Translations under genes and position numbers: made by a program | Shown: positions 1-64,000 of the stretch, piece by piece | Numbering within the stretch: the stretch's first letter is position 1 | Layout of the letters: each line of letters opens with the position of its first letter | Source of the DNA: a virus | Direction: 5' to 3' (one strand) | Length of the DNA: 64,000 bases | Virus record (IMG/VR): IMGVR_UViG_3300013212_000072 | Span: 1-64,000 of that record | Notes under the pieces: model-generated | What the model was told of the DNA's origin: nothing | What the model saw: the letters and a program-made list of their open reading frames with translations, nothing else | Database searches by the model: none

Positions 1-36
1 CGGTTTCTCTGTAAGATTAATAAAAGATTAAATAAC

Positions 37-1482
37 ATGATAAAAATAAAAAAATACCAGATTGAGAACTACATATCAGATGCGACACAGGACGCGTTAG
101 ACCTAAAGGCAGACCTGGTAAACGGTAAGGTTCCAGCAAGTCAGCTTCCATCATTCGTGGACGACGTGATAGAGGTTGCGAACTACGCAGCACTTCCAAT
201 ACCTGGAGCGACTGGTGTTATATACATAACGCTAGACAACAACAAAGTGTTCAGGTGGACTGGCAGCGTGTATGTTGAGATAGCATCTGGGGTTACGAAT
301 CTTTCGTACACACCTGGCGTGTCTAACGGAACTGTAAACAGTGATACTGGATCCGATGCAACAATACCGCTAGCTGGTACTGTGAACGCTGGTCTGTTCT
401 CAGCAGCAGAGAAGTCTAAGCTAGAGGGTATCGCACCTAATGCAAATGTAGGTGTTGTACCAAACGCACCAATAACTGGGGCCACGAAGACAAAGATAAC
501 GTATGACTCTAAGGGTCTTGTAACAGCAGGAGCAGACGCAACAACAGCAGACATAGCGGACTCAACAAATAAGAGGTACGTTACAGATGCTAACCTAACC
601 GTAATAAATAATACCAGTGGGACTAATACTGGGGATCAAACTCTTCAACAAGTAACTGAATTAGGAAATACAACTACAGAGGGAATTATTATTATCCCCC
701 CTGCCGGCACAATTGGATTATCTGTGACAGCAACGGAATTTACAATTATTGACGCGGCAATACGGGCTGAAACAGAGCAAGGCATAGGGGTAGAAGCAAT
801 TTCTTTAGATGGCATTGGTCTTAAGGCTTTTTCTGATAACGGAGCAGCAATATTTGCAAGTACACCTGAAGGAACAGCAATATCTGTAGATACGGGCCTG
901 TTATTTGGTAAAGGGTTAGTAATAAATAGCGGAACATCCTCAACTGGAAATGTTATTGAATTTAATAAAAATGGAGTTGATAAGTTAACGATAAATCAAC
1001 AAGGAGACATAGCCGCTAATTCCTTTATTAAAACAGGAGGTAGCGATGCAGAGTTGCTAGCCGCTAATGGTACAGTCGTAACAGCAGGTACAAATATAAC
1101 AATAGCAAATGGCGAAATATCTGCTTTAGGCGGTAGTGGCGGTAGTAGTTCTGTAAATTTCTATTTAAACGGAAGTATTGCAAGTGGTGTTGCAGGGTAT
1201 CAACAAATAGGATCAACTGCTGTAATTGGAGGAGGAACACTGATTTGGACAAGAACAGGAGTTGGTGCTTATGACGGAACATTAACTGGAATATTTCCAG
1301 ATATTAATAAAGTTTTTTGTATTTTTGGAATTGGTCAAACGATGAATAATTATGGTGATAATATAAATTTATTTTGGCAAGTAGTTAGCAATAATGCAAT
1401 AAACCTAACTACTGTAAAAACAAATAGTAATCAGGATAATGTATTGGTAAAAAATCCAATAGAAATAAGAGTATATAACTAA
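37..1482 (+). CDS. Tail fibre / receptor-binding-type protein (mosaic)
   Basis: 481 aa, Gly/Thr/Ala-rich, with segments typical of phage fibres (GKVPASQLPSFVDDV, TKITYDSKGLVTAG, GTNTGDQTLQQVT, WTRTGVGAYDGTL). Confidence 0.65.
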   Translation: MIKIKKYQIENYISDATQDALDLKADLVNGKVPASQLPSFVDDVIEVANYAALPIPGATGVIYITLDNNKVFRWTGSVYVEIASGVTNLSYTPGVSNGTVNSDTGSDATIPLAGTVNAGLFSAAEKSKLEGIAPNANVGVVPNAPITGATKTKITYDSKGLVTAGADATTADIADSTNKRYVTDANLTVINNTSGTNTGDQTLQQVTELGNTTTEGIIIIPPAGTIGLSVTATEFTIIDAAIRAETEQGIGVEAISLDGIGLKAFSDNGAAIFASTPEGTAISVDTGLLFGKGLVINSGTSSTGNVIEFNKNGVDKLTINQQGDIAANSFIKTGGSDAELLAANGTVVTAGTNITIANGEISALGGSGGSSSVNFYLNGSIASGVAGYQQIGSTAVIGGGTLIWTRTGVGAYDGTLTGIFPDINKVFCIFGIGQTMNNYGDNINLFWQVVSNNAINLTTVKTNSNQDNVLVKNPIEIRVYN

Positions 1483-1507
1483 TAAATAAAAATAAACAAA
1501 TAAAACA

Positions 1508-1855
1508 ATGACAACATTTAATTGGACAATTTCAGCTGTAGAAAGAGCTGTAAGTTTAAACGGATTATCAGACGTAATCCAAATAGTACACTGGAGATAT
1601 CGAGGTACTGATGAAAATGGAACAAGTGCTGAAAATTATGGAGCAACCACAATAGGAGACCCAAATCCAGAAGACTTTACTCCTTACAATGAAGTAACAG
1701 CATCTGATGTAGAAGGATGGTTAGAATCAATTTTCTCTGTTGGAGATATTGAAGGATCAATATCAAGACTCGATCAAATGAAGTTTAATATACAAGATCA
1801 AATAGAATTATTAATTAATCCAATAACAATTGTAGGACCGCTTTATAGTTCATAA
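1508..1855 (+). CDS. Conserved phage protein found beside tail fibres (possible fibre assembly factor)
   Basis: 115 aa with a WTI..., VHWRY and F.PY..VT...V.GW pattern; lies directly after the fibre gene. Confidence 0.5.
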   Translation: MTTFNWTISAVERAVSLNGLSDVIQIVHWRYRGTDENGTSAENYGATTIGDPNPEDFTPYNEVTASDVEGWLESIFSVGDIEGSISRLDQMKFNIQDQIELLINPITIVGPLYSS

Positions 1856-1932
1856 TCACTACTTTATAATTAAAAATAAATACTTGTAATGTTCAAAACA
1901 AAATCAAAAAGATTTGTATAATATATAAATCT

Positions 1933-2484
1933 ATGATAAAAGAAGCCTACACTACAGACAAAATTCTTATTTTCGATATCGATGATACTATAGCGATCAC
2001 ACCTGCGAAAATTATAGTCACTGACACCAAAACAGGTAAAACCTTTGAACTGACTCCAGAAGAGTTTAACTCCTATGAAAAGGGTCAAAACCACTTGGTT
2101 AATTTTGACCAGTTCAGATCTATGGAGATTATGAAAGCAGGTCGGTTAATTGATAAATACTTCAAAGTACTTACAACAAACTACAAAAATGGAGTTGCAA
2201 TTGGAGTTATTACAGCACGTGATAATAGAGACATGATATACGAATGGTTCCGTTTTCACTTAGGATTCCATATTGATAAAAAGTTGATTTGGGCAGTTAA
2301 TGACCCTGTTCACGGACTCACCGGAAATATACAACAAAGGAAACAGGATGCAATGCGCTGGTTTATTGACCAGGGTTACACGGATATCACGTTCTTCGAC
2401 GACGATAGAAACAATATAAAACTAATAAAACAATTAGAGAGTGAACTCGGTCAATCGATCAAGACACATCTCGCGAAACACTAA
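1933..2484 (+). CDS. HAD-superfamily phosphatase
   Basis: Motif I FDIDDT, motif II ITAR, a conserved Lys, and motif IV FFDDD..N. Confidence 0.8.
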   Translation: MIKEAYTTDKILIFDIDDTIAITPAKIIVTDTKTGKTFELTPEEFNSYEKGQNHLVNFDQFRSMEIMKAGRLIDKYFKVLTTNYKNGVAIGVITARDNRDMIYEWFRFHLGFHIDKKLIWAVNDPVHGLTGNIQQRKQDAMRWFIDQGYTDITFFDDDRNNIKLIKQLESELGQSIKTHLAKH

Positions 2485-2490
2485 TAAATT

Positions 2491-3672
2491 ATGGCAACAG
2501 TAGGAGATTTTAAAACAAGATTTGAAGCGGCATTAAACGAGGCCAATGCTAATCCAACAATACAGGAATCTATAGATTCCCCATTAAATGAGGCAAAGAT
2601 TTCTGCAGATACAATGCAAGGAGAGGTGGATAATCCAGGATCTCTTCATGGAAATATGGCATTAATCAATGCAATTAATACACTAGGAAAAATTACAAAT
2701 TATAAAGATTTTGCAAAAAACTATCCAAATGGAATTCCAACAACGTTTATCTTAAATTATTTTGCATCGCTAAATCCAAAGGAATCAGTAGAACTTGCAG
2801 GATATTTATATTCAGCAACTGCACCAAAGGACTTAAAAACAAATATGTACTCAAACCGAAATTCAGTACTTGGTAAATTATTTGACCAAAAACCAACCGG
2901 ACTTGGAAAGGGAGAAGCCCTTATTGCATGGTTAATTAAAGGTGCAGTAATTCAAGGTGGTGGAGAAAGCTATGATGTTATCATTAATGGAAAGGATACT
3001 TTTGAAGTTAAAGATTATAGTAGTGGAAATTCAGCAATCCGAGCTGGTGTAAAATCAAAGGTTAGTAACTTTGAATTTTGGAGAGAAATCGGAGATACAC
3101 TATCAAGAATCGATAAATTGACAGGATATTCTGCTGGAAAACCTAAATTTGATATTAGCAAATACTTCTCTACTGAAATGACAACAGCCTCAAATTATCT
3201 AATGGGCAGAAAGGGAACTATTATGTCAGGTGAATGTAATTTAACTGACTTTAAAAACCTTAATAAATTCTACGAAGAGGCCGCTAAAGTTGAAAATACT
3301 CTACAAGGGTATACCAATGTTATATTAAGAGGACCAAATTCAAAACCAATCGAATTAAGTATTGACCTATTAGACCCTTCTCAGATAACAGGAGATACAA
3401 TTACTTTTAATATTGCAAAAGGAGACCAAACAGGAACATACGTCTTAGCAGAATTAAAGAGATTAAAATATGTCCGAAATCCAAAAGACTTACAAGTAGA
3501 CATGCAAACTGCAGTTAACCAAATTCATGCTGGACTGGTTTATATCGTCTTCCGTAAAAACACAATAAATATCACAACAGATTTCGTACCAGCTGTGGTT
3601 TCAACATCATCTTTATATTTCGTAGAAAAAAGCATTAAAGAACCTACAATAGACCATAATTTGGATGACTAA
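2491..3672 (+). CDS. Hypothetical protein with a possible PD-(D/E)XK nuclease-like core and LNE-A processing motifs
   Basis: GKGE...YDV...FEVK pattern; N-terminal ALNEA and PLNEA. Confidence 0.4.
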   Translation: MATVGDFKTRFEAALNEANANPTIQESIDSPLNEAKISADTMQGEVDNPGSLHGNMALINAINTLGKITNYKDFAKNYPNGIPTTFILNYFASLNPKESVELAGYLYSATAPKDLKTNMYSNRNSVLGKLFDQKPTGLGKGEALIAWLIKGAVIQGGGESYDVIINGKDTFEVKDYSSGNSAIRAGVKSKVSNFEFWREIGDTLSRIDKLTGYSAGKPKFDISKYFSTEMTTASNYLMGRKGTIMSGECNLTDFKNLNKFYEEAAKVENTLQGYTNVILRGPNSKPIELSIDLLDPSQITGDTITFNIAKGDQTGTYVLAELKRLKYVRNPKDLQVDMQTAVNQIHAGLVYIVFRKNTINITTDFVPAVVSTSSLYFVEKSIKEPTIDHNLDD

Positions 3673-3835
3673 GAAGGAATGGAATAAGTATGTCGACACT
3701 GGATATGTACCTCAAAAATACATAAAGGAGATAGTAACCCGAATCAAGCACAATATGACTCTCGATACTCGACACATACAAGTATACATGACTCATAGTT
3801 CAATCATAGAACTCTATCTAAAAATAGATAAATAG
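3665..3835 (+). CDS. Small hypothetical protein (56 aa, not in the ORF track)
   Basis: MTKKEWNKYVDTGYVPQKY...LYLKIDK*; the ATG overlaps the upstream stop and the ORF fills the gap. Confidence 0.55.
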   Translation: MTKKEWNKYVDTGYVPQKYIKEIVTRIKHNMTLDTRHIQVYMTHSSIIELYLKIDK

Positions 3836-3854
3836 AATAAATAAAAACCACATT

Positions 3855-4319
3855 ATGAAAAAAATTAAACTATTCGAACAATTCTTAAATGAATCTAAAT
3901 ATACAGGTTCATTATACCATGGAGGGGATGTTGATTTTAATAAACCAATGTACTTTACGAATAGTCCCATAATAGCACAATCGTATGGTAAGGTTACAGG
4001 GCCATACCAAATCACCTTTAATAAATTTGTTACCCTTGATTTCAGTACAGCTGAAGGTTGGTGGTTACCTGAAGAGGCCACCAAAAGTGAATGTAAAAAA
4101 TTCGGTATGAAACCCGAAGATTTTAATAAATACAAGCAATTTCCAGAAGTTAAATCAATAAAGACTGACCATTTTGTTAGAGCAGCCATAGATAAAGGAT
4201 TAGATGGAATAATCTTCCAAAATATCATGGATGCAGGAAGCCACCCAGTAAAAGGTGACAAATACATAAGAACGGATAATGTAGTTGCCTTAAAACCAAA
4301 AAAGTCCGTACTACTATGA
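3855..4319 (+). CDS. ADP-ribosyltransferase-fold-like (ART-PolyVal-like) protein with an N-terminal capsid-targeting-like peptide
   Basis: LYHG..., MYFT.....AQSYG and GLDGIIFQN pattern; N-terminus MKKIKLFEQFLNES. Confidence 0.5.
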   Translation: MKKIKLFEQFLNESKYTGSLYHGGDVDFNKPMYFTNSPIIAQSYGKVTGPYQITFNKFVTLDFSTAEGWWLPEEATKSECKKFGMKPEDFNKYKQFPEVKSIKTDHFVRAAIDKGLDGIIFQNIMDAGSHPVKGDKYIRTDNVVALKPKKSVLL

Positions 4320-4723
4320 AACCCGTAAAACTATTCGAACAATTCCTAAATGAATCCCAAAAACAAACCGAAGCCCTTCAAAAGGTAGAAGGACTTCTAA
4401 AGGGTTCTATATTTGATGATGCAAAACGAATAGACACTATCTTCAAAATGAACAAACGACCCTGTCACGAAATAGTAGCCACATGGGAACAGTACGGGGA
4501 TGCCGCCCAAACCAAAACCATTAACCCAACCGATATCCAAATCACTCAACCTAATATACAACTCAATAAGGTCAAGGAGATGATATTCAGGGACACTAAG
4601 GTTAAAACAATAAATGTAATCCAATTCCCAGAAGGACCTGTAATCTACGACGGACATCACAGACTTACAAAGGCATGGGCCCTAGGAGAAACCCGTTTAA
4701 AAGTAAACCTCTTAAAAGCATAA
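4316..4723 (+). CDS. ParB/Srx-like N-terminal domain protein with a capsid-targeting-like peptide
   Basis: ITQ..., IYDGHHRL..A motif; N-terminus MKPVKLFEQFLNES. Confidence 0.7.
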   Translation: MKPVKLFEQFLNESQKQTEALQKVEGLLKGSIFDDAKRIDTIFKMNKRPCHEIVATWEQYGDAAQTKTINPTDIQITQPNIQLNKVKEMIFRDTKVKTINVIQFPEGPVIYDGHHRLTKAWALGETRLKVNLLKA

Positions 4724-4730
4724 CCACACA

Positions 4731-4757
4731 GAGGACCCCTAAAGGTCCTCCCTTTTA
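4731..4757 (+). terminator. Intrinsic terminator
   Basis: GAGGACC/GGTCCTC stem followed by CCTTTT, just after the 4316-4723 stop. Confidence 0.6.
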
Positions 4758-5065
4758 TTCAGGTCCGGCACGTCCGGAATCCACCCCTCCCCCACAATAA
4801 AAAACCGATAGAAATAGTAATCTAAAACAAAAACATCCCAATCTCTATATAGATATACAGATACAAGAATAACAGTATAAGGATATAAACCCCCTATAAA
4901 GAATCCACCCCTCCTCCCTAACCCCCATACCTGTCCAGATTCTAAGCCCCTTATGGTCCTACCAACCCTCCCTAACCCCTTTCAATTCCCAGTCAACCAG
5001 GTACCCCAGTTCTACCCCTCTTATTAAAATGATATATAGTAGACCTTCAGGAGACCAAGGGCCCC

Positions 5066-5153
5066 TCAATGTTCCCTATAGGGCCAAGTCAATGTTCCCT
5101 ATAGGGCCAAGTCAATGGTTCCTCAATGGTTCCTCAATGTTCCCTATAGGGCC
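5066..5153. repeat. Tandem repeat with an internal palindrome
   Basis: TCAATGTTCCCTATAGGGCC(AAG) x3 (5066, 5089, 5134) interleaved with TCAATGGTTCC x2; core palindrome CCCTATAGGG. Confidence 0.9.
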
Positions 5154-5477
5154 TTAAACCTCTCGTCGAGTTGGGTCACCCTCCGAGGCACACCGGACCC
5201 TCTCTATGCCTTCAGGGCACTCTGGGCACCACTAAAATCAACCGCCAATCCCGTTACCCCTTGCCCCTGCGGGCAAAACAATTCTGCCTCAACCGGGCAT
5301 TGGTGCTACCATGGGACTGCACCCCCGCTGGTTGCAACCAACCACGGGTTATTGGTTACTATACAACCGACCCTACCGGTCCAACCGGTTCCCCTTGCCC
5401 CTGTTGTGAAAACAATTCCCTAAGGGCCGGCCAATAAATTTGCATTGGAAATCCGAAACTGCCAAGTCGGCAAACAC

Positions 5478-5504
5478 AAAAAACCCAGGCCACCACAACC
5501 TGGG
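5478..5504 (-). terminator. Intrinsic terminator for the RadA-like gene
   Basis: Minus strand reads CCCAGG-loop-CCTGGG-TTTTTT; it is nested in a larger inverted repeat CCGAAACTGCCA/TGGCAGTTTCGG. Confidence 0.65.
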
Positions 5505-5544
5505 AATCTCTATCTAATGGCAGTTTCGGGTGCCAGCCGGTATA

Positions 5545-6648
5545 TTATAGTTCTACCATCGTCTTTAATTCCTCAGGTACGGCATCCTTGTCGAAACCGA
5601 ATAACTTGTCGAAGGCGTTGGATTCTCCTGTTAGGGCTTTACGTTCTTCAGCCAGGACCTCGTCGTTAAATAGGTCCCTTGTATATCTTCCTTCGTCGAA
5701 TGTAACACCGTCTGATAATTCGAAATATAGTTTTTTACCGACCTGACCTGTACGGTTTTTAGAGAACTCCATGAATCTTCTACCACTATTTTCAGAACCG
5801 TCCCAGTCCAACATCATCATCGCGGTCGTCATGTGTTTTAGTTTATTAGAACCTACAAAGTTACCACCTTTACTGAGTTGCAGGATAGTTACGAAGGTTG
5901 TATATGTTTTCGTACTGTTACCACCTTTGTTATGCTGAGTCATTAGGTCTAGGAACCATTTTTCGGTTTTACCTCTGGTCATGTTACATTCCTCCTTAAT
6001 GGTATCGTTTACTTCGGTATATGAATCGGTAAGTACAACGTCCCATCCTTGAAGGAGTACACCTTCAATTACCCCTTTTGGACAAGATTCCGTATAGTCA
6101 GATAGGAATAGGATAGGTAATTGTCCCCAATGTGGGAAACGTTTAAGGTAACGGGCCATATCTATCTGGTTCATTTCGGCAGAGATGAACAGGACTCGTT
6201 TACCTTGAGCAGATAGTTTAGAAAGTAATTCTAATAGCACTGTAGTTTTACCGACACCAGGGGCTCCAGCAGCCATTATATTAGTTCCAGGTAGGAATCC
6301 ACCTTCAGTCGAACAAAACTGGTCAAAGACTGTTCCAGTTGGAAGGCTGGTAAATAGGGAATCATCGATATTTAAGTCGTCCAATTTGGTTAGTTGGACC
6401 TCAACTGGAGCGCAAGGGTTTTGGGATTGAACTGATGTTGAGGTCCCATAATCGTTATTATAGTCCTTATTACTTGTCCATCTACCAGTTTCGGTGATGT
6501 TGATAATACGGTTTTGGTCTTGGTTTTTAACCCAAGTATATTTTGAATGACCTGGCTCGATTAAGATAGTGTCAATTGGGTTTTTCGTGTTTACTAAAAC
6601 GATGAATTCGTTAGGTTGTGTGCGGATTAAGTAAGATTGTCTGTTCAT
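5545..6648 (-). CDS. RadA/Sms-like RecA-fold ATPase (no zinc finger, no Lon-like domain)
   Basis: Walker A GAPGVGKT, LFISAEM, Walker B VVLTDS, GSNKLKH, and KNRTG (compare RadA KNRFG). Confidence 0.75.
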   Translation of the reverse strand: MNRQSYLIRTQPNEFIVLVNTKNPIDTILIEPGHSKYTWVKNQDQNRIINITETGRWTSNKDYNNDYGTSTSVQSQNPCAPVEVQLTKLDDLNIDDSLFTSLPTGTVFDQFCSTEGGFLPGTNIMAAGAPGVGKTTVLLELLSKLSAQGKRVLFISAEMNQIDMARYLKRFPHWGQLPILFLSDYTESCPKGVIEGVLLQGWDVVLTDSYTEVNDTIKEECNMTRGKTEKWFLDLMTQHNKGGNSTKTYTTFVTILQLSKGGNFVGSNKLKHMTTAMMMLDWDGSENSGRRFMEFSKNRTGQVGKKLYFELSDGVTFDEGRYTRDLFNDEVLAEERKALTGESNAFDKLFGFDKDAVPEELKTMVEL

Positions 6649-6731
6649 AATGTGGTGTTTTAATTAGATATGTAAATATAATCAATAAGTTTGAAACGGG
6701 AAAACTTTAAGTGTTAAAGTTATTAACAATT
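6649..6731 (-). promoter_or_regulatory. Repeated early promoter, copy 1
   Basis: Minus strand reads AATTGTTAATAACTTT...GATTATATTTACATATCTAATTAAAACA directly upstream of the ATG. Confidence 0.8.
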
Positions 6732-6903
6732 AGAAGCACAATTTACCTTCTATTCTTTCTGAGGTATACCAGTATCTGATTACGTTCGGCTCTGCATTAG
6801 TAACTTGATAGCTTATTCCCCATGCAGACATTGCAGTTAATACGTCTTCCATGTTAGACATTTTGCTGAAACGGGCAATTTGAGATAATATTAGATTTTT
6901 CAT
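6730..6903 (-). CDS. Small early hypothetical protein (57 aa, not in the ORF track)
   Basis: MKNLILSQIARFSKMSNMED...EGKLCF*; lies exactly between two promoter repeats. Confidence 0.7.
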   Translation of the reverse strand: MKNLILSQIARFSKMSNMEDVLTAMSAWGISYQVTNAEPNVIRYWYTSERIEGKLCF

Positions 6904-6984
6904 AATGTGGTGTTTTAATTAGATATGTAAATATAATCAATATCCATGAAAACGGAAACTATTTATTGTTAAAGTTTTGTTAAA
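6904..6984 (-). promoter_or_regulatory. Repeated early promoter, copy 2
   Basis: About 74 bp identical to copy 3, which is 300 bp away. Confidence 0.8.
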
Positions 6985-7203
6985 TTATCTGTTAAGAAAT
7001 TCTCTGTAACGCTCATTATAATTACCTTTTCCAAACATTTTACCGTTGTCATGACACCATTGTAAGAAGGGTATGATATTGTTCCATTGGTTAGACGTTA
7101 AGTCCTCTTCGAAAAGGTAGCTAATAACAGATGGGTTATAAGTACCGTGAGTGTTAATAGCTCTGGCAATAAAGGTGTAAAGTGGTGGTGAAAGTGATAA
7201 CAT
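6985..7203 (-). CDS. Small early hypothetical protein
   Basis: 72 aa ORF between promoter repeats. Confidence 0.7.
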   Translation of the reverse strand: MLSLSPPLYTFIARAINTHGTYNPSVISYLFEEDLTSNQWNNIIPFLQWCHDNGKMFGKGNYNERYREFLNR

Positions 7204-7288
7204 AGTTCTTTGTTTTAATTAGATATGTAAATATAATCAATATCCATGAAAACGGAAACTATTTATTGTTAAAGTTTTGTTAAAGTTT
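7204..7288 (-). promoter_or_regulatory. Repeated early promoter, copy 3
   Basis: Same TATATTTACATATCTAATTAAAACA core with upstream TTAACA repeats. Confidence 0.8.
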
Positions 7289-7293
7289 CACAC

Positions 7294-7316
7294 AAAAAAA
7301 GGGACCTTTCGGTCCC
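7294..7316 (-). terminator. Intrinsic terminator
   Basis: Minus strand reads GGGACC-GAAA-GGTCCC-TTTTTTT, downstream of 7339-8475. Confidence 0.85.
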
Positions 7317-7338
7317 TTGAACTAATGACTACCAAAGA

Positions 7339-8475
7339 TTAGTTCAATAAAGCACCTGCTTGAGATAATTCGCGACCAGCAAATAAATCTGGCATCGTGT
7401 TTTCATGATCGAAAGATTTTTTACCAAATAGGTTACCAGCTTTAACCATTAAGTCCGATGCATTATAATCTTGCATGTTAGTATCGATAATACCAGCACC
7501 GTGGGTTGCGAAATGGGTTATAGCATTTGTTAACGCCCAGACTGAGGTGTTAGATTTAGCATGTTTCATTTGTTGACCAGATATGTTATCAAAACCAGCA
7601 TTATAGAATGCATTCATGTTTTCAGCATAAGGAATCCAAGTGTTAGAACGTTCTCCAGCATATGGTTCAATAAGGTTATGTGCAAACTGTAATTCGCTTA
7701 AGGAAGCAGGAGTGTTATGAGCCATTCTTACGCGGTCAGCAAAACCAGTAGGAGCAAAGTTATTCTTACGTAAGTCGTTCATATTTTCAAAGAACTTCTC
7801 CATAGAACCTTGGTCCAAAGATTGAAGAGTATAAGCCTCTTGAGCCATAGCAGTAGTTAAACCATTAGTACAAAACTGACGGTTAATATAAGGAAGAACT
7901 TGGAAACCATCTTTAGGAGAGTTTTGGAAAGTAACACCTCCAGTAAATACCTCATCAGATAAACCTTGTACTGCGAAATTCGCTTTAGGGTTAAATGCAT
8001 TAATGGTTACGATACCAGTTCCTGGGTCTACTGACCAGTTTGTTACGTTCATACCGTGGTTATCTATGATATTCTCAGCAACTCCCATGAATTGTTGATT
8101 AGATATACCAAATTGGTCTTTCTTAGTGATAGCCACTACCGATTTACTAATAGGGTTAAGTACAAGGGTTACTTCAGAAAGTTTACCACTATTAGATGCC
8201 ATTGCATTTTTCATAGTGTTAATAAACTGAGACTTAGCCTCTTTAGTAAAGAGAGTTTCGAATTTCTGAGCAAATTGGTTACTCATACCTAATAGACCTA
8301 GTAGGTTTTTGAATGCTGATTTGGTAAGATTGATTTTCTGACCGTTATATTCGATAGATTCTCCATCGATTAAATTGATATCGCGGAAAGGTACTACTTT
8401 ACGAAGGTTTTGAGCCTCCAATGTAGCTACTTTACGTTGTTCAATTAAGGTGTTAGAAAGAGTTGCAATTGCCAT
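7339..8475 (-). CDS. DUF932-like phage protein
   Basis: GVTFQNS...INRQFCTNG resembles the DUF932 NS..G / R..C.NG motifs; C-terminal SVWALTNAIT. Confidence 0.55.
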   Translation of the reverse strand: MAIATLSNTLIEQRKVATLEAQNLRKVVPFRDINLIDGESIEYNGQKINLTKSAFKNLLGLLGMSNQFAQKFETLFTKEAKSQFINTMKNAMASNSGKLSEVTLVLNPISKSVVAITKKDQFGISNQQFMGVAENIIDNHGMNVTNWSVDPGTGIVTINAFNPKANFAVQGLSDEVFTGGVTFQNSPKDGFQVLPYINRQFCTNGLTTAMAQEAYTLQSLDQGSMEKFFENMNDLRKNNFAPTGFADRVRMAHNTPASLSELQFAHNLIEPYAGERSNTWIPYAENMNAFYNAGFDNISGQQMKHAKSNTSVWALTNAITHFATHGAGIIDTNMQDYNASDLMVKAGNLFGKKSFDHENTMPDLFAGRELSQAGALLN

Positions 8476-8524
8476 AGTTATAAGATTTTAGATTTATATA
8501 TTAAAAATTGGTTTTGTTTCAGTA

Positions 8525-8719
8525 TTATTTGTTAAATTTTTCGAATGAGCAGATGAGTAATCCAACACCTATCATAGTGGTGCACATTGCAGTTGCAAAT
8601 TCATTAAGGGTACCAGCGAACGGTACGAATTTTTGAGCGGTTCCAGTTAATAAGGAATACGTAACCCCGAACGCGATTAGGGTACCTAAGGCTGGAAGGA
8701 TGTTGATGGTGATTTTCAT
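8525..8719 (-). CDS. Small early membrane protein (two hydrophobic helices)
   Basis: 64 aa hydrophobic ORF directly behind promoter copy 4. Confidence 0.65.
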   Translation of the reverse strand: MKITINILPALGTLIAFGVTYSLLTGTAQKFVPFAGTLNEFATAMCTTMIGVGLLICSFEKFNK

Positions 8720-8804
8720 AGTTCTTTGTTTTAATTAGATATGTAAATATAATCAATAGTTTCAAGAACCGAAACTATTTTATGTTAATTTTTTGTTAAA
8801 GTTT
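8720..8804 (-). promoter_or_regulatory. Repeated early promoter, copy 4
   Basis: Same core sequence as copies 1-3. Confidence 0.8.
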
Positions 8805-8938
8805 CTAGTGGCGTTTCAGATCTCTAAATAGAAGACGAACTGGAGTCTACTCTTCCTCCCCTGGTTTAAAGGACCGCCCGTGTCGAATCTTCCGATTCTT
8901 GGTGCTGTACAGCCTGTTATGTCATTTTGCTATTTTTC

Positions 8939-9098
8939 ATATGTAAATATAATCATTATTTGTGATTCCGGAAACTGTTTCTCAAAAAACTTATGAACAA
9001 CAATTGTTAATAACTTTCTGAAAATACTTGCGCAAACAGTTTCCGGAATCACAAATAATGATTATATTTACATATCTAATTAAAACAAAGACACCATT
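8939..9098. promoter_or_regulatory. Divergent early promoter pair forming a perfect 42-bp inverted repeat
   Basis: 8939-8980 is the reverse complement of 9034-9075 (AAACAGTTTCCGGAATCACAAATAATGATTATATTTACATAT). Confidence 0.85.
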
Positions 9099-9530
9099 AT
9101 GACAAATTTAGTAAACATTGCCGGAATCAACACAGTAAACGTATTAGGAGCTTACTCAAATACCAAAGGGAAATTCAGAATAGTTTCCAAATGTAGAGCG
9201 GGTTGGATGACCATAACAGATTGTAGAAGCTATGATAACGAGTATTTCATACAATACCCAGAATCAATAATCACAGCATATAAGAAAGGTGCCTTACAAA
9301 CAGTTGAATTCCAACCAGAGGGATGGGACACCTATTTAACTATATTCGCCCGTAAAGGGAACAAAATCGTCCTAATAGATGAGACTATATTAGGTAACCT
9401 AACAGTAGGTACTATTAATCAACTATATAGAAATACAAACCTTTATAACCAAGCACAGTATACAGCAGTAGGTGCCCGTACTTGGGCTGATAGAGCATAC
9501 GTTCCTTACCAAGTTCCAGTAGTTGCTTAA
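9099..9530 (+). CDS. Early hypothetical protein
   Basis: 143 aa ORF directly behind the early promoter. Confidence 0.75.
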   Translation: MTNLVNIAGINTVNVLGAYSNTKGKFRIVSKCRAGWMTITDCRSYDNEYFIQYPESIITAYKKGALQTVEFQPEGWDTYLTIFARKGNKIVLIDETILGNLTVGTINQLYRNTNLYNQAQYTAVGARTWADRAYVPYQVPVVA

Positions 9531-9559
9531 TATATAAGGTATAACTAAAACACCCTATC

Positions 9560-9700
9560 ATGGATATCGAATTAAAGATTGCTCAACTTAACAAGGAGAT
9601 ACTGGAAACCAAAATGACAGATCCAACAAACTTCCTAAAAATCAGAAAGCTCCAAATGGAACTAGACAAATTATATGCAGATAGGTATAAAACAGATTAG
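9560..9700 (+). CDS. Small coiled-coil hypothetical protein (46 aa, not in the ORF track)
   Basis: MDIELKIAQLNKEILETK...RYKTD*. Confidence 0.5.
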   Translation: MDIELKIAQLNKEILETKMTDPTNFLKIRKLQMELDKLYADRYKTD

Positions 9701-10379
9701 TATATCAGATAGAGTAAATGCTGCTAAGACACAAACCAGTAATAAGACAGATACATCATCTGTTCCTAGCAGTATAAATCCATCTCCAGGAAATTCCAAT
9801 ATAGCCAATCCAGATACTTCTCAACTAGATAGTGCTGGTGCCAATGTTAATCAACAAACACAACAGGGTAATAAGGCAACAAGTGATAGCGTCCGTAAGT
9901 CAAATAACCCAGCCAACCAAAATGTTCAATATGATAAACAAACCCTATCAGCAGAGGACCAGGCACCTACAGCATCTAAAAAAGAAGAGTTATCTAATAC
10001 ACCTCAACCCAAATCCAAAGGGTTTAAAGAATCCCTTATAGATGCACAGATGGCCAATATGATGGGAGATAAAACCGGCGGAAATAAGGGTTCTATAGAT
10101 AGTGATTTCGGGCATAATAATGGTAATCCTAGCGAAAATATTAATGGGGCACCAGAGAGTGAACCTATAAAGAGAACACAAACTCCTCCATATGACCCAT
10201 CGCGTATCGGGGTTAAAGAACCTCAGAAGTTCCCTATAACAAGTTTTGACCGTTCTCCTAATGGTCCCCAGTATACTGCACCAGAACAATACTTAGGTCC
10301 TCAGTATGTGCAAAAGGGAATATCTGCCCCTAAGGTCCGTTTCAACTCTCCGAAAATCAATACTCCCCGATTCAATTAA
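9675..10379 (+). CDS. Low-complexity, probably disordered hypothetical protein
   Basis: 234 aa rich in S/N/Q/P; the start codon is uncertain. Confidence 0.55.
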   Translation: MQIGIKQISISDRVNAAKTQTSNKTDTSSVPSSINPSPGNSNIANPDTSQLDSAGANVNQQTQQGNKATSDSVRKSNNPANQNVQYDKQTLSAEDQAPTASKKEELSNTPQPKSKGFKESLIDAQMANMMGDKTGGNKGSIDSDFGHNNGNPSENINGAPESEPIKRTQTPPYDPSRIGVKEPQKFPITSFDRSPNGPQYTAPEQYLGPQYVQKGISAPKVRFNSPKINTPRFN

Positions 10380-11715
10380 CCCCCAGGAACAATCCCGGGA
10401 TCAATGCCCGGCTCAATGCCTAGAGGCAATATTCAATACAGGATCAATGCCCTCATGGGTTGAATATACCCTACAGACACAATATGCCTATAGGCACTCC
10501 AACGTGTACACCTATGATGCGCCAATCAACAGTTGCAATAGGCAATGCAGGTTGTTGCAGGTCAATGCAGGAGAGGTATCTGCACAAATAGCACCTATAG
10601 AGTCCTACTGATCCAGTGGCCTAGGCCCACCGGTAGGACCCTGTGAACCGAGGAGTTCTGGAGTGCCCCGCGCTCCCCTTCAATACCGGTGCCGATTAGA
10701 CACTACAGGGCCTGCGGGCCGGATCGCAAATAATTAAAAAGCCGGGTCTACGTTTTTTTGTAGGGCTCCAGGGAAGGGGTACATGACTCTCTAACACTCC
10801 TAACTAATATAGACCTTTGATAAATGTGTTTCACATAAGTGGACGAATTATCCCTGGCCGGGAATGGGTCCCCCCAAGCATTGAAGTACCCTCCCAGCCC
10901 AATGGCTCTCCGATGGTCCTCGAATGGTAGCCAATGGTCCATCCCGCCCTCAGAGTACTTCAATGTTGCCCCTACCCAAAAAATTATCCCGTCCGGAAGT
11001 GTCCAAAAATACCAATAAGAACCGATAGAACCGTTACCACCGTTACTAGATACACAGAGAACCTATAATTAACCAATAAGCGGGTTACCAATAAGGGATG
11101 GTTGGCTCAGATTGACCTGAGGGTACTGTGAAAATAAGGAGACCCCATTGAAACTAAAAGGCCCTATGAGGATATAAGAGGTGTCCAAGTCTCGAAGGTG
11201 AAAGGTACGGTGACTCACCCAACTCTCACCCATCTGAGGTACTCCAAACCCTCAAAGGTTCTCTAAGATCCCAAAAAATTCCTATAGAAACAAAAAAGAG
11301 TCCCTCCTATCCCATAAGGTCCCAAAGGGGCGGGGTGGGGGCGTGCTGTAGGGATTTTAAATAAGGAGAGAACTATAACAACATATAGAACTGGATATTT
11401 AAAAACCCCTATAGGGATACCGTCGTTATTAATAAAGGGTACTGGGAGGGACACACATTCTGATACCTCTATAAAGTGACTCAGTGGACTGTGACGGATA
11501 GCGCACAACAATGGGTATTAAGAAGGGCCGCCCAATGGTCCCTCAATGTAACTTTATGTATTTCAAACGGCCTCAACGGGTCAATCGTTCTGGTAGATTT
11601 TTTAGTTTTTTTTGCGATTGAAACCCAAATTTTCCCACGCAATAGGAGGGTGTGCTTGGGCCTGAATTAGAGAAATAAAAATTTTCACTCAACTCAAAGG
11701 TTCTTTAAGTCTACC
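10380..11715. other. GC-rich non-coding block with repeats (right)
   Basis: No credible ORF. Many CAAT(G) units, ACCAATAAG x3, an inverted repeat CATTGAAGTAC/GTACTTCAATG, and a G-run cluster at 11327-11353. Confidence 0.7.
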
Positions 11716-11718
11716 CTG

Positions 11719-11744
11719 AAACAAATTGGAATTACTCAATATAA
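11719..11744 (+). promoter_or_regulatory. Putative middle promoter AAAC-N16-RTATAA (representative copy)
   Basis: Identical spacing at 1896, 11719, 14049, 17229, 19320, 24241, 27230, 29900 and 30655, each directly upstream of a gene. Confidence 0.7.
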
Positions 11745-11762
11745 ATCTAAAATAAATATACT

Positions 11763-11963
11763 ATGTGGAAAACTAAAGAAACTGAAGTTAAAGGCCGTAA
11801 GGTCATATCGATGATTTGTCAGAACTCCGAACCGGAAAAGAGTAAATGGGCAGAATTTGGACCTGAAGATGGACCATGCGAGAACTGGACTGTTGTAAGT
11901 CCTGAAACTACTGCATCACTATGTCCTGAATGTGTGCAACGTTCTGTTAATAATATCAAATAA
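11763..11963 (+). CDS. Small putative Zn-binding protein
   Basis: 66 aa with C..C and CPEC. Confidence 0.6.
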   Translation: MWKTKETEVKGRKVISMICQNSEPEKSKWAEFGPEDGPCENWTVVSPETTASLCPECVQRSVNNIK

Positions 11964-12025
11964 CCCATTCATAACAGGGATCCGCGCATATTATAATATT
12001 ACCATAATAAATTAATCTACACAAT

Positions 12026-13996
12026 ATGACCAAAAAAACAAATACTCCATTCATTGACCAATTCGGAGAGGACTTAACTAAACTAGCAGCGGATGGGAAA
12101 CTTGACCCTATCATCGGCCGAGAAAAAGAGGTCTATAGAATATGCCAAATCCTTTCTCGTAGAAAGAAAAATAATCCAATTATTTTAGGGGATCCTGGCG
12201 TCGGTAAAACTGCCCTAGTTGAAGCAATTGCCCAGCGAATTGTTGAAAAGAAAGTTGCAATGACTCTTCTTAATAAACGCATAATCGCGCTTAATATAGC
12301 AAACGTAGTTGCAGGTACAAAATACCGCGGAGAATTCGAGGAACGAATGAAAAATATTGTTGATGAACTTAAAGAAAACCCAGACGTTATTGTCTTTATT
12401 GATGAGATTCACACGATTGTAGGAGCTGGTGGTGTAAGTGGTTCATTAGATGCAAGTAATATCTTAAAACCTGCATTGGCAAGAGGACAAGTACAATGCA
12501 TTGGTGCTACAACAATCGATGAGTATCGTGAAAATATTGAAACAGATGGAGCCCTTACTCGAAGATTCCAAGAAATCTTTATAGACCCACCATCTCTTGA
12601 AGATGCAATTGAAATATTGGATAGAATCAAACCAAATTACGAAGACTTCCATTCGGTATCTTATACTCCTGATGCTATCAAAGCATGTGTAATGTTATCT
12701 GACCGATATATTACACAAAGAGAATTACCAGACAAAGCAATCGACACCATGGACGAGGCTGGAGCAAAAGTGCATTTAAAAGAGGTAAAAATTCCGGAAA
12801 TTATTAAAGAACTTGAAATTGAAGCCGATAAATTAAAATCCCAAAAATTAAAAGCAGCAGATTCTACTGATTATGAAAAAGCTGGGAAATTAAGAGACCT
12901 TGAAATAAGTAAGCGAGAAGATATATCAAAAAGAACCAAAGAATGGGAGGAGACTCTTAGACTAAATAAAAAAGCAGTAACTTATGAAGATATTGCTGAA
13001 GTAATTTCAGAATCTACAGGAATTCCAGTAACTAGAATGACTGATGACGAGAGCAGAATTGTTATTGATATGGAAAATGAATTAAAAGCCATGATTATCG
13101 GACAGGATACTGCGGTTGAAGGTCTATGTAGAGTTATTAAAAGAAGCCGAACTGGTGTAAGTTCATCTAAAAAACCTATTGGTTCATTTATGTTTATTGG
13201 ACCTACTGGAGTTGGTAAAACTGAAACTGTTAAAGCTCTTTCTGAATATTATTTTGGAAGCGAGGATTCTTTAATTAGAATTGACATGTCTGAATACCAA
13301 GAAAAATTTAATGTAAGTAGACTTATTGGTTCTCCTCCGGGATATGAAGGACATGAGGATGGTGGACAGTTAACAGAACAAGTCCGACGTAAACCGTATT
13401 CGGTAGTATTATTTGATGAGGTTGAAAAAGCACATCCAGATATTTTTAATGTCTTATTGCAGGTTTTGGATGAGGGTCGTTTAACTGATACTCTTGGTAG
13501 AACTATTGACTTTACAAATACTATTATTATTATGACAAGTAATGTTGGGGCAAAGCGAGTTGCAGAATTTGGAGCTGGAATTGGATTCTCAAGTTCAAGT
13601 TCTACTGCTACCCATAAAATGGAAATGGAAACAGTTATTAGAAAGGAACTAAAAAACAAATTTGCTCCAGAATTCTTAAATAGACTAGACGAAATAGTAT
13701 TATTTGACGGGTTAAAACAAGAAGACGTTGCTAAAATTGCAGAAATAGAAATTCAAAAGGTAATTGAAAGAATGGCTGAGCAAGAGTATACTATTAAAAT
13801 TGCAAAAACTGCAGTAGTATTTTTAGCAGAACATGGATATGATGCTCAATATGGTGCCAGACCTCTTAAAAGAGCAATTCAAACTTATGTTGAAGACCTA
13901 TTAGCTGATGGCATATTAGCTAAAGAAATTGTTAAAGGAAATAAAGCCTACACAATATCTCATAAAAAAGGAGATGAGAAACTTTCTGTAAAATAA
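12026..13996 (+). CDS. clpC: ClpC-type AAA+ unfoldase lacking the N-terminal Clp-repeat domain
   Basis: Two AAA modules (GDPGVGKT, GPTGVGKT), AGTKYRGEFEER, a UVR-like M-domain (DYEKAGKLRD) and the ClpP-docking IGF loop (GAGIGF). The protein begins directly at AAA1. Confidence 0.92.
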   Translation: MTKKTNTPFIDQFGEDLTKLAADGKLDPIIGREKEVYRICQILSRRKKNNPIILGDPGVGKTALVEAIAQRIVEKKVAMTLLNKRIIALNIANVVAGTKYRGEFEERMKNIVDELKENPDVIVFIDEIHTIVGAGGVSGSLDASNILKPALARGQVQCIGATTIDEYRENIETDGALTRRFQEIFIDPPSLEDAIEILDRIKPNYEDFHSVSYTPDAIKACVMLSDRYITQRELPDKAIDTMDEAGAKVHLKEVKIPEIIKELEIEADKLKSQKLKAADSTDYEKAGKLRDLEISKREDISKRTKEWEETLRLNKKAVTYEDIAEVISESTGIPVTRMTDDESRIVIDMENELKAMIIGQDTAVEGLCRVIKRSRTGVSSSKKPIGSFMFIGPTGVGKTETVKALSEYYFGSEDSLIRIDMSEYQEKFNVSRLIGSPPGYEGHEDGGQLTEQVRRKPYSVVLFDEVEKAHPDIFNVLLQVLDEGRLTDTLGRTIDFTNTIIIMTSNVGAKRVAEFGAGIGFSSSSSTATHKMEMETVIRKELKNKFAPEFLNRLDEIVLFDGLKQEDVAKIAEIEIQKVIERMAEQEYTIKIAKTAVVFLAEHGYDAQYGARPLKRAIQTYVEDLLADGILAKEIVKGNKAYTISHKKGDEKLSVK

Positions 13997-14100
13997 TCAT
14001 ATAATCTTTTGTAAAGAGAACAAATTACCATATTCTATTTTAATTAAGAAACTTTCACCATGGAACGAATATAAAGTACTAACTATTAATAATAAATAAA

Positions 14101-14952
14101 ATGAATGCCGCAGAAACACTTGTACAAATTATTAAAGATATTAAATTAAATAAATCAGATTCAAATCCAAGAGATTTAAAAGTTAAAGAATTAATGTATG
14201 GTAGTTATACTTTTAATCCTACTATGCCCATTATTAATACAATCTCAAGGCCATTCGATTTCCGCTATTTTGCCGGTGAATTAGCATGGTACCTTTATAA
14301 AGATACCAATATTGATTACATCAATAAATTTTCTGGATTCTGGAAAAACATAACAAATCCTGGAACAAACGAAATTAATTCAAATTACGGTTCTCTTCTT
14401 TTCGGAGAACAATTACAATGGGTAGTCGATTCTCTTAAAGCAGACAAGAACACTAGACAAGCAATTGCTTTCTTAAATCAGCCAAAATACCAGTTTAAAG
14501 GTAATAAAGATTTTGTATGTACTATGTACTTAAACTTTTCAATCAGAAACAATAAGTTAGATATGAAAGTTCAAATGCGTTCTAATGATATATTCTATGG
14601 ACTTACGTTTGATGCCCCTTTCTTTGCATTTGTACATCAACATGTTTATCTTTGGTTAAAGTCAATTTACCCAGAATTAGAACTTGGAGTATACCATCAC
14701 TATTCCGATAACATTCACTTTTACGAAAGACATTTTGAATTAGCTGAAAAAATCGTTATGGAGCCTCTCCATGAGAAACAATACACAATGAAATTAACGG
14801 AACCAATTTTCAATATTGAAAATGGTGCAATGAAATTAACTAAATGCGGAGTTTCGATGATAAATAACATAAATTTTGCAATCAATAATGAATTGCCTAA
14901 AGAAAAGTATATTAACATATTATCTGAATATCTTAATATACAAGAATTATGA
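14101..14952 (+). CDS. Thymidylate-synthase-fold enzyme, Asp-type (dCMP hydroxymethylase/methylase-like)
   Basis: NSNYG, TRQA, catalytic Cys (DFVCT), MRSNDIFYGLTFD and NIHFYERH. Confidence 0.8.
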   Translation: MNAAETLVQIIKDIKLNKSDSNPRDLKVKELMYGSYTFNPTMPIINTISRPFDFRYFAGELAWYLYKDTNIDYINKFSGFWKNITNPGTNEINSNYGSLLFGEQLQWVVDSLKADKNTRQAIAFLNQPKYQFKGNKDFVCTMYLNFSIRNNKLDMKVQMRSNDIFYGLTFDAPFFAFVHQHVYLWLKSIYPELELGVYHHYSDNIHFYERHFELAEKIVMEPLHEKQYTMKLTEPIFNIENGAMKLTKCGVSMINNINFAINNELPKEKYINILSEYLNIQEL

Positions 14953-15254
14953 TTGAGTGTATGAAAACCAGATTAAATATTCCGGAATTCTATATAGATG
15001 GAAAGAATTTTGAATCAATTAAAAATGATTCTGAATTCCACGATAGAATTGTCGATTTTATCGAGATGAATCTTAAAAAAGAATGCGAAGATACTTTACT
15101 CTGTTATTTTGTTTATGAAAATGGAGCTATACAATATGCAGATCTTCCAAAAAGCTCGTACAAACAATCAATATTAAAAAGCTTGGAATTCTATACCTTT
15201 CATGAAAAATATGAAAGATGCGCACAAATTAAAAAACTATTAAAGAAACTATAA
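14949..15254 (+). CDS. UVR-motif small protein 1
   Basis: C-terminal EKYERCAQIKKLL; its stop overlaps the clpP ATG. Confidence 0.65.
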   Translation: MIECMKTRLNIPEFYIDGKNFESIKNDSEFHDRIVDFIEMNLKKECEDTLLCYFVYENGAIQYADLPKSSYKQSILKSLEFYTFHEKYERCAQIKKLLKKL

Positions 15255-15940
15255 TGAATCACGGAAAAGAATTCGAAAGATACGCAATGCTAGACAAGGG
15301 CATAAGTTCAATGAACATGCATTACTATAAAAACCAAATTGAATCTTCAATGACACCTTATATCCTAGAAGAGAGGCAATTGAGAGCTACTCAAATGGAT
15401 ATTTTCTCAAGGTTAATGATGGATAGATTATTATGGGTTGCAGGACCTGTTAATGACAATATGTCTACGATAGTACAAGCTCAATTGATGTTTTTAGATA
15501 GTACCGATGACCGAGATATAACTATGCATATTGATAGTCCTGGAGGTTCTGTAAAATCAGGGCTTTCTATGGTTGATGTTATGGAATGGATTAAATCCGA
15601 TATCAAAACTGTAAATACAGGAATGGCTGCTTCGATGGGTTCAGTATTATTAGGTGCTGGAACTAAAGGCAAGAGAAGTTCATTAAGACACTCGACTACT
15701 ATGTTACACCAATCTTCAGGAGGATTCAGCGGAAATATACAAGATGCTGAAATAGACTGGGCAGAATGGCAAAAAGTAAATAAAGAACTTTTTAATTTAT
15801 TAGGAGCTTATTGTGATAAAAAACCTGAACAAGTAATGGCCGATGCTACTAGAGATTTATGGTTAAGCGCAGAAGAAGCACTTAAATATGGTATAATTGA
15901 CGAGATTATTAATCCTGTTAAATCAAAATCTAGAAAATAA
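15254..15940 (+). CDS. clpP: ATP-dependent Clp protease proteolytic subunit
   Basis: DIFSRLMMDR, IDSPGG, catalytic AASMG, MLHQ and RDLWL. Confidence 0.95.
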   Translation: MNHGKEFERYAMLDKGISSMNMHYYKNQIESSMTPYILEERQLRATQMDIFSRLMMDRLLWVAGPVNDNMSTIVQAQLMFLDSTDDRDITMHIDSPGGSVKSGLSMVDVMEWIKSDIKTVNTGMAASMGSVLLGAGTKGKRSSLRHSTTMLHQSSGGFSGNIQDAEIDWAEWQKVNKELFNLLGAYCDKKPEQVMADATRDLWLSAEEALKYGIIDEIINPVKSKSRK

Positions 15941-16138
15941 ATGAAAATTCATTTTTACATACATGAAGGAGAACTTGAATACTTAGATAAAATAATTAAA
16001 GGAAAATTAGATGCAGAGCTATATCCAATTACAATATCCCCAACCTACTTTAAAGATTCATACTTAATAGATATTTCCTACTCTGATTTTGTAAGATTAA
16101 ACGATAAAAATACATTTATTTCATTAATTTCATTATGA
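15941..16138 (+). CDS. Hypothetical protein
   Basis: 65 aa, coupled in the operon. Confidence 0.6.
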   Translation: MKIHFYIHEGELEYLDKIIKGKLDAELYPITISPTYFKDSYLIDISYSDFVRLNDKNTFISLISL

Positions 16139-16446
16139 CAAACCGAGAAAAACAAAGAGAACTTTTTGTTGAATTGATTAACTATCAACTTAAAGACCAT
16201 GGAGTAACATACGAAGATGTTAAAACCAATCCATCATGGTATATGGATTATAAAACTACTCCAGAGAAAGAAGAGGCATTTATTAAATATTCTGTGGAAA
16301 GAATACGAGAAGTGCTTAAAATATCAAAAGTTGCTGCTGAAAAAGAAGCAAGTTGGTTTATTCTACAGTGGGGATTAACTACTATTAATCCTAGAAAAAC
16401 TACAAGCAAAGTACAAAGTAATGTTAACAAAAGAACTAAGTCTTAG
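16135..16446 (+). CDS. Hypothetical protein
   Basis: 103 aa, coupled in the operon. Confidence 0.65.
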   Translation: MTNREKQRELFVELINYQLKDHGVTYEDVKTNPSWYMDYKTTPEKEEAFIKYSVERIREVLKISKVAAEKEASWFILQWGLTTINPRKTTSKVQSNVNKRTKS

Positions 16447-16507
16447 ATTATAGTAATATAAACAAAAAATACCTATATAATTTAGTATACTTGAGATAGA
16501 TATAGGT

Positions 16508-17209
16508 ATGAATGTCTTTGCACCAAATTGGCTAACAGAGCCGCCTCATGACTATGAGTTAAAATATTACAAGCTACTTGCTGGAATCGATAAAATTAAA
16601 AAAATGATTTCTGCCAATAGCTTGTATTCTGCTATTTTAGAAGTAGAGACCGAACTTGAAAAACTATACAATATTAAATACGGAAAAGACGAAATTGAAA
16701 GCAAAACCAGAATAATTACTGGAATTGATGTTGATACAATGTCTTTAAAATATGAATATCCAGAAGAAATTGATGGCGTCAACTCAATGTATGATGTTTG
16801 TGACACTGCAATTGAAAAACTAGAAGACCTATACCGAATTATTAGAGATAAATGGAGACTAGTTGAATCACAGTGCACTATTACCGAGATTCCAGAGAAA
16901 AAGCACCTCAATACTAAAGGGTACATTTTTTATATCGATATAATAAATCAAAAAATTCACGTCTATTCTTATATAGAACCTTCATCTTTTAAAATAAATT
17001 GGAGTGAGTTTAATTTAAAGAAAGTTGAAGAGCTAGAAAATTCAACCAAAGAGATTTCTGAGTTTATTAAAAAAATAGAATTAGAAAGTACTTCTTACAG
17101 ATTTTTTAGGTTTGATACAAAATTTAAAACTGCGCTACCTCCATATAATGATTGTATGTTACCAATAATGAAGAGCATGTTGTTTAACCGAATCAAACAC
17201 GGCATCTAA
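16508..17209 (+). CDS. Hypothetical protein
   Basis: 233 aa ORF preceded by GATAGATA and a hairpin covering the start codon. Confidence 0.7.
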   Translation: MNVFAPNWLTEPPHDYELKYYKLLAGIDKIKKMISANSLYSAILEVETELEKLYNIKYGKDEIESKTRIITGIDVDTMSLKYEYPEEIDGVNSMYDVCDTAIEKLEDLYRIIRDKWRLVESQCTITEIPEKKHLNTKGYIFYIDIINQKIHVYSYIEPSSFKINWSEFNLKKVEELENSTKEISEFIKKIELESTSYRFFRFDTKFKTALPPYNDCMLPIMKSMLFNRIKHGI

Positions 17210-17259
17210 ATAAATACTAAAAATATATAAACTAATTTTATTTTTATAATATAATTAGT

Positions 17260-19110
17260 ATGAAAATTAATATAATAACTCGAGCTACTCGTCTGCAAAA
17301 TTTAAAGACTGTTAAAGAATCTGTTTTTAATAATATTCCAAGCGGATGTGAAATTAATTGGCACTTAGTATTTGACACTAAAAATCTTAAAGATATTGAT
17401 GCAGAATTACTATGTGATTTAAAAGATGATTCAACAACATATCATTTTGAAAAGGGAGACTCCATAGGAATGTTATATCCTCAATGTTCTGATATAATTT
17501 CAAAATTTGGAGAAGGTTGGGTTTATTTTTTAGATGATGACAATATTATTCATGAAGGTTTCTATGAATATGTTTTACAATCTTCATTAGAGAATCCAGA
17601 CAAAAAAGTTCATGTGGTTTCGCAGAATGTCGCAGGAAAGGATTTTACCAACTTAACATATAGAAAGGCAGCTCCTAAATATACAAAAGTACAGTGTATA
17701 GATTTAGCACAATATATCGTTAATACCGAAGTTTACAATAAATACGGATATAAATATTTACCTGACTATCGAGCAGATGGAATCCTTATAGGAACTATCC
17801 ACGCAGAACATCCTGAGTGGTTTACATTTACTGAATTAACATTATCACACTACAACTATCTCCAGAAAAACGCAAAAGCAAAACTTCCTAAAGTATTATA
17901 TATTGGTGATGATGAACCTGAATTAAAATCACTTAAAATACTAGATTACGAGGATGATAGTCTAGAGATTAAATACTTAAAGAATGATAATGATATTGCA
18001 ATATCATTAGCTTCATTTAAACCAGATGTTATTATAACCAGAGGGAAATCTTGGGAAGATTTCCCGGAAATGGCAAGCATGTCACTTCAATTTAGACGAA
18101 AATGGTTAAATCTTGACAAAGAAATTTCTATTGGAGATGTTGGACAAACTGCGTATCAATGTTCAATGGAAAGTATGTTGAACCCAGATGGATTAGAAGA
18201 TAGTTCAATGATTTCATACTTTACCCCAATATACAATACTGGTGAAAAACTATTCAATACGTATCAATCCTTACTAGACCAAACATACGGTAATTGGGAA
18301 TGGGTATTAGTAAATGATTCTTCCGATGGTGGAAAAACATTAAAAATAGCAGAATCTATTGCAGCAAAAGACCCAAGAGTACGTCTTTATGATTTTAGAG
18401 AAAAAAGCGGTGGAAATATTGGTGAGGTTAAATGGAGATGCTGTGTAATGGCTAAAGGTTTTATTTTAGCTGAATTAGACCATGATGATTTATTAGTTCC
18501 ATGGTGTACTGAAGATCTTTATAAAGCAGCTAAAAAACACCCAGAAGCCGGATTCTTTTTTAATGATACCGTTGAAGTTGATGAGAACTGGAATTCTTTA
18601 ACCTATCCAGAAGGATTTGCGCTCGGATACGGATCATATAGAAAAGAAGAGTATGCTGGACAGATAATGAATGTTTCTAATCAACAGAATATTAATCCAA
18701 AAACAATTAGACATATAGTTGGCGTACCAAATCATGTAAGAGCATGGAGACGATCTACATATTTTGAAGTCGGAGGACATAATAGAAGTCTTGTAATAGC
18801 CGACGATTATGAGTTGGTTGTGAGAACGTTCTTAAAAGCAATAACTTGTAAAATACCAAAATTAGGATACGTTCAATTCTTATACAATAATGCGAATGGA
18901 CAAAACACGCACAATTTATCTAGAGCAGATATCCAAAGGCGTGTAAGAACAATAAGTTATTATTATAACGAACAGATTAAAAATAGATTTGAAGAATTAG
19001 GATTAAAAGATTGGGCGCATGAAGAATGTCCATGGGCTCCTTTAAATACTGTCTCAAGATTTGGTCAAGAAGAGATGGCAGCAAATATAATATACAACGA
19101 AAATGAATAA
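17260..19110 (+). CDS. Two-domain GT-A (GT2-like) glycosyltransferase
   Basis: N-domain with YFLDDDN; C-domain with FTPIYN, EWVLVND.S.DG, AELDHDD and ADDYEL. Confidence 0.85.
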   Translation: MKINIITRATRLQNLKTVKESVFNNIPSGCEINWHLVFDTKNLKDIDAELLCDLKDDSTTYHFEKGDSIGMLYPQCSDIISKFGEGWVYFLDDDNIIHEGFYEYVLQSSLENPDKKVHVVSQNVAGKDFTNLTYRKAAPKYTKVQCIDLAQYIVNTEVYNKYGYKYLPDYRADGILIGTIHAEHPEWFTFTELTLSHYNYLQKNAKAKLPKVLYIGDDEPELKSLKILDYEDDSLEIKYLKNDNDIAISLASFKPDVIITRGKSWEDFPEMASMSLQFRRKWLNLDKEISIGDVGQTAYQCSMESMLNPDGLEDSSMISYFTPIYNTGEKLFNTYQSLLDQTYGNWEWVLVNDSSDGGKTLKIAESIAAKDPRVRLYDFREKSGGNIGEVKWRCCVMAKGFILAELDHDDLLVPWCTEDLYKAAKKHPEAGFFFNDTVEVDENWNSLTYPEGFALGYGSYRKEEYAGQIMNVSNQQNINPKTIRHIVGVPNHVRAWRRSTYFEVGGHNRSLVIADDYELVVRTFLKAITCKIPKLGYVQFLYNNANGQNTHNLSRADIQRRVRTISYYYNEQIKNRFEELGLKDWAHEECPWAPLNTVSRFGQEEMAANIIYNENE

Positions 19111-19321
19111 TACTTACGTAAAAATATGGGTTCATAATAGAGAATCTGACTTAATGATGGATTTCTTATTAGATAGAGTTGCTGAGCCTCCTCACTATAT
19201 AATTGACTATAAAGAAGTACCCAAATCCATTACAGGTGGATGGATCGAAATGACAATATCTTATGATAGGTACCTTAAACTTCGGCAGTCTCATGACCAT
19301 GTAGATACTACGCATCTTTAA
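19103..19321 (+). CDS. Hypothetical protein (weakly resembles 15941-16138)
   Basis: 72 aa; both proteins begin KI(W/H).. and contain ISY...RL/KL. Confidence 0.55.
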   Translation: MNNTYVKIWVHNRESDLMMDFLLDRVAEPPHYIIDYKEVPKSITGGWIEMTISYDRYLKLRQSHDHVDTTHL

Positions 19322-19352
19322 ACTTTTTTATTTTCTTGTGTATAATTAGTAT

Positions 19353-19601
19353 ATGGCAAAAAATATAAAAGAACCCAAAGTATATGTGGTTAAACCAAAG
19401 GTTGGAGAAAACTATTATTTTAAATTTGCGGGGAGTATTATGCATGGTGAATTAGTTTCCTTAAACGAAGCACTAACTAAATTGCATGGAATTCCACACT
19501 ATTGGATGAATGAAAAGTCAGACAGAAGTGTAAAAAAATGCGTATACCCAATATCGATTTATAAGATTTTTAAAGATTTAAACGACTCAAGATATGTATA
19601 A
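19353..19601 (+). CDS. Hypothetical protein
   Basis: 82 aa ORF behind a middle-type promoter. Confidence 0.6.
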   Translation: MAKNIKEPKVYVVKPKVGENYYFKFAGSIMHGELVSLNEALTKLHGIPHYWMNEKSDRSVKKCVYPISIYKIFKDLNDSRYV

Positions 19602-20325
19602 CACTAGCGAATTAAAGTCAATGTTATTTATTGACATTGAAACCTCTTCAGAATACCCAAATTACGAAGAATTTTGTATTAAAAGGCCAGGCGCCATAAA
19701 GCATTGGGCTAAAAAAGCAGAACAGCACAGAAATACTGAATCGCATTTAGTAAAACTTACCGATGCAGAAATGTATACTCACATGTCGGCACTTAGTCCA
19801 GAATTTAGTAAGGTTATTGTAATTTCTATGGGACAAATTAAATTCCAAGATGGTATTACAACCTCAAAAATTCGTTCTTTCTATAAGGGTAGTGAAACGG
19901 AAATTCTTAAAGAGTTTATGGGTACTGCTCAAGCTGTTTTTAATCAAAGTCCTTCAGTTCAATTTACTGGACATAATATTAAAAACTTTGATTTTCCATA
20001 TCTAATAAAAAGATCCATTGTAAATGGAGTAGCTATACCTCATCAATTTCATTTACAAAAGAAAAAACCTTGGGAAAACTGTCTTGTAGATACTTATGAA
20101 ATTTGGAAATTTGCAGGTTGGAATAGCGCATCATTAGATTTAATTTGTGACACTCTTAATATTCCATCTCCTAAAACTATAATGGAGGCAAGTAGTACTA
20201 CTGAAGAATATTGGAATGGTAATATTGAAAAAATAAAAACGTACTGCGAAGGAGATGTTAAAGCAACAATGAATGTGATGCTTAAAATATCAGGGATGGA
20301 TATGGTTGATGAGGTACCATTTTAA
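19594..20325 (+). CDS. DEDD 3'-5' exonuclease (PolB-exonuclease-like)
   Basis: FIDIET, GHNIKNFDFPY, SLD and YCEGDV motifs. Confidence 0.85.
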   Translation: MYNTSELKSMLFIDIETSSEYPNYEEFCIKRPGAIKHWAKKAEQHRNTESHLVKLTDAEMYTHMSALSPEFSKVIVISMGQIKFQDGITTSKIRSFYKGSETEILKEFMGTAQAVFNQSPSVQFTGHNIKNFDFPYLIKRSIVNGVAIPHQFHLQKKKPWENCLVDTYEIWKFAGWNSASLDLICDTLNIPSPKTIMEASSTTEEYWNGNIEKIKTYCEGDVKATMNVMLKISGMDMVDEVPF

Positions 20326-20408
20326 ATTGTTAATAACTTTTTGATAAAAAGTTTTACCGTGTCAAGAATTTGTATTATATTTACATATCAAATTAAAACC
20401 TTATAATC
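20325..20408 (+). promoter_or_regulatory. Repeated early promoter (dispersed copy)
   Basis: AATTGTTAATAACTTT...ATTATATTTACATATCAAATTAAAAC. Confidence 0.75.
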
Positions 20409-20702
20409 ATGGACGAAGACTTTAACAATTTATTTGAAGAACAAGAAAACGAAATCGACACTATTAAAAAAGAAGCCGAAATGAATAACGTAATGTATGA
20501 TTTGAAAATCAAACTTGCAAATGAAAATTATGAATCAATAATTTCTAAAGGGGTTGATTTTAAATTAATGGAAAAACAAGAAATCGATATTAGACCCATT
20601 GTTAAAATACTGGGAGATATGTTAGAACTTTTTGAAGAACGCGAAGAGTACGAAAAATGCGCAAAAATAAATAAGATACTTAAGAAAGCAAAGGTCCTAT
20701 AG
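20409..20702 (+). CDS. UVR-motif small protein 2
   Basis: C-terminal FEEREEYEKCAKINKIL. Confidence 0.7.
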   Translation: MDEDFNNLFEEQENEIDTIKKEAEMNNVMYDLKIKLANENYESIISKGVDFKLMEKQEIDIRPIVKILGDMLELFEEREEYEKCAKINKILKKAKVL

Positions 20703-20716
20703 GACCTTTTTTTTTT
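20690..20716 (+). terminator. Intrinsic terminator
   Basis: AAAGGTCCTATAGGACCTTT palindrome followed by poly-T. Confidence 0.8.
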
Positions 20717-20747
20717 AATATATAATGTACTAATAAAGTATATCGAT

Positions 20748-20957
20748 ATGAACGAAGAATTATTAAAAAAGATTGCAGATAGTCTGGAAAGAATTGCAAT
20801 TTGCATGGAAAACAAACAGCTAAGAGAAATTGCGACTTATAGAAAAGGTCAAGCTTCATTAATTGCCGAGAAAAAAGAAGCTAGCAAGAATCAGGTAAAA
20901 TCTGCTCCGATTCCTATAGTAAAGCAGACGGTTAGAGTTAGAAATTCTAAAAAATAA
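20748..20957 (+). CDS. Hypothetical protein
   Basis: 69 aa with LKKIADSLERIA. Confidence 0.6.
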   Translation: MNEELLKKIADSLERIAICMENKQLREIATYRKGQASLIAEKKEASKNQVKSAPIPIVKQTVRVRNSKK

Positions 20958-20963
20958 ACTCTA

Positions 20964-21791
20964 ATGAATTATTACGAAACTCTTAATGTTTCAAAGAATG
21001 CTACTCCTGAAGAGATTAAAAAATCTTATAGGAAACTTGTAAAAGAGCATCACCCTGACAAAACAGGGGGAGACGACACACAATTCAAAAAAATATCTGA
21101 AGCATACGAAACTCTTTCTGACTCTGTCAAAAAAGAGCAGTATGATAATCCATCTAGAGGACATAATCCTTTTAACAATTTCCATGGATATCAAGATACA
21201 TCAAATCCATTTGCGCACGCCTTTCGAGGATTTGGTGGAGATTTTGCTGATATGTTTAATCAATCGTTTGGCGGAGAAGCAAGAGGATCTGACGTTAGAG
21301 TTATGCTCAACATAACTCTTGAAGAATCTTATGATGGTTCGAGAAAATATATTGATGTTGGTACTGGTGGATTTAATATCAATATACCTCGAGGAATTTT
21401 GAATGGAACAAAACTTAAAATTCCAGGTAAAGGAGCTAACCATCCTGTAAATTCATCTGCACCTCCAGGCGATATTATTCTAATTGTCAATGTTTTACCA
21501 GACCCTGAACTTATTGTTAACGGTAGTGATATTTATGTTGATTTAAACTTAAGTTGGATTGACATCTTGCTTGGAGGAGAATTTGAAATTCGTACCAAAC
21601 TAAAGTCTATTAAAATAAAAGTTCCTCAAGGTTCTCATGAGTCACAATTGCTGCGAGTAGTTGGGCAAGGAATGCCAATATATAATTCAGAAGGATTCGG
21701 AAATCTTATGGTAAAATTAAGAACTCTTCCTATAACTTTAACCGAACCCGAAATAGAATTACTTAAAAAGATAAAAAATCAAAATGAGTAG
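20964..21791 (+). CDS. dnaJ: DnaJ/CbpA-type co-chaperone (class B, no zinc finger)
   Basis: J-domain with HPD, a G/F linker and a C-terminal domain (GDI.L, G.GMP). Confidence 0.9.
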   Translation: MNYYETLNVSKNATPEEIKKSYRKLVKEHHPDKTGGDDTQFKKISEAYETLSDSVKKEQYDNPSRGHNPFNNFHGYQDTSNPFAHAFRGFGGDFADMFNQSFGGEARGSDVRVMLNITLEESYDGSRKYIDVGTGGFNINIPRGILNGTKLKIPGKGANHPVNSSAPPGDIILIVNVLPDPELIVNGSDIYVDLNLSWIDILLGGEFEIRTKLKSIKIKVPQGSHESQLLRVVGQGMPIYNSEGFGNLMVKLRTLPITLTEPEIELLKKIKNQNE

Positions 21792-22038
21792 CATTGAAGA
21801 AAGCCCGGAAGAATCAAGAAAATTTATAAAAAAACTACACGAAGCATCCAAAGAAGATATGATGGATGTTATGTACTCTTCTATTGTCAATGGTAAAATG
21901 GGAGCATTAAAGCACGATGGAACCATTGAAGAAAAAATAGAAGGAGTAAAAACGGTTCTTAATTTCTTTAAAGATAAAGAAGATTATGAAAAATGTAAAG
22001 AACTCAAAAAAATAATCGAAAAGTTGTCAATAATATAA
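21784..22038 (+). CDS. UVR-motif small protein 3
   Basis: C-terminal FKDKEDYEKCKELKKII. Confidence 0.7.
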   Translation: MSSIEESPEESRKFIKKLHEASKEDMMDVMYSSIVNGKMGALKHDGTIEEKIEGVKTVLNFFKDKEDYEKCKELKKIIEKLSII

Positions 22039-22132
22039 TATAGTAACCTTTTTAGCCCGGTTATATTAAAAGTGCTTAGCTAAAAATATATATTATATGT
22101 GGCTATAGCCACTTTAAAAACATTAAGGCAAG

Positions 22133-22390
22133 ATGGGAGATATTACAGGGGAGGAAAGAGATTCTCTGATGAGGTCCAGCTACTATATACTTACTAGAAA
22201 TTTTACTAAAACCATTAATAGATTTGTTGTTTATAATGATGGTAATCACACAATCGATATTCCACATGGAATCGGACAGCGAAGCAAATTCGTAGATGTC
22301 CTAATAGAATATTTCGTTGAGTTAGAGGAATATGAAAAATGCGATTCGCTCAAGAAATTAAAAGAACTAGTCATAATGACTGGTGATTAA
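22133..22390 (+). CDS. UVR-motif small protein 4
   Basis: C-terminal YFVELEEYEKCDSLKKL. Confidence 0.7.
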   Translation: MGDITGEERDSLMRSSYYILTRNFTKTINRFVVYNDGNHTIDIPHGIGQRSKFVDVLIEYFVELEEYEKCDSLKKLKELVIMTGD

Positions 22391-22406
22391 ATATATACAA
22401 ATTTGT

Positions 22407-23156
22407 ATGCAAAAAAGAACAGTGGAAAGTAAATCAAAAACAACTAAAGCAAAACCCACAACTACTAAAAATCCAATTGGACGTCCTAAAAAAACAGTAG
22501 TAAAAGAATTAGATTTAGTAGGAGTACAATTAAAGCCGTCTCAATATGATTATTTTGAAAAAATTAAAAAAAATGAAATAACATTCTGTTCTGGTCCTGC
22601 TGGAACTTCAAAAACATTTACGGCATGTTATACTTCCCTATGGTTGCTAGCAACAAAAGGAGTTTCAAAAATTATTTTATGTAAACCAATTCAAGAATCC
22701 GGAGAAAAACTTGGATTCCTACCTGGAGATATTGCAGACAAGGTTGACCCTTACATGCAATCATATATTTCAAATTTTAAAAAAATAGTAGGTGATGAAT
22801 TAACCGAAGGTTTAATTGCTTCAGGTGCTATTGAATTTAAGCCACTTGCATTTATGAGGGGTGATACATTTGATGATGCGTTTATGATTCTAGATGAAGC
22901 GCAAAATGCTCCATGGAATGCTCTTATACTATTTATTACTAGAATGGGTAAAAATTCTAAAGTACTAGTATCTGGAGATATAAGTCAGTATGATATTGCA
23001 AAAGATAAGGTAACATTTCATAAATTCATAGAAATGTATAAACCAGTACATGGTGTTGGAGTTCATGAGTTTGGGATTAAAGACATTGTGCGTGCAAAAA
23101 TATTACAAGAAATTGTAAGCATTTATGATAAATGGAAATCCGATAATAATCTTTAA
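22407..23156 (+). CDS. phoH: PhoH-family ATPase with a replacement C-terminus
   Basis: GPAGTSKT, LGFLPGD, FMRG.TF, ILDEAQN and GDISQYD. The ATG at 22407 is preferred over the GTG at 22383. Confidence 0.92.
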   Translation: MQKRTVESKSKTTKAKPTTTKNPIGRPKKTVVKELDLVGVQLKPSQYDYFEKIKKNEITFCSGPAGTSKTFTACYTSLWLLATKGVSKIILCKPIQESGEKLGFLPGDIADKVDPYMQSYISNFKKIVGDELTEGLIASGAIEFKPLAFMRGDTFDDAFMILDEAQNAPWNALILFITRMGKNSKVLVSGDISQYDIAKDKVTFHKFIEMYKPVHGVGVHEFGIKDIVRAKILQEIVSIYDKWKSDNNL

Positions 23157-23278
23157 TACATAAATAAAGTTGCGTATGAGATGTTGATTTTGTAGTTATT
23201 TTCATGAAATTTTCATATGCAACTTTTTTATAATTTTTTGGTGATATATAATCTAACTACAAATATATTATCAACATC

Positions 23279-24073
23279 ATGAAAAACTACAAATATTATT
23301 ATGTTTATAGAATAACTAATACTTTACATAATAAACATTACTACGGCTACAGATCTTCTAATACCTCACCTTTATTAGATATTGGTATTAAATATTTTTC
23401 TTCGAGCAGAGATAAAGATTTTATAAAAGACCAAATTGAAAATCCAAATAATTATAAATATGTTGTTGTTAGGGTTTTCGAAAATAGGGAAGATGCACAT
23501 AATTTAGAAATAGAACTGCATGCAAAATTCAATGTAGGTATTAATCCATCATTTTATAATAGAGCAAAAGCAACTAGTTCTAGATTTTCAATAACTGGAA
23601 CTTCTCTATCAGATGAAACCAAAAAAAGAATGTCAATATCACATAAAGGCAGGATTGTTTCTCAAGAAACTAGAGATAAAATATCGAATGCTAACAAAGG
23701 AAAAAAGCATACGGATAAATTTAAAGATAAAATTAGAAATCGAGCGCAAGGAAATTCATATCATAAAAATAAAAAGCATACTGAAGATTCAAAGGTTAAG
23801 ATGAGCAATTCACTTAAAGGAAAGAAAGCATGGAATAAAGGTATAAAGACTCCGGATGAAGTTAAAGCAAAACAATCATTAGCTAAATTAAATATGACTC
23901 AAGAGCAAAAAGATAAAATGCATTCTTGGAAAAAAGGTCGACCATTATCTGAAGAAACTAAGAAAAAATTATCAAAACCTCAAACAAAGGTAGAATGTCT
24001 ATATTGTAATAAAATTGGAGGTATTTCTGCAATGAAACAATATCATTTCGATAATTGCAAACAAAAAATATGA
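23279..24073 (+). mobile_element. Free-standing GIY-YIG homing endonuclease with NUMOD3 repeats
   Basis: YVYRITN...YYGY, YFSSS, repeated ETK.KMS/H.E..K.K.S units and C-terminal C..C...HFDNCK. Confidence 0.85.
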
Positions 24074-24239
24074 TATACCAAAAGCAAGTGCAGGTCTTCC
24101 AGGATTCATGCAGCTAATGAAGGGAATTAAAGGAACAGGAGAACATGTTTTTGAGAATAAAGATATTGTAAGAGCTAAAATACTTCAAGATGTTGTAGAC
24201 AGATACGACAAATGGAGAGTTGAAAATCCTGAAAAATAA
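24069..24239 (+). pseudogene. Stranded original 3' end of phoH
   Basis: Reads YDIPKASAGLPGFMQLMKGIKGTGEHVFENKDIVRAKILQDVVDRYDKWRVENPEK*, collinear with the PhoH C-terminus. Confidence 0.85.
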
Positions 24240-24284
24240 GAAACTATCTGGAATCCATCTATATAATACGTATAAAACATATAG

Positions 24285-24917
24285 ATGGAAACCAGACAAA
24301 TACTACTTAAGCACTCCTACACAGGAGATGAATCAATTATAGAAATTGGTGTTGATGAGGCTGGCCGAGGTTCACTAAGTGGACCTGTTACGGTAGCCGC
24401 ATGTATAATGCCATTTGGATTTGAAAACCCCCTGATCAAAGATTCAAAACTATTAAATGAGCAACAGCGAAAAGAGGCTCGTCGAATTATCGAGGAAAAC
24501 GCTATTGCATATCACATTGAACATATATCTCCCGAAGATATTGAGGCAACTAATATCTTAAAAGCAACCTTAATTGGAATGCAACGATGTTTAGAAGGTG
24601 TAAAGAATAATGCATTATTTGACTTTATATTAGTTGATGGCGACCAATTCCACGGATTTGAAGGAATTCCTTTTGAAACAGTAGTTGGAGGAGACAATAA
24701 ATATATTTCAATTGCTGCTGCAAGTATTCTAGCCAAAACCGAACGGGATTCAGTTATGAAAGATTTGGATATTGAGATTCCCGGATATGGCTGGAATTCA
24801 AATAAAGGGTATGGCACCGCGGCACATTTAATTGCAATTAAAGAATTAGGCCCAAGTAAGTATCATAGAATGAGTTTTATATCGCATTTGTTAACATCAA
24901 CTAATTCTTTATTTTAA
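24285..24917 (+). CDS. rnhB: Ribonuclease HII
   Basis: GVDEAGRG, DSKLL, VDG, SIAAASILAK, NKGYGT and HRMSF. Confidence 0.95.
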   Translation: METRQILLKHSYTGDESIIEIGVDEAGRGSLSGPVTVAACIMPFGFENPLIKDSKLLNEQQRKEARRIIEENAIAYHIEHISPEDIEATNILKATLIGMQRCLEGVKNNALFDFILVDGDQFHGFEGIPFETVVGGDNKYISIAAASILAKTERDSVMKDLDIEIPGYGWNSNKGYGTAAHLIAIKELGPSKYHRMSFISHLLTSTNSLF

Positions 24918-25047
24918 AATATTTTTAAAGGGTCTCTACTTATACATATATTTTGTTTGTCGTTATTCTAAAATAGTTTGTCTAGAGGCCCTTTTTTCTT
25001 ATGATGTGAGATATATAATATAACGACAAACAAAAATATTATATTAA

Positions 25048-25690
25048 ATGTACATCTACAAGACAACAAACAACAAACAACATCAACAACAAAATTTATA
25101 TTGGACTATCTACTAGATTAGTAGAAGAGTCGAAAGATTACTTTGGTTCCGGATTAAAATTAAATAAAGCTATTCAAAAATATGGCAAAGAAAATTTTAC
25201 TAAAGAAATAATAGAAAGTGGTATAGCAAATAAAGAGTTATTAAATGCTCGAGAAGTGTATTGGATATCCTATTACAATTCGACTGATAAATATGTTGGA
25301 TATAATATTTCAAATGGAGGTACTGGAGGAGATATGATAACTAATAATCCTAATAAAAATAAAATTTTAGAAAAAATATCTATTGCGGTAAAAAAATCAT
25401 GGAATGATGACCGTAAAGAACATTATAAAAAATTATGGGAAGGTTCTAACAATCCTAATTATGGTAAAGAATTCTCAGAGGAACACAGAAAAAAGATTAG
25501 AGAAGGTGGGATTGGAAATACTAATGCAGCAGTACCTTGCTCAAACGAAAAGAAAAATAAGATTAGTAAAAAATTAAAAGGAATTAAACAGATTGTGGTT
25601 GAATGTCCACATTGTAAGTTAACCGGAGGAAACCCTATAATGAGAAGATACCATTTTGATAATTGCAAGCAAATAAAAAATAAAAAATGA
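25048..25690 (+). pseudogene. GIY-YIG homing endonuclease frameshifted by a 7-nt tandem duplication
   Basis: MYIYKTTN, then an extra ACAACAA unit (25063-25082), then INNKIYIG...YFGSG...GYNIS.GG.GG in the frame of the 25256-25690 ORF. Confidence 0.8.
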
Positions 25691-26031
25691 GATCGTTAAT
25701 TTATGGTATTCTATTGTTCCTATTTGGACAATCGTTTATATGGTTCCAAACAAACGGACAGTTTATGTGGCCATGGTTTAAAAAGAATCCACTCCTAGTT
25801 GCAATAATTGGAGGGTCTACAATATCATACGTTTTTATAGAGGCAACCAGAATGATTGCAGAATATTATGACGGACAATTATGGCCTGGAAGATTTATTG
25901 GATTTTCAATGGGCATGATTTCATTCTCTATATTAACATATTACATAATGAATGAGCCACTAAACGCAAAGACCATAATCTGTTTGATACTTTCATTAGC
26001 CCTAATCTGTGTCCAAATATTTTGGAAATAA
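25687..26031 (+). CDS. Small membrane protein with four TM helices (DMT/SMR-like)
   Basis: 114 aa hydrophobic ORF with an NEPL..K motif before the last helix. Confidence 0.6.
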   Translation: MRSLIYGILLFLFGQSFIWFQTNGQFMWPWFKKNPLLVAIIGGSTISYVFIEATRMIAEYYDGQLWPGRFIGFSMGMISFSILTYYIMNEPLNAKTIICLILSLALICVQIFWK

Positions 26032-26127
26032 CATTAACAAAAAATTAACATAATTTTAACAACCCAGATTTTCGGATCTGGGTTTTTTTGATTATATTTA
26101 CATATCTAATTAAAACAAAGAAATATT
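26032..26127 (+). promoter_or_regulatory. Early promoter with an embedded terminator hairpin
   Basis: TTAACA x3, AACCCAGAT-TTTCGG-ATCTGGGTT-T-run, then GATTATATTTACATATCTAATTAAAAC. Confidence 0.8.
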
Positions 26128-26388
26128 ATGAGTTACACAAGATTTGATAGACAAGAAAACATGGTTGCAGAAACTAGAACTGAAATTATGGGAATCATTA
26201 GAGAAATTGGAGACAATGATTACTCTAGAAACCTAGAAAATATGATGTATGGTTTATTTGATGGATATTTATACGCTGAAATTCAAATTGAAGCCCTTCA
26301 ATTACCTACCGAACTGGCTTCAAAAGTTATGAGAATCTTCGATATCTGTAACCGTTATCCTAAATACGAACCTCAAACAAATTATTAA
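26128..26388 (+). CDS. Early hypothetical protein
   Basis: 86 aa ORF behind an early promoter. Confidence 0.7.
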   Translation: MSYTRFDRQENMVAETRTEIMGIIREIGDNDYSRNLENMMYGLFDGYLYAEIQIEALQLPTELASKVMRIFDICNRYPKYEPQTNY

Positions 26389-26389
26389 G

Positions 26390-26521
26390 ATGAAAACTTT
26401 TAAAAAAAGATTTGATTTTCTTTGGATTCCGAGTTATCCGGGAATGTTAACTTTAATGTGGATGTGCATATTATTTGCAATTGCAGAAATTATAACTATA
26501 GTATTAATATTGATAAATTAA
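26390..26521 (+). CDS. Small membrane peptide (43 aa, not in the ORF track)
   Basis: MKTFKKRFDFLWIPSYPGMLTLMWMCILFAIAEIITIVLILIN*. Confidence 0.5.
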   Translation: MKTFKKRFDFLWIPSYPGMLTLMWMCILFAIAEIITIVLILIN

Positions 26522-26525
26522 ATAA

Positions 26526-26837
26526 ATGGAAACTTTCAAAAAAATAGAAGTAGTAAAAAACTTAGTTGCAAAATATCTTAAGGAAAACGGCGAACATGCT
26601 GGACTAAGCGAATTAGATTGTCAAAATGCGCATATTGTCGAAATAGGAACATCAATCTTATGTACCAAATGGCAAGTTGGATATGCTGGAGGTGGATTCG
26701 TTCAAGCAGTTGTAGATAACGATTTACAAGGTGCTATTGGTAGAGCAGATGGTACTAGTATTCGGGCTCTTAAATTCTATTGTCAATTAATGTATAATGT
26801 CGGGATGCCTTACTTTAATGAGGAACTATTAAAATAA
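26526..26837 (+). CDS. Hypothetical protein
   Basis: 103 aa with GGFVQAVVDNDL.GA..RAD. Confidence 0.7.
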   Translation: METFKKIEVVKNLVAKYLKENGEHAGLSELDCQNAHIVEIGTSILCTKWQVGYAGGGFVQAVVDNDLQGAIGRADGTSIRALKFYCQLMYNVGMPYFNEELLK

Positions 26838-26844
26838 TAAAAAC

Positions 26845-27231
26845 ATGGACATAAAAAATTTTAAATGTAATGGCATTAGTCTTAATTCAAATGCCGATAA
26901 AGTAAAACCCTTTATTCAAACTGCAATATCTTTATATAGAATGAGAAACTCTTCTCATGAGATAATTGAAAAACTGGTACAAAATAATCCTAAGTATGAT
27001 TATTACCCTGGCACTAGATTTTCTAACAATGAAGCAATTGCTATTCGAATATGCTCAGGTCTTGTAGAATTAGCTTTAAATTCTGGCAAACAAGATAATA
27101 CAATTGAAGAGAATATCGAATCATTTGTGAATTCTCTATCTGGCACAGAACTAGACCAGATAATTTTAGAAGCTATGCGAGATTGTGCAAGTGCCGACCA
27201 CTGGTATGCTTTTGAAAAAGAATGGGATTAA
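26845..27231 (+). CDS. Hypothetical protein
   Basis: 128 aa ORF. Confidence 0.65.
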   Translation: MDIKNFKCNGISLNSNADKVKPFIQTAISLYRMRNSSHEIIEKLVQNNPKYDYYPGTRFSNNEAIAIRICSGLVELALNSGKQDNTIEENIESFVNSLSGTELDQIILEAMRDCASADHWYAFEKEWD

Positions 27232-27260
27232 ACTTTTTAAATTAACTTAATATAAAATAC

Positions 27261-28169
27261 ATGGGAGCTAACTACGGATATTGTTGTATAAATCTAACTC
27301 TAGACAAGAGTGGTATTAAAATCGGGCGTTCAATGATTAAAAAGACCTTTGACGCAAAAGGTATCAAATACGCTGGAGAACTTGCCGAGGCAAATATCCG
27401 TGACATGATAGAAATTATTAAATGGAATCATAAAAACGGTGTTACATTATATCGTATGTCCTCTAGTATGTTTCCATGGATGTCAGAATACGAGCTTACT
27501 GATTTGCCAAATTGGTCAACAATTTCAAATCTACTAAAGGGTGCTGGCACACTAGTGCAAAAATACGGACAGCGTGTTGGTTTTCATCCTGGACAGTTTT
27601 GTGTACTTCCAAGTCCAAATCAAAAAACCGTAGACAATTCTATTAAAGAACTCGACCAACATGCATTTATTCTTGATACTATGGGTCTACCGGTTAATCA
27701 ACAATACTCTATGAATATTCATGTTGGTGGTTCTTACGGAGATAAAGAAGCTGCAATCCTAAGATTCATTGAAAACTTTAAATTGTTATCTCCTTCTGCA
27801 CAGTCTCGTTTAATCCTTGAAAACGACGATAAACCTGCGCAATATTCGGTAAGCGACCTTTACCGAATCTATCAAGCGGTTGGTACGCCTATCACCTTTG
27901 ATTACCATCACCATCGATGTTACAATGACCCGATGTCCGAACAAGATGCTCTTCTTTTGGCAGCTCGTACTTGGCCTAAAGGTATTCGCCAATTGTGTCA
28001 CTACTCAAGCGCTAAAAAATTACACGAGGATGCTTCTGTTATTATAAGAGCACATGCTGATTATTTGTATGAATTTATTGATACTTACGGTATGGAAATA
28101 GACATTGAACTTGAAGTAAAAATGAAAGAGCTAGCTTTATTAAAATATTTTAAAGATTACTTACATTAA
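27261..28169 (+). CDS. uvsE: UV-damage endonuclease UvsE/UVDE with a replacement C-terminus
   Basis: GYCC, YRMSS, HPGQF, NIHVGG, LENDD, FDYHHH, HYS, HAD and E.K.KE. Confidence 0.92.
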   Translation: MGANYGYCCINLTLDKSGIKIGRSMIKKTFDAKGIKYAGELAEANIRDMIEIIKWNHKNGVTLYRMSSSMFPWMSEYELTDLPNWSTISNLLKGAGTLVQKYGQRVGFHPGQFCVLPSPNQKTVDNSIKELDQHAFILDTMGLPVNQQYSMNIHVGGSYGDKEAAILRFIENFKLLSPSAQSRLILENDDKPAQYSVSDLYRIYQAVGTPITFDYHHHRCYNDPMSEQDALLLAARTWPKGIRQLCHYSSAKKLHEDASVIIRAHADYLYEFIDTYGMEIDIELEVKMKELALLKYFKDYLH

Positions 28170-28231
28170 AATCAATAAATTTCAATAAGTAAGGTAAGGC
28201 AAAAGATATATAAAGTAAAGTAAAATAAACT

Positions 28232-29002
28232 ATGTATACTAGAAACTGTCCTACGTGCAATAAAGAAATTTCATATTCAAATAAAGGTAATGCAGATAGA
28301 GCTATAAATGGTAAAAAGGTTTGTAAATCATGCTCGGTTAAACTTAGAAATAATGACAAAACATATTTAAACAAAATATCTGAATCTAGAAAAAAATACT
28401 TTAAAGAATTGTCTGAAGAAGATAAAGAAATTTGGAAGTCTAATAACTCAAAAGCTCAAAAGAAAGCATGGGAGAATAAAAGTGATGAAGACAGAGAAAA
28501 ATATGCAAAAAATGTAAGTGAACAATCAAAAGAAAGATGGAGTGACCCTGATTATACAGAAAGAGTTTCAACATCTATGAAAGAAAACCCATGGCCTAAA
28601 AATAAAACTCCTGAAGAAATTATTGAAATAAATAAAAGAACAACCACTACTAAATATGAAAAGTACGGAACATTATTTCCAGGAGGAGGAAACAAACAAA
28701 AGAAAACTATAATAAAAGGATTGATATGTGAAAGTTCATTTGAGTTAAAATATATTGAATCTTTAATTTCTAAAAATATAGAGTTGCCAAAAAATGCAAA
28801 ACGTATTGAAACTCCATTTGGATATTATACTCCAGATTTTGAATATGAAGACAGATTTATAGAAATAAAGTGTGAGTTTACCTATAAGGTTTTAATTGGA
28901 GAATCTTCATTTAGTAAAAGTGGAAATTATAATCCAAAGCAATTAAATAAAATAAAGTGGGTTAGTGAAAATATTAAAAATGTAGAAATAATAGTTCTTT
29001 AG
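28232..29002 (+). mobile_element. Putative free-standing homing endonuclease (Zn ribbon, NUMOD-like helices, PD-(D/E)XK domain)
   Basis: CPTC...CKSC, basic repeats, and C-terminal SSFE...YTPDF...IEIK. Confidence 0.7.
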
Positions 29003-29064
29003 CAAAATCAAAAGAATTGGCTCTTCAAAAATACCAAAAAGAATATATACTCTGTGAAAAATAA
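29002..29064 (+). pseudogene. Stranded original 3' end of uvsE
   Basis: AKSKELALQKYQKEYILCEK* versus the current end VKMKELALLKYFKDYLH*. Confidence 0.75.
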
Positions 29065-29371
29065 AACAATTGAGTTAGACAAACTAAAAAAGGAAGTTAA
29101 CCTATTTTTAGAGGCTCTTAAAAAAGAGGGCATTGAAACAAAATCAATGTCTAAACTTTTAACAACATGTGTTATAGAACGCAGACCTTTAACTGATGAA
29201 GAGGGTAAGAAGTTTGCAAATCAATTAAAAAATCTGGTTAAGACTCTTGGACTGGCAACAATAATCCTAATGCCAGGAGGTTCAATATTCTTTATATTAA
29301 TACACTATCTTAAACTTCGAGACTACTTTCTTTCAGACAGTTTTAATTATTTAAAAAATAAAGATATATAA
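29054..29371 (+). CDS. LETM1-like small membrane protein
   Basis: ANQLKNLVKTLGLATIILMPGG resembles bacterial LETM1-related proteins. Confidence 0.5.
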   Translation: MKNKTIELDKLKKEVNLFLEALKKEGIETKSMSKLLTTCVIERRPLTDEEGKKFANQLKNLVKTLGLATIILMPGGSIFFILIHYLKLRDYFLSDSFNYLKNKDI

Positions 29372-29397
29372 AATCTAAACAAAAATACAAATATATT

Positions 29398-29880
29398 ATG
29401 GCAAGTATTAAAAGATTCGAAGAATTTGTCTCAGAAATGGACAGAGCCGAAGAAATAGAAGCAGACGTTGTTGCTAAAGGAACTCCTGATGTTAAATCTG
29501 AAGAAGAAACAGAAGAGGAAGCAGAAGAGGTTCAAGGATTAGACGAAGCTGTCGAAGCAAACATTGGAGATGACGCTGAAGAAATTAAAGAAGAGACTAA
29601 ACCTGTTTCAGAACTATTAAAAGATTGCTACGAGGCAGTTATTGCAGAGGCTAAAGCATGGGAAGAAGATGCGCACGATGAGCATACTGTAGAAACATAT
29701 ATGGCTGAAAATGCAGCACTTGTTGCAGGTATGGCAGCTAATTGTGTTAAAGAAATGAAAAAAGACATGGCTTCTGAAGCATATGAAGCATGCTTAAACA
29801 AAATGAGCGAGGCTTTCAGTAAGAAAATTAATGAAAATAAAGAGGCCACTGCAGCTACAGACGCTGAAGATATTAAATAA
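29398..29880 (+). CDS. Acidic internal head / scaffold-like protein
   Basis: MASIKRFEEFVSE N-terminus, very Glu-rich; GATATATA at 29363. Confidence 0.5.
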   Translation: MASIKRFEEFVSEMDRAEEIEADVVAKGTPDVKSEEETEEEAEEVQGLDEAVEANIGDDAEEIKEETKPVSELLKDCYEAVIAEAKAWEEDAHDEHTVETYMAENAALVAGMAANCVKEMKKDMASEAYEACLNKMSEAFSKKINENKEATAATDAEDIK

Positions 29881-29908
29881 TAAATCCGGTCCAACCGGTA
29901 AACTAAAT

Positions 29909-29947
29909 AAAAAGTCTATATATAATAAACATATATAGACTTTTTTT
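29909..29947 (+). terminator. Terminator hairpin overlapping a middle promoter
   Basis: AAAAAGTCTATATAT...ATATATAGACTTTTTTT. Confidence 0.6.
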
Positions 29948-30463
29948 ATGCCAAAAATTCCGACAGAGATAATTTATATGCAGTGCGCATATCAGTTCGC
30001 AAAACTTAGTTATGCTGAACGCAGAAAGGTAGGATGTGTTATTGTTAAAGACAAACAAGTAATTTCATTTGGCTACAATGGTACTCCCCATGGATTCGAA
30101 AATGAATGCGAAGATATTGAAACTAGGCATTATGATAATCCAGCCGCTGCCGAAATGTTAGAAGATATGGGTTGGACAATTCCCCATGACAATAGCTGCA
30201 CGTGCTATAGAAGTATTACTAAACGAGAAGTCTTACACGCAGAATCCAATGCAATTATGAAAGTTGCAAAATCTACAATGAGTTGTGAAGGAGCTGATTT
30301 ATATACTACAACATGCCCATGTTTTGATTGCGCAAAATTAATTATACAAGCTGGAATTAAAAAGGTATACTACACCGAAGATTATAGAGATATGAGTGGT
30401 GTTGAACTACTTAAAAGAGCAGAAATTGAAGTTGAACAAGTAATAACATGGAATGAGCATTAA
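29948..30463 (+). CDS. dCMP deaminase
   Basis: VGCVI, GYNG.P, HAESNA and PCFDCAK. Confidence 0.92.
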   Translation: MPKIPTEIIYMQCAYQFAKLSYAERRKVGCVIVKDKQVISFGYNGTPHGFENECEDIETRHYDNPAAAEMLEDMGWTIPHDNSCTCYRSITKREVLHAESNAIMKVAKSTMSCEGADLYTTTCPCFDCAKLIIQAGIKKVYYTEDYRDMSGVELLKRAEIEVEQVITWNEH

Positions 30464-30653
30464 TAATATATTTGTCCCGGCAAAGAAAGAGTTAAAACAA
30501 TTTCTTAAAGATAATGGCAGTGAACTATTTTATGTAAGATATGTGAAAAACGTCGATGCATTAATTGGTAGTTCAAAGTCTGTAGATTACATAGATAAAT
30601 TTAAAAACAAATATCGAAATGAAAGTGATTCAGTCTTTTTTGAATTGGACTAA
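30453..30653 (+). CDS. Hypothetical protein
   Basis: 66 aa, coupled in the operon. Confidence 0.55.
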   Translation: MSINNIFVPAKKELKQFLKDNGSELFYVRYVKNVDALIGSSKSVDYIDKFKNKYRNESDSVFFELD

Positions 30654-30699
30654 GAAACATTTTTTCAAAAAGCAATATAATTATAAAAATACATTAAAA

Positions 30700-31224
30700 A
30701 TGGAACTAGTGAAAGACACTGTAAAAAAATATCAATGGAAAGCTGGAGATGACTTTGGTAAAATAGTTGAAGTCGAATCAAAAGATGGAGAATTTACAAA
30801 CTTCACAGATGGTAGTAGAATATTTAATGAAGTTTTACCTGAATTTCTAGAAGAAATTATAGATGGTGTAATTCCACTTCCAGGAATAGATCAATTATCT
30901 GGAATGGCGCAAGGAATTAAAGTAACTCAAAACAAAAAACCAGCAGATACTAAAATAGTCCATGTTGAACCTAAAGAGTCTCCGTTAGAACAATTAGTTA
31001 ACAAACTTTCTAAAAAGAACGTTGAACCCTTTGAAGCTAAAATTAATCTAAACATACCAAATAAAAAGGTATTTGAGATGCTAATAGATAATGCAGATGA
31101 AGATAGAGAAGAATTAATTAAGACCATTGCAAAAGTGGCAGTGTCTCAAATCGAGATACATAAACTACAAGAATATTTAACTGAAGAAGTATCAATTTTT
31201 ATAAACAATTACTATAATGACTAA
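30700..31224 (+). CDS. Hypothetical protein
   Basis: The ATG at 30700 follows the AAAC-N16-ATATAA promoter at 30655. Confidence 0.7.
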   Translation: MELVKDTVKKYQWKAGDDFGKIVEVESKDGEFTNFTDGSRIFNEVLPEFLEEIIDGVIPLPGIDQLSGMAQGIKVTQNKKPADTKIVHVEPKESPLEQLVNKLSKKNVEPFEAKINLNIPNKKVFEMLIDNADEDREELIKTIAKVAVSQIEIHKLQEYLTEEVSIFINNYYND

Positions 31225-31609
31225 AACAGAAACGGTCTCTAGAAGACAAAGAAGAGCTCAATTGAAAGCAATGGGTTATCTAAAAATTAAAAACATGTTA
31301 AATCCACTTTCTCCTGAAGGTAGAGAATTACGCGAAACTCTTCGTTCAAATTCTAAAGCAACAACAGAAGCTTTTGAAAAAAGAATGATGGAACAATTAG
31401 AAGAGCAATTAGCACAAAAAGCTGAAAGTAGAAAAGAAACCTGGAAGCAAATTGGTTATAATGATGCAGAAATTGAAATGCTAAGCGAGGCATTTTTTAC
31501 ATTGACTGTTAAAAATAAACAAACTCTTAGAGAGGACAAAAAAGCGGCTAGAAAACTAATGAAAGACGCTAAAGATTCATTAATGCAAAGAGTAAATGCA
31601 AACAGTTAA
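31217..31609 (+). CDS. Basic helical hypothetical protein
   Basis: 130 aa, coupled in the operon. Confidence 0.65.
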   Translation: MTKTETVSRRQRRAQLKAMGYLKIKNMLNPLSPEGRELRETLRSNSKATTEAFEKRMMEQLEEQLAQKAESRKETWKQIGYNDAEIEMLSEAFFTLTVKNKQTLREDKKAARKLMKDAKDSLMQRVNANS

Positions 31610-31931
31610 GATAACACTAGCAGACAACGGTGTTATTAAAACGGTAGTAGATGATAATATTAATGCTGGAGGGGAAAGTTATGAATCAACAGTAGTATAT
31701 GATTTTTCTGACCAAATTTCCAAAATTAAATTCATTGAAGACCTTTGCATCGACATAGGTCTTTCTTTTGGTAATTCCAAAAGTAAAAACCAAATCAAAA
31801 TTATTGAATCATGGGGAGTTGATTATATTCCGAATGATAAAGATAAAAATGAAAAAATAGAAGCTATTAAGTCCGATCTTAAGAGATTATCGGGTGGCAA
31901 GTTAACAGTTAATGAACAACCTACAAATTGA
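31596..31931 (+). CDS. Hypothetical protein
   Basis: 111 aa with I..ADNG.I. Confidence 0.65.
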   Translation: MQTVKITLADNGVIKTVVDDNINAGGESYESTVVYDFSDQISKIKFIEDLCIDIGLSFGNSKSKNQIKIIESWGVDYIPNDKDKNEKIEAIKSDLKRLSGGKLTVNEQPTN

Positions 31932-32319
31932 TTGCATTTGGTGCCCATCACGAAGAGATTTTAACAGGTTTATTAAAGGTACAATAAAAGAGTCGACTAA
32001 AATAATTGACTTTTTTAGTATTAAAAATAAACTTATTAAAGCTGACCCGTACTGCGGAGACCCGAATGACTCAATCATTGGATTAACAATAATAAATGAA
32101 ATTACGCGATGCTTACGTTCCGATACAAAGGATGTAGATCGCGTAATTTATGTTTTTAGAAACCTTGATTATGATATTATAAGCAACTTCAAAACATTAA
32201 TTCAAACAAATACTGAAAGAGAACTTCAAATCTCTTTAATCGTCATCGATAAACATAAAATTATTGATGATACAGTATCATCTCAATTCGACAGTATTCA
32301 ACTAATACAAAATGATTAG
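31912..32319 (+). CDS. Hypothetical protein
   Basis: 135 aa, coupled in the operon. Confidence 0.65.
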   Translation: MNNLQIDCIWCPSRRDFNRFIKGTIKESTKIIDFFSIKNKLIKADPYCGDPNDSIIGLTIINEITRCLRSDTKDVDRVIYVFRNLDYDIISNFKTLIQTNTERELQISLIVIDKHKIIDDTVSSQFDSIQLIQND

Positions 32320-32899
32320 ACATAAACTTTTTTCAAAGGGTGAATACATCAATGTTCTAATAACTAATAATAGATATAGCAATATTGTTTTCCCTGTTAA
32401 AGCAATAATCCACGATATTGAGTTTAACGATAAAATGCCCAGATATCAGATTAGAATTGTTAAATTTTATGATGACATAGACTTTCTTAAAAGATACATG
32501 TTTGATATGAAATTTGACCGCTCATTTGAGGGTGGACATACCATCTTTAGAATTTCCAGAACAAATATCCCAAGTGTAAAAGAACTTCAGAACTATATTG
32601 ATTCAAAGTGGGAAACCTTCTTAATAGTTGTAGACTCTGTGATGTGCGTTAGAACTTATGATGAACTTAATGAGTTACAGAACAACATCCAAGACTTCTT
32701 AGTTGAAAAGTCTATTAGAGACCTTTATGAACTTACATCTCGGTCAACATATTCAAAGGGTAAATATTATTATGAAAGTCGAGGAGTATTTGAAGCACAT
32801 ATTAAAAAGTTTCTAGACAAAAGAGCCGGAACCCAAAAGGATTATTTTGATAAATTATTGTATAGACCTCTATCTATTGACTACGATAATTTAGAATAG
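32312..32899 (+). CDS. Hypothetical protein
   Basis: 195 aa, coupled in the operon. Confidence 0.65.
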   Translation: MIRHKLFSKGEYINVLITNNRYSNIVFPVKAIIHDIEFNDKMPRYQIRIVKFYDDIDFLKRYMFDMKFDRSFEGGHTIFRISRTNIPSVKELQNYIDSKWETFLIVVDSVMCVRTYDELNELQNNIQDFLVEKSIRDLYELTSRSTYSKGKYYYESRGVFEAHIKKFLDKRAGTQKDYFDKLLYRPLSIDYDNLE

Positions 32900-32910
32900 C
32901 CAGTTTCTAT

Positions 32911-32918
32911 GATATATA
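32911..32918 (+). promoter_or_regulatory. Putative late promoter GATA(T/A/G)ATA (representative copy)
   Basis: Also at 3827, 16495, 23243, 25010, 28205, 29363, 38823, 42423, 43319, 43994 and 57725, ahead of structural, internal-protein and endonuclease genes; resembles the T4 late promoter TATAAATA. Confidence 0.65.
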
Positions 32919-32942
32919 CTTAAACAAATATATTTAATAGGA

Positions 32943-34820
32943 ATGGCTGGAGAAAAAGGCTGGTTTGATAAAGCAAAAGAAAAGGTTGGATCTGCGTTTA
33001 AAACTACTAAAGATTCCTCAATAGGAAAGGGTTTTATTAACATTGTTAAAAATGTAACTGGATTTGACCTTGAAAATTTAGATGGAACAAATCCCGATGG
33101 GGTGCATTCTGGATCTGATAATTTGTATAGAAGACCTGTTGGAGCTAATAAAAAAAATCCAGATCTAACACAGTTACGAGCCGCGGCGCAGGATGCTCCT
33201 TTTGCAATAACAGGTTCGAAAACAGGTTCTAAATACTATACTGAAATTGTTGATTCTGAAATATATACATCAACTTCTCCAACATCAAAAGGCAAACGGT
33301 TTGATGTTGGCAAAAAACCATATTCTCATTTTAATAAATATTCGCTGATTAACTATAGAGGTACTCCGCTAGACATAACGCCAAATGGATTTGAATCTAA
33401 TATTGGAGGAAATACGGTTTATCAAAAAATAGATATGCAGACTCTTCAAAATCCAACGGTAACTCAGATTATAGAAAGAACTTCAGCAATTGCTATTGGA
33501 ACTGGAAAAGATGCACAAACTGCTGATAATTATGCATACAGATACCAATATTCAGATTTTGCACTAGCAAAATACTACGGCAAAATACCAAACAATATGC
33601 TTATTACTCTTCGTAGATTTGCATACCCTGCTCCTGACGATATTATAACTCCAAAAGGTTTACATAAAGATGGAAAAACTATGGTAAGCATTCAACAGCC
33701 GGATATTGCGAGAGCAGTAACATGGATTGGTGAAGCACCTGGAAATGCAATTGGAGAAATAATAAAATTTAAAAATGGATTTGGATGGGATGAAGCAGAA
33801 TCTCAGGCACAAGAGATAACTTCAAAACAACAAGCCGCTTCAGGATCTTTTGGAAATGCTGTTCAAAGCAATATGATACTGTCTGCAATGGCCAACGCAG
33901 GTGCAGGTAGAGATGCAGTTGCATCAAATATGAATAAACAAAATGCAGGATATGATTCGTTTAAAGAAACATATCCAAATCATGTTTTTGGTCCATTAAA
34001 TGTTATTAAAAAAGTATTAATTAGAAAGCAGGGTCTTGAATTTGACCAAACATTTACACTTAAGTTTGAATATGAATTAAGAGCATTTGAAGGAGCAAAC
34101 CCTAAAATTATGATGCTGGACCAACTTGCAAATATTTTGGCATTAACATATAACAATGCTCCTTTTTGGGGAGGATCTGTTAGATATATTAGTGATGGGG
34201 CGGTTGCAAAACCATTAGGTAATCTAGAAAAACTTCGAGAAGGAGATTATCTTGGATTTGCTGGAAGCATTGCTGATGATATGAGTAAAATGTTCACTGG
34301 AGTTGGTGCTGGTGTTGGAGGTGCTGTAGGAGCATTAATGAGAGGCGACTTTAGCGCTGCACTAGGAGCTCTTAAGGATAATAAGTTTTTAAATAATCTT
34401 ATTGGAGGTGCTGCAATGGAAATGTTTAATACTCCGCAAGGATCTATGGCAGTTCAGTCATTGCTTACTGGTGACCCCACCGGACAATGGCATGTAACTA
34501 TAGGTAATCCTCTTAATCCAATAATGGTGATTGGAAATTTATGCATGCAAGATTGTGAAATTACATTTTCAGGTGGCATGGGAATTCAAGATTTTCCAGA
34601 ACACATGTCTGTTGTTATTACATTAAAACCAGGTCGACCAAGAGATAAAGCTGAAATTGAATCAATGTTTAACTCAGGAAGAGGTCGTTTTTATGTTCAA
34701 CCTGATGATACTGCTGATATTAACAAAACAGTGGATGTTAGTGCATATGGAAATAAGGATAGAAAAGGATCTGGTACAGATACATTCATAAACAATTTTA
34801 GAAAATTAAGCAACGGATAA
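32943..34820 (+). CDS. Virion structural protein (baseplate/tail-tube-initiator-like)
   Basis: First gene of the late structural operon; C-terminal WHVTIGNP.NPI..IGNL...FP....V.ITLK. Confidence 0.5.
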   Translation: MAGEKGWFDKAKEKVGSAFKTTKDSSIGKGFINIVKNVTGFDLENLDGTNPDGVHSGSDNLYRRPVGANKKNPDLTQLRAAAQDAPFAITGSKTGSKYYTEIVDSEIYTSTSPTSKGKRFDVGKKPYSHFNKYSLINYRGTPLDITPNGFESNIGGNTVYQKIDMQTLQNPTVTQIIERTSAIAIGTGKDAQTADNYAYRYQYSDFALAKYYGKIPNNMLITLRRFAYPAPDDIITPKGLHKDGKTMVSIQQPDIARAVTWIGEAPGNAIGEIIKFKNGFGWDEAESQAQEITSKQQAASGSFGNAVQSNMILSAMANAGAGRDAVASNMNKQNAGYDSFKETYPNHVFGPLNVIKKVLIRKQGLEFDQTFTLKFEYELRAFEGANPKIMMLDQLANILALTYNNAPFWGGSVRYISDGAVAKPLGNLEKLREGDYLGFAGSIADDMSKMFTGVGAGVGGAVGALMRGDFSAALGALKDNKFLNNLIGGAAMEMFNTPQGSMAVQSLLTGDPTGQWHVTIGNPLNPIMVIGNLCMQDCEITFSGGMGIQDFPEHMSVVITLKPGRPRDKAEIESMFNSGRGRFYVQPDDTADINKTVDVSAYGNKDRKGSGTDTFINNFRKLSNG

Positions 34821-35311
34821 TGGAGTTTTATACACTAAATAGTAAAAAAATAGTAAATGATAAATTTAAGTTTACCAAGCCTACTCTTGTATTTTTAAAT
34901 ACAAATGAGACTATTGCAGAGCATACAGTAACTGAGGATCAGGTTGGTAGAATTGATTTAATTTCACTACTATATTATAGAAGTGCAGATTATTGTGATT
35001 ATATATTAAAATGGAATGGAATTTCAAATCCATTCTGTTTAAAACTTGGAGATGTTATTAACATTCCAAATCATAGAAATTCAATTCAAAGTATTACAGA
35101 AATTAAAGTCTTAAATACAACAAATGAGCCTTCAATTAGAGACCAGTTTGTCGATACTAAAAGACTTTCGGTTAAAGATGCTGCACGAATTGAGTATCTA
35201 CAAAGAAAAGCTACACAAAAACCAAATGGAGCAAAACAAATTTTACCTCCAAATATCTTAAAAGAAGGAGACACTAATATTAAAATCGGTAACGGTCAAA
35301 TTGTAATCTAA
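34820..35311 (+). CDS. Baseplate wedge protein, LysM-like (T4 gp53-like)
   Basis: GRIDLIS..YY......ILKWNGISNPF..K.GD.I.IP. Confidence 0.7.
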   Translation: MEFYTLNSKKIVNDKFKFTKPTLVFLNTNETIAEHTVTEDQVGRIDLISLLYYRSADYCDYILKWNGISNPFCLKLGDVINIPNHRNSIQSITEIKVLNTTNEPSIRDQFVDTKRLSVKDAARIEYLQRKATQKPNGAKQILPPNILKEGDTNIKIGNGQIVI

Positions 35312-36858
35312 TGGCATCAGTTAATAATCATATTCTTACAATAACAGAGCCCGCTATTAAATTAGATACGGTTGCTTTTGAATCATTTGGAGAGGGTGAA
35401 CCAAATGTTACACGAGCGAATATTAGTAAAGGTTATCTCTTAATGGTTTCTATTAATGGATATATTTTTACTGATAAAGATATTTTAAGAATGACATTAA
35501 ATTGTGGTGGTCCTCTTCCAACAATAAACCTTACTATTTCAGATTCATTAGGTCTATTTAATATCGATACCTTTCCTAGAGATGGAGACGTTATCAATTT
35601 TAGAATGGGTACTCTTGACAAAACTACGTATAAAGATATTAGAATTGATTTTGATATTACAAGTGCAGATCAACCTCGACAAAACTCAGACGTTAGAGGA
35701 GGAAAGTATAATTTTTCAGGAAGAATTAAAGTGCCTGGACTATATGCAGATGAATGTAAGTCTTATGGAAAAGGAACTTCATTAGACCATATTGAAGCAA
35801 TTGCAAATGATTTAAAACTTGGAGTTGCAACAAACATTGATTCAGCCAATGATAAAATGAACCTGATTTTACCATATAGTACTAGATTTGATACATTGCA
35901 AGATTTGGTAAGACACTCATATATTGATGAGGATAGCTTCCAGACATATTGTATTGACCAATACTATTATATAAATTATGTTAACTTAAACACTTTATTA
36001 GAATCAGAAGAATCTTTTGAAGAGATGATTTACGCATACGATAAAGAATTTAATGATACACCTGGAAGCGGATCAGATGATTCAACTAATCAAAGTAAAA
36101 AAACACTTTTATTAACTAATCATAAAAGAGATATCGGTACAAATTTATTTATTGAAGCTCAATCTCTAATAAATAACGCTGGTAGTAAATTAAAAAAGAA
36201 TGGTTACAAAAGAACTCTTCAATTTTTTGAAAATGATTCAGATGAAGGATTAGTAAGTCATGAAATTGAACCCCTTTCCGGTAAAAACATGTCAGATATT
36301 GAAGAACCTATGAAAGGTAGAAGAGGCGAAGAGCGTTATAAAGGTGAAACTAAAACAAAATATACCGGTAGAAAAAACGCAGATCTAGAAACTTCGCATA
36401 CACATCTAAACTATGAGTATGCTGCAATAAGTAATGCGCAAAACATAGACGAGATTAAAAAAATGTCGTTAGAAGTTTCATTGGCAGCTTTTAATCCTGC
36501 AATACATTTATATCAAAAATTGCCTGTATTGATTTACACAGGACATCAACAAAAGTTAGGAGCTGATAAAGTTATTAAGGATGCTAAAAAAGAAAAAGGA
36601 TTTGATACTGTTGTAGATGAAGATGCTTCAATGCTCAATTCTGGAAGTTATGTAGTTGACGAATTTTTATCAGCATTCTATATTGTCGGAGGTATTGAAT
36701 ATACTTACAAATCAGGGGATTCTTCTGTTAAACAAAAATTAAGATTGCTAAGAAGAGAATGGCCAAGTAGGATTAATAACCTTAATCCAGAGACTGTTGC
36801 ACCAGCACCAACTTCCTCTATTACACCGGATCCTGTTGCAACTCCACCTAAGAATTAA
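35311..36858 (+). CDS. Baseplate hub protein (gp27-like)
   Basis: Lies between the gp53-like and gp5-like genes; C-terminal SAFYIV.GIEY...Q.L.L.RRE. Confidence 0.55.
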   Translation: MASVNNHILTITEPAIKLDTVAFESFGEGEPNVTRANISKGYLLMVSINGYIFTDKDILRMTLNCGGPLPTINLTISDSLGLFNIDTFPRDGDVINFRMGTLDKTTYKDIRIDFDITSADQPRQNSDVRGGKYNFSGRIKVPGLYADECKSYGKGTSLDHIEAIANDLKLGVATNIDSANDKMNLILPYSTRFDTLQDLVRHSYIDEDSFQTYCIDQYYYINYVNLNTLLESEESFEEMIYAYDKEFNDTPGSGSDDSTNQSKKTLLLTNHKRDIGTNLFIEAQSLINNAGSKLKKNGYKRTLQFFENDSDEGLVSHEIEPLSGKNMSDIEEPMKGRRGEERYKGETKTKYTGRKNADLETSHTHLNYEYAAISNAQNIDEIKKMSLEVSLAAFNPAIHLYQKLPVLIYTGHQQKLGADKVIKDAKKEKGFDTVVDEDASMLNSGSYVVDEFLSAFYIVGGIEYTYKSGDSSVKQKLRLLRREWPSRINNLNPETVAPAPTSSITPDPVATPPKN

Positions 36859-36887
36859 TTCTATTAAATAAAAATAATATATAATAC

Positions 36888-38099
36888 ATGTCAGATTTTA
36901 AAACACCAGTGGATTTTAGAAAGGGTTCCTACAGGACATACCCTTACCAAGATCCAACGTACCTTTCTTTTGCCTTATTATTCGATTTTTATGATATAGA
37001 AAGCTCACCTCTTCTTGCCGGAGGGGCTGAGGCATTTTTACTAGATTTAGCAGGAAGAGAAAGTAAAGATTCTTTTTATTTGGAAAGGCTTAATGACCTA
37101 GAAGCTTTTATAGAAGCATTAAAGCAAATTAATAAAGAATTGCCTTGGTTTTGGCAATCATTAAAAGGACTTGAAAGATTACAGCAATACAATCCTGAAA
37201 ATGCGTATATGGGAGGTGATGATGCAAAACTAGAAATTGAAACCTTAGAATCTTTAAATCTTACAATTTCAGGTTTAATGCATTTATATAGAAGAGCAAT
37301 ATTTGATGAAAGAAAGTGGAACTATATAATTCCAGCTAACTTAAGAAAGTTTAGAATGTGGGTATATGTTACTGAAGTACGTACAATTGCAATTGTTGAA
37401 GACGTAAAGGTAAATGGTATTCCTAAAAAAATGGATAAAAGTGCCGTAACTGGATTTCCCGGTAATTTTAAACCATCAATCGATACTGAAAATAAAAATG
37501 CTGGTATTTCTGGGCCAGAAGCCCGTCCTTATTTTATGATAGGATTAAAATATTGCGAGTTTGATTTAGCATCAGGAACTACTGTTTTTGCAGATCTTAG
37601 TAAAAATCCTGAGATGGCAAAAGAGGCACTTAAGATAAAATATGAAAAACTCGAAAAGGTTGAAGCTCGGGTATTAAATGGAATTATTAAAGAAACATAC
37701 CAAGCGGGTCAATTATCTCCCGCGCCTGACGCGGAAATGTTTTCATCTTCAAAGAAAACTCCTCTTGAATTCGCTAAAGATAAACTTAAAGGTAAACTTG
37801 ATAGCGTAGTTTCGAGTGCAAAGGAAGACCTTAAAGCACTTGCAGAAAAAAAGAAAGCAGAAGTCCTACAAAGATTAAAAGATGAAACAATTAATAGAAT
37901 TCCTAAATTTGAAAATGTATTTTCAAATTTTATAAGAAAGGTGGATCAACAAAGCACAACAGCCTTAAATAATGCAACTTCAAAAAGAAGCATAGGAGCT
38001 GCAATTAATGCAAATGTGTATGGTGTAGAACCAGGATCTACAATAGAACAAGGACTTAATAAAGCGGCAATTAATAGTTTAGGTAACGTTTATAAATAA
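36888..38099 (+). CDS. Tail-tube/baseplate-associated structural protein
   Basis: Context, plus WFWQSLKGL and NLRKFRMWVYVTE. Confidence 0.45.
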   Translation: MSDFKTPVDFRKGSYRTYPYQDPTYLSFALLFDFYDIESSPLLAGGAEAFLLDLAGRESKDSFYLERLNDLEAFIEALKQINKELPWFWQSLKGLERLQQYNPENAYMGGDDAKLEIETLESLNLTISGLMHLYRRAIFDERKWNYIIPANLRKFRMWVYVTEVRTIAIVEDVKVNGIPKKMDKSAVTGFPGNFKPSIDTENKNAGISGPEARPYFMIGLKYCEFDLASGTTVFADLSKNPEMAKEALKIKYEKLEKVEARVLNGIIKETYQAGQLSPAPDAEMFSSSKKTPLEFAKDKLKGKLDSVVSSAKEDLKALAEKKKAEVLQRLKDETINRIPKFENVFSNFIRKVDQQSTTALNNATSKRSIGAAINANVYGVEPGSTIEQGLNKAAINSLGNVYK

Positions 38100-38818
38100 T
38101 GGCAACAGATACTGAATTAGAAAAAGATAATATTAGGGAGACTCATTGGATAGGTGAAGTTGTTGATAATGCAGATCCAAAGAATTGGGGTAGATGCAGG
38201 GTTAAGGTATTTGGAAAATTTGATAAACTTCCTAACGATGCTATTCCATGGGCAACACCAATGAATAGAGATTTAGTTGGAGCTCACAATACTCCAAATG
38301 TTGGAACTATCGTTGCTGTCCGTTTTGATAATGGTAATCTCTATCACCCGGAATATTGGTTTCAAATCAATCAAAGTAAAGCTCTTAAAAAGGATGTCTT
38401 AGATAAATCAGGTGCGGCGCATAATGTTGTTTCACTTATATATGATGAAGTAAGAAATATAAGAATCTATCATTCGCCTGAAGATGGATTGGTAATTACC
38501 CGAGGAACCGGAGCCAAAGAACGTCCATTGATTCAAATTGATGAAAAGGGATTTATTAAAATTTCAACTAAAGACAAGATATTCTTAGACTCTGGAAACA
38601 TATTCTTAAGTAATACTGGAGAGGGAAGTGAGAATGAATCTGAGCCTGCGGTTCGTGGAGTTTCTTTAGAAAAATGGTTAAATAAATTATTGGATGACTA
38701 TAAAGCCCATATCCATCCAACACCGACGGGCCCTTCAGGTCCTCCTTCGCCACCGACTCCTTCGACAGTTTCAAGTCTTAAGAGTTCGCATATAACATAT
38801 CAGCAAAAGAATAAATAA
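38099..38818 (+). CDS. Baseplate central spike (gp5/gpV-like OB-fold)
   Basis: GEVVDNADP...GRCRVKVFG, PWA, P.VG..V.V.F, and a C-terminal HIH apex motif. Confidence 0.85.
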   Translation: MATDTELEKDNIRETHWIGEVVDNADPKNWGRCRVKVFGKFDKLPNDAIPWATPMNRDLVGAHNTPNVGTIVAVRFDNGNLYHPEYWFQINQSKALKKDVLDKSGAAHNVVSLIYDEVRNIRIYHSPEDGLVITRGTGAKERPLIQIDEKGFIKISTKDKIFLDSGNIFLSNTGEGSENESEPAVRGVSLEKWLNKLLDDYKAHIHPTPTGPSGPPSPPTPSTVSSLKSSHITYQQKNK

Positions 38819-38849
38819 TTGGGATAAATATCCTATAAATTAACACAAT

Positions 38850-41084
38850 ATGCCTGCACAGTGGCCAATATTTATTAATAACGTTTCCAAAAAACTGGCC
38901 AGTAGAACTTCTAAAGGTCCAGATGATATTGGTACGTTTGTTGCTAATGAATATTTTAATGCTGTTAAAACCGCACAAACTCCATTTGGAAATATCCATA
39001 AATCTGGACAAAAGCCAATACTTGAAGAGGGATTTAAAAAGGCATTCAATATGTTATTCAAATCTCTTGAACCTCAATTAGAAGATAAATTTGGAAATCC
39101 ATTATATGATGACATGTTTGAAAAACTTCCTGGAGTAGATTTAAGCACAAATCCGGATTGTGACTTTGAAGAGTGGACAATAAAGAATAAAGAAACGATA
39201 ACACCATTTGAATTCTATCCTTTATTTCCTACGACATGTATAATTCCAAAACCAATTGTTTCTCCAACTAATCTTTTTGGAGATATTGATATAACTTCTG
39301 AAAATGTAGATAACCAACCGGAACTTCGATATGTAACAATGTCCGTTTTTGGCGGTGATGGAACTTCTCCATACGAATTTACATATTCATTAAATGGAAT
39401 CGTACAACCAACATTGACTTCTGATAGCCAAGGAGTTGTAAAGTTCTTAGCTCCTACGGATCCTGGTAAATATGAGTATATTTTTATTAGTGCAATGGAT
39501 GCATCTAAACTGGCAGAAATTAAAAATATAGATAGAAGTGCTTCAATAGAAATAAAAGAAGACACAAAGGCAGTTGAAATTAAAGTCGATCCACCTGTAG
39601 CTTTTCAACTTGTAAAACCTATGACTGAAGCTCAGCAAGTTGATGAACTTACAAATAGAGTATTATACCAAAATGATGGAACTGAAACATATTTAGATTG
39701 GGTTGAAAGACTTCCATATCACGGGGATTTTGCTAGAAAAGTAAGTAAACAAGTTTTAGAATTTTTAGATAAAGAAACCAACTCTATAAAAACAGGAACT
39801 GGAATTAATGGACTTCCACAGACTAACGCAATTAGTCCAATCAATGTTACTAGATACAATTACGAAAGTCAACTCAATTCCGCGACTGAATCTATTAGAA
39901 AGGCAAAAGAAAAATATAATAAATTAGTTGAAAAAGATAATTCATCTAAGGTTAAAGTTGATTCAATTCAGAAAACGCATGCACGCGTTGAAGTGCTCCG
40001 ATCTGAAATTTTGCTAGAAAGAATTGAATTAGAGTATAAAAAAAAAAACGATTATAATAATTTTGGCACTAATGTAGTTTCAACATCTACATCCCCTAGA
40101 ATTGAAAGTTTAAATGAACAACTTGCAGTAGAATTACAGTTAATTAATATTGATGTTCTTAAAAAAAATATTAACAAGATTAAAGATATTGATTCAATTG
40201 ATTTTATAATGGCTAAGATTAAGATATACCAAAATGAATTAACAGTTGCACAATCAAATTCACGAAGAGATACTAATAAAATAGATACTTTAAATAGAGA
40301 ACTAACAGTACAATCTCTTCGTGTAATAAAACTTAAGAATAAAATCAAAAAAGAAGCAGCCACAAATGATAGATTATTTCAAGAAGAATATGATGATAGA
40401 CCTGATAGTATACCAAAATTCATAACTTCAAAATTGATATGTATATTTACATATGTTAAAGGAATTGATAATAATCAAAAAAACGCGCCAAGTAAGAACC
40501 CAATACTTGCGACTAATACTACTAGTTATAATAGTGGTTACGGTAACTTAAATGGAAATACAAAAAATGAAACATTTGGTCAATGGTCTAAGAGAACCGA
40601 ACCGGGCCGTATAAATGCAAAATTGACTAGGTATAATCTTGAAAAGGTTAAATATAGAGACCTAAAAATAAGACATATTAATCAAATAGCGGAAGATAAT
40701 AAAAAAGCTGGGAATGCATGCGGCGCCGATGATGCGTATTGCGTAATGTCAAAATGTATACTTGACTATTGGAAATCTACAGCAGCGCAGCCATTTGCAA
40801 CATCACCACCTATATTACCGTGTTTAATACCATCTCCTGGAAATTACATTCCAATATATTATGGAGATGAATCAAAATTAGGGGCAGATTTAAGAAGAGC
40901 ATGGAATACTGGTAAAAGATTTAAAATTGAACCAACTCTACAGACTGCTACAAAAGCAGTTGCAACTGCAGTTGCGGCATCATGCGCAAAGCATCTCTTA
41001 GATCTGAAATTCATATACAATGGACAAATACCAACACCTAGCGGTCCTGTTCCAATGATTGGTTTTTCACCATTGGCCTTATAA
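38850..41084 (+). CDS. Large virion-associated hypothetical protein
   Basis: 744 aa with an Ig-like segment and a central coiled coil, in the structural operon. Confidence 0.5.
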   Translation: MPAQWPIFINNVSKKLASRTSKGPDDIGTFVANEYFNAVKTAQTPFGNIHKSGQKPILEEGFKKAFNMLFKSLEPQLEDKFGNPLYDDMFEKLPGVDLSTNPDCDFEEWTIKNKETITPFEFYPLFPTTCIIPKPIVSPTNLFGDIDITSENVDNQPELRYVTMSVFGGDGTSPYEFTYSLNGIVQPTLTSDSQGVVKFLAPTDPGKYEYIFISAMDASKLAEIKNIDRSASIEIKEDTKAVEIKVDPPVAFQLVKPMTEAQQVDELTNRVLYQNDGTETYLDWVERLPYHGDFARKVSKQVLEFLDKETNSIKTGTGINGLPQTNAISPINVTRYNYESQLNSATESIRKAKEKYNKLVEKDNSSKVKVDSIQKTHARVEVLRSEILLERIELEYKKKNDYNNFGTNVVSTSTSPRIESLNEQLAVELQLINIDVLKKNINKIKDIDSIDFIMAKIKIYQNELTVAQSNSRRDTNKIDTLNRELTVQSLRVIKLKNKIKKEAATNDRLFQEEYDDRPDSIPKFITSKLICIFTYVKGIDNNQKNAPSKNPILATNTTSYNSGYGNLNGNTKNETFGQWSKRTEPGRINAKLTRYNLEKVKYRDLKIRHINQIAEDNKKAGNACGADDAYCVMSKCILDYWKSTAAQPFATSPPILPCLIPSPGNYIPIYYGDESKLGADLRRAWNTGKRFKIEPTLQTATKAVATAVAASCAKHLLDLKFIYNGQIPTPSGPVPMIGFSPLAL

Positions 41085-41123
41085 AACAAATATATAATTT
41101 ATTAACCTTTAAAAATAAAAACA

Positions 41124-42338
41124 ATGTCACAAGACGTTTTAACTAAACAAACAGAGAATCAACTAAACGATATCTCTAACTTTGATTGGGATTTGTATTC
41201 TGCAGATTGCCCATCTACTCTTAGAAAGATAAACCACCATGTAAAAGCTCCAGAAGGTGTTAAGGTGTATTCAAGAGAACCTTATGCCCAAGAACTTCTT
41301 AATTTAATGGAAAGTCACTGGAGTGAAAATACACAAACTCATATTATACATGCTGGAGAAACCCACACTGGTAAAGTGTACGCAGTAGATATGGAATGGG
41401 CATCTATCGATATTGGATATCGAGAAATGGTGTATGTTCAATTGTCAAAAGAATCTGCAATCTCAAGATCAAAATTAATTCCTGGAACTGAAATATCTGT
41501 TGAAATTACGGCAGAAAAAAGTAAAAGTACCAGAGGATTTGTATTAGGTTCCGTTGAAGCTGGTATTAAAGCTGCTACATTAAGAGAAATTTTAGCATCT
41601 GCTGAAACTGGAAATACTGCCTATATGGGAACTGTAACAAGTATGATTCCAGGTGGAGGTTACTTTGTTAATGTGCAAGGAGTCGATTGTTTCATGCCGG
41701 GATCCCTAGCAGGTATTAATAAACTTGCAGATTTTGGTTCTGTCATTAACACACAAATGTATGTAGTACCGATGAGTTACTCTCCTGAGAAAGGAACAGT
41801 AATTGTATCTCATAGAAAATATCTTCAAGCACTTATTCCAAATGCGATTGAAGACCTTAGAAATAATCCTGGAGAAACTAAAGAAGGTAACGTAACAGGT
41901 TCTACAAAATACGGAGTATTTGTTGAATTTGATAATTGTTTAACTGGAATGATTCATGCAAATGATTTAAACCCTGAAATGGCAAGAAAACATAAGGCTA
42001 GAGAAATTAATCCAGGTGATGTTATTGATTTTAAGATTAAAGAAATAATCAACAATGATAAAATAACATTGACTCAATTAGAGCATGTTGAAATTAACGA
42101 CCCATGGTCTGATGTTGCTACTAAGTATAAAAGCTTTCCAGTTGAAGTTAAAGGTACAATAAAATCTGTTAAAGATTATGGAGTATTTGTAGATGTTGGA
42201 GATGGAATTGTTGGATTACTTCACGTATCCGAACTTCCTGATAATGTTAAGGTTGATTCGCTTACAAAGAACGATAATATTACCGTTCAAATAACAAGAA
42301 TGGACGTAGCTACTAGAAAAGTTTTCTTGAAACTATAA
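41124..42338 (+). CDS. rpsA: Ribosomal protein S1 homologue (four S1 domains)
   Basis: S1 repeats ASIDIGY, GGYFVNV.GVDCFMPGS, YGVFVEF...GMIH and DYGVFVDVG.GIVGLLHVSEL. Confidence 0.8.
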   Translation: MSQDVLTKQTENQLNDISNFDWDLYSADCPSTLRKINHHVKAPEGVKVYSREPYAQELLNLMESHWSENTQTHIIHAGETHTGKVYAVDMEWASIDIGYREMVYVQLSKESAISRSKLIPGTEISVEITAEKSKSTRGFVLGSVEAGIKAATLREILASAETGNTAYMGTVTSMIPGGGYFVNVQGVDCFMPGSLAGINKLADFGSVINTQMYVVPMSYSPEKGTVIVSHRKYLQALIPNAIEDLRNNPGETKEGNVTGSTKYGVFVEFDNCLTGMIHANDLNPEMARKHKAREINPGDVIDFKIKEIINNDKITLTQLEHVEINDPWSDVATKYKSFPVEVKGTIKSVKDYGVFVDVGDGIVGLLHVSELPDNVKVDSLTKNDNITVQITRMDVATRKVFLKL

Positions 42339-42430
42339 TTGTTAATAACTTTAACATAAAATTAACAACCCAGATTTTAGGATCTGGGTTTTTTTGTTTA
42401 TATTTACATTATAATTAAAACAGATATATA
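42337..42430 (+). promoter_or_regulatory. Composite early promoter, terminator and late promoter
   Basis: AATTGTTAATAACTTT, an AACCCAGAT/ATCTGGGTT hairpin nearly identical to the one at 26061, TATATTTACAT, then GATATATA. Confidence 0.75.
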
Positions 42431-42434
42431 AAAC

Positions 42435-43223
42435 ATGAACAAATTTAAAACATACGGACAATTCTTAAATGAGTCAAATCAAGATAATATTGTTAATGTT
42501 ATTTTAGATTCGTTGGAACCTACAATTGTTGAAATGTTAGCTGCAACCGAAAAATGGTTTGTTGAGACCTTTAAACAGGAGTTTACTAAATATGACAGAG
42601 AGTATGCTAGAATCAATTTAACATACGATATGGTTAAATCTATTGAAATGTATACCTTACCAACCGATTCACTATTATCAATGAACGTGCGTAAGAGCGT
42701 TAAAGGAAATATTCAAATTGATGCTCAAATCCAAAGAGGAGAAAACACTTATAGTTTCCAAACTGAAGCGATTTATGCAGGAGGACATAACATTCAGAGA
42801 CTTCACTATAGATATATTGTTAAGACCAGCATTCCAAAAACTGGAGCTACCGAAATTGCTAAAGAATATGCAGACAAAATTAAGAAAATGTCTAAGCTTG
42901 AACAAATTAATAAAGAAATAAATAGTTACAAGCAACGTATTAAAATAGAACAAGAAAAACTTGAAGTTAACTCTAAATTAACAGATGATGAGATTAAGGC
43001 AAAAAGTGATTATGTATGGCCGACTTGGAAAGAAATTGTAAAGAGAGATGCTGCTAAAAATTATAATAATGACGAAGCATACTACTATCAAGAACAAGAA
43101 AGAAGCATCCAAGCTCAAATCGATAGTTGGAAACGAATTAATGTTACTTCAATACAAACGTGGTTAGTAAGCGTTAACAAATCACTTCAAAAACTTATAG
43201 CAAAACGGGATTCTATGGTATAG
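42435..43223 (+). CDS. Hypothetical protein with a capsid-targeting-like peptide
   Basis: MNKFKTYGQFLNES; contains AGGHNIQRLHYRY. Confidence 0.65.
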   Translation: MNKFKTYGQFLNESNQDNIVNVILDSLEPTIVEMLAATEKWFVETFKQEFTKYDREYARINLTYDMVKSIEMYTLPTDSLLSMNVRKSVKGNIQIDAQIQRGENTYSFQTEAIYAGGHNIQRLHYRYIVKTSIPKTGATEIAKEYADKIKKMSKLEQINKEINSYKQRIKIEQEKLEVNSKLTDDEIKAKSDYVWPTWKEIVKRDAAKNYNNDEAYYYQEQERSIQAQIDSWKRINVTSIQTWLVSVNKSLQKLIAKRDSMV

Positions 43224-43296
43224 TTATTTTTTACTTGGATATATAACCTAACTTAAGTTAATATATCCAAATTGAATGAATACTCTATAAAAAATA

Positions 43297-43345
43297 ATGA
43301 GTTTGGGTTTTATTCTTAGATATATAGAATAAAACCCAAACTCAT
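43297..43345 (+). promoter_or_regulatory. Perfect 20-bp hairpin covering the endonuclease start codon, with a late promoter in the loop
   Basis: ATGAGTTTGGGTTTTATTCT-tagatatat-AGAATAAAACCCAAACTCAT(G). Confidence 0.8.
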
Positions 43346-44033
43346 GTTTCATTATGTTTATATTGTAAAACATCCGCAAACTGGTGAATTTTACTATGGA
43401 AGTAGAACTAGTTATGTTTTGCCAGAATTAGATGATTATAAAGGCTCGATGTGCAAATGGAAAGTTAATAAATTTGAATTAATTAAAACAATAGTTAAGA
43501 CATTTAATTCCAGAGAAGAAGCATATTTATTTGAAAGAGAAATAATATTAAAAAATATAAGACATTCATTAAATAGAAATTATGCAATTCCATCAAAACA
43601 CGGTGCCGGCGCACTACCTGGTCCAAAAAATTCTTTTTTTGGTAAAAAACACACCGATGAATCTTTAATTAAAATGAAAGAAAACTCAAATAATGCAGGC
43701 GTTAATAATCCAATGTTTGGAAAAGAGCATAAAGATGTATCTAAAAAGAAAATGTCTATTAAAAAAATAGGCCTTTACAATGGCGTAAATAATCCGATGT
43801 CTAAAAAACTATATCAATATGATATAAATGGAAATCTAATGAATATATGGGATTGTGCAACTCTATGCGTGAAACATTATGGTGATATTGGTATTAATTT
43901 ATCTAGAGGTAATATTTCCAATAGCGCAAAAAACAATTCAATTGAAGATACTTCGTTAAAAAGATTAAATGTATTTATCTTTTCATTTTCAGAGATAGAT
44001 ATAGTTAGATTTAATAAATTTAAAAATAAGTAA
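43344..44033 (+). mobile_element. Free-standing GIY-YIG homing endonuclease (NUMOD3/NUMOD1)
   Basis: HYVY...YYGSR, YKGS, NSFFGKKHT, NPMFGKEH and YQYDINGN. Confidence 0.85.
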
Positions 44034-44037
44034 TATA

Positions 44038-45330
44038 ATGAATAATCTAAATGAATCTGACATTTTATCTAAATCTCTTATAGGTTGTGAATTTGAGTTC
44101 TACTCAAATTTTAGTGCTGAAGATACTGCAAAAAAACTTGAAAAACTGCTTGGCAAAAAGATTCACGTCGAGGATAAAGCACATAGCGATTTTGAAGTAA
44201 CTCGCGATGAATTTAAAATAGAACCTGACATGTCGGGTGGAGCTAAACTTCTTGAGTTAGTTACTGGAGCCCTTCCATATACTGCAGCCAGACTAATGAT
44301 AATTAATGTTTGTCAATGGATTCAAGAGAATGGATATACAAATGATAGGTCTTCGATTCACTTAAATCTTTCATTTGATAAATCAAAAATTGAAAACAAG
44401 TATCGTATTTCTAAGATGAATGTTCTTAAATTCATTTTAGATTTTAATGAAGAGCAAGTATTCAAATTCTTTCCTAAAAGAGAAAACTCAGCCTACGCAA
44501 AATCTATTAAATTTGTCCTACCAAAAGAGGACACGTACTTCTTTGATGGAAAGCATATCAATCAACAAAACTTTATCTACCCTGATACAAAATATTATGG
44601 GATAAATTTTGACAAAAGACATAAAAATTATCTGGAATTCCGCTATATTGGAGGAGAGGACTGGGAAAAGAAAACAACTACAATTCTTTATTTAGTTGAC
44701 CGTTTCCTACTTCAATTATGGAAATCAACCGAAAACCCAGACTTTACGGAATTAAATGCAATTGAATTAAAAAAAATAGTTGCAGATAACCAAAGAATAA
44801 TCGATGCTAGAAAGGACTGGAAAACAATTAAAGATAATTGGAAAAATGTTAAGTTCACTGTCGACATGGATGACAATCCTAAAGTAGTAGATTTATATTG
44901 GACTTCTGTCAAAGAACGTGTAATGAAATTATTTACACATGGAGACCTTAGCAAAGGACATATTAATTATGATACTGACGCTGGTAAAATCCAAGTAAAT
45001 GGAGGTCGTTTAGAATATTGTGTTGACCTTAGAGGGTATGAATTTGTGAATTGTTTCTTGCGAGGAGAATTTACCGAATGCGATATGTATGGATGTGATG
45101 TTAACGGTTCTGATATTCATTATTGTAATTTCTACCAATCAACACAACTTAATAGTTCTAAATTAGATGGTTCTTATGTTCATGGAACATGTACCGCAAA
45201 TGATTGTTATGTCTATGGAAAAGGAACTTTTAAAGGAACAATGAATGGAGGAATCTTTAGAGAGGGTTCATTTGATAAAAAACTGGCTAGATTTAATGAT
45301 GTTGAAATTATTAAATCTAGAGCAATATAA
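44038..45330 (+). CDS. Putative amidoligase (COOH-NH2 ligase type 2) with a C-terminal beta-helix-like tail
   Basis: IGCEFEF, IEPD.S, LELVT, SIHLN, KY.GIN and LEFR. Confidence 0.7.
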   Translation: MNNLNESDILSKSLIGCEFEFYSNFSAEDTAKKLEKLLGKKIHVEDKAHSDFEVTRDEFKIEPDMSGGAKLLELVTGALPYTAARLMIINVCQWIQENGYTNDRSSIHLNLSFDKSKIENKYRISKMNVLKFILDFNEEQVFKFFPKRENSAYAKSIKFVLPKEDTYFFDGKHINQQNFIYPDTKYYGINFDKRHKNYLEFRYIGGEDWEKKTTTILYLVDRFLLQLWKSTENPDFTELNAIELKKIVADNQRIIDARKDWKTIKDNWKNVKFTVDMDDNPKVVDLYWTSVKERVMKLFTHGDLSKGHINYDTDAGKIQVNGGRLEYCVDLRGYEFVNCFLRGEFTECDMYGCDVNGSDIHYCNFYQSTQLNSSKLDGSYVHGTCTANDCYVYGKGTFKGTMNGGIFREGSFDKKLARFNDVEIIKSRAI

Positions 45331-45345
45331 AAATAAAATAAAAAG

Positions 45346-46176
45346 ATGGGTAATATATTAGTAGGTGGAGAATCAATTCAACAACATCCTGAATGGGATA
45401 ATGAATGTTTTAACAATTTTGTAAATGAACTTGCAGACGATATAACAGGTTCATGTATGATACCGATGAATCTTCCAAGACAAGAGGTTCAAAACATAGT
45501 TAGACGAGCAAAGAAATGGTTCTATAAAAATTATGAGTATTCAGTACAAGAAAACTTTTTAGTAATTCCAGCATCTGCGTTTCTATCAGATCATTTTAAA
45601 TATTCTAGGTCTTTCACTCTTCCTGCAATGGACCCTCTTACCGGTGGCGGTGAAATATTTTCAGTATTTGCGGTGCTTGAAAGAGGAAACACATGGGGAG
45701 GAAGTATGGACATTAACTTTACTCAAGGAGATTTTGCAATTGAAAGAATGTTAATGGGTGGAATTTATGGAGGTTCTAAAACTGGACAGGCTGCAGAAAA
45801 TTTACAATACTACGTAATCAATGAATCTTTCTTTGATTTAGCACGACAAATTTTTAAGAATCCGTATGGTTTTCATTATAGCCAACTTACACATGAATTA
45901 AAATTCATGGGAGAAACTCCTAAAAAAGATACAATTCTAAAGGTTTATCAAACAATTCCAGAATGTGCGCTATTTCAAGATGAAGCATTTTTTAGATATT
46001 GTTCGGCTAAGATTAAAATTTCGTTAGGACAAAAACTTGGAATATTTGGATTCTCTCTTCCTGGAAATATTCAAATTAATCCAGATGTAATTAAATCGCT
46101 TGGCGAAGATGAACTAACTGCAGTAATTGAAGAAATCAAAAGCGAAGAAGGTACTGACTGGATGTTCCATTCTTAA
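45346..46176 (+). CDS. Neck protein (T4 gp13-like)
   Basis: RY..A..KI.LG..LG.F...LPG.I.IN......G..E pattern. Confidence 0.6.
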   Translation: MGNILVGGESIQQHPEWDNECFNNFVNELADDITGSCMIPMNLPRQEVQNIVRRAKKWFYKNYEYSVQENFLVIPASAFLSDHFKYSRSFTLPAMDPLTGGGEIFSVFAVLERGNTWGGSMDINFTQGDFAIERMLMGGIYGGSKTGQAAENLQYYVINESFFDLARQIFKNPYGFHYSQLTHELKFMGETPKKDTILKVYQTIPECALFQDEAFFRYCSAKIKISLGQKLGIFGFSLPGNIQINPDVIKSLGEDELTAVIEEIKSEEGTDWMFHS

Positions 46177-46192
46177 ACAAATATATATTATT

Positions 46193-46546
46193 ATGGAATT
46201 GTACATAAAATCGCTAGAAGACCCAAATTACGATGAAGACCAATTACAAATCGACGAAGATATTGCTCTAATAATATCCCAGATCGAAACGCTGGTATTT
46301 ACAGAAAAAGGCGATGTGATGGGAGACCCTGAATTTGGGCTTAATCTTGAAGATTATGTATATTCTTTTATGTACAATGATACAATGTTACAAGGAGTAG
46401 TTCAAAGTGCTATTTCGCGATATGTTCCATTATCCGCAAAAATACCAGTGCATGTTACTGTTGAATTTGCAGAAATGACCGAAAGAAATGTAGTTTTTAT
46501 AGATATTGCTATTGACTATAGGTTTGGAATAACAATCGCTATATAA
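46193..46546 (+). CDS. Baseplate wedge protein (gp25-like)
   Basis: FT.KG.V.GDPEFG..L..Y.Y; ATG at 46193. Confidence 0.8.
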   Translation: MELYIKSLEDPNYDEDQLQIDEDIALIISQIETLVFTEKGDVMGDPEFGLNLEDYVYSFMYNDTMLQGVVQSAISRYVPLSAKIPVHVTVEFAEMTERNVVFIDIAIDYRFGITIAI

Positions 46547-46559
46547 AAAAATAAATGAG

Positions 46560-48380
46560 ATGACTGAATTAAAATTTTTATCAAAAGCCAGAATTAAGGC
46601 TACTGAAATGATTGCCGATACTCGAACATATATTTCGAGAGTATATGGGCGATCAAGCGATTTATTTACAACAGCTTCACCGTATTCTCAAATACTTGAA
46701 GTACTAGCTGAAATTACTAATTTAGTATTCTTTTACATTGAAGATGCTACAGTTGAACAAAATATATTAACAGCACAAGACCCGGAATCTATATATGGAC
46801 TTGCAAGACTTGCAGGACACGACGCATTTAGAGGTTCATCTGCCTTAGGTGAATTAAAAATAAGACTAAATACTAGCGCATTTAATGATATTGAAGGAGA
46901 TACCCTAATTATTCCTGCAAATTCAATAATTAAGGCAAGTAAAAATGGTTTAGAATATATCTTAAAAACAAACAATGATCAGTTTGTAATTCAAAAAAGC
47001 AGTCCTGATTATATGTATATCCCTATTATTCAGGGTAAAATTGAAAAGCAGACACTAACAGGTACTGGCGAAAAATTACAATCATTTAACGTAATTATTA
47101 AAAAACAAACAGACAATGATTCGGTTCGGGTTAGTGTTAATAGCGAATTGTGGAGCAAATATGATTCATTATATGATATGCACGTTGGAACTAAGGGATA
47201 TCTTGTTAAGACTGGAATCACCGGAGGTTTAGATATTTATTTTGGTAATGGTTCATTTGGAATGATTCCACCTGAAGGTTCTACAATTGATATTGAATAT
47301 ATTGTTTCAGATGGAGTCAAAGGTAATTTAACAGGTTCTAAAGACCTTAATTTTAAATTTCAAACTGAAGGTTTTGATTCTCTTGGAAATTCATGTGACT
47401 TAAATAAATTATTAGAATCTTCATTTACGGTTGCACCTACAATGGGATCTAACCCTGAAAGTATTGAACTTACTAAATTGATTGCACCTTTGCAAAGTCA
47501 CTCATTTGTATTAGCAACACCGGACAATTATGAAGCATTTCTATCAAAATATGGTATGTTCTCATATCTAGATGCTTACAATACTACCGATGACGGATAT
47601 ATTGATGACGACAATGTGATTTACTTATTCATGTTACCAGATACTAAAAGAAAATTAACTAAAAATAATGACTATTTTAATCTGCATAAAGAGGAATTCT
47701 TTTTCTCAGAAGAGGAAAAGAATGGAATTCTTAGAACTTTAGAAAATTCAGGTAGACAGATGGTAACAACCGAAGTTAAGATTGTAGAACCTAAAGTTCA
47801 ATATTTTAGAATGGATGTTAAAGTAAGATATTTCGAAGGATTCAATAAGATTAACCTTTTTGGAGAAATAAGAACTAAAATATCACAATACTTAATTAAT
47901 ATAACACGTAGAGACCGTTTACCAAAATCAGATATTATTGCACTATTAGAAGGAATTGAAGGAATCGATTCGGTTAATGTTCGATTTGTTTCTGAAAAGG
48001 AAGAAACTGCAAGAAGACTAGGATATTATGTAAGTGAAACAGTTACAGTAACTCCTTCAACTACAACGCTAGAGGATATTGGAAATGGAAAACAAAAATA
48101 CGTTTTCTTTAAAAGAAACGTATCTACTACTTTGGTTAATTTTGAACCAAATGCTGCACTTCCAGAAAATGTAATTAATCTAGATTCCTTTGGAGATATT
48201 ATTTTAGAAAAAGAAGAGGTTGCCCTATTCAGAGGAGGATGGATAGATAGAGACGGTGCATCAGTTTTAGATGATGCTAAAGTTGGAGAGATGGCAGCGC
48301 TATCTGTTTACTTTGATGAACCTGCAGTACCAAATACAGTTTTTAGTAGAATTCAAGCTCAAAATAGAAAAGCACTATAA
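46560..48380 (+). CDS. Baseplate wedge protein (gp6 / baseplate J-like)
   Basis: TAQ..SIYGLA..AG, IYFGNG.FG..P, G...ESIE and TPDNY. Confidence 0.8.
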   Translation: MTELKFLSKARIKATEMIADTRTYISRVYGRSSDLFTTASPYSQILEVLAEITNLVFFYIEDATVEQNILTAQDPESIYGLARLAGHDAFRGSSALGELKIRLNTSAFNDIEGDTLIIPANSIIKASKNGLEYILKTNNDQFVIQKSSPDYMYIPIIQGKIEKQTLTGTGEKLQSFNVIIKKQTDNDSVRVSVNSELWSKYDSLYDMHVGTKGYLVKTGITGGLDIYFGNGSFGMIPPEGSTIDIEYIVSDGVKGNLTGSKDLNFKFQTEGFDSLGNSCDLNKLLESSFTVAPTMGSNPESIELTKLIAPLQSHSFVLATPDNYEAFLSKYGMFSYLDAYNTTDDGYIDDDNVIYLFMLPDTKRKLTKNNDYFNLHKEEFFFSEEEKNGILRTLENSGRQMVTTEVKIVEPKVQYFRMDVKVRYFEGFNKINLFGEIRTKISQYLINITRRDRLPKSDIIALLEGIEGIDSVNVRFVSEKEETARRLGYYVSETVTVTPSTTTLEDIGNGKQKYVFFKRNVSTTLVNFEPNAALPENVINLDSFGDIILEKEEVALFRGGWIDRDGASVLDDAKVGEMAALSVYFDEPAVPNTVFSRIQAQNRKAL

Positions 48381-48649
48381 TGGGTATTTTAAGTAATTTA
48401 TTTAAAGTTCGTAAGGTTAAGAGTTACAACACTCGACTTTCGGTAATGGACAAAAGATTACATGAAGGTAATGATTATCGAACAAATATATTAAGCAATT
48501 CATTATCAAAATACATACAGAGAAATAATACAATGTATGATTTTATTACAATGATGCAACATGTTGTCGCTGATTGGGTTGATTCTGTAACATATTTAAA
48601 AGCCTACAAATCATATACAATTAGAAAAGACGATAAAAAAGTTAAGTAA
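48380..48649 (+). CDS. Hypothetical structural-operon protein
   Basis: 89 aa, coupled in the operon. Confidence 0.6.
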   Translation: MGILSNLFKVRKVKSYNTRLSVMDKRLHEGNDYRTNILSNSLSKYIQRNNTMYDFITMMQHVVADWVDSVTYLKAYKSYTIRKDDKKVK

Positions 48650-48651
48650 GA

Positions 48652-51420
48652 ATGGCGAATCCAAATTTAAGATTTTTTGATAGTGAATCAAATGACCTAA
48701 ACCTTCTATATAATTCTGATACGGATATATGGGAGGGAGTTTGTTATTTACCAAAAGTATCTACTGGACTATATGAAACCCTTACAATTTATATATTAGA
48801 ACAAGTAGAAGGTAAATTAGGCGGTGAAAAGTTTATTACTCCTATTGGAACTGGAAATACTACAAGTACTTTTAAATTCAAATTTTTTAGCGGTTATGAA
48901 TTTAGTGAAGACATATTTATGTATAGCGCTAAAAATAATAATGGAGTTCTTGAAATTCAAAAAGATGATATTCAAACTCATACTATATTAAACGCAAATA
49001 CTGCAGTAGGAACAAACTCTGATGGTTTTAAAATTATTGATAGTAAAATTCTAATGATTCCCGTTAAGTGTAACATTGCTCTTATGAGTGAGGAAGATAA
49101 TTACCATACAAGAATCCTTGATATTTATGAAATAGCCGATAATGACCCAGAAGTATTAATTGCAAGTATAAGAATATATGGAGAGACGGAATCTGAAGAC
49201 GAAAGATTATCGGTTCTTCTATCAAATATGGGAATGTCACTATCTGAGGAAGAGTATATCATACTTAAAGATTCTAACATTTTAGAAATGTCTCCAGACT
49301 GGATTTTAATGAATCAAAAGAGAAAAGAACTCTTATTACAAGCTTCCCAGATAAAACCATTTGTTGGTACTTATAAAGCCCTCCTAAATGCTATCGATTT
49401 TTACGGTTACAATAAAATAACAATCAAAGAATATTGGTTGAACATTAATGAACAGGCAGAAAACTTTGGAAAACTACAAGCAATTGCCCTTCCAAATCAA
49501 GATGTTGTTGGATTTCTTGCAAATAAAAACCAAGGAAACCAATTACCAAGTTCTAATTTAAAAAAGACCAGCAGATTTTCTCTTGTCTATAGATTAAATG
49601 AGGCTGATGGTAATGTTGATGAGTGGGATATCCCAACTGTAGTTGAATCAACTGACTATAGTCCGGATGAAGTACTTATAAAACTGTATGGACTTAAAAA
49701 TAAACTACAAGCAACGTATTTGCCGCTTCAGGCTAAAATTGTAGATATTACAGGAGAAGGTGATTATTTTGCACAATTTAATTTAAACGTTTGGAATAAT
49801 CAACATTCTATTAAAGACCAAACTGCCGGACAGAGGGTTGATTTTAGTAGATACCCAATAGATAAACAATTATTCATCGAAGACTTAAGAAAGGTTGACT
49901 ACAGATTAACCGGAATTGGTCAAGACTTTTCTGCTCTTAGTAATACCAATAGAGAAGAAATTTCAGAATCTATAATAAATTTTTATGATGTCTATTATAT
50001 TGATGACCTATCTAGTTTTAATACACTTGCTGGAATTCCAGTAGGATGCCCCGTTATTTTAAATGCAGACTCGTTTATAGGAAGTTGGGATTCGGCAGAA
50101 TTTACATATATGGATGCAGAAGATACTGGAAATCACTTATTAACTTGGGATAACTGGTGGAGACAGGGAATCTATGAAATGGAATGGACAATTCTTGGAC
50201 CTAGAGGTTATTCAAAATCCTTTAGAGGTGGAGTTGGTTATTACGATGGATCTGGGGTTTTTCATCCAGAATATCAGAAGTTTCCAATAGTACTTCCATA
50301 CTCTGGAGTATATTCGGTTGAATTGTCTATATTTGATTTATATAATGTGCGAAGTTCTTATAGAAAACCCGATTATTTTGAAGTAAAAAACAAAAATGTT
50401 GAGGTGTATGGAATATTCCAAAGAATGTTACCTCAATTAAATTGGAATGAGTATAAGTACTCTTATGATGTTGCGGGTAGTGACTGGGATTGGGCTAGAG
50501 AGAACACTGCTGATGTTGATAGTATTATCGCAACATATTATTTAACATTAGACCGCGCAAATTATGTACACGACGAAGAGGATGGTCCGGAATTTTCTAC
50601 AGTAAGAAGATATATTGACCCAGATCCAAGTAACCCTACTGGATTTGCCGAAACTCCGGGACCATATCAGTGGAGAGAATTAAGAACTCAATTATGGGAA
50701 GATGGTGACGAGGTTAATTGGAATATGATGAGAGTCGGTGCTGATATAAACTCATCATTCAAGATGGATTTATTACAATCTAACGGTTATGTTAATGGCT
50801 ATACTTTTTACATGACACAATATGACGTTAATTCACATTTATTAATTACTGATTCATATGAAATCCAATCAACCTATCCCGTTGATAACACTGATTTAAG
50901 TGCATGGAGAGCAATTGCAAATGAACTTTCTCAATTAGATCAGGTAGAGCATCCAATATTAACTAAATTTAATTACAACCCGATATTAGTTGACAATGAT
51001 ATTAATGGAACTGAAGATGTTTGCGATTATATTTTAGTAGTTGGCGAAGAACCCGCAAGAACTCATGATTATTTTAGTGTTGGATTTACTGCAACGGGTG
51101 GAGAAATACTACCAGATTCTGAAACACATTTTGAAAGTTTTAATCCTGACTATCAAGACTTATGTGTTATTGATAGTCATGTCGAGGTTAAAAGATTAAA
51201 TCATGTTACATTTTCTTATGATATTACAAATATGCCAGGAATTATTGCCCAGAAATGGACGCTTAAAAATAATAACGAGAATGTAAATGATATATATTAT
51301 AGTAATACATGGCTGACATACCTATTCAAACATAAAGGTGATTATACTGTTGAATTAGAATTAACTGACGTGAATGGAAATAAAAACACAATAAATAAAA
51401 ATATATTAAAAATCATTTAA
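48652..51420 (+). CDS. Baseplate wedge-like protein (gp7-like) with PKD-like domains
   Basis: GTYKAL..AI.F.GY; C-terminal W......Y.F...GDYTV.L..TD.NGN. Confidence 0.55.
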   Translation: MANPNLRFFDSESNDLNLLYNSDTDIWEGVCYLPKVSTGLYETLTIYILEQVEGKLGGEKFITPIGTGNTTSTFKFKFFSGYEFSEDIFMYSAKNNNGVLEIQKDDIQTHTILNANTAVGTNSDGFKIIDSKILMIPVKCNIALMSEEDNYHTRILDIYEIADNDPEVLIASIRIYGETESEDERLSVLLSNMGMSLSEEEYIILKDSNILEMSPDWILMNQKRKELLLQASQIKPFVGTYKALLNAIDFYGYNKITIKEYWLNINEQAENFGKLQAIALPNQDVVGFLANKNQGNQLPSSNLKKTSRFSLVYRLNEADGNVDEWDIPTVVESTDYSPDEVLIKLYGLKNKLQATYLPLQAKIVDITGEGDYFAQFNLNVWNNQHSIKDQTAGQRVDFSRYPIDKQLFIEDLRKVDYRLTGIGQDFSALSNTNREEISESIINFYDVYYIDDLSSFNTLAGIPVGCPVILNADSFIGSWDSAEFTYMDAEDTGNHLLTWDNWWRQGIYEMEWTILGPRGYSKSFRGGVGYYDGSGVFHPEYQKFPIVLPYSGVYSVELSIFDLYNVRSSYRKPDYFEVKNKNVEVYGIFQRMLPQLNWNEYKYSYDVAGSDWDWARENTADVDSIIATYYLTLDRANYVHDEEDGPEFSTVRRYIDPDPSNPTGFAETPGPYQWRELRTQLWEDGDEVNWNMMRVGADINSSFKMDLLQSNGYVNGYTFYMTQYDVNSHLLITDSYEIQSTYPVDNTDLSAWRAIANELSQLDQVEHPILTKFNYNPILVDNDINGTEDVCDYILVVGEEPARTHDYFSVGFTATGGEILPDSETHFESFNPDYQDLCVIDSHVEVKRLNHVTFSYDITNMPGIIAQKWTLKNNNENVNDIYYSNTWLTYLFKHKGDYTVELELTDVNGNKNTINKNILKII

Positions 51421-51421
51421 A

Positions 51422-52003
51422 ATGGCAAGTATAACAACAATTTTAGGAACCGACAGTGTTTCTTCATCTAGAATCGTATTAAATAATAATTTTGCAGCTC
51501 TTAATGATGAGTTAGCAGATATTGCAAACGTATTAAATACAAGCACTCAAGTTCTTACATTAACGGGATTAATTACCGGAGGTACTTTAAGAATTAATAA
51601 TGGCTCTGATCTCTTTAAAGTTGAATCAAATGAGATTAATGCAAATCTACCGATTAAACTTAATCAAGAAGTTGTTCTTGGTGATGGATTAATTTATTCT
51701 ATTGATTCTAATCCAACAAGTCTCCCACAGTCTGCGGTAGATTATCAAGATACTACTTATGTATTGAATTCGGTTGTGTTTAATACTACCGTTTCTTTAG
51801 CAGCTGCATCTGCTGGTCAAGAAATTACATTAATCGCAAACGGGGGAACAATTACTATTAGCAACAGTAATATAATAGGAGTTGCTGCATCTGTTGTAAT
51901 GTCCAATGGTGGTTCATTAACTTTAAGATATATTACGTCTCCTATTAATGGATTTGTGATAATATCTGCATTCAAATGTACTGTAAGTGGTACTGCAATA
52001 TAA
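51422..52003 (+). CDS. Virion structural protein
   Basis: TDS...SR..LN.NF..L N-terminus, beta-rich. Confidence 0.55.
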   Translation: MASITTILGTDSVSSSRIVLNNNFAALNDELADIANVLNTSTQVLTLTGLITGGTLRINNGSDLFKVESNEINANLPIKLNQEVVLGDGLIYSIDSNPTSLPQSAVDYQDTTYVLNSVVFNTTVSLAAASAGQEITLIANGGTITISNSNIIGVAASVVMSNGGSLTLRYITSPINGFVIISAFKCTVSGTAI

Positions 52004-52037
52004 ATGAACCAATACTAATAAAAACAAAATCGCTTAA

Positions 52038-53966
52038 ATGGCAACACCATTAATAAGAATACCCCAAGAACAGGGAGGTACTATGTATGCATTTTCAAGT
52101 GCTGCTCGAGATTTGACAAGGGCTTACTATAATCCTGACATAAATTTTGAGTACTCTAAGTTTGCATTAATAGATATTCCTGTTGTATCGGATCCAGGCA
52201 CTAGTGGTGCAAACTTTATTGAATTTAATAAATTATACCAAGCATCTAGTAGTCCGTATGATGATAATACAGTTGACAATGCAAATGTACATTTTGCGCA
52301 AACATTACAAAATTACGCACTTAACTTTGAGAATTTTATCCTAACCGATGATGATTTTGATAACACAATATATGCTAGTGATGCTGAAAAAATATTGTTT
52401 AAATGGTTGCATCATTTAGGTGCGTTTGAGGTTAAAACCGCGAATTCCCAGCAAGTTGTAAGCGGGTATTCTAGAGCTATAGAAAATGAAGATACAACAG
52501 ACACCGGAAATGCATATTCTAGAGTTGTAAAGTATATTGGAAATATCGACGTTTCAAACGATAAAAATTATCAAGGAAATACTTACAATGAAATATTCGT
52601 AAATGTTCCCTCTTCGGTGGGATATACTCCTGAAATATTATTTAAGTCAACTGAGTATAATACAACAGCAATTTCATATCAACCTCAAAATGAAATTAAT
52701 GGAAGAGATGGACAAACTCATCCTGACGCTTTTTTAAATCTAGATGCTCTTGCTGATAATGCTGCGGGTACTATAAGCTTGGATCCGGTAGATTTATATA
52801 ATTATGGAATTGAATGGAATTCAACTCTATACGCTAAAATTGCAAATGACCCTGGATTAAATAATTTTCAAGAATTTTCTAAAAGAGGAGGAGACTTTAG
52901 ATTTAATGCAATATTAGTTTACTATGACTTATATTCAAAATCAAATATTTCTAATAAGTCTACGAATCTTTATGGTATATTAATATTAGATAATTTTAAA
53001 AATGACCCTAACACCACAGGATGGTACATACCTGAACTTTCTAAATATAAACCGAATGATGTTACTGGATTAAATGGAAATGCATTTGCTCTTAAGTTAA
53101 ATGTAAAATTTAACTCATCATTAGATAATGTAGGTGTAGAATTAAATATAAATGATTACTCTACATTTTCGATGGATATTTTCTTGGACACAACAACTGC
53201 TCTTGAAAATGCCGCTAAATTGCTGGTTGATGCTGGAAATTCTTATGCTGCAATTGCGCAAAGAGTAGCGGAATTAGAAAATTTAATGGCATATAGTACA
53301 TCAACTGATTTTTCTGAAAGAATTGCGTTGCTTGAAACTGCTGTTGAAAATGCATCTTTAAATTATGCGTCATCCACTTCAATTTTAGATATGATTACTT
53401 CGGTAAATACAAGGTTGAACCAAATGATTAGTGGAGTTATTCCAACTGAAATACAATACAATACTAATGTACTTAGCGCTGGAAATGGGGTAAAAATTGA
53501 CAAATCAAATCCTAACATGATTAAGATAGTTAATGACAATAATGGATATACATTAAATTCTATTTTTGAATACAACTTTATATCGAGTACGTCTGGTTCT
53601 TTAATTGCGCCAAGTAATCCATTCAATTTAACTCTTACTGCATCTACTGGCTTAATCACAAGAATACGACCATTCGATAATTTGATTAGAATTAATACCG
53701 ATACAGGTACAATGACCGGAGACTTGAATATATACTTAGATGATAGTATTAATTCTTGGAAAAACGGGCAAACTATTAAGTTTTCTTTTAAAAATCAATT
53801 GTCAACTCTAGGAACTTACAAAATAAACATATACACAGATAAAAATAATAGTTATGTGTTAAAGGCTTCTATAGATAGTAATAATATTTTAAGCCTAAAA
53901 CCTTACTTTGAATTAATATGTATAGACGAAATAAACAAGACATTTGAACTTGAAATAATAAGATAA
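52038..53966 (+). CDS. Virion structural protein
   Basis: 642 aa with FNAILVYYD and NLYGIL.LD; structural context. Confidence 0.55.
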   Translation: MATPLIRIPQEQGGTMYAFSSAARDLTRAYYNPDINFEYSKFALIDIPVVSDPGTSGANFIEFNKLYQASSSPYDDNTVDNANVHFAQTLQNYALNFENFILTDDDFDNTIYASDAEKILFKWLHHLGAFEVKTANSQQVVSGYSRAIENEDTTDTGNAYSRVVKYIGNIDVSNDKNYQGNTYNEIFVNVPSSVGYTPEILFKSTEYNTTAISYQPQNEINGRDGQTHPDAFLNLDALADNAAGTISLDPVDLYNYGIEWNSTLYAKIANDPGLNNFQEFSKRGGDFRFNAILVYYDLYSKSNISNKSTNLYGILILDNFKNDPNTTGWYIPELSKYKPNDVTGLNGNAFALKLNVKFNSSLDNVGVELNINDYSTFSMDIFLDTTTALENAAKLLVDAGNSYAAIAQRVAELENLMAYSTSTDFSERIALLETAVENASLNYASSTSILDMITSVNTRLNQMISGVIPTEIQYNTNVLSAGNGVKIDKSNPNMIKIVNDNNGYTLNSIFEYNFISSTSGSLIAPSNPFNLTLTASTGLITRIRPFDNLIRINTDTGTMTGDLNIYLDDSINSWKNGQTIKFSFKNQLSTLGTYKINIYTDKNNSYVLKASIDSNNILSLKPYFELICIDEINKTFELEIIR

Positions 53967-53967
53967 T

Positions 53968-56900
53968 ATGAGCGCTAGCAATTCAATATCACAATTACTT
54001 GAACAGTTTCTTGAGTTAAATACTAACTCATTAGAAACATTTGTAAGAATTAACGAAGCTATCACTACCGATAAGGAAACTGTCAGTATTGACCTTTTTA
54101 ATAGTAAAACAAACAAGATGGAAACCATTCAAATACCTGCATTTGGGTATTTGAAAAGAGAAATCGATCGTTTGAATAGTAATGTGAGCTCAATTAGTGG
54201 TCTTGAAGGTTCAAACGCAAATGTAAGACTAAAAGACGGTTCTTTTAGAACTATACATACTTCAAGATTAAAAGGACCATCTCCTTCTATTACTTCTCTA
54301 GCATCTCCTACCCAGTTTTCGACTAAATTAAATGATTTTTTCGAAAACTTTTTAAATCCATTGCTTACAATAAATTTAGATGTAAGCAAACAAATTCCAG
54401 TAGAAACTGAAAAGGTATATGTTGAAAGATACATATTTAATGAAAATGATCTAACTTCAATTACTGCGTTTGATGAACTTTATAAAGGAGGTAGCGAAAT
54501 TGTTTATTCTGATTTTACAACGCAATTAAGTAACAATAACTTTGTTTATTATTTAGATTCTCAAGTTATTGATATGCCAATTAGAAAAATTCAATACACT
54601 GGATTTTTTGATGTGATTAAAATTGACAATGCTCAAAAAAATATTGTTATTGATGGAACAACTCAAACTAAAATAGTTAAGTTATTCACATTTAACAAAT
54701 TAACCTTTACAGATTCAACTAAAACTCTTAAAGACACTGAAACTTTAAAGACTGGAGATTCTCTTATTGTAAACTCTGGAAATTATAGAACAAGATACCA
54801 AATTCTTTCTATTGATGCTTCGACATCACAAGTTGAATTGTTATTACTTGAAGGTTCTGAATCTATTAAACTTGGAGTTAACCAACTTGGAATTTATAAA
54901 GCAATCGATACTGATTTGAATATAGAAATCAATGTTGCATTTAATGAACGTCAAGTTATCTTTGTTAAACCAATAGACCCTGTTTCAAAAATACCTGCTG
55001 AAGATTTTTCACCAGGGGTTGGATTCTATTCTAATAGTTTAGAAATGAATGATGTTGCTGGTAATAAAATGACCCTAGCTGAATACTATAAAAATGAAGT
55101 TGCGGATTTTGGACAGTTTCTTAAATCACTAAAGGTAGATTATATTCCACCTGCAGCTTCTGGAATCAAACCAACACCACCGGTCATTAATGTTGAAAAC
55201 TTTAAAGTTGTTCAAATTAATAAGCATTTAACTGATAACACTACAACCGATAAAATTAAACAATTAAAGTCTGATAAATCATCTACAGAGCAGTCATTAA
55301 AACAACTTGATGAATCTATCAAACAGAAAAAATCTTTAATTAATACTAAGAAATTTGCATCTCAGGCAGAAAGTGATACTCATAAAAATGAATTAAACTC
55401 TCTAGTTTCTCAAAGAGAATCTGAATCAAAACTTTTTTCATCTGTTGTTAGTGAAATAAAATCTTCAGCAGAATCTGCAGACCTACAAACAGCATCTCCA
55501 AAGTATAAAGTTAGAGGATTTTGGGCAGTTCCAGAACCAAAAACAATTGGAAACCAAGTATCACAAGAGGTTGTACAATTTAAAATTAGATACCGATATG
55601 TTTCTACTTCAGGTAAAACTTCAAATATCGATCAACTTAAATTTATAGATGCAACAAACCAAACTGAAAAAACAGCTGCTTTTTCAAATTGGGTAGAAGT
55701 TAACGGGCCTGTTAGAAAAAGAGCAATGGATGCTAATGGAAAATATGGTTGGATTCTTGAAAGTGAAGAAGATGCTAATGCGGTAAACTTTAACTCTTTT
55801 GATATTGCAATTAACCCTGGTGAAGTTGTTGAATTTATGATTAAATCAATTTCTGAAGCTGGATTTCCTGCGAATCCTTTAGAATCAGACTGGTCTCCAA
55901 TTGAAAAAATAGAATTTCCACAAGGTGAAATTAACACTGATAATTTAGGAAATGTTATTAAGGCTAATGAGCTTGACCTATTAAAAGTGCAAATCCAACA
56001 GGACCTAGAATCTGTAGGTGTATACAAACATGTTGGAGAATCTTTTACAGTTGGTAGTCAAACATTCGCGCATAGCGCAAATACAATAGCTTCTGGTTTT
56101 ATAACCGATGCTCAAGCCCCAATCACTGTTTATGAAAAGCTACTAGCTCTTCAAAATGAGGTTCTAAGCTTACGCGCGGTTATTGAAAAAACAACTGGAG
56201 AATTACTTGTAAGAATTATTGATGAAAATGGAAATGTTACACCAGTAACAAATAACTCAACTGTACAGTTGTTTGCAGGATACTATAGTCAAGAAATTCC
56301 AGCAGTTAATGGAAAAGGAGCAATTGTTACTAAAAACTTTAAAATTGAGCTATCAAATACTAAAGCAACCGACCTTGAGTTAATATCCCGAATTGTAGGA
56401 GATACAACGCAACCTGCTCCGGTTTCTACAAATAATACAAAGTTTGGACTTGGAACTGGAACGCCAGATCCGGTTTACAATAGTGATTATTATAGAGATG
56501 AAGCTAAGTATGATTTAGTTCCGGTAATTTATCAAAATATTAACAATCTTAATACAGATTATATTAATAGCGGTCCGGATCAGTCTTCTCAGTTAAAAGG
56601 ACAATTTATCTACTCTAGATTTAAAAATATTGCAAATGATGATAATTTATATGTAATTACTGAAGGTGTTAATAGTGATGGAAATATTAATACTGCTTTA
56701 CCAGCAACGGACGAGGGTATAAATAGTGCGTATGATAAATATGAGTATGGAATTTCATATGATTTTAGTATAGTTCCACAAGATACTATTAATCCTGAAT
56801 TTAAAAACTTTTCAGGAGTAGGAGTAACTGCAACTGCATATATTCCAATATCAAGTAGTCCAAATGATTTTGTTTGGAATGGTGGTTTTAGTGGAGCAAC

Positions 56901-57690
56901 ACCTCAAAAAGTTGCAATTGGAAATCAAATAACATATACGCAATACTCGAATGGTATTTATTTACATGTTGACCATCCTCTTTTAAAAACATATAATGAC
57001 GGTGCGGTTCCTGGTTCTACTTTAAAACAAATTGCAAGTAACGGATTAATTGGAATGCCAAAAACTGCTTCGCTAAGAGCAACTGATGCCCATGGTAAAA
57101 AACAAACGCCACTTAGAATAATTGATACAATAAGTACAATAGAACCACCTACTGTAGATAATCAAACTGGAATTGTACAAGGTCTAAGACAGACGGGTAA
57201 AGCAGGATTCTCTCCAGAAGACCAATACTTATTAGGAGGAAGATCGTGCGGTTCTTTTCTTTATATCTCTCCATTAAATGTTAATTCATTAGTAGTAGAC
57301 TCTTCTAATAAAAGTGGTAAAAAGTTAATTCCAGGAGGAAGCGCGAACGCAGTGTCAGTTGATTTGGTATATCAGTACCGTATGACTGATTATTATGGAC
57401 CTAAAGCCACTGGAACTGGTAGAGTTGGTGGAATTTTAGATAATACTTTTACAAACTTAAGTTATGCTAAAAAAATAGGTATTGATATAATTGATTTTGG
57501 AAATAATGATTTTAAATTTGATGTTGAAGTAACCTCTAAATATGCAGCAGAAGGTAGAAATATTAATAATGTTACAAGCACGATGCTAACAACATATAAA
57601 CAAAATTACCAACCAGGAAGAGGAAGACGTCGATGGTTATCTTCTAGCTTTTTAGATCTTTCTTTCCCAGATATTAATAAGTTCTACTAA
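53968..57690 (+). CDS. Large virion structural protein
   Basis: 1240 aa with a coiled coil and an FN3-like segment (SEAG.P...ESDWS). Confidence 0.55.
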   Translation: MSASNSISQLLEQFLELNTNSLETFVRINEAITTDKETVSIDLFNSKTNKMETIQIPAFGYLKREIDRLNSNVSSISGLEGSNANVRLKDGSFRTIHTSRLKGPSPSITSLASPTQFSTKLNDFFENFLNPLLTINLDVSKQIPVETEKVYVERYIFNENDLTSITAFDELYKGGSEIVYSDFTTQLSNNNFVYYLDSQVIDMPIRKIQYTGFFDVIKIDNAQKNIVIDGTTQTKIVKLFTFNKLTFTDSTKTLKDTETLKTGDSLIVNSGNYRTRYQILSIDASTSQVELLLLEGSESIKLGVNQLGIYKAIDTDLNIEINVAFNERQVIFVKPIDPVSKIPAEDFSPGVGFYSNSLEMNDVAGNKMTLAEYYKNEVADFGQFLKSLKVDYIPPAASGIKPTPPVINVENFKVVQINKHLTDNTTTDKIKQLKSDKSSTEQSLKQLDESIKQKKSLINTKKFASQAESDTHKNELNSLVSQRESESKLFSSVVSEIKSSAESADLQTASPKYKVRGFWAVPEPKTIGNQVSQEVVQFKIRYRYVSTSGKTSNIDQLKFIDATNQTEKTAAFSNWVEVNGPVRKRAMDANGKYGWILESEEDANAVNFNSFDIAINPGEVVEFMIKSISEAGFPANPLESDWSPIEKIEFPQGEINTDNLGNVIKANELDLLKVQIQQDLESVGVYKHVGESFTVGSQTFAHSANTIASGFITDAQAPITVYEKLLALQNEVLSLRAVIEKTTGELLVRIIDENGNVTPVTNNSTVQLFAGYYSQEIPAVNGKGAIVTKNFKIELSNTKATDLELISRIVGDTTQPAPVSTNNTKFGLGTGTPDPVYNSDYYRDEAKYDLVPVIYQNINNLNTDYINSGPDQSSQLKGQFIYSRFKNIANDDNLYVITEGVNSDGNINTALPATDEGINSAYDKYEYGISYDFSIVPQDTINPEFKNFSGVGVTATAYIPISSSPNDFVWNGGFSGATPQKVAIGNQITYTQYSNGIYLHVDHPLLKTYNDGAVPGSTLKQIASNGLIGMPKTASLRATDAHGKKQTPLRIIDTISTIEPPTVDNQTGIVQGLRQTGKAGFSPEDQYLLGGRSCGSFLYISPLNVNSLVVDSSNKSGKKLIPGGSANAVSVDLVYQYRMTDYYGPKATGTGRVGGILDNTFTNLSYAKKIGIDIIDFGNNDFKFDVEVTSKYAAEGRNINNVTSTMLTTYKQNYQPGRGRRRWLSSSFLDLSFPDINKFY

Positions 57691-57757
57691 GAATTCTACC
57701 TCTTTATGTTGTTCCATAATCTGGGATATATAATATAAATAAAAAGAGGTGTCCTAG

Positions 57758-60700
57758 ATGGCTACAATTAATACTAGTACTGTAAACAATTCAATAGATA
57801 ATAAATCTTTTGTTTTATTAAGAACAAACCCAAAGTTAACAAGTAACTCAAAGTTACTTGTTAACTCTAATGGTGACCTATTCTTAAGTTCTTTTAGAGC
57901 AAATAAAGAACTTTCTAAAATTGAGTATCAAAAATATGAGGTTAAATCTTCTGGGATATATTCTATCGATATCGCTAATTTCTATAGAAATCTTCCACTA
58001 ACCCAAAGATATGAAACTCTTAGAGCATCTTCAGATATTACCCTATTTTCTGAGTATGAATTTCAATACGAAGACCAGTATCAATATGGTGCAATCCAAA
58101 ATACTACTAAATTATATGATGAGCAATATAAAATATTTGCTCCAATTTGGCTTGAAAAACAAGTACCTTCTAAATTTGTAATTTATAGAATCGAGGACGT
58201 TGATTATGCAACTAACTATAGTGAAGATACTATCGGACAAAATTCTAGGATTTTAGAACTTCTTAAAAATGCAACAATAATTAAAACAATTGATTTAGGT
58301 AAATCTTCAAAAATTGGAGAATACTTAAATACTCATGTTAACGATAAAAGATTTCCAAACTCAGCGCTTACTATAAATTTTAAAGAAGGTTCTCAATCAA
58401 CATTTAATGGTATTGATATTGTCAATGGTGGATTTACTGTTAAAACAGAGCAATTAGACAGAGATTATGTTCAAGTTGATTATCCTGAAATTTTTAGCAA
58501 CCAAACCATAACAAATGGATTTGAAAGAAATGGTATTGTTTCTGCTAATATAATTAATTTAGAATTTTTGTTTGATGATTATACTGCAGAAAACTATAAA
58601 ATTTATCGATACTTTGGTATTTATGTAGATGATATTGACGAGGGAGACTTTGGTTCTATTGGACTTGATTCTCATGGTTATTTGAATATTGAATATAATA
58701 GTTACAAAACATTTTATGACTTAAGTCAATTTTCAATTTCAATTACTGATATTAATATGTTTCCTGGAAACGATCAATTCCAAATTCCAACGCTTCAATA
58801 TGTTAAAGACAAAATAGGTACTTTTTATAATATAAAAAATTCAACTAGCAAATTAATTAATGCAGGTAATTCGGGACTTGGCATACCTCCAATATGGTCT
58901 TATAAGTTTTTAATCTCTCCAAATAACAATGATGAAAAATCTTTTATTGGATATGCAAAAAATGGTAAGAAAATAACAGCAGATCTAAAAAAACCAAGCT
59001 ACAAAGGATTTATTAAAGTAACTATAAAAGATATTCCAAGTGCTAATGATAGAGTTTTTATTGGAGATAAAACGGAACTTCAAATCTCGCAATACAATTT
59101 AGGAGACTATATTGTTGTTGCAAGTGCAGATCCTATGCTTCCTCCTGGTAGAGCAAATGGAAATAAGTTTTCAAACCAAGGAAGTTTACAACAAATAGCA
59201 ATCGCATTTGCCTCTGCTATTAACAATGGAGAAATTATAACGTATAAAACAAAAGTTATTGATACTTCGATAATTATTGAAGAGATAGTTTCTGGAAATA
59301 AAAGAAGACAAACAGCGTTTGGCGTATATAACCTTAATTTTGTTGATTTTATTACAGTTGAGGATAGTGAATTTAATGATATTGGTCTAACTCCATATAT
59401 CCCAAGCGATTGGAGTATATGGACAACTATAGCAGGATCAGTTGAAGGGCAATCAATTCTTGTTAAGTCTTCAGAAATTGGGAATGTACAGGTTGGAGAA
59501 TATTTAAAACAAAAAGATTCTGATAAATTTGTTAAAATTATAGAAATTAATCGGGACCCATTTGATACTGATTATTATAGAGTTATTTTAGATAGGGTCA
59601 CAAAACTTTCAAATGATAGAGTATATGAAGTTTACGATGAATATAAAACAGTTCATGGTAGATTTGCAGCATACGATTTTAAAGATTTCGATTTTGATTT
59701 TTATTCAACCAGAAACTCAGACTTAGGAGACCTTGTTTATGATAAAATTAAAATTAGAAAAAATAATCCAGAATTTATAAGCACAGCAGAAACACCTTCA
59801 ATACCTGAGTATATTGATGTTGTAGAGGATGTTAATGCACAATCTTTTTATTCAGGCCTTAGAGATATTTTATCTGGAGAAACTTCAAACACGGTCGTGA
59901 AAACAGAATTATTAAACGAATATGACCGACTTAAAGAAAATAGTCTTAAAGAAACCGCTCTTTTAAGTAGAGTTGTTCCTACTATTTGTAAATATGAACT
60001 TAAAGACGCATCAAACGCTAGAAATTTACCATACATTTTAAATGTTAATGAAGCGTTTGGAGATGATAATTTATCGCCAAATATAGAATTAGATTCAAAA
60101 AGAAATGTTGAATTTTTAAATATGGAACATTTCTATCTAAATAAGATTCCAACTAATATATTAAGTGATAGAAAAGACTTAAATAATTATTTAGATTTTG
60201 CAAATGATGGAGGTTTAACGGTTGATAAATTAAAAAGAACTGATTTCAATTTCTTTGATAAACATTTCAATTGGACTGGATATGTTAAATACGGAGCAAA
60301 TGAAACATGGTTTAATAATAAACCAAAAAGATTATGGTCTAAATTTGATATAGGTAATTTTGAAAAAAATTCATCAACTGTTTTTAGAGGCCTTCGATAT
60401 GTTTTCCAAAAAAGAAAAGAAATTACAAATGATATTCCAACTGAATTCTTAAAAGGAATCGATATTAGTGATTATAAATTTGGAGCATATCTTAATTATG
60501 TTAGTGATAATACTATTACTTCAAATTCAATCGTCTTTAATTGTATTAAAAATGACAAGTTTAAATTTATATGCGTTGAAATATCATTAAATGTTGAAGA
60601 AAATGATATAGCGGAAGATGAACTAAATCGATATTTATTGTATACTTTAACTGATTTAAAGGACAATATTACAGGCGATATTATTAATACTAGTATTCCA

Positions 60701-62335
60701 TTTCGTATTGATATTGCAGGAGCCTTTCCAGGGGTTGATGAAAATGGATTGGAAGGTGAAGACATTCCTTTTATTGTTAGAGCCCATGATACTTCAATTT
60801 CTGCAGGAGATGCAAAGTTTACTAATTTTGTTAAAAGGGATTCTTTTGGTGAATATTCTTGGATATATTTTGATGCGCCATCAGAAACATATGCCGTAAA
60901 GGTTATTGATGTTATTGATGACTATTCAATTTTAGTAAGTGGATATCCTTGGAAATTTAATATAGCTTTAGCCACACCAATTACAGATGAAAATGAACCT
61001 GATCCTCGATTAACTCCGGAACTTTTTTCATTAGTGCCTATTACAGGTCCTTTTTATTATTCACAAGGAGGTAAAAATGAATTTGCTAATTTACTAGATT
61101 CAATTAGTGCTTATAAATATTCTCAAAGATTTAATTCTTTTGGGCAGATAAATTATATTACAATTCCAGCGGATGGAACTCTAGCAACTGAAAATGATTT
61201 TATTCTTTCAGTAGAATCTGGAGTTGATGTTACAAAACCTTCTATTATCCAGCCGGCGGCAGATGCAGAAAGACCAAAGGCATATAGATTGTCCTCAAAT
61301 CAAATTGGTAATGTTATAGAAGAAAGAGAAGATGGAGGATATGTATCTATTTTAAGAAGAATGAATGGAGATTATAATCCTATATTCAATGATATTATAA
61401 CATTCTCTGATATTAATTCCGATAAAAAAGTTGAATTAGAATCTATATTCCCTCCGGAAGAACCTGAAGTTGAAGATGCTGCATTAGTTACTTACAATAA
61501 ATTAAATGGTAAGGGAATCTCTTTTGATTCTTTTAAAGAAAATACAACTAATTATGGTTTTATTAGTAACTATTTTTATCATAAAGTTAATGAACAGGAC
61601 TCAAAAAATATATTAAAACTTTCTCAAACAACTGATAAATTACCGTTGTACCCTTTGATTGGTGAAATTGCAATTGATAAAAAAGATATTAATGTTTTTA
61701 AATCTAAGTATTCAAATGATTATTTTACAAGAGCCCTAAGTGGCGGAGAATTTGAAGTAACAAATGGAACCCTAAGTCCTGTAGAAAAGAAAACATTCAT
61801 GACATCAACCATTATGAAAGTTAGAGATACTTATGACATAACAAAGTTTGATAATACTTACGAAGTTTCAATCGAAGTCCTAGATAAAATAAGATTTGCT
61901 CAATCAAATACAACATCTATACATTGGATTGAAGATGCATCTCAAGTTATTGCAGATTTTTATTTGCCAACTGCTATATTAAATGAACTAATTGAAGATG
62001 GAATTGAAAATAATTTTAGAAGGTATGTTAGTGCTGCAAATTCATATGGAGATAAATCTTCGATAAAAGATGATTTGCAAATATACTCAAAGTCAAATAT
62101 ATCTCCTCGTTTTATTATTGATTCAATTAAAATATATGGAATTGAGGCTAAAGGATTAGAGACTAATTTTGTATCGGTTACTCAAACTTCGCAATTGACC
62201 CTTGATAATTATGTAGAATTGACTAATTTTAACATTCAAAGTTATCAAAATGACGGATTAAGTTTTAGACTAATATATAATAAAAAACATGGGTATTCTT
62301 ATAACTTTAAAATACACATTAAAATACAAGCATAA
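57758..62335 (+). CDS. Large virion structural protein
   Basis: 1525 aa with LLRTNPKLT, NLEFLFDD and YRYFG.Y; late promoter upstream. Confidence 0.55.
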   Translation: MATINTSTVNNSIDNKSFVLLRTNPKLTSNSKLLVNSNGDLFLSSFRANKELSKIEYQKYEVKSSGIYSIDIANFYRNLPLTQRYETLRASSDITLFSEYEFQYEDQYQYGAIQNTTKLYDEQYKIFAPIWLEKQVPSKFVIYRIEDVDYATNYSEDTIGQNSRILELLKNATIIKTIDLGKSSKIGEYLNTHVNDKRFPNSALTINFKEGSQSTFNGIDIVNGGFTVKTEQLDRDYVQVDYPEIFSNQTITNGFERNGIVSANIINLEFLFDDYTAENYKIYRYFGIYVDDIDEGDFGSIGLDSHGYLNIEYNSYKTFYDLSQFSISITDINMFPGNDQFQIPTLQYVKDKIGTFYNIKNSTSKLINAGNSGLGIPPIWSYKFLISPNNNDEKSFIGYAKNGKKITADLKKPSYKGFIKVTIKDIPSANDRVFIGDKTELQISQYNLGDYIVVASADPMLPPGRANGNKFSNQGSLQQIAIAFASAINNGEIITYKTKVIDTSIIIEEIVSGNKRRQTAFGVYNLNFVDFITVEDSEFNDIGLTPYIPSDWSIWTTIAGSVEGQSILVKSSEIGNVQVGEYLKQKDSDKFVKIIEINRDPFDTDYYRVILDRVTKLSNDRVYEVYDEYKTVHGRFAAYDFKDFDFDFYSTRNSDLGDLVYDKIKIRKNNPEFISTAETPSIPEYIDVVEDVNAQSFYSGLRDILSGETSNTVVKTELLNEYDRLKENSLKETALLSRVVPTICKYELKDASNARNLPYILNVNEAFGDDNLSPNIELDSKRNVEFLNMEHFYLNKIPTNILSDRKDLNNYLDFANDGGLTVDKLKRTDFNFFDKHFNWTGYVKYGANETWFNNKPKRLWSKFDIGNFEKNSSTVFRGLRYVFQKRKEITNDIPTEFLKGIDISDYKFGAYLNYVSDNTITSNSIVFNCIKNDKFKFICVEISLNVEENDIAEDELNRYLLYTLTDLKDNITGDIINTSIPFRIDIAGAFPGVDENGLEGEDIPFIVRAHDTSISAGDAKFTNFVKRDSFGEYSWIYFDAPSETYAVKVIDVIDDYSILVSGYPWKFNIALATPITDENEPDPRLTPELFSLVPITGPFYYSQGGKNEFANLLDSISAYKYSQRFNSFGQINYITIPADGTLATENDFILSVESGVDVTKPSIIQPAADAERPKAYRLSSNQIGNVIEEREDGGYVSILRRMNGDYNPIFNDIITFSDINSDKKVELESIFPPEEPEVEDAALVTYNKLNGKGISFDSFKENTTNYGFISNYFYHKVNEQDSKNILKLSQTTDKLPLYPLIGEIAIDKKDINVFKSKYSNDYFTRALSGGEFEVTNGTLSPVEKKTFMTSTIMKVRDTYDITKFDNTYEVSIEVLDKIRFAQSNTTSIHWIEDASQVIADFYLPTAILNELIEDGIENNFRRYVSAANSYGDKSSIKDDLQIYSKSNISPRFIIDSIKIYGIEAKGLETNFVSVTQTSQLTLDNYVELTNFNIQSYQNDGLSFRLIYNKKHGYSYNFKIHIKIQA

Positions 62336-62338
62336 TTA

Positions 62339-63952
62339 ATGGCTATTAATATAAAAGAACTTTTTGTAACTGATCTCGATCCAAATAGTGGAGCCTGGTG
62401 GTCTGTTGACAAGGTCGATAAGATTAATTATAATTTTAATCAGTTTTTAAACGGAGGTGCACCAGGACCTCAGGGTACTATCGGAGTAGATGGCGGGTTT
62501 GGTCAAACTGGACCCCAAGGAGACACTGGATATAAAGGTTCCCAAGGTTTTCAAGGGTATCAAGGCTCCGGAATTTTTAATGAGTGGGAATATTTTCCAG
62601 AGGGCGATGGTTTGCCAGGATATTTATCTCCTAGAAAAAATACTATTGGAGTAAATCAATCGGCACCAGTTGCTCTAAGAATAGGATTCCAAGGCAATGA
62701 TACTGGAGTATATAATGTAGGCTCTGCACAACAGGCTACACCTATTCAAATCGTAAAAGCTAGAGATAGTTGGGTTAATTTAAGAGTTGAAGATAACGGA
62801 GGTTTTAATGGTTATAATTTTGGGTTTGATATTGATTGTGGTTGTCCCGGTGATGCGCATTTTAAGATTTCTCCAGGGCTTGCAGGTACTGAATTTAGAA
62901 TTATTTATACAGCAGAAAATATAGTACTAAAAACAGGAGATACACATACTTCTTTAATAGATTCAATCACTATCACAAACTCTGAAATTACTGTAAACAC
63001 AGGAGGAAATTCCGGAGTTCCATTTTTTCTAGGAGAGCCTTCGGGTAAAACTACAAAATCTAAAGATGCATTTATATTTACTACAGGCGCTATAAAAGAT
63101 AGAGTTCTTGTTTCTAATAATACTAATGGAAACGTTGAATGGAAAGATGCTAAAAAAGTCTTTGGTACATTTCCAATAGGTTCTATAATTTCAATTAGGC
63201 CGGATGAATTTAATACTGATCATTTTTGGCTAAATGACTCAGTAGATGTTGCTTCAGGTTCTCTATTAAATAATATATATGGAAGAGGAAAGATAGGTAC
63301 AGATTTTGAAAGATGGTACCTTTGTAATGGAGAGACCTGGGAAACGGAAGAGGGGTTTAATCAATATTTAACGCCAGATCTAAATAATTTTAGTTATACC
63401 ATAAGCGCAAATGGAGGTGCTCAAAGTTTGGTTACAGCGCCTGAGCTGGATCCAATAGTAATTGGAGGATATGATTTAACGATGTATGCAAATACAGATA
63501 TAGATGGATTATACAAAATAGAATTTACTACCCGTATTTTAGATAATGACACATCACCCGGAAATAATACTATTTCTATGCCAATTTCTGGTTCTACGCA
63601 TACCGTAAGTTCGATGATTCATATTGTTTATTTAGAAAATCCAAATTTAAAATGGTCAGTTGGTGGAAGTAGCACTCCTCCGGTTACTGTAAATACAATT
63701 ACTTTAACAGAGCCAGGTGCTACCGACGCATTAACATGCAATTTACCACTGACATCTTATTATGATTGGAATGGACCTGATGCAACAACTTGGAATACTT
63801 TTGAAGTTTCTTCATCAGTATATAAATTGTTTAATCTTAATACCACAATATATGCCCCATCTGGATGGTATACTAATATTTATGGATATCCAATATATTG
63901 GAGCTCAAGCATTGGTAAATTTACTCAAAGAGGAACTTTATGTACTACGTAA
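62339..63952 (+). CDS. Tail fibre with a collagen-like repeat and a tail-collar-like domain
   Basis: About 12 G-X-Y repeats; FPIGSII...WYLCNG...TPDL. Confidence 0.7.
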   Translation: MAINIKELFVTDLDPNSGAWWSVDKVDKINYNFNQFLNGGAPGPQGTIGVDGGFGQTGPQGDTGYKGSQGFQGYQGSGIFNEWEYFPEGDGLPGYLSPRKNTIGVNQSAPVALRIGFQGNDTGVYNVGSAQQATPIQIVKARDSWVNLRVEDNGGFNGYNFGFDIDCGCPGDAHFKISPGLAGTEFRIIYTAENIVLKTGDTHTSLIDSITITNSEITVNTGGNSGVPFFLGEPSGKTTKSKDAFIFTTGAIKDRVLVSNNTNGNVEWKDAKKVFGTFPIGSIISIRPDEFNTDHFWLNDSVDVASGSLLNNIYGRGKIGTDFERWYLCNGETWETEEGFNQYLTPDLNNFSYTISANGGAQSLVTAPELDPIVIGGYDLTMYANTDIDGLYKIEFTTRILDNDTSPGNNTISMPISGSTHTVSSMIHIVYLENPNLKWSVGGSSTPPVTVNTITLTEPGATDALTCNLPLTSYYDWNGPDATTWNTFEVSSSVYKLFNLNTTIYAPSGWYTNIYGYPIYWSSSIGKFTQRGTLCTT

Positions 63953-63973
63953 TTAAAATAATATATAATCTAA

Positions 63974-64000
63974 ATGATAATTAACCTTAAACAGATACGA
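63974..64000 (+). CDS. Start of the next structural gene (truncated by the window edge)
   Basis: MIINLKQIR resembles the MAINIKELF start of the preceding fibre gene. Confidence 0.4.

Follow-up and report, generated by a model that had tools for sequence, protein, structure and literature searches.

Do four small proteins that share a C-terminal hairpin, and are encoded beside a phage-borne Clp protease, serve that protease as adaptors? The question arises in a large uncultured phage in which a ClpC-ClpP protease, a DnaJ-type co-chaperone and four small hairpin-ended proteins (here A, B, C and D) are encoded in one block. The DNA comes from IMG/VR virus record IMGVR_UViG_3300013212_000072; the window, by which we mean the whole stretch of 64,000 nucleotides that was analysed, covers positions 1 to 64,000 of that record, and the whole contig measures 81,298 bp. 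A first-pass annotation had placed the phage among the jumbo phages, an assignment that is supported by relatives of up to 234-236 kb (estimated completeness 77-87%). It had also proposed that all four small proteins are modular adaptors: the shared UVR helix of each would bind ClpC, whether of phage or host, while a variable N-terminus would pick the substrate, giving timed degradation.

The features of the block are collected in Table 1. B, C and D lie on the flanks of dnaJ, and no homolog of MecA, McsB or ClpS was seen in the block. The thymidylate-synthase-like (thyA-like) protein also matches PHROG thymidylate synthase families, and a family-2 glycosyltransferase gene lies near the thyA-like / A locus.

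Table 1. Features of the Clp block, with positions in the window and the evidence for each
Feature	Position	Strand	Evidence
ClpC-type double-ring AAA+ unfoldase without N-domain, 656 aa	12026..13996	+	Pfam, PHROG, alignment to 3j3s
Thymidylate-synthase-like (thyA-like) protein, 283 aa	14101..14952	+	Pfam Thymidylat_synt 61.9 bits
Small protein A, 101 aa	14949..15254	+	ORF list, AF2 model, gene order
ClpP peptidase, 228 aa	15254..15940	+	Pfam CLP_protease 190.7 bits
TATATTTACA promoter-like element	20376..20385	+	Conserved 5' of B orthologs
Small protein B, 97 aa	20409..20702	+	ORF list, motif, paralogy with C and D
DnaJ-type co-chaperone, 275 aa, J domain and DnaJ C-terminal domain	20964..21791	+	Pfam DnaJ 81.2, DnaJ_C 103.1 bits
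Small protein C, 84 aa	21784..22038	+	ORF list, AF2 model
Small protein D, 85 aa	22133..22390	+	ORF list, motif, hhalign
PhoH-like ATPase, downstream boundary of the block	22383..23156	+	Pfam PhoH 202.4 bits

The phage ClpC starts at its first AAA+ module, as had been claimed, and Pfam, PHROG and the alignment to B. subtilis ClpC all bear this out. A Pfam search of the 656-aa ORF returns AAA, AAA_lid_9, UVR, AAA_2 and ClpB_D2-small and no Clp_N; PHROG 4871 is matched only from profile position 168 of 764; and the alignment to B. subtilis ClpC (3j3s; phmmer 731 bits) begins at B. subtilis residue 157. The ORF list holds no Clp_N-type ORF in the 1.4 kb upstream of clpC, and the ClpC proteins of the relatives likewise have no Clp_N domain. 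The reported UVR-like M-domain is present (Pfam UVR 23.8 bits, residues 267-295; 29.3 bits at 12821-12913 in a six-frame scan with PF02151), with a tip residue, Y283 (12872-12874), that aligns gap-free with F436 of B. subtilis ClpC. The IGF loop has also been kept: residues 519-521 (about 13580-13588) align with VGF of B. subtilis ClpC. At the level of sequence, the protein is confirmed as a class I Hsp100 by its two AAA+ modules, AAA lid, D2-small domain, UVR M-domain and IGF loop; the one class feature found missing is the N-terminal Clp_N repeat domain.

The ClpC-ClpP systems of B. subtilis and S. aureus, which work with MecA, likewise have two AAA+ rings, a short M-domain with an aromatic tip and a ClpP-docking loop. 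The phage protein differs from them in its tip residue (Tyr instead of Phe) and in the natural absence of the N-domain; its start coincides with that of an engineered delta-N ClpC construct (Jenne et al. 2025, PMC12583610). This S. aureus delta-N ClpC forms head-to-head ring dimers that depend on F436, the tip contact of the M-domain, and it also yields inactive ClpC/ClpP rods; once F436 is mutated, the delta-N protein is active (PMC12583610). Because the phage ClpC has no N-domain, adaptors and phospho-arginine tags whose binding site is the N-domain cannot act on it. Naturally N-domain-less ClpC recurs in several huge phages.

In ClpP, the CLP_protease match spans profile positions 5-180 of 182, and the Ser-His-Asp triad is intact as reported, with GMAASMG, MLHQSSGG and ATRDLW aligning to the Ser, His and Asp motifs of the solved ClpP structure 1y7o. 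On these alignments ClpP is confirmed as a CLP_protease-fold serine peptidase with a catalytic triad; it bears an N-terminal extension of about 30 residues.

A search of the 81,298-bp contig in six frames finds exactly four copies of the strict motif, and likewise four of the looser core E-x-[YF]-E-[KR]-C, each at the C-terminus of A, B, C or D, compared with 0.02 chance occurrences of the core expected from shuffles. The second helix of the four reads Y-E-[KR]-C-[AKD]-x-[IL]-[KN]-K. Three of the frames run into their neighbours: A shares 4 nt with the end of the thyA-like gene and 1 nt with the start of clpP, the last 8 nt of dnaJ lie within C (both the clpP and the dnaJ overlap had been described), and the last 8 nt of D lie within the phoH frame as called from its GTG start.

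AF2 gave confident models of A and C. The model of A (pLDDT 86.7, pTM 0.79) consists of a beta-alpha-beta-beta N-terminal part followed by the hairpin module at residues ~66-101 (nt 15144-15251), with helices at 68-84 and 88-100. C is predicted to be all-helical (pLDDT 83.4, pTM 0.68; helices 8-35, 48-64 and 68-83), and its module occupies residues 48-83 (nt 21925-22032). The corresponding modules lie at residues ~59-97 of B (nt 20583-20699) and ~49-85 of D (nt 22277-22387). The shared C-terminus is, as modelled, a helix-turn-helix hairpin of about 35 residues, UVR-like in size, which in both models packs on the protein's own N-terminal helix or small domain.

The same proteins had been described as having unrelated N-termini, which holds for A, the only one with a distinct N-terminal part, but not for the other three. 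B, C and D align over 64-67 columns (hhalign, probability 98-99%; C versus D, 99.2% over 65 columns), and are by sequence full-length paralogs; their N-terminal parts alone align weakly (P 0.0007-0.003). This weakens the idea that a variable N-terminus selects the substrate. The early promoter ascribed to B fares in a similarly mixed way: there is a promoter-like site and a conserved upstream element, but nothing indicates early timing. No sigma-70-like site in the region scores better than that of B, but the -10 hexamer of this site lies directly against the ATG, and such sites are as numerous in shuffles (64 vs 60.5). The element TATATTTACA is conserved 24-33 nt upstream of the ATG in B orthologs, including the distant L034, and has 10 exact copies in the window, several of them at the same distance from start codons. 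A terminator-like hairpin (20690-20709) overlaps the B stop codon.

Is the hairpin a UVR motif? The first-pass annotation took this to be so, and directly the four proteins do not bear it out. None matches Pfam UVR at E<=1; on an HMM built from 17 genuine UVR domains they score 0.3-1.8 bits, the level of shuffled controls; and a six-frame scan of the contig with PF02151 finds nothing beyond the ClpC M-domain. Intermediates within the wider family and a weak profile match nevertheless make a divergent UVR motif plausible. One family member, L046, reaches 21.6 bits on Pfam UVR, just past the curated cut-off of 21.5 bits, and 37.9 bits on the module profile; it is 47% identical (E 1e-26) to L077, which carries the KK-type tail seen in the window. 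Aligned by hhalign, the module and genuine UVR domains pair in the predicted register over 34 columns with P 0.018 and a probability of only 2.6%, a score that nonetheless exceeds 200 of 200 column-permuted controls. The aromatic residue of the motif corresponds to ClpC F436 and to Y283 of the phage ClpC. The heptad EEYEKCA occurs at the homologous position in ClpC M-domains (L231 and L247, one confirmed and one apparent) and also in L260 and L265, which are Zn-finger-plus-UVR proteins resembling McsA.

Compared residue by residue with the ~35-residue helical hairpin of UVR motifs (UvrB C-terminus, UvrC, ClpC M-domain and McsA-type proteins), the module shares the aromatic-Glu-x-small-Ala opening of helix 2 and the hydrophobic spacing of helix 1, and some members of the family reach or approach the Pfam UVR cut-off. 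It differs in having an invariant Cys where UVR has Ala, an acidic E-E before the Tyr, and mostly K-K or x-K in place of the R-D pair of helix 2. Of the UVR signature [FY]-E-x-A-A-x-[LI]-R-D, the four proteins keep the aromatic-Glu and the small residue and not the R-D. As judged from sequence, the most likely reading of the hairpin is a UVR-type motif that has diverged and no longer has the R-D pair of helix 2; the evidence is suggestive, runs through intermediate sequences and concerns a stretch of only about 35 residues.

Two other likenesses were considered. TPR-like repeats share [YF]-[DE]-x-A at the start of a helix, and the best VIA-align matches include TPR proteins (Z 5.0-5.5); the hairpin, however, is single rather than an array of repeats, only 1 of 132 family members has a (weak) Pfam TPR match, and R-D-type members match UVR instead. 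McsA is a small protein with zinc fingers and a C-terminal UVR-type hairpin that acts in the ClpC pathway. Unlike it, A, B, C and D have no zinc-finger region and no McsB partner, and binding to the M-domain tip is not a known mode of action of McsA.

Beyond this phage, the hairpin defines a family of 615 clusters at 50% identity, almost entirely of viral sequences and covered by no Pfam or PHROG family. Almost all its members are shorter than 240 aa and carry at the C-terminus the module, in which two helices are joined by a turn of three residues and the tip, E-E-Y-E-K-C, hardly varies. They are spread over many unrelated viral contigs of 20-180 kb. In a set of 50 viral records, each 20 kb or longer and with a hairpin copy, a ClpC-type ATPase was found in one and ClpP in two; neither was found in the five near-complete genomes of this sample, and near-complete phages without ClpC, ClpP and DnaJ carry one to three hairpin copies. 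The family does not co-occur with phage ClpC, ClpP or DnaJ, and the suggested association with N-domain-less ClpC is largely refuted, the family being distributed independently of phage ClpC. Conversely, other phages with an N-domain-less ClpC mostly have no hairpin copy nearby. Viewed as a whole, the family does not form an adaptor set dedicated to phage ClpC, since ClpC and ClpP are both absent from most of the phages that carry it.

Protein A is a different matter, being the only one of the four whose gene order relative to clpC and clpP is conserved. The order clpC / thyA-like / A / clpP was read directly in this phage, where starts and stops overlap, and in the relatives L007 and L024, where they lie within a few bases of each other; it persists down to 70% ClpC identity and ~30% A identity. 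Match coordinates also place a hairpin copy between clpC and clpP in G012 and, in G008-G010, ~1.1 kb downstream of clpC. This conservation between clpC and clpP, with a frame that overlaps or abuts both neighbours, makes A a credible ClpC partner. On sequence and gene order it is the only credible Clp partner here and a candidate for binding the M-domain; for B, C and D nothing points to a connection with ClpC. The coupling of A to the thyA-like gene is just as tight as its coupling to clpP.

How do the competing explanations fare against these observations? The proposal that all four proteins are modular adaptors draws on the 234-236 kb relatives, which have exactly four hairpin copies, all within ~11 kb downstream of clpC and close to clpP and dnaJ, on the resemblance between the hairpin tip and the ClpC M-domain tip, and on the promoter-like motif and terminator of B. 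In Bacteroidota, the likely host group, UVR matches fall in ~850-aa frames in a ClpC M-domain-like context; these frames are presumably ClpC, so a host target may exist. Against it, B, C and D are paralogous along their whole length and do not present a common tag joined to unrelated heads, tandem duplication accounts for the clustering of C and D, and most carriers of the family have no ClpC or ClpP. Nor do the four proteins have a sequence match in Pfam, PHROG or PDB to known Clp adaptors (MecA, McsB, ClpS, SspB and others), and Foldseek and VIA-align searches with the models of A and C give, among the matches listed, only generic helical or TPR-like arrangements and no known adaptor fold. 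We regard the full proposal as quite improbable. The same structure searches suit a second account, in which the hairpin has nothing to do with Clp: it would serve a broad family of small host-takeover proteins of phages as a generic helical element for dimerisation or docking, and would lie close to Clp genes here through inherited synteny. The size and spread of the family, its presence in near-complete phages without ClpC, ClpP or DnaJ, and the few members with unrelated N-terminal domains (one weak-to-good Pfam match each to Bac_DNA_binding and NDK) all favour this account, and the conserved position of A may owe nothing to function and go back to a single evolutionary event, block synteny within one lineage. 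It sits less well with the persistence of A beside clpC and clpP over deep divergence in overlapping or abutting frames, with the specific match of the tip to UVR motifs, among them those of ClpC-system proteins, and with a copy number of four that was seen, among the records counted, only in the ClpC-bearing lineage. We consider it a real possibility, though a doubtful one.

UVR hairpins mediate the contact between UvrB and UvrC, and the phage hairpins might instead pair with the host UvrB C-terminus or UvrC UVR domains, blocking repair attack on possibly hypermodified phage DNA. As UvrB is nearly universal, this would explain carriage by phages without Clp genes, and the translational coupling of A to the thyA-like gene, with a glycosyltransferase near, would fit base hydroxymethylation and glycosylation. 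The module, however, does not have the R-D pair conserved in UvrB/UvrC motifs, and no repair genes are linked to it in any locus examined; we give this explanation very little credence. A bolder alternative, which we think unlikely, makes A the first of a new class of Clp regulators that act by mimicry of the M-domain tip: its hairpin would cap the M-domain of the naturally N-domain-less ClpC, break the ring dimers that otherwise keep ClpC-ClpP inactive and switch on a phage-owned protease without an N-domain adaptor, with the wider EEYEKC family serving phages generally as hairpin decoys against host machines that bear UVR motifs, such as ClpC, McsA and UvrB/UvrC.

The reading we tentatively prefer, while stopping short of calling it probable, is that A is a ClpC partner through its hairpin, that B, C and D act on other partners, and that the family consists of diverged UVR docking proteins. 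The hairpin probably serves in protein docking, by pairing with another helical hairpin. By analogy with S. aureus delta-N ClpC, contacts between M-domain tips would be expected to join rings of the phage ClpC head to head into inactive dimers. The hairpin of A, which has the same [FY]-E-K-[AC] tip, could cap the M-domain, and such capping would release active ClpC-ClpP hexamers; alternatively, A would hold the protease off. B, C and D more likely use their hairpins on host UVR-bearing proteins or on each other.

If A does bind the M-domain tip, the engineered delta-N ClpC / F436A system would have its natural counterpart in this phage, activation of a ClpC protease would have a route that bypasses the N-domain, and the interaction would bear on the control of ClpC and on how phages reshape the host proteome. 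The recurrence of N-domain-less ClpC in huge phages makes the enzyme worth characterising for its own sake. Independent of any contact between A and ClpC, the hairpin marks small proteins in more than 600 clusters, which come almost only from viruses and are unannotated in Pfam and PHROGs, and the UVR link offers a concrete starting hypothesis for the partners of this family.

Across the six frames of the whole contig, there are exactly four copies of the core E-x-[YF]-E-[KR]-C, versus 0.02 in shuffled sequences, and all four are C-terminal in the small ORFs A, B, C, and D, in agreement with the shared C-terminal motif described in the first-pass annotation. Each of the four proteins has its own orthologs, and the whole block is syntenic in L007, a diverged relative in which the motif is kept in four out of four proteins and the remainder has drifted. 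Profile-profile comparison recovers the module in all four ortholog groups. The same comparison aligns B, C, and D with one another over 64-67 columns, with the N-terminal parts by themselves aligning weakly, so that, on these alignments, B, C, and D are paralogous along their full length, and a separate N-terminal part is seen in A alone. The earlier description of unrelated N-termini thus holds for A but not for the other three. The AF2 model of A (pLDDT 86.7) consists of beta-alpha-beta-beta followed by the hairpin (residues 68-84 and 88-100), and that of C (pLDDT 83.4) of a long helix followed by the hairpin (48-64 and 68-83). Neither model has a significant structural match in the PDB (best Foldseek E 0.74 and 1.8, respectively), and a wide VIA-align search with A returned only generic helical matches (best Z 5.9).

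Genes and sequence elements located in the window
Feature	Position	Strand	Remark
GC-rich patch	4000-6000		GC 0.435
TATATTTACA, exact copies	6671, 6926, 7226, 8742, 8942	-	
TATATTTACA, exact copies	9063, 20376, 26093, 40442, 42399	+	
Region upstream of clpC	10740-11762		GC 0.42-0.61
Cys-rich ORF	11763-11963		66 aa
ClpC-like	12026-13996	+	
Thymidylate-synthase-like	14101-14952	+	61.9 bits, weak score
Small protein A	14949-15254	+	
ClpP	15254-15940	+	
Several genes of unknown function, PolB-type exonuclease	between ClpP and B	+	
Family-2 glycosyltransferase	17260-19110		616 aa; + strand
Small protein B	20409-20702	+	
DnaJ	20964-21791	+	
Small protein C	21784-22038	+	
Small protein D	22133-22390	+	
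PhoH	22383-23156	+	

The module had been proposed to be a UVR helix, and direct searches do not recover this relationship. Pfam UVR has no match in the four proteins at E ≤ 1; PDB sequence searches with full-length (A1) and module-only (A2) profiles return noise, with no UvrB, UvrC, ClpC, or McsA; on a UVR HMM that we built from 17 genuine domains, the four proteins score 0.3-1.8 bits, the level of shuffled controls; and in Pfam searches of 132 diverse family members at E ≤ 10, UVR falls outside the 25 most recurrent families. However, when a 274-sequence module profile is aligned to the UVR profile with hhalign, 34 columns pair in exactly the predicted register, with YEKCA over FE-AA (P 0.018; score 12.9, higher than in 200/200 column-permuted controls, whose maximum is 12.0). 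An intermediate sequence, L046, has a first helix of the module type and a second helix with R-D; the module profile gives it 37.9 bits and Pfam UVR 21.6 bits (cut-off 21.5), and it shares 47% identity across 94 residues with L077, another family member, which has a K-K tail of the type seen in the window. Chance genomic matches to the pattern EEYEKCA fall in the ClpC-type M-domains of two loci, L231 (Pfam-confirmed) and L247 (from sequence context), and in two McsA-resembling proteins that combine an N-terminal zinc finger with a C-terminal UVR. The nearest named cluster in the ESM Atlas, a lead only at a score of 0.85, is viral, about 100 aa long, and carries UVR in 57% of its members. Through these intermediate sequences and the profile-profile comparison, the module is probably a UVR motif. 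We read it as a diverged UVR-type hairpin: whereas UVR has an R-D pair and an Ala, the module appears to have lost the pair and fixed a Cys at the Ala position.

The family is large and has no useful coverage in Pfam (132 members and subfamily representatives) or PHROGs (subfamily representatives). At E ≤ 0.001, a search of 1.84 billion representatives with the module profile identifies 615 clusters (50% identity). The best 150 of these measure 43-235 aa and have the module at or close to the C-terminus, and no fused forms were found at 413-2000 aa, which is weak evidence. In IMG/VR, 109 of the 122 listed matches to back-translated EEYEKCA are true modules. True modules account for 23 of 120 pattern matches in assemblies of bacteria and archaea, and most of these 23 lie on Bacteroidales or Flavobacteriales MAG contigs. 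Contigs binned with bacteria (Bacteroidales and other MAGs; L155, L160, L200, L217, and others) carry a subfamily of 141-194 aa in which the N-terminal region is coiled-coil-like and a conserved H-P-[YF] segment directly precedes the module; this subfamily matches no Pfam or PHROG family.

The first-pass annotation named a distribution independent of ClpC as an outcome that would refute the adaptor proposal. We searched 50 carrier records of 20 kb or more, mostly fragments drawn by the exact EEYEKCA DNA pattern from the matches listed: ClpC-type AAA_2 is found in one (G012, apparently a relative of the window phage) and ClpP in two; neither is found in the five near-complete records (56-181 kb), which have one or two module copies apiece. 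Conversely, of the huge phages with an N-domain-less ClpC, LR756502 has one good module copy located 285 kb away from ClpC, LR745206 has weak matches, and LR756508 has none. Since carriers rarely encode ClpC or ClpP and ClpC phages can be without a nearby copy, the sequence survey indicates that the family as a whole is independent of phage ClpC, the outcome named in advance as counting against the proposal. The reading of the four proteins as a set of modular adaptors is not supported, given also that B, C, and D are paralogs over their full length. DnaJ would be an alternative partner, and in G032, a 69-kb fragment on which no ClpC was found, a B-type hairpin gene lies directly upstream of dnaJ on the same strand (L082, ~53.9-54.3 kb), as in the window. 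At the family level, DnaJ as a better-linked partner is ruled out by its presence in 3/50 carrier records and 0/5 near-complete ones.

For A, a link to the Clp genes is conserved. The order clpC, thyA-like, A, clpP is read directly in the window phage, in L007, and in L024, a locus at 70% identity; starts and stops overlap in the window phage and are a few bases apart in the other two. Exactly four module copies are present in the 234-236 kb relatives, each lying downstream of clpC at a distance of ~11 kb or less. G012, which is more distant, matches them in copy number, and one of its four copies falls between clpC and clpP; by coordinates, the viral records G008-G010 have a copy ~1.1 kb downstream of clpC. 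A is coupled equally tightly to the thyA-like gene and to clpP. As the linkage is seen within one lineage, we count it as a single evolutionary event, suggestive and no more, and regard A as a candidate partner of ClpC. Overall, the interpretation given in the first-pass annotation is supported in part.

The window is taken from an IMG/VR viral contig of 81,298 bp (28% complete by CheckV), of which it comprises the first 64 kb; close relatives reach up to 234-236 kb. Genomic context for database proteins was taken from IMG/VR loci. The closest relatives of a baseplate-wedge protein come from huge uncultured phages, the Lak phages of Prevotella and Tenacibaculum jumbo phages, which makes a Bacteroidota host likely. 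No cultured phage was matched by megablast of the locus and two carrier contigs or by tblastn of B, and we therefore infer the host from these relatives. The thymidylate-synthase-like protein and the family-2 glycosyltransferase in one block would be consistent with hydroxymethylated and glycosylated bases in the phage DNA. The ~1 kb directly upstream of clpC contains no ORF above 100 aa on either strand, is GC-rich (genome 0.31), and retains 71-81% DNA identity in at least eight relatives, with invariant blocks between indel-rich parts and many short CCAATGG and CGATGG repeats; the corresponding gap in L007 is much shorter. Possible readings are an iteron-type binding region and a structured RNA, the latter without support from Rfam (no match) or RNAalifold (no covariation support). 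A second GC-rich patch lies near the start of the window. Immediately upstream of clpC, a Cys-rich ORF has four Cys with zinc-ribbon-like spacing and no Pfam match; it occupies the same place in L007 (2126-2341) and is absent from L024.

The first-pass annotation also gave B its own early promoter. The sigma-70-type site is ruled out by geometry, as its -10 hexamer abuts the ATG, but a different element, TATATTTACA, lies 24-33 nt 5' of the B ATG and is conserved even in the distant locus L034. The window has 10 exact copies versus 1-2 by chance (base-composition estimate), several of them preceding start codons by 23-33 nt and many within the divergently transcribed 5.5-9.1 kb region; with one mismatch allowed, there is no enrichment (24 matches versus 20.8 in a shuffle test). 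The element is probably a phage promoter element. Because it is conserved upstream and a terminator-like hairpin overlaps the stop codon, B looks like a separate transcription unit.

The account of the protease itself was borne out. Pfam identifies both AAA+ modules, the lid, D2-small, and a UVR match in the M-domain of ClpC, and no Clp_N; the protein aligns without gaps to B. subtilis ClpC beginning at residue 157, with IGF against the VGF docking loop and the M-domain tip residue Y283 against F436. ClpP is a Clp peptidase of full length, and its Ser, His, and Asp motifs can be aligned with those of a solved ClpP. It has ~30 extra N-terminal residues relative to solved ClpPs (the alignment begins at residue 30), which could be a propeptide. 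In every relative, ClpC starts at AAA1, and an N-domain-less ClpC is likewise found in three huge uncultured phages of 484-642 kb: LR745206.1 (L305, 701 aa), LR756502.1 (L306, 707 aa), and LR756508.1 (L308, 657 aa), two of them with a short acidic tail of ~40 residues in place of the domain. The ClpC of a Staphylococcus phage, in contrast, is the full version (813 aa). Given its occurrence in all relatives and in the three huge phages, 'headless' ClpC is, by sequence, a recurring phage feature.

S. aureus delta-N ClpC binds ClpP and shows increased ATPase activity; its hexamers form head-to-head ring dimers via M-domain contacts that require F436, these dimers build ClpC/ClpP rods without proteolytic activity, and the F436A mutation turns delta-N ClpC into an active protease (Jenne et al. 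2025, PMC12583610). By analogy, the phage ClpC, with Tyr at the F436 position, should need a blocker of the M-domain tip, and the hairpin of A, with its matching aromatic-Glu-Lys-small tip, would be a reasonable candidate. Blocking of the M-domain tip would be the most specific testable form of the adaptor idea, and it applies best to A.

Follow-up and report, generated by a model that had tools for sequence, protein, structure and literature searches.

A GIY-YIG cassette made up of a foreign phoH 3' end, a leader and an endonuclease gene occupies the junction between phoH and rnhB in the genome of an uncultured lake phage, and we are confident that it was copied there from a donor phage by double-strand-break repair. 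The DNA analysed, hereafter the window, is a stretch of 64,000 nt (positions 1 to 64,000 of IMG/VR record IMGVR_UViG_3300013212_000072). Along the DNA, a chimeric full-length phoH with a foreign 3' end is followed by the endonuclease, and then by a displaced fragment of the native 3' end (Table 1). By analogy with the yeast WHO elements and the fungal mitochondrial mORFs, this is, as we read it, intronless homing with 3'-end replacement. A first-pass annotation of the window had proposed that the current PhoH end and the endonuclease are foreign and that the orphan frame behind them is the displaced native end; relatives and trees have borne this out, and the sequence comparisons set out below support the proposal.

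Table 1. Features of the phoH, rnhB and uvdE loci in the window
Feature	Position	Strand	Evidence
Native phoH 5' part	22407..22910	+	Near-identity to L013, N-part tree, Pfam PhoH
Foreign phoH 3' part, 82 codons (APWNALILFITRMG...DKWKSDNNL, then stop), now the end of the gene	22911..23156	+	Identity drop, C-part tree
Long hairpin and T-run after the phoH stop, cassette leader	23160..23231	+	RNA fold
GATATATAAT, promoter-like motif	23243..23252	+	Recurrence upstream of other nucleases
Free-standing GIY-YIG/NUMOD3 homing endonuclease, 264 aa	23279..24073	+	PHROG 314, Pfam NUMOD3, motifs, fold
Orphan, displaced native phoH 3' end, 56 codons and stop, no start codon of its own	24067..24239	+	Identity to L013
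rnhB (RNase HII), native downstream neighbour of phoH	24285..24917	+	Pfam RNase_HII 1.2e-35
Second cassette of the same family: hairpin leader, GATATATAAT, GIY-YIG gene	24918..25690	+	Three-frame reading, NUMOD3, PHROG 314/655
uvdE parallel case: uvdE with foreign tail (27261-28169), nuclease ORF (28232-29002), orphan native tail (29002-29064)	27261..29064	+	Pfam UvdE, L013 tail

The chimeric phoH gene and the left edge of the tract

The PhoH ORF (22407-23156, + strand, stop codon at 23154-23156) matches Pfam PhoH (PF02562) over model positions 7-205 of 205, and thus over its full length, at 7.1e-60. The longest version of the frame starts at GTG 22383; the likely start is ATG 22407, and P0001, a chimeric PhoH allele discussed below, begins at the equivalent ATG.

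The nearest relative, L013, lacks the endonuclease and is 99% identical to the window in both flanks and in the orphan, yet 66% identical in the current end of the gene. Over the stretch 22133-22897, 756 of 765 nt are identical, and in the tree of the PhoH N-part the window sequence (WIN) is identical to L013. Counted in 30-nt blocks, identity remains at 30/30 up to approximately 22910 and then collapses, the drop following the LDEAQNA codons. Thus we place the foreign tract at approximately 22911-24066 (1156 nt). Within it, the foreign 3' part of phoH is 66-77% identical to L013 at the nucleotide level, and 73-80% identical to L022, L040 and L042; the current end agrees with L013 at 103 of 157 nt. 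The trees of the N-part and the C-part disagree: in the latter the window groups with L022/L040/L042 (support 100/98) and the orphan with L013, L001 and L007. The cassette has no match at all in L013; its best match is 75-79% identical in nucleotides, no direct donor having been sampled.

The left edge of the foreign DNA had previously been set at 22989, a position that the comparison with L013 refutes in favour of ~22911. The motif TATGATAT does occur both there and at 24069, as had been noted. However, the window contains 13 copies of it where 7.6 are expected, and at these two sites it represents the homologous Tyr-Asp-Ile codons of both gene ends, so we rejected it as a junction signature or trace of target duplication. 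The notion of a discrete element of ~1.08 kb survives in part. The net gain is indeed 1080 nt, with ~76 native nt replaced without duplication; a single-point insertion, on the other hand, does not fit, given that the left edge is a homologous crossover located ~78 nt before 22989, and that a separate joint forms the right edge.

The displaced native end and the empty site

The stop-free frame of 56 codons reported behind the endonuclease is present (24069-24236, stop at 24237-24239), and its gapless alignment to the current PhoH end is confirmed, with 26 of 53 residues identical (E 7e-18). On its own, the orphan matches positions 156-205 of the Pfam PhoH model. It matches native sequence from 24067 on (AATATGATAT...), agrees with the in-gene 3' end of L013 at 169 of 171 nt, and continues without a break into the native intergenic region and rnhB. 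The two phoH ends in the window are identical at 102 of 168 nt and share no run longer than 8 nt, making homologous deletion of the cassette unlikely.

Eighteen close relatives without the endonuclease (PhoH N-part 90-96% identical) have an orphan-type end, 92-100% identical in amino acids, followed by rnhB after 45 nt; it is in these that the predicted PhoH end ...YDIPKASAG... was seen. The converse arrangement, a current-type end without the endonuclease, had been held to count against displacement. It is confined to the distant L022 and L024, which are ~78% identical in the N-part, while the close relatives carry the orphan type. By their sequence, L022 and L024 look like the source lineage of the current-type allele.

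Metagenomic contigs document the empty site itself. In run X1, from a lake, a 1659-nt contig with a depth of 61 joins 22986 directly to 24067, skipping exactly 1080 nt, and has native-type letters at 22911-22921. The same run also yields 4x contigs carrying the endonuclease, so both alleles are present in one lake sample. (Runs with a share below 0.4 were not counted as habitat evidence, four runs excepted.) Contigs from other studies bridge the right joint in X3 (24029-24167) and X5 (23875-24122), and contigs in X2, X3 and X5 bridge 22911.

The coexistence of the two alleles in one sample might suggest that assembly had fused two co-occurring strains into a chimeric window; an alternative is a tandem duplication that has diverged in situ. 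We find either scarcely credible. In two other studies, independent Logan contigs span both joints, and the right joint is therefore not an artefact of assembly. A chimera arising from k-mer assembly is further made unlikely by the mere ~13 identical nt that the empty-site L013 and the window share at the right joint, while divergence in situ is excluded by an orphan 99% identical to L013 and a current end that clusters with another clade.

An endonuclease ORF within coding sequence and flanked by homologous stretches is also what a group I intron or an intein would present, in which case the insert would be spliced out and the native end restored. This is very unlikely. PhoH has its own stop codon and covers the whole Pfam model, which upholds the earlier claim that the ORF was restored without splicing, and the endonuclease-free L022 encodes a full PhoH with a current-type end. 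Excision of 22989-24068 would not restore the native protein, because the ~76 nt upstream of 22989 are foreign as well. An Rfam scan of 22300-24400, permissive to E 1, gave no intron and no other family, save for chance miRNA-model matches downstream, which lie at 24239-24304 and correspond to the hairpin at the start of rnhB. Nor is the endonuclease an in-frame intein, since it has its own start and leader.

The endonuclease and its leader

The endonuclease matches PHROG 314, 'homing endonuclease', at 2.5e-31 and Pfam NUMOD3, in 3 stretches, at 1.1e-16. The GIY-YIG core is invariant in 14 homologues: YVY (8-10; Y8, Y10), YYG (Y21-Y22-G23), R25, E77 and N94. A C-terminal motif, C-x2-C...H-x3-C, is kept in the homologues examined. 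The Pfam GIY-YIG models remain below threshold on the N-domain (SegE_GIY-YIG, E 0.076), and a sequence search of the PDB returned a single weak match, of the NUMOD3 region to the DNA-binding domain of I-TevI (1i3j). For the predicted structure (pLDDT 70), the best fold matches are to the I-TevI catalytic domain (1mk0/1ln0; prob 0.98-0.99, E 0.011-0.029), with a GIY-YIG restriction enzyme and the UvrC N-domain among the other top matches. Taking the motifs, the PHROG match and the weak fold matches together, we assign the enzyme to the GIY-YIG type. The gene displays both presence/absence variation among relatives and co-converted flanking DNA: it is absent from the 18 close relatives, present in at least 5 lineages, and accompanied by ~246 nt of donor-type flank.

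A leader of 122 nt precedes the endonuclease's own start, and the TGA stop of the gene sits within the TATGAT of the orphan. The leader hairpin has a folding energy of -28.5 kcal/mol (z -3.3), with 0 of 200 shuffles as stable, and its loop (23189-23197) is complementary to 23255-23263 in the 5' leader of the endonuclease. Downstream of the hairpin is GATATATAAT, which recurs upstream of the second cassette (25010) and, as GATATATAA, upstream of the uvdE-side nuclease (28205). Both the position of the hairpin and the GATATATAAT motif are conserved in L040, L042 and L065. GATATATAAT is thus a putative promoter motif of the cassettes. A scan of the cassette for sigma-70 and terminator consensus sequences found nothing above shuffles, the hairpin having come from folding. 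A resemblance of the promoter region to the presumed target site, in the manner of an I-TevI-style operator, was picked out by eye and judged to be chance in AT-rich DNA.

Related cassettes at phoH, rnhB and uvdE

Cassettes with homologues of the endonuclease also lie between phoH and rnhB in L040, L042/L039, L065 and L041. These have a different right joint, at which 7-8 native tail codons are retained: the sister endonuclease ORFs end in 7-8 captured codons of the host lineage's own PhoH tail (…CKWRIDNPEK or …CKLVDNPEK, then stop). On this sequence comparison, the sister cassettes are independent insertions, the phoH site having been entered at least twice, via different joints. When positions 21800-25000 of the window were compared with GenBank phages by blastn in distant mode, no relative was found, only short weak matches.

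Further cassettes lie downstream in the window. The stretch 24240-24800 is identical to L013 at 553 of 561 nt, but 24801-24917 at only 84 of 115, and the last ~115 nt of rnhB are themselves replaced. L013 lacks the second cassette that follows, its rnhB stop overlapping the start of the next gene; in the window, the GIY-YIG gene of this cassette is interrupted by a frameshift that separates the GIY from the YIG motif (start 25048, ORF 25256-25690). At uvdE (Pfam UvdE, 8e-60), the orphan tail is identical to the uvdE tail of L013 at 62 of 63 nt, and the nuclease ORF is absent from all relatives. Two cases of end replacement, at phoH and uvdE, are thus found in this one genome. The uvdE orphan tail also holds a promoter-like motif, and the small ORF that follows begins within it, at a GTG. 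At a third cassette of the same family (G000 74194-74907), we searched for an orphan and found none. Overall, the window differs from L013 by three recombined patches within 7 kb. In ICP1 phages, too, recombined patches are bordered by homing nuclease genes (PMC10448857); a word search of the ICP1 paper gave no mention of duplicated or orphaned gene ends.

It could be supposed that the phoH orphan has been retained for a function, for instance through a 43-aa product from ATG 24108 or a signal for rnhB, and not as a neutral relic or homology arm. Its frame is still open and 98-100% identical to functional ends, and the uvdE tail just described contains the start of its neighbour. We consider this improbable, however, as an open frame is expected anyway at ~1% divergence, the sister cassettes keep just 7-8 tail codons with rnhB still directly downstream, and the hairpin and promoter of rnhB come after the orphan stop.

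Discussion

Copying of the cassette from a donor phage by break repair, the explanation that we prefer, would have proceeded as follows. The enzyme would cut the orphan-type allele between the equivalents of 22911 and ~22990. Homologous recombination within phoH would have resolved the left side of the break, shortly before 22911, in a region of near-identity between the two allele classes. At the right side, the tract copied from the donor would have been joined to native phoH at 24066/24067, displacing the last 56 native codons downstream rather than replacing them. phoH would then be whole but chimeric and independent of splicing, the endonuclease would carry expression signals of its own, and the native end of the gene would be dead. 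The current-type allele is presumably resistant to cutting, because that end is strictly associated with the cassette, the exceptions without one being L022 and L024, and the insertion may have destroyed its own target site, as the first-pass annotation presumed. The founding right joint was probably made by illegitimate (microhomology) repair; microhomology at the joint is unreadable, given the unsampled donor and a best cassette match of 75-79%. By analogy with the WHO elements, the orphan may now serve as the downstream homology arm for further homing.

There are two possible settings for the founding event. It may have taken place in this lineage, or the joint may have been founded earlier in another phage, with the window then filled by ordinary two-sided homing in which the donor's orphan paired with the recipient's own 3' end, as the WHO model sets out (PMC7282813). 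The second differs from our preferred explanation only in the place of founding, and we regard the chances of it as close to balanced, leaning slightly against. Two other studies supply contigs that differ from the window by 2-5% and have the right joint in common with it. P0001, on 4 ENA contigs, has the same chimeric allele with a more diverged N-part: the N-part is ~5% different, while the C-part is 98% identical, differing at 2 of 81 residues. With the same joint in diverged backgrounds, the window may have received cassette and orphan ready-made. Against this, exact and degenerate searches found the endonuclease/orphan joint in no other IMG/VR record; the orphan and the flanks are equally close to L013, an observation compatible with either setting.

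Invasion of a coding sequence without intron or intein had been put forward as novel in the first-pass annotation, but it has precedents (PMC7282813 and PMC3630166). At FBA1 in yeast, WHO elements place an endonuclease between a resistant chimeric gene and a displaced old 3' fragment (Coughlan et al. 2020, eLife; PMC7282813), the fragment being proposed to act as a downstream homology arm. The two systems share 99% identity upstream of the switch point and low identity downstream, discordant 5' and 3' trees, and the absence of splicing. They differ in that WHO proteins are intein-like LAGLIDADG/zinc-finger nucleases of a eukaryotic nuclear genome, acting in meiosis (PMC7282813), whereas the phage enzyme here is of the GIY-YIG/NUMOD3 type and comes with a hairpin/promoter leader of its own; the phoH locus has no tandem cluster of older fragments, and cleavage and allele specificity are presumed here. 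Among fungal mitochondrial mORFs, gene hybrids are described in atp6 of Allomyces macrogynus and in atp6, atp9, cox2 and nad3 of Glomus (PMC3630166 and its reference 48). As at phoH, an in-phase foreign C-terminus is followed by the endonuclease ORF and the native C-terminus, and the native and inserted ends are 91-98% and 64-81% identical to relatives in nucleotides (PMC3630166), compared with 99% and 66% here. In contrast to the mORFs, which belong to organelle genomes and are in several cases in phase with the host gene (PMC3630166), the endonuclease here is a separate cistron, and the exact empty site and both alleles are found in one natural population.

In T4, one-sided illegitimate double-strand-break repair at microhomology has been shown, and microhomology joints are documented where homology is one-sided (reviewed in PMC2988022). 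The T4 cases and phoH have in common a free-standing GIY-YIG gene beside its presumed target, co-converted donor flank, presence that varies among related phages, and a promoter inside a leader RNA structure able to mask the translation start. The T4 insertions lie between genes, with no stranded duplicate gene end reported (PMC2988022), whereas the right joint here is intracoding and leaves an orphan of 56 codons. We found no phage case of a duplicated gene end at a homing endonuclease in the literature searched, which leaves out most subscription journals.

The phoH gene is widely used as a marker for the diversity of aquatic phages. Here, its N-part is identical to one clade and its C-part comes from another, and because a homing element swaps the last third of the gene between lineages, phoH trees are chimeric. 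The locus is a natural before/after pair, with filled and empty sites whose flanks are 99% identical and which coexist in one lake. The L013-type and chimeric phoH alleles would provide a substrate pair for allele-specific cleavage by an uncharacterised GIY-YIG enzyme. Taken together, the near-isogenic pair, the coexistence of both alleles and the sister insertions with their different joint show that phage homing endonucleases, like WHO elements and mORFs, are able to invade coding sequence with neither intron nor intein. Tentatively, and with slightly more doubt than conviction, we suggest that gene-end replacement may be a general, so far undescribed route for free-standing homing endonucleases into phage coding regions, by means of a three-part cassette of resistant end, nuclease and native end as right homology arm. 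If so, the cut site would adjoin the insertion site, as in an intron, without any splicing machinery, and end replacement would make the 3' ends of phage genes, phoH and uvdE among them, evolve rapidly and discordantly.

The phoH 3' end in use is foreign

The window (33% G+C, AT-rich) is the first 64 kb of a linear 81-kb record of 28% estimated completeness, and relatives were recovered from lake and freshwater metagenomes.

Features of the phoH-rnhB region in window coordinates
Feature	Position	Remarks
PhoH	22383/22407-23156	Pfam PhoH 7e-60, full model
Leader		122 nt between PhoH and endonuclease ORF
Leader hairpin	23160-23231	long; z -3.3
Endonuclease ORF	23279-24073	264 aa; three NUMOD3 stretches
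Orphan frame	24069-24236	56 stop-free codons; stop at 24237-24239
rnhB	24285-24917	45-nt spacer before it

The first-pass annotation had recognised, behind the endonuclease gene, an orphan frame homologous to the current PhoH end. This observation is real, since the two align without gaps (26/53 identical, E 7e-18) and the orphan alone covers positions 156-205 of the PhoH model. We scanned IMG/VR for PhoH, obtaining 38 loci, and compared every locus with six query pieces. Eighteen close relatives (L001-L007, L009-L017, L038), 90-96% identical in the N-part, are without the endonuclease and have rnhB 45 nt behind phoH; as had been anticipated, their PhoH has an orphan-type end, sharing 92-100% identity with the orphan and 47-51% with the current end. 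The nearest of them, L013, matches the window at 756/765 nt over 22133-22897, at 169/171 nt over the orphan and at 553/561 nt over 24240-24800, and contains no counterpart of the leader or endonuclease, so L013 represents an empty site. Only 69/90 nt are identical over 22898-22988, and 103/157 nt over the current end.

A tree of the N-part places the window, identical there to L013, in a clade of 100/100 support, while in the C-part tree its in-use end groups with L022, L040 and L042 (100/98) and the orphan with L013, L001 and L007. This disagreement upholds the claim that the current end is foreign to the window's phoH, and the trees contradict the alternative of duplication in situ, which we exclude. 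Loci L022 and L024 carry a current-type end without an endonuclease, the tail running colinear into native spacer; together with proteins P0013-P0020, they identify this end as the native one of a sister clade, from which it probably came. Among relatives, two allele classes that are deeply separated (about 50% amino acid identity) exist for the last 82 PhoH codons (window 22911-23156), while the first 170 codons are 75-100% identical. The 3' part of phoH seems to evolve much faster than the 5' part, like FBA1 at WHO elements, as reported there.

Position of the joints

Identity to L013 holds at 29-30/30 per block as far as the LDEAQNA codons. It falls at 22911, where the window reads PWNALILFITRMG, resembling the current-type clade (QWHALILFITRMG), and L013 reads SFKQLMLFTTRMG; the left junction previously placed at 22989 is therefore not borne out. 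Nor does the 8-mer TATGATAT mark the junctions, as had been proposed: there are 13 copies in the window against 7.6 expected, and at both places it reflects shared Tyr-Asp-Ile codons. The foreign tract spans ~22911-24066, ~76 native nt (equivalents of 22911-22986) having been replaced, and duplication is limited to sequence from 24067 on. The endonuclease stop codon, TGA at 24071-24073, falls within the orphan's TATGAT. Because the current end and the orphan are identical at only 102/168 nt, their longest common run not exceeding 8 nt, loss of the cassette (foreign gene end, leader and endonuclease gene) by homologous deletion is unlikely.

Were the insert an intron or intein, the foreign stretch upstream of 22989 would survive splicing; furthermore, the PhoH ORF is complete with its own stop, and no ribozyme was found. 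The same points support the earlier proposal that the ORF was restored without splicing.

Empty and filled alleles coexist

Logan contigs from four runs, each of a different study, were mapped on 22300-24700. In run X1, a 1659-nt contig of depth 61 lacks 1080 nt, joining 22986 straight to 24067, and has native-type letters at 22911-22921, while endonuclease-carrying contigs are present at depth about 4 (1 mismatch in 491 nt). Empty and filled alleles coexist. Contigs in X3 (24029-24167) and X5 (23875-24122) span the endonuclease/orphan joint with 4-7 mismatches, and contigs in X2, X3 and X5 span 22911; given that independent contigs bridge the joints, an assembly chimera is excluded. The data show chimerism, an empty site and polymorphism at this locus.

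A protein search limited to PhoH residues 177-257 returned P0001, found on four ENA contigs, whose C-part differs at 2/81 residues and N-part by about 5%. The cassette may have arrived ready-made or been founded in this lineage; P0001 and the identical joint in diverged contigs favour some horizontal spread.

Sister cassettes and a parallel case

In L040 (same contig as L023), L042 (same contig as L008), L039, L065 and L041, the phoH-rnhB interval holds an endonuclease homologue of 60-78% identity, and PhoH has a current-type end; L064, from a metagenome collection, is similar to L040. The sister endonuclease ORFs extend into 7-8 codons of a PhoH tail. Those of L040 and L065 end in FDRCKWRIDNPEK and a stop, the tail of endonuclease-free L025, that of L042 in CKLVDNPEK, the tail of its endonuclease-free sister L018, and that of L041 in CKWKDKHNL. 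These cassettes meet native sequence at Lys-Trp codons (AAATGG), leaving only a short remnant, and the window's joint lies 50 codons earlier. The same endonuclease family has thus entered this site via a different joint too. Since L042 falls with L018 and L040 with L025 in the N-part tree, chimeric phoH occurs on at least three backbones. The orphan may have a function, but none is needed, because the sisters keep only 7-8 codons.

In L065:1683-2182, phoH matches are split over two frames meeting at 1889, by frameshift or sequencing error. In L094:1341-2920, on one contig with L056, a GIY-YIG gene sharing the C-terminal Cys/His motif directly follows a distant PhoH of 37% identity. Insertion on the 3' side of phoH may be recurrent.

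The uvdE gene of the window (27261-28169, Pfam UvdE 8e-60) repeats the phoH layout: it has a foreign tail, followed by a 256-aa nuclease-like ORF (28232-29002, weak RE_endonuc match) missing from every relative, and its native 20-codon tail has been left behind at 29002-29064, matching L013 at 62/63 nt. Within this stranded tail lie a GAATATATA motif and the GTG with which the next small ORF starts.

The endonuclease and its leader

The endonuclease matches PHROG 314 'homing endonuclease' (2.5e-31), while Pfam GIY-YIG models stay below threshold. Residues Y8, Y10, Y21-Y22-G23, R25, E77 and N94 are kept in 14 homologues, at a spacing that we take to be close to that of I-TevI. An AlphaFold model of residues 1-135 (pLDDT 70) gives the I-TevI catalytic domain as top match (probability 0.98-0.99, E 0.011-0.029), followed by a GIY-YIG restriction enzyme and the UvrC N-domain. 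With these caveats, we accept the protein as a GIY-YIG enzyme.

A second cassette of this family follows rnhB, ahead of the next gene (window 24801-25690). The two leaders (23160-23278 and 24927-25047) follow one plan in different letters: long hairpin, T-run, GATATATAAT (at 23243 in the first) and, directly before the start codon, a segment that complements the loop of the hairpin (cassette 1: 9 nt, 23255-23263 with 23189-23197; cassette 2: 16 nt). They resemble the translational control of T4 homing endonuclease genes, where a late promoter lies within RNA structure masking the translation start (PMC2988022).

Cassette 2 is a two-sided co-conversion without an orphan. An A/C-rich run in its ORF holds a frameshift that puts the GIY motif (start 25048, MYIYKTTNN) out of frame with the YIG motif (KIYIGLS). 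Identity to L013 is 73% over the last ~115 nt of rnhB, compared with 99% for the flanks, and the gene after the cassette (25687-) is 84% identical in amino acids. A third GIY-YIG gene of the family, intact (237 aa; 74194-74907 of G000, L106:2695-3408), precedes a gp32-like ORF; the 290-nt spacer that follows this gene showed no orphan gene end. At 24255-24288 a hairpin, CCATCTATAT...ATATAGATGG, encloses TATAAT and carries the rnhB start codon in its 3' arm; Rfam gave weak miRNA-like matches to it, on the minus strand.

A model for 3'-end replacement

We propose that the enzyme would cut orphan-type phoH at a point within the equivalents of 22911 to about 22990. Resection of the left end would reach back to the last well-conserved stretch (…GATGAAGCGCAAAATGC), and this end would then invade a donor, whose gene end, leader and endonuclease would be copied by synthesis. 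The founding right joint may have formed without long homology, which would fit the one-sided, microhomology-mediated repair documented in T4 intron homing (PMC2988022). Once formed, the orphan would supply homology immediately right of the cut, so that later homing could be two-sided, the same role as the yeast WHO element model proposes for the displaced fragment (PMC7282813).

In layout and sequence signatures the phoH locus matches WHO elements (PMC7282813) and the mitochondrial mORF gene hybrids (PMC3630166), and in enzyme and regulation the cassette matches T4 Seg-type intronless homing (PMC2988022). The literature searched, of incomplete coverage, described no phage homing endonuclease with a gene end stranded beside it. 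Our conclusion, which is well supported, is that the phoH locus of this phage represents natural homing by 3'-end replacement, for which both the empty site and sister joints are known; the kind of element is already known, and the phage setting is new.

Follow-up and report, generated by a model that had tools for sequence, protein, structure and literature searches.

A probable mobile cassette carrying a substitute gene end and a free-standing PD-(D/E)XK nuclease gene inside the phage gene uvdE

INTRODUCTION

How can a phage gene be interrupted within a conserved motif and still encode a complete protein, and why should a second copy of its end lie untranslated behind the inserted DNA? These questions are raised by a locus in a 64,000-nucleotide stretch of a virus record (IMG/VR IMGVR_UViG_3300013212_000072, positions 1 to 64,000), referred to here as the window. 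There, a UV damage endonuclease gene is followed by a nuclease gene and then by a short sequence that resembles the end of the first gene. The structure of the window is known from a single metagenomic contig. An earlier note on this DNA had suggested that the first gene was invaded by a PD-(D/E)XK endonuclease gene, which replaced its 3' end and left the original end behind.

Here, the uvdE loci of related phages were compared, as the earlier note had proposed; their intact gene ends match the orphan sequence, and the nuclease gene is absent from them. In our view, the locus is very probably explained by a mobile cassette, composed of a substitute uvdE 3' end, a promoter-like spacer, and the free-standing gene of a PD-(D/E)XK homing endonuclease, that sits within the E-x-K-x-K-E/D motif of uvdE. 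The same high confidence extends to the point of insertion, between the Glu codon and the next codon of this motif.

RESULTS

The host gene and its replacement 3' end

The host gene occupies positions 27261-28169 on the plus strand and encodes 302 amino acids, ending in ...ELEVKMKELALLKYFKDYLH / ...EIDIELEVKMKELALLKYFKDYLH before the stop codon. Its product matched Pfam UvdE PF03851 over residues 5-274 (E=8e-60, 202.8 bits against a cut-off of 24) and the solved UVDE structure PDB 3TC3 (E=1.8e-38). In the latter alignment, ...DIELEVKMKELALLK was paired with ...DIMLEVKDKEISALK, the C-terminal E-x-K-x-K-E motif included. Both the Pfam score and the alignment of the C-terminal motif place the gene in the UvdE/UVDE family. 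The earlier note was right to call it a UV endonuclease gene, but the name that it used, uvsE, is properly UvdE/UVDE according to Pfam. The best UvdE match among 50,697 phage records was found in a 642-kb uncultured phage (43%). A DNA search of the same 50,697 records with the 3.1-kb region gave no match.

Two parts can be distinguished in this gene. The body (27261-28115, plus strand), whose last codon is that of the Glu closing ...IELE, is the part assigned to Pfam UvdE and PDB 3TC3. It is followed at 28116-28169 (plus strand) by 17 codons and a stop codon, VKMKELALLKYFKDYLH, which differ from the EIEAKAKELALQKYQKEYILCEK end found in all of the closest relatives. This replacement end (ELEVK.KELALLKY.K.YL) is instead similar to the ELEVKAKELAL[IL]KY.K.YL sequence with which uvdE ends in a more distant clade, represented by L019-L038 (L numbers denote the fetched uvdE/nuclease loci).

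The displaced native end

Directly after the nuclease gene, at 29002-29064 on the plus strand, lies the untranslated sequence AKSKELALQKYQKEYILCEK. Its frame opens at the G of the nuclease TAG stop codon (29002) and closes at a stop codon at 29064, and no open reading frame of at least 20 amino acids with a start codon was found over it. The earlier note had claimed that this orphan mirrors the current UvdE end, and the comparison bears this out. The two ends are identical at 10/17 amino acids and 31/51 nucleotides, with a local alignment score of 49; in 200 shuffles, the mean score was 26 (standard deviation, 4.4), the maximum was 43, and none reached the observed value.

The origin of the orphan was indicated by its relatives. 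An IMG/VR scan yielded 80 loci whose UvdE is 63-95% identical to that of the window. In seven of them (L001, L002, L007, L008, L009, L012, and L013), uvdE is intact and ends in ...IEIEAKAKELALQKYQKEYILCEK before the stop codon, identical to the orphan at 19/20 amino acids. At the nucleotide level, L012 matched the orphan at 62/63 positions, and the sole change (GCA to TCA) falls in the Ala codon of K-A-K. In addition, the next gene in the nuclease-free close relatives begins at the same overlapping GTGAAAAATAA, with its GTG 11 nt before the uvdE stop codon. In the window, the corresponding gene (29054-29371, plus strand, 105 amino acids) likewise has its GTG start at 29054 within the native uvdE end, so the overlap that the earlier note took to be ancestral is indeed present in uninvaded genomes. 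The product of this downstream gene showed 89-94% amino acid identity in the closest relatives with the ILCEK-type end, and it matched no Pfam or PHROG family. Taken together, these matches identify the orphan as the ancestral end of uvdE.

Second ends of this kind are not a general feature of uvdE loci. When 180 uvdE loci were scanned for a second end, the nuclease-associated loci scored 46-80, against a background median of 27 and maximum of 42. Stubs scoring at least 46 occurred only beside the nuclease, with a single nuclease-free exception, the footprint in L156 described below.

Boundaries of the cassette

The gene at 28232-29002 was present in 0/80 of the related uvdE loci, and the orphan matches the native end of L012-type relatives; therefore, the inserted DNA is 28116-29001. 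It comprises the 17 replacement codons with their stop codon, a 62-nt spacer, and the gene for a 256-amino-acid nuclease. The replacement end came in together with the nuclease. As proposed in the earlier note, uvdE was thus invaded by an endonuclease gene, whose assignment to the PD-(D/E)XK group is considered in the next section.

The spacer (28170-28231, plus strand) contains the promoter-like motif GATATATA at 28205-28212, and similar spacers precede the homologous nuclease genes in L088 and L089. Eleven copies of GATATATA occur in the window against 6.1 expected; all are on the plus strand, and at least 8 stand 12-36 nt before a start codon, which suggests that the motif may act as a promoter. 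In scans of 27900-29400, no terminator was found, and sigma-70-like sites were at or below the chance level.

Left of the cassette, the window and L012 differ more than expected from their flanks. Nucleotide identity is 93-99% upstream and 96% downstream but only 84% over the uvdE body, the latter being the background level among these phages. This low identity fits a conversion tract, that is, co-conversion of the whole gene left of the cassette. Alternatively, L012 rather than the window could be the replaced partner.

The nuclease

The free-standing, homing-endonuclease-like gene at 28232-29002 (plus strand) encodes a protein with a zinc ribbon (residues 1-35), helical repeats (residues ~42-145), and a nuclease domain of the PD-(D/E)XK fold (residues ~155-256). 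Ten homologues were found among 5.8 billion proteins, the closest being P0002 (83% identity) and P0003 (80% identity). An alignment of 18 sequences showed a CxxC...CxxC zinc ribbon, approximately four helical repeats of ~23 residues, and the C-terminal domain. Among these 18 homologues, the catalytic-type residues E171, D202 (in T-P-D202-F-E), and K213 are invariant, and E211 is mostly Glu, with Asp in two.

An AlphaFold model of the nuclease (mean pLDDT, 87) folded the last 100 residues into an alpha-beta-beta-beta-alpha-beta unit, with a helix at 169-180, strands at 192-194, 197-199, and 208-213, a helix at 215-221, and a strand at 250-255. In structural comparisons made independently of Foldseek, residues 153-256 matched TnsA (Z 7.1 over 93 residues), Vsr (Z 5.7), I-Bth0305I (Z 5.5), VRR-NUC (Z 5.1), and Hjc (Z 4.4), and a tRNA-splicing endonuclease was also among the matches. 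The Foldseek matches were weak (E>=0.03), and every one belonged to the PD-(D/E)XK superfamily. Residues 42-105 resembled the DNA-binding STPR repeats (Z 4.8, rmsd 2.0). Sequence searches gave no PDB match and no PHROG, the Pfam family RE_endonuc PF19778 scored 17.1 bits, under its cut-off of 23.4, and tblastn against the 50,697 phage records returned no match. With structural Z values that are moderate (5-7), the model and the alignment support a PD-(D/E)XK fold with an E...D...ExK motif, and the protein is accordingly predicted from its residues to cleave DNA.

A profile search of 1.84 billion representatives retrieved 759 clusters (50% identity) at E<=1e-3, 31 of them at E<=1e-30. In the sampled relatives, the same domain is joined to other DNA-binding modules, such as HTH arrays, zinc fingers, and NUMOD3, and such a modular build is typical of free-standing homing endonucleases. 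Look-alikes in the Atlas are phage proteins with NUMOD3 and Tn7_TnsA-like_N, DUF7487, or Phage_endo_I (Endo I) domains, which are noted as leads only.

Recurrence at one site in other phages

Homologue loci were obtained by alignment-based scans of viral and metagenome contigs, and the contexts of P0002, P0003, P0005, P0006, and P0008 are not included among them. With the nuclease protein alone as the query, viral contigs yielded no match, whereas the alignment-based scans did find loci. All seven loci with complete, full-length homologues of 40-70% identity (L082, L083, L088, L089, L090, L091, and L093) carry the nuclease gene directly after uvdE, and the same position was seen in L103, which is cut by the contig end. 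The presence of the nuclease is sporadic, since only a minority of the L093 and L088 clades carry it.

A second uvdE end was detected after the nuclease stop codon in L089 (score, 80), L090 (score, 49; KSKDLAVIKYRSQFQVLKG and a stop codon), L093 (score, 46), and L104 (score, 50). No such stub was found when it was sought after the nuclease in L082, L083, L088, and L091. Nuclease-free relatives of L090 and L093 end in EIEAKAKDLAVIKYRSQFQVLKG and a stop codon, which is the stub sequence of L090 and L093, and BLASTN of L090 against L105 revealed one clean insertion of 922 nt. In the window, L089, L090, L093, and L104, the native-end stubs begin at the same motif, give or take one to three codons. 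With the motif written as E-x1-K-x2-K, the junction precedes x1 in the window; in L089 and L090, it coincides with x1 or comes directly after it. All junctions lie inside the E-x-K-x-K-E/D motif, which is the site of insertion in no fewer than four to five lineages. The earlier note had regarded this C-terminal motif as the target; it stands as the site of insertion, and the nuclease would probably cut there as well.

The cassette is of foreign origin. In L089, whose genome has ~50% GC, the uvdE body and the stub with the downstream DNA are 45-60% GC, and the new end, spacer, and nuclease gene are 28-32%. The switch occurs at the E-L-E-C-K codons, and the GC content recovers at the stub. Because the segment equivalent to the replacement end has the low GC content of the nuclease gene and not that of the host gene, the replacement end belongs to the cassette and is likewise foreign.

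Other stages were found in further loci. L156 has a replacement end placed 23 nt before a stub identical to the native end of L155 and L157, with no nuclease gene between them, and was read as a footprint of nuclease loss. In L104, an internal deletion of ~600 nt has left only the first 27 and the last ~44 codons of the nuclease gene. L102, L109, and L115 have ELECK-type uvdE ends without a nuclease. Thus, naive, invaded, decayed, and lost states are all present. The nuclease was more conserved than UvdE in some pairs (70% against 53% for the window and L088; 96% against 82% for L082 and L091), and the reverse was seen for L090 and L093 (nuclease, 74%; UvdE, 91%).

Target alleles and possible self-protection

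The two variable positions of E-x1-K-x2-K differed between nuclease-bearing and nuclease-free alleles. Among dereplicated alleles, Ala was present at x1 in 0/10 nuclease-bearing versus 93/119 nuclease-free ones and at x2 in 0/10 versus 90/119 (overall, ~76-78% of the 119). Fisher's test on these raw counts, which ignore shared ancestry, gave a p value of ~1e-6. Some nuclease-free clades also lack one or both Ala residues, with A-K-M-K in 12 alleles, V-K-A-K in 16, and C-K-Q-K in 3. A homing gene is expected to have one conserved target that is altered in element-bearing genomes, and this is the pattern found here, in a tally that ignores kinship.

Within the stubs, x2 is Ser in the window, L090, and L104 (TCA, TCC, and TCT, respectively), where the nuclease-free relatives have GCA or GCC; the stub of L089 retains Ala. 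Judged from these alleles, the enzyme may recognize the E-A-K-A-K coding sequence, and the changes at the Ala codons may protect the bearer from its own nuclease. The predicted target is ~25 bp around GA(A/G)-GCN-AAA-GCN-AAA-GA(A/T), and particular changes in it are predicted to confer resistance; the nuclease family concerned lacks a curated name.

L090 and L104 have one cassette in common, and their stubs agree over the initial ~25 nt, in which the Ser codon lies, before the native tails diverge (KYRSQFQVLKG versus KYREQFKVIKG). The shared start with differing tails suggests crossovers inside the stub and hence a role for it as the right homology arm.

A second duplicated gene end in the window

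The window contains another case of this arrangement. A NUMOD3-bearing nuclease gene at 23279-24073 is followed by a second phoH end at ~24066-24239 (score, 135; null, 26). This duplication is real as well, and the earlier suggestion that replacement ends recur across nuclease families is upheld: the nuclease beside phoH is NUMOD3/GIY-YIG-like, of a different family from that beside uvdE, as had also been noted.

DISCUSSION

Proposed mechanism and alternative explanations

The mobile cassette reading accounts for the locus as follows. With the 17 codons of the cassette as its new end, uvdE remains intact, and the original 20 codons of the phage lie untranslated directly after the nuclease stop codon. 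In a mixed infection, the nuclease would cut a nuclease-free uvdE of the E-A-K-A-K type at or near the motif, and the cassette-bearing genome would provide the template for repair of the break. Homology on the left would be provided by the uvdE body and homology on the right by the displaced native end together with the downstream gene. The element would then act like a mobile intron, except that it supplies a replacement end and requires no splicing. Self-protection would be achieved in two ways: the target is interrupted by the cassette itself, and each of the two motif copies that an invaded genome then has is changed at the Ala codons.

The strongest competitor, which we consider improbable but worth weighing, accepts that the nuclease homes but treats the stub as a by-product: at each invasion, the right side would have been closed by non-homologous or microhomology joining at the break, and the stub would mark the cut end and have no later role in mobility. 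In favor of this, the nuclease stop codon is at most a few bases away from the right junction in the window, L089, and L090, the stub in the window is of the recipient (L012) type right up to the junction, and four nuclease-bearing loci have no stub. However, L090 and L104 have a common cassette and ~25 nt of stub before their tails diverge, as expected of crossovers within the stub, and the same junction codon was used in lineages whose nucleases are only 40-60% identical. It is much less likely still that the protein is a conserved, non-selfish accessory nuclease that assists UvdE in repair and owes its position to operon function. The invariable position next to uvdE wherever the locus has a full-length homologue and the intact catalytic residues would agree with such a partnership, but the gene occurs in 0/80 close relatives of the window and is missing from most relatives of L088 and L093, and the duplicated target end, the foreign composition, the internal deletion in L104, and the modular relatives, in which other DNA-binding domains are found, all fit a selfish element.

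The remaining two alternatives are hardly credible. The likeness of the two ends might be due to chance, low complexity, or an assembly artefact, given that the sequence is Lys/Glu rich and AT rich and comes from one metagenomic contig; against this stand the 62/63 nucleotides shared with the native end of L012, the 19/20 amino acids shared with seven loci, the failure of all 200 shuffles to reach the score, and the recurrence of the same architecture in independent samples. Equally remote is the idea that the insert is a group I or group II intron or an intein and is excised from the transcript or the protein. Introns and inteins often occupy conserved catalytic motifs within coding sequences, and so does this element, but Rfam returned no match (E<=1) for 26800-29500, uvdE is completed by a motif-bearing tail and a stop codon of its own, and the nuclease gene is a separate open reading frame in another frame, with the stub in a third frame relative to it. 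A splicing element was dropped on these three grounds: the lack of an Rfam intron, the stop codon of uvdE itself, and the three differing frames.

Comparison with known systems

Gene hybrids made by mobile endonuclease open reading frames (mORFs) have been reported in fungal mitochondria, in atp6 of Allomyces macrogynus, atp6, atp9, cox2, and nad3 of Glomus sp., atp9 of Rhizopus, and cox2 of Mortierella (PMC3630166). In Endoconidiophora, partial C-terminal duplications of cob and atp6 lie next to free-standing endonuclease ORFs (PMC6279837). The order of parts is the same as in the mORFs, namely, gene core, inserted foreign C terminus, endonuclease ORF, and native C terminus (PMC3630166). As in the mORFs, the native copy is nearly identical to that of relatives and dispensable for the product, and the inserted copy is divergent (64-81% in Glomus; 31/51 nucleotides in the window).

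The differences are also clear. The host here is a phage (a virus record with phage genes) and not an organelle. The nuclease has the predicted PD-(D/E)XK fold, whereas the mORFs encode LAGLIDADG or GIY-YIG enzymes, and no such Pfam domain was found in the nuclease of the window. It is encoded by a separate ORF with a promoter-like motif rather than an in-frame fusion, and a population series of naive, invaded, decayed, and lost alleles is available at one codon. The element in the window works like an mORF, yet it is no member of those lineages. Its layout is not new in principle, given the fungal mORFs; here the host is a phage, and the nuclease is of an uncharacterized PD-(D/E)XK family dedicated to one codon position of uvdE.

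The seg and mob genes of T-even phages are free-standing homing endonuclease genes that move by intronless homing (PMC2988022). Like them, the gene described here is free-standing and sporadic among relatives, and it probably shares mobility with co-conversion of flanking markers and a presumed immunity through differences in the resident target (PMC2988022). The T-even genes are expressed from their own middle- or late-type promoters (PMC2988022), for which only the promoter-like motif is the counterpart here. In contrast, the T4 genes are intergenic or split a gene into two polypeptides, as in nrdA, gene 60, and gene 43 (PMC2988022), whereas the present cassette lies inside a coding sequence and furnishes a replacement end. 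Duplicated gene ends are not mentioned in the review of T4-type mobile elements (PMC2988022) or described in the study of ICP1 phage nuclease genes (PMC10448857). In a limited open-access text search of the phage literature, we found no account of duplicated gene ends beside phage homing endonucleases.

Homing endonucleases of the PD-(D/E)XK fold are already represented by I-Ssp6803I. Another example is I-Bth0305I (PDB 3R3P), whose family was first described in PMC2677866. The modeled nuclease shares the restriction-endonuclease-like core of I-Bth0305I (Z 5.5, rmsd 3.1 over 71 residues), but no sequence similarity between the two was detectable. Its motif is E...D-x8-E-x-K and not the Vsr-like EDxHD, and the 18 homologues have no conserved His-Asp pair. 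Membership in the I-Bth0305I (EDxHD) family was rejected, as this signature is lacking and the likeness is structural only. The nuclease has TnsA and Vsr, not I-Bth0305I or I-Ssp6803I, as its best structural matches; it also differs from these two enzymes in its DNA-binding part, a zinc ribbon and approximately four helical repeats, and in being free-standing rather than encoded by an intron or intein.

Broader implications

A wider reading is offered tentatively, at slightly under even chances. Replacement-end homing may be a general and so far unnamed lifestyle of free-standing nucleases inside phage genes. Far from being debris, the stub would be the right homology arm, renewed at each invasion and equipped with a protective Ala-to-Ser change, which two nuclease lineages of only ~46% identity have at one and the same codon. 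On this view, the uvdE-specific nuclease would have founded a large, uncharacterized PD-(D/E)XK homing family, the 759 clusters retrieved above, with interchangeable DNA-binding modules.

The cassette represents a third route into coding sequence, in which neither splicing nor splitting of the protein is needed, as the nuclease gene brings a spare gene end with it. Hybrid gene ends and orphan fragments next to nucleases would be read as footprints of homing and not as sequencing noise, which bears on both annotation and phylogeny. Finally, the naive, invaded, decayed, and lost alleles form a natural series for the study of the homing cycle in uncultured phages.

Another duplicated gene end and a probable insertion in the window

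A second duplicated gene end was found at the phoH locus of the window. Across 22383-24239, phoH (22383-23156) is followed at its 3' side by an ORF (23279-24073) encoding a nuclease with NUMOD3 and a GIY-YIG-like N-terminus; an orphan second copy of the last ~54 phoH codons (about 24066-24239) comes next. When the phoH end was aligned with this orphan copy, a score of 135 was obtained, compared with 26 ± 4 for shuffled sequences.

Farther along, a stretch of ~800 nt at about 24900-25700 was missing from all nine of the close relatives aligned. It carries an ORF (25256-25690) whose C-terminus, with the Cys motif ...YHFDNCKQ, shares 57% identity with the end of the phoH-adjacent nuclease, as well as a copy of the promoter-like motif GATATATA at 25010. 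This stretch is probably a third nuclease insertion, in truncated form.

The GATATATA motif occurred 11 times in the window, always on the + strand (for example, at 23243, 25010, 28205, 29363, 32911, 43319, and 57725), against an expected 6.1 copies, and none of 100 shuffles reached 11. The copies lie mostly 12-36 nt 5' of start codons, and GATATATA is a candidate phage promoter element.

The upstream region (12026-21791) has a chaperone and protease complement that is unusually rich for a phage, with a ClpC-like AAA+ protein (12026-13996), ClpP (15254-15940), and DnaJ (20964-21791). Also encoded there are an enzyme with a ThyA fold (14101-14952) and a glycosyltransferase of the GT2 type (17260-19110).

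Decay, variation, and transfer of the uvdE cassette

Among the related loci fetched for comparison, the uvdE-associated nuclease of L104 (3424-3700) has an internal deletion of ~600 nt, which fuses 27 N-terminal codons to the final ~44 codons. The locus still has its replacement uvdE end and its native stub, and its nuclease gene is a decaying copy. In L156 (3340-3490), uvdE has a replacement end and the stub, identical to the native uvdE end of L155 and L157, follows 23 nt further on; no nuclease gene separates the two. Such a layout is either the footprint of nuclease loss or a replacement cassette without the gene.

At L082, an additional ORF of 134 aa (4553-4957) separates uvdE from the nuclease gene; it is missing from L091, where the nuclease locus is otherwise 96% identical. 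The uvdE-type nuclease domain was also found away from uvdE, in short proteins of 142-152 aa (L084, L085, L094-L096, L098, L100, and L101) that consist only of this domain and basic tails and that share a conserved phage neighborhood in which uvdE is not adjacent.

At L089 (1-1840), the new uvdE end, spacer, and nuclease form a sharp low-GC island (28-32% GC) within a contig of 45-60% GC. The cassette has moved between phages with very different base compositions.
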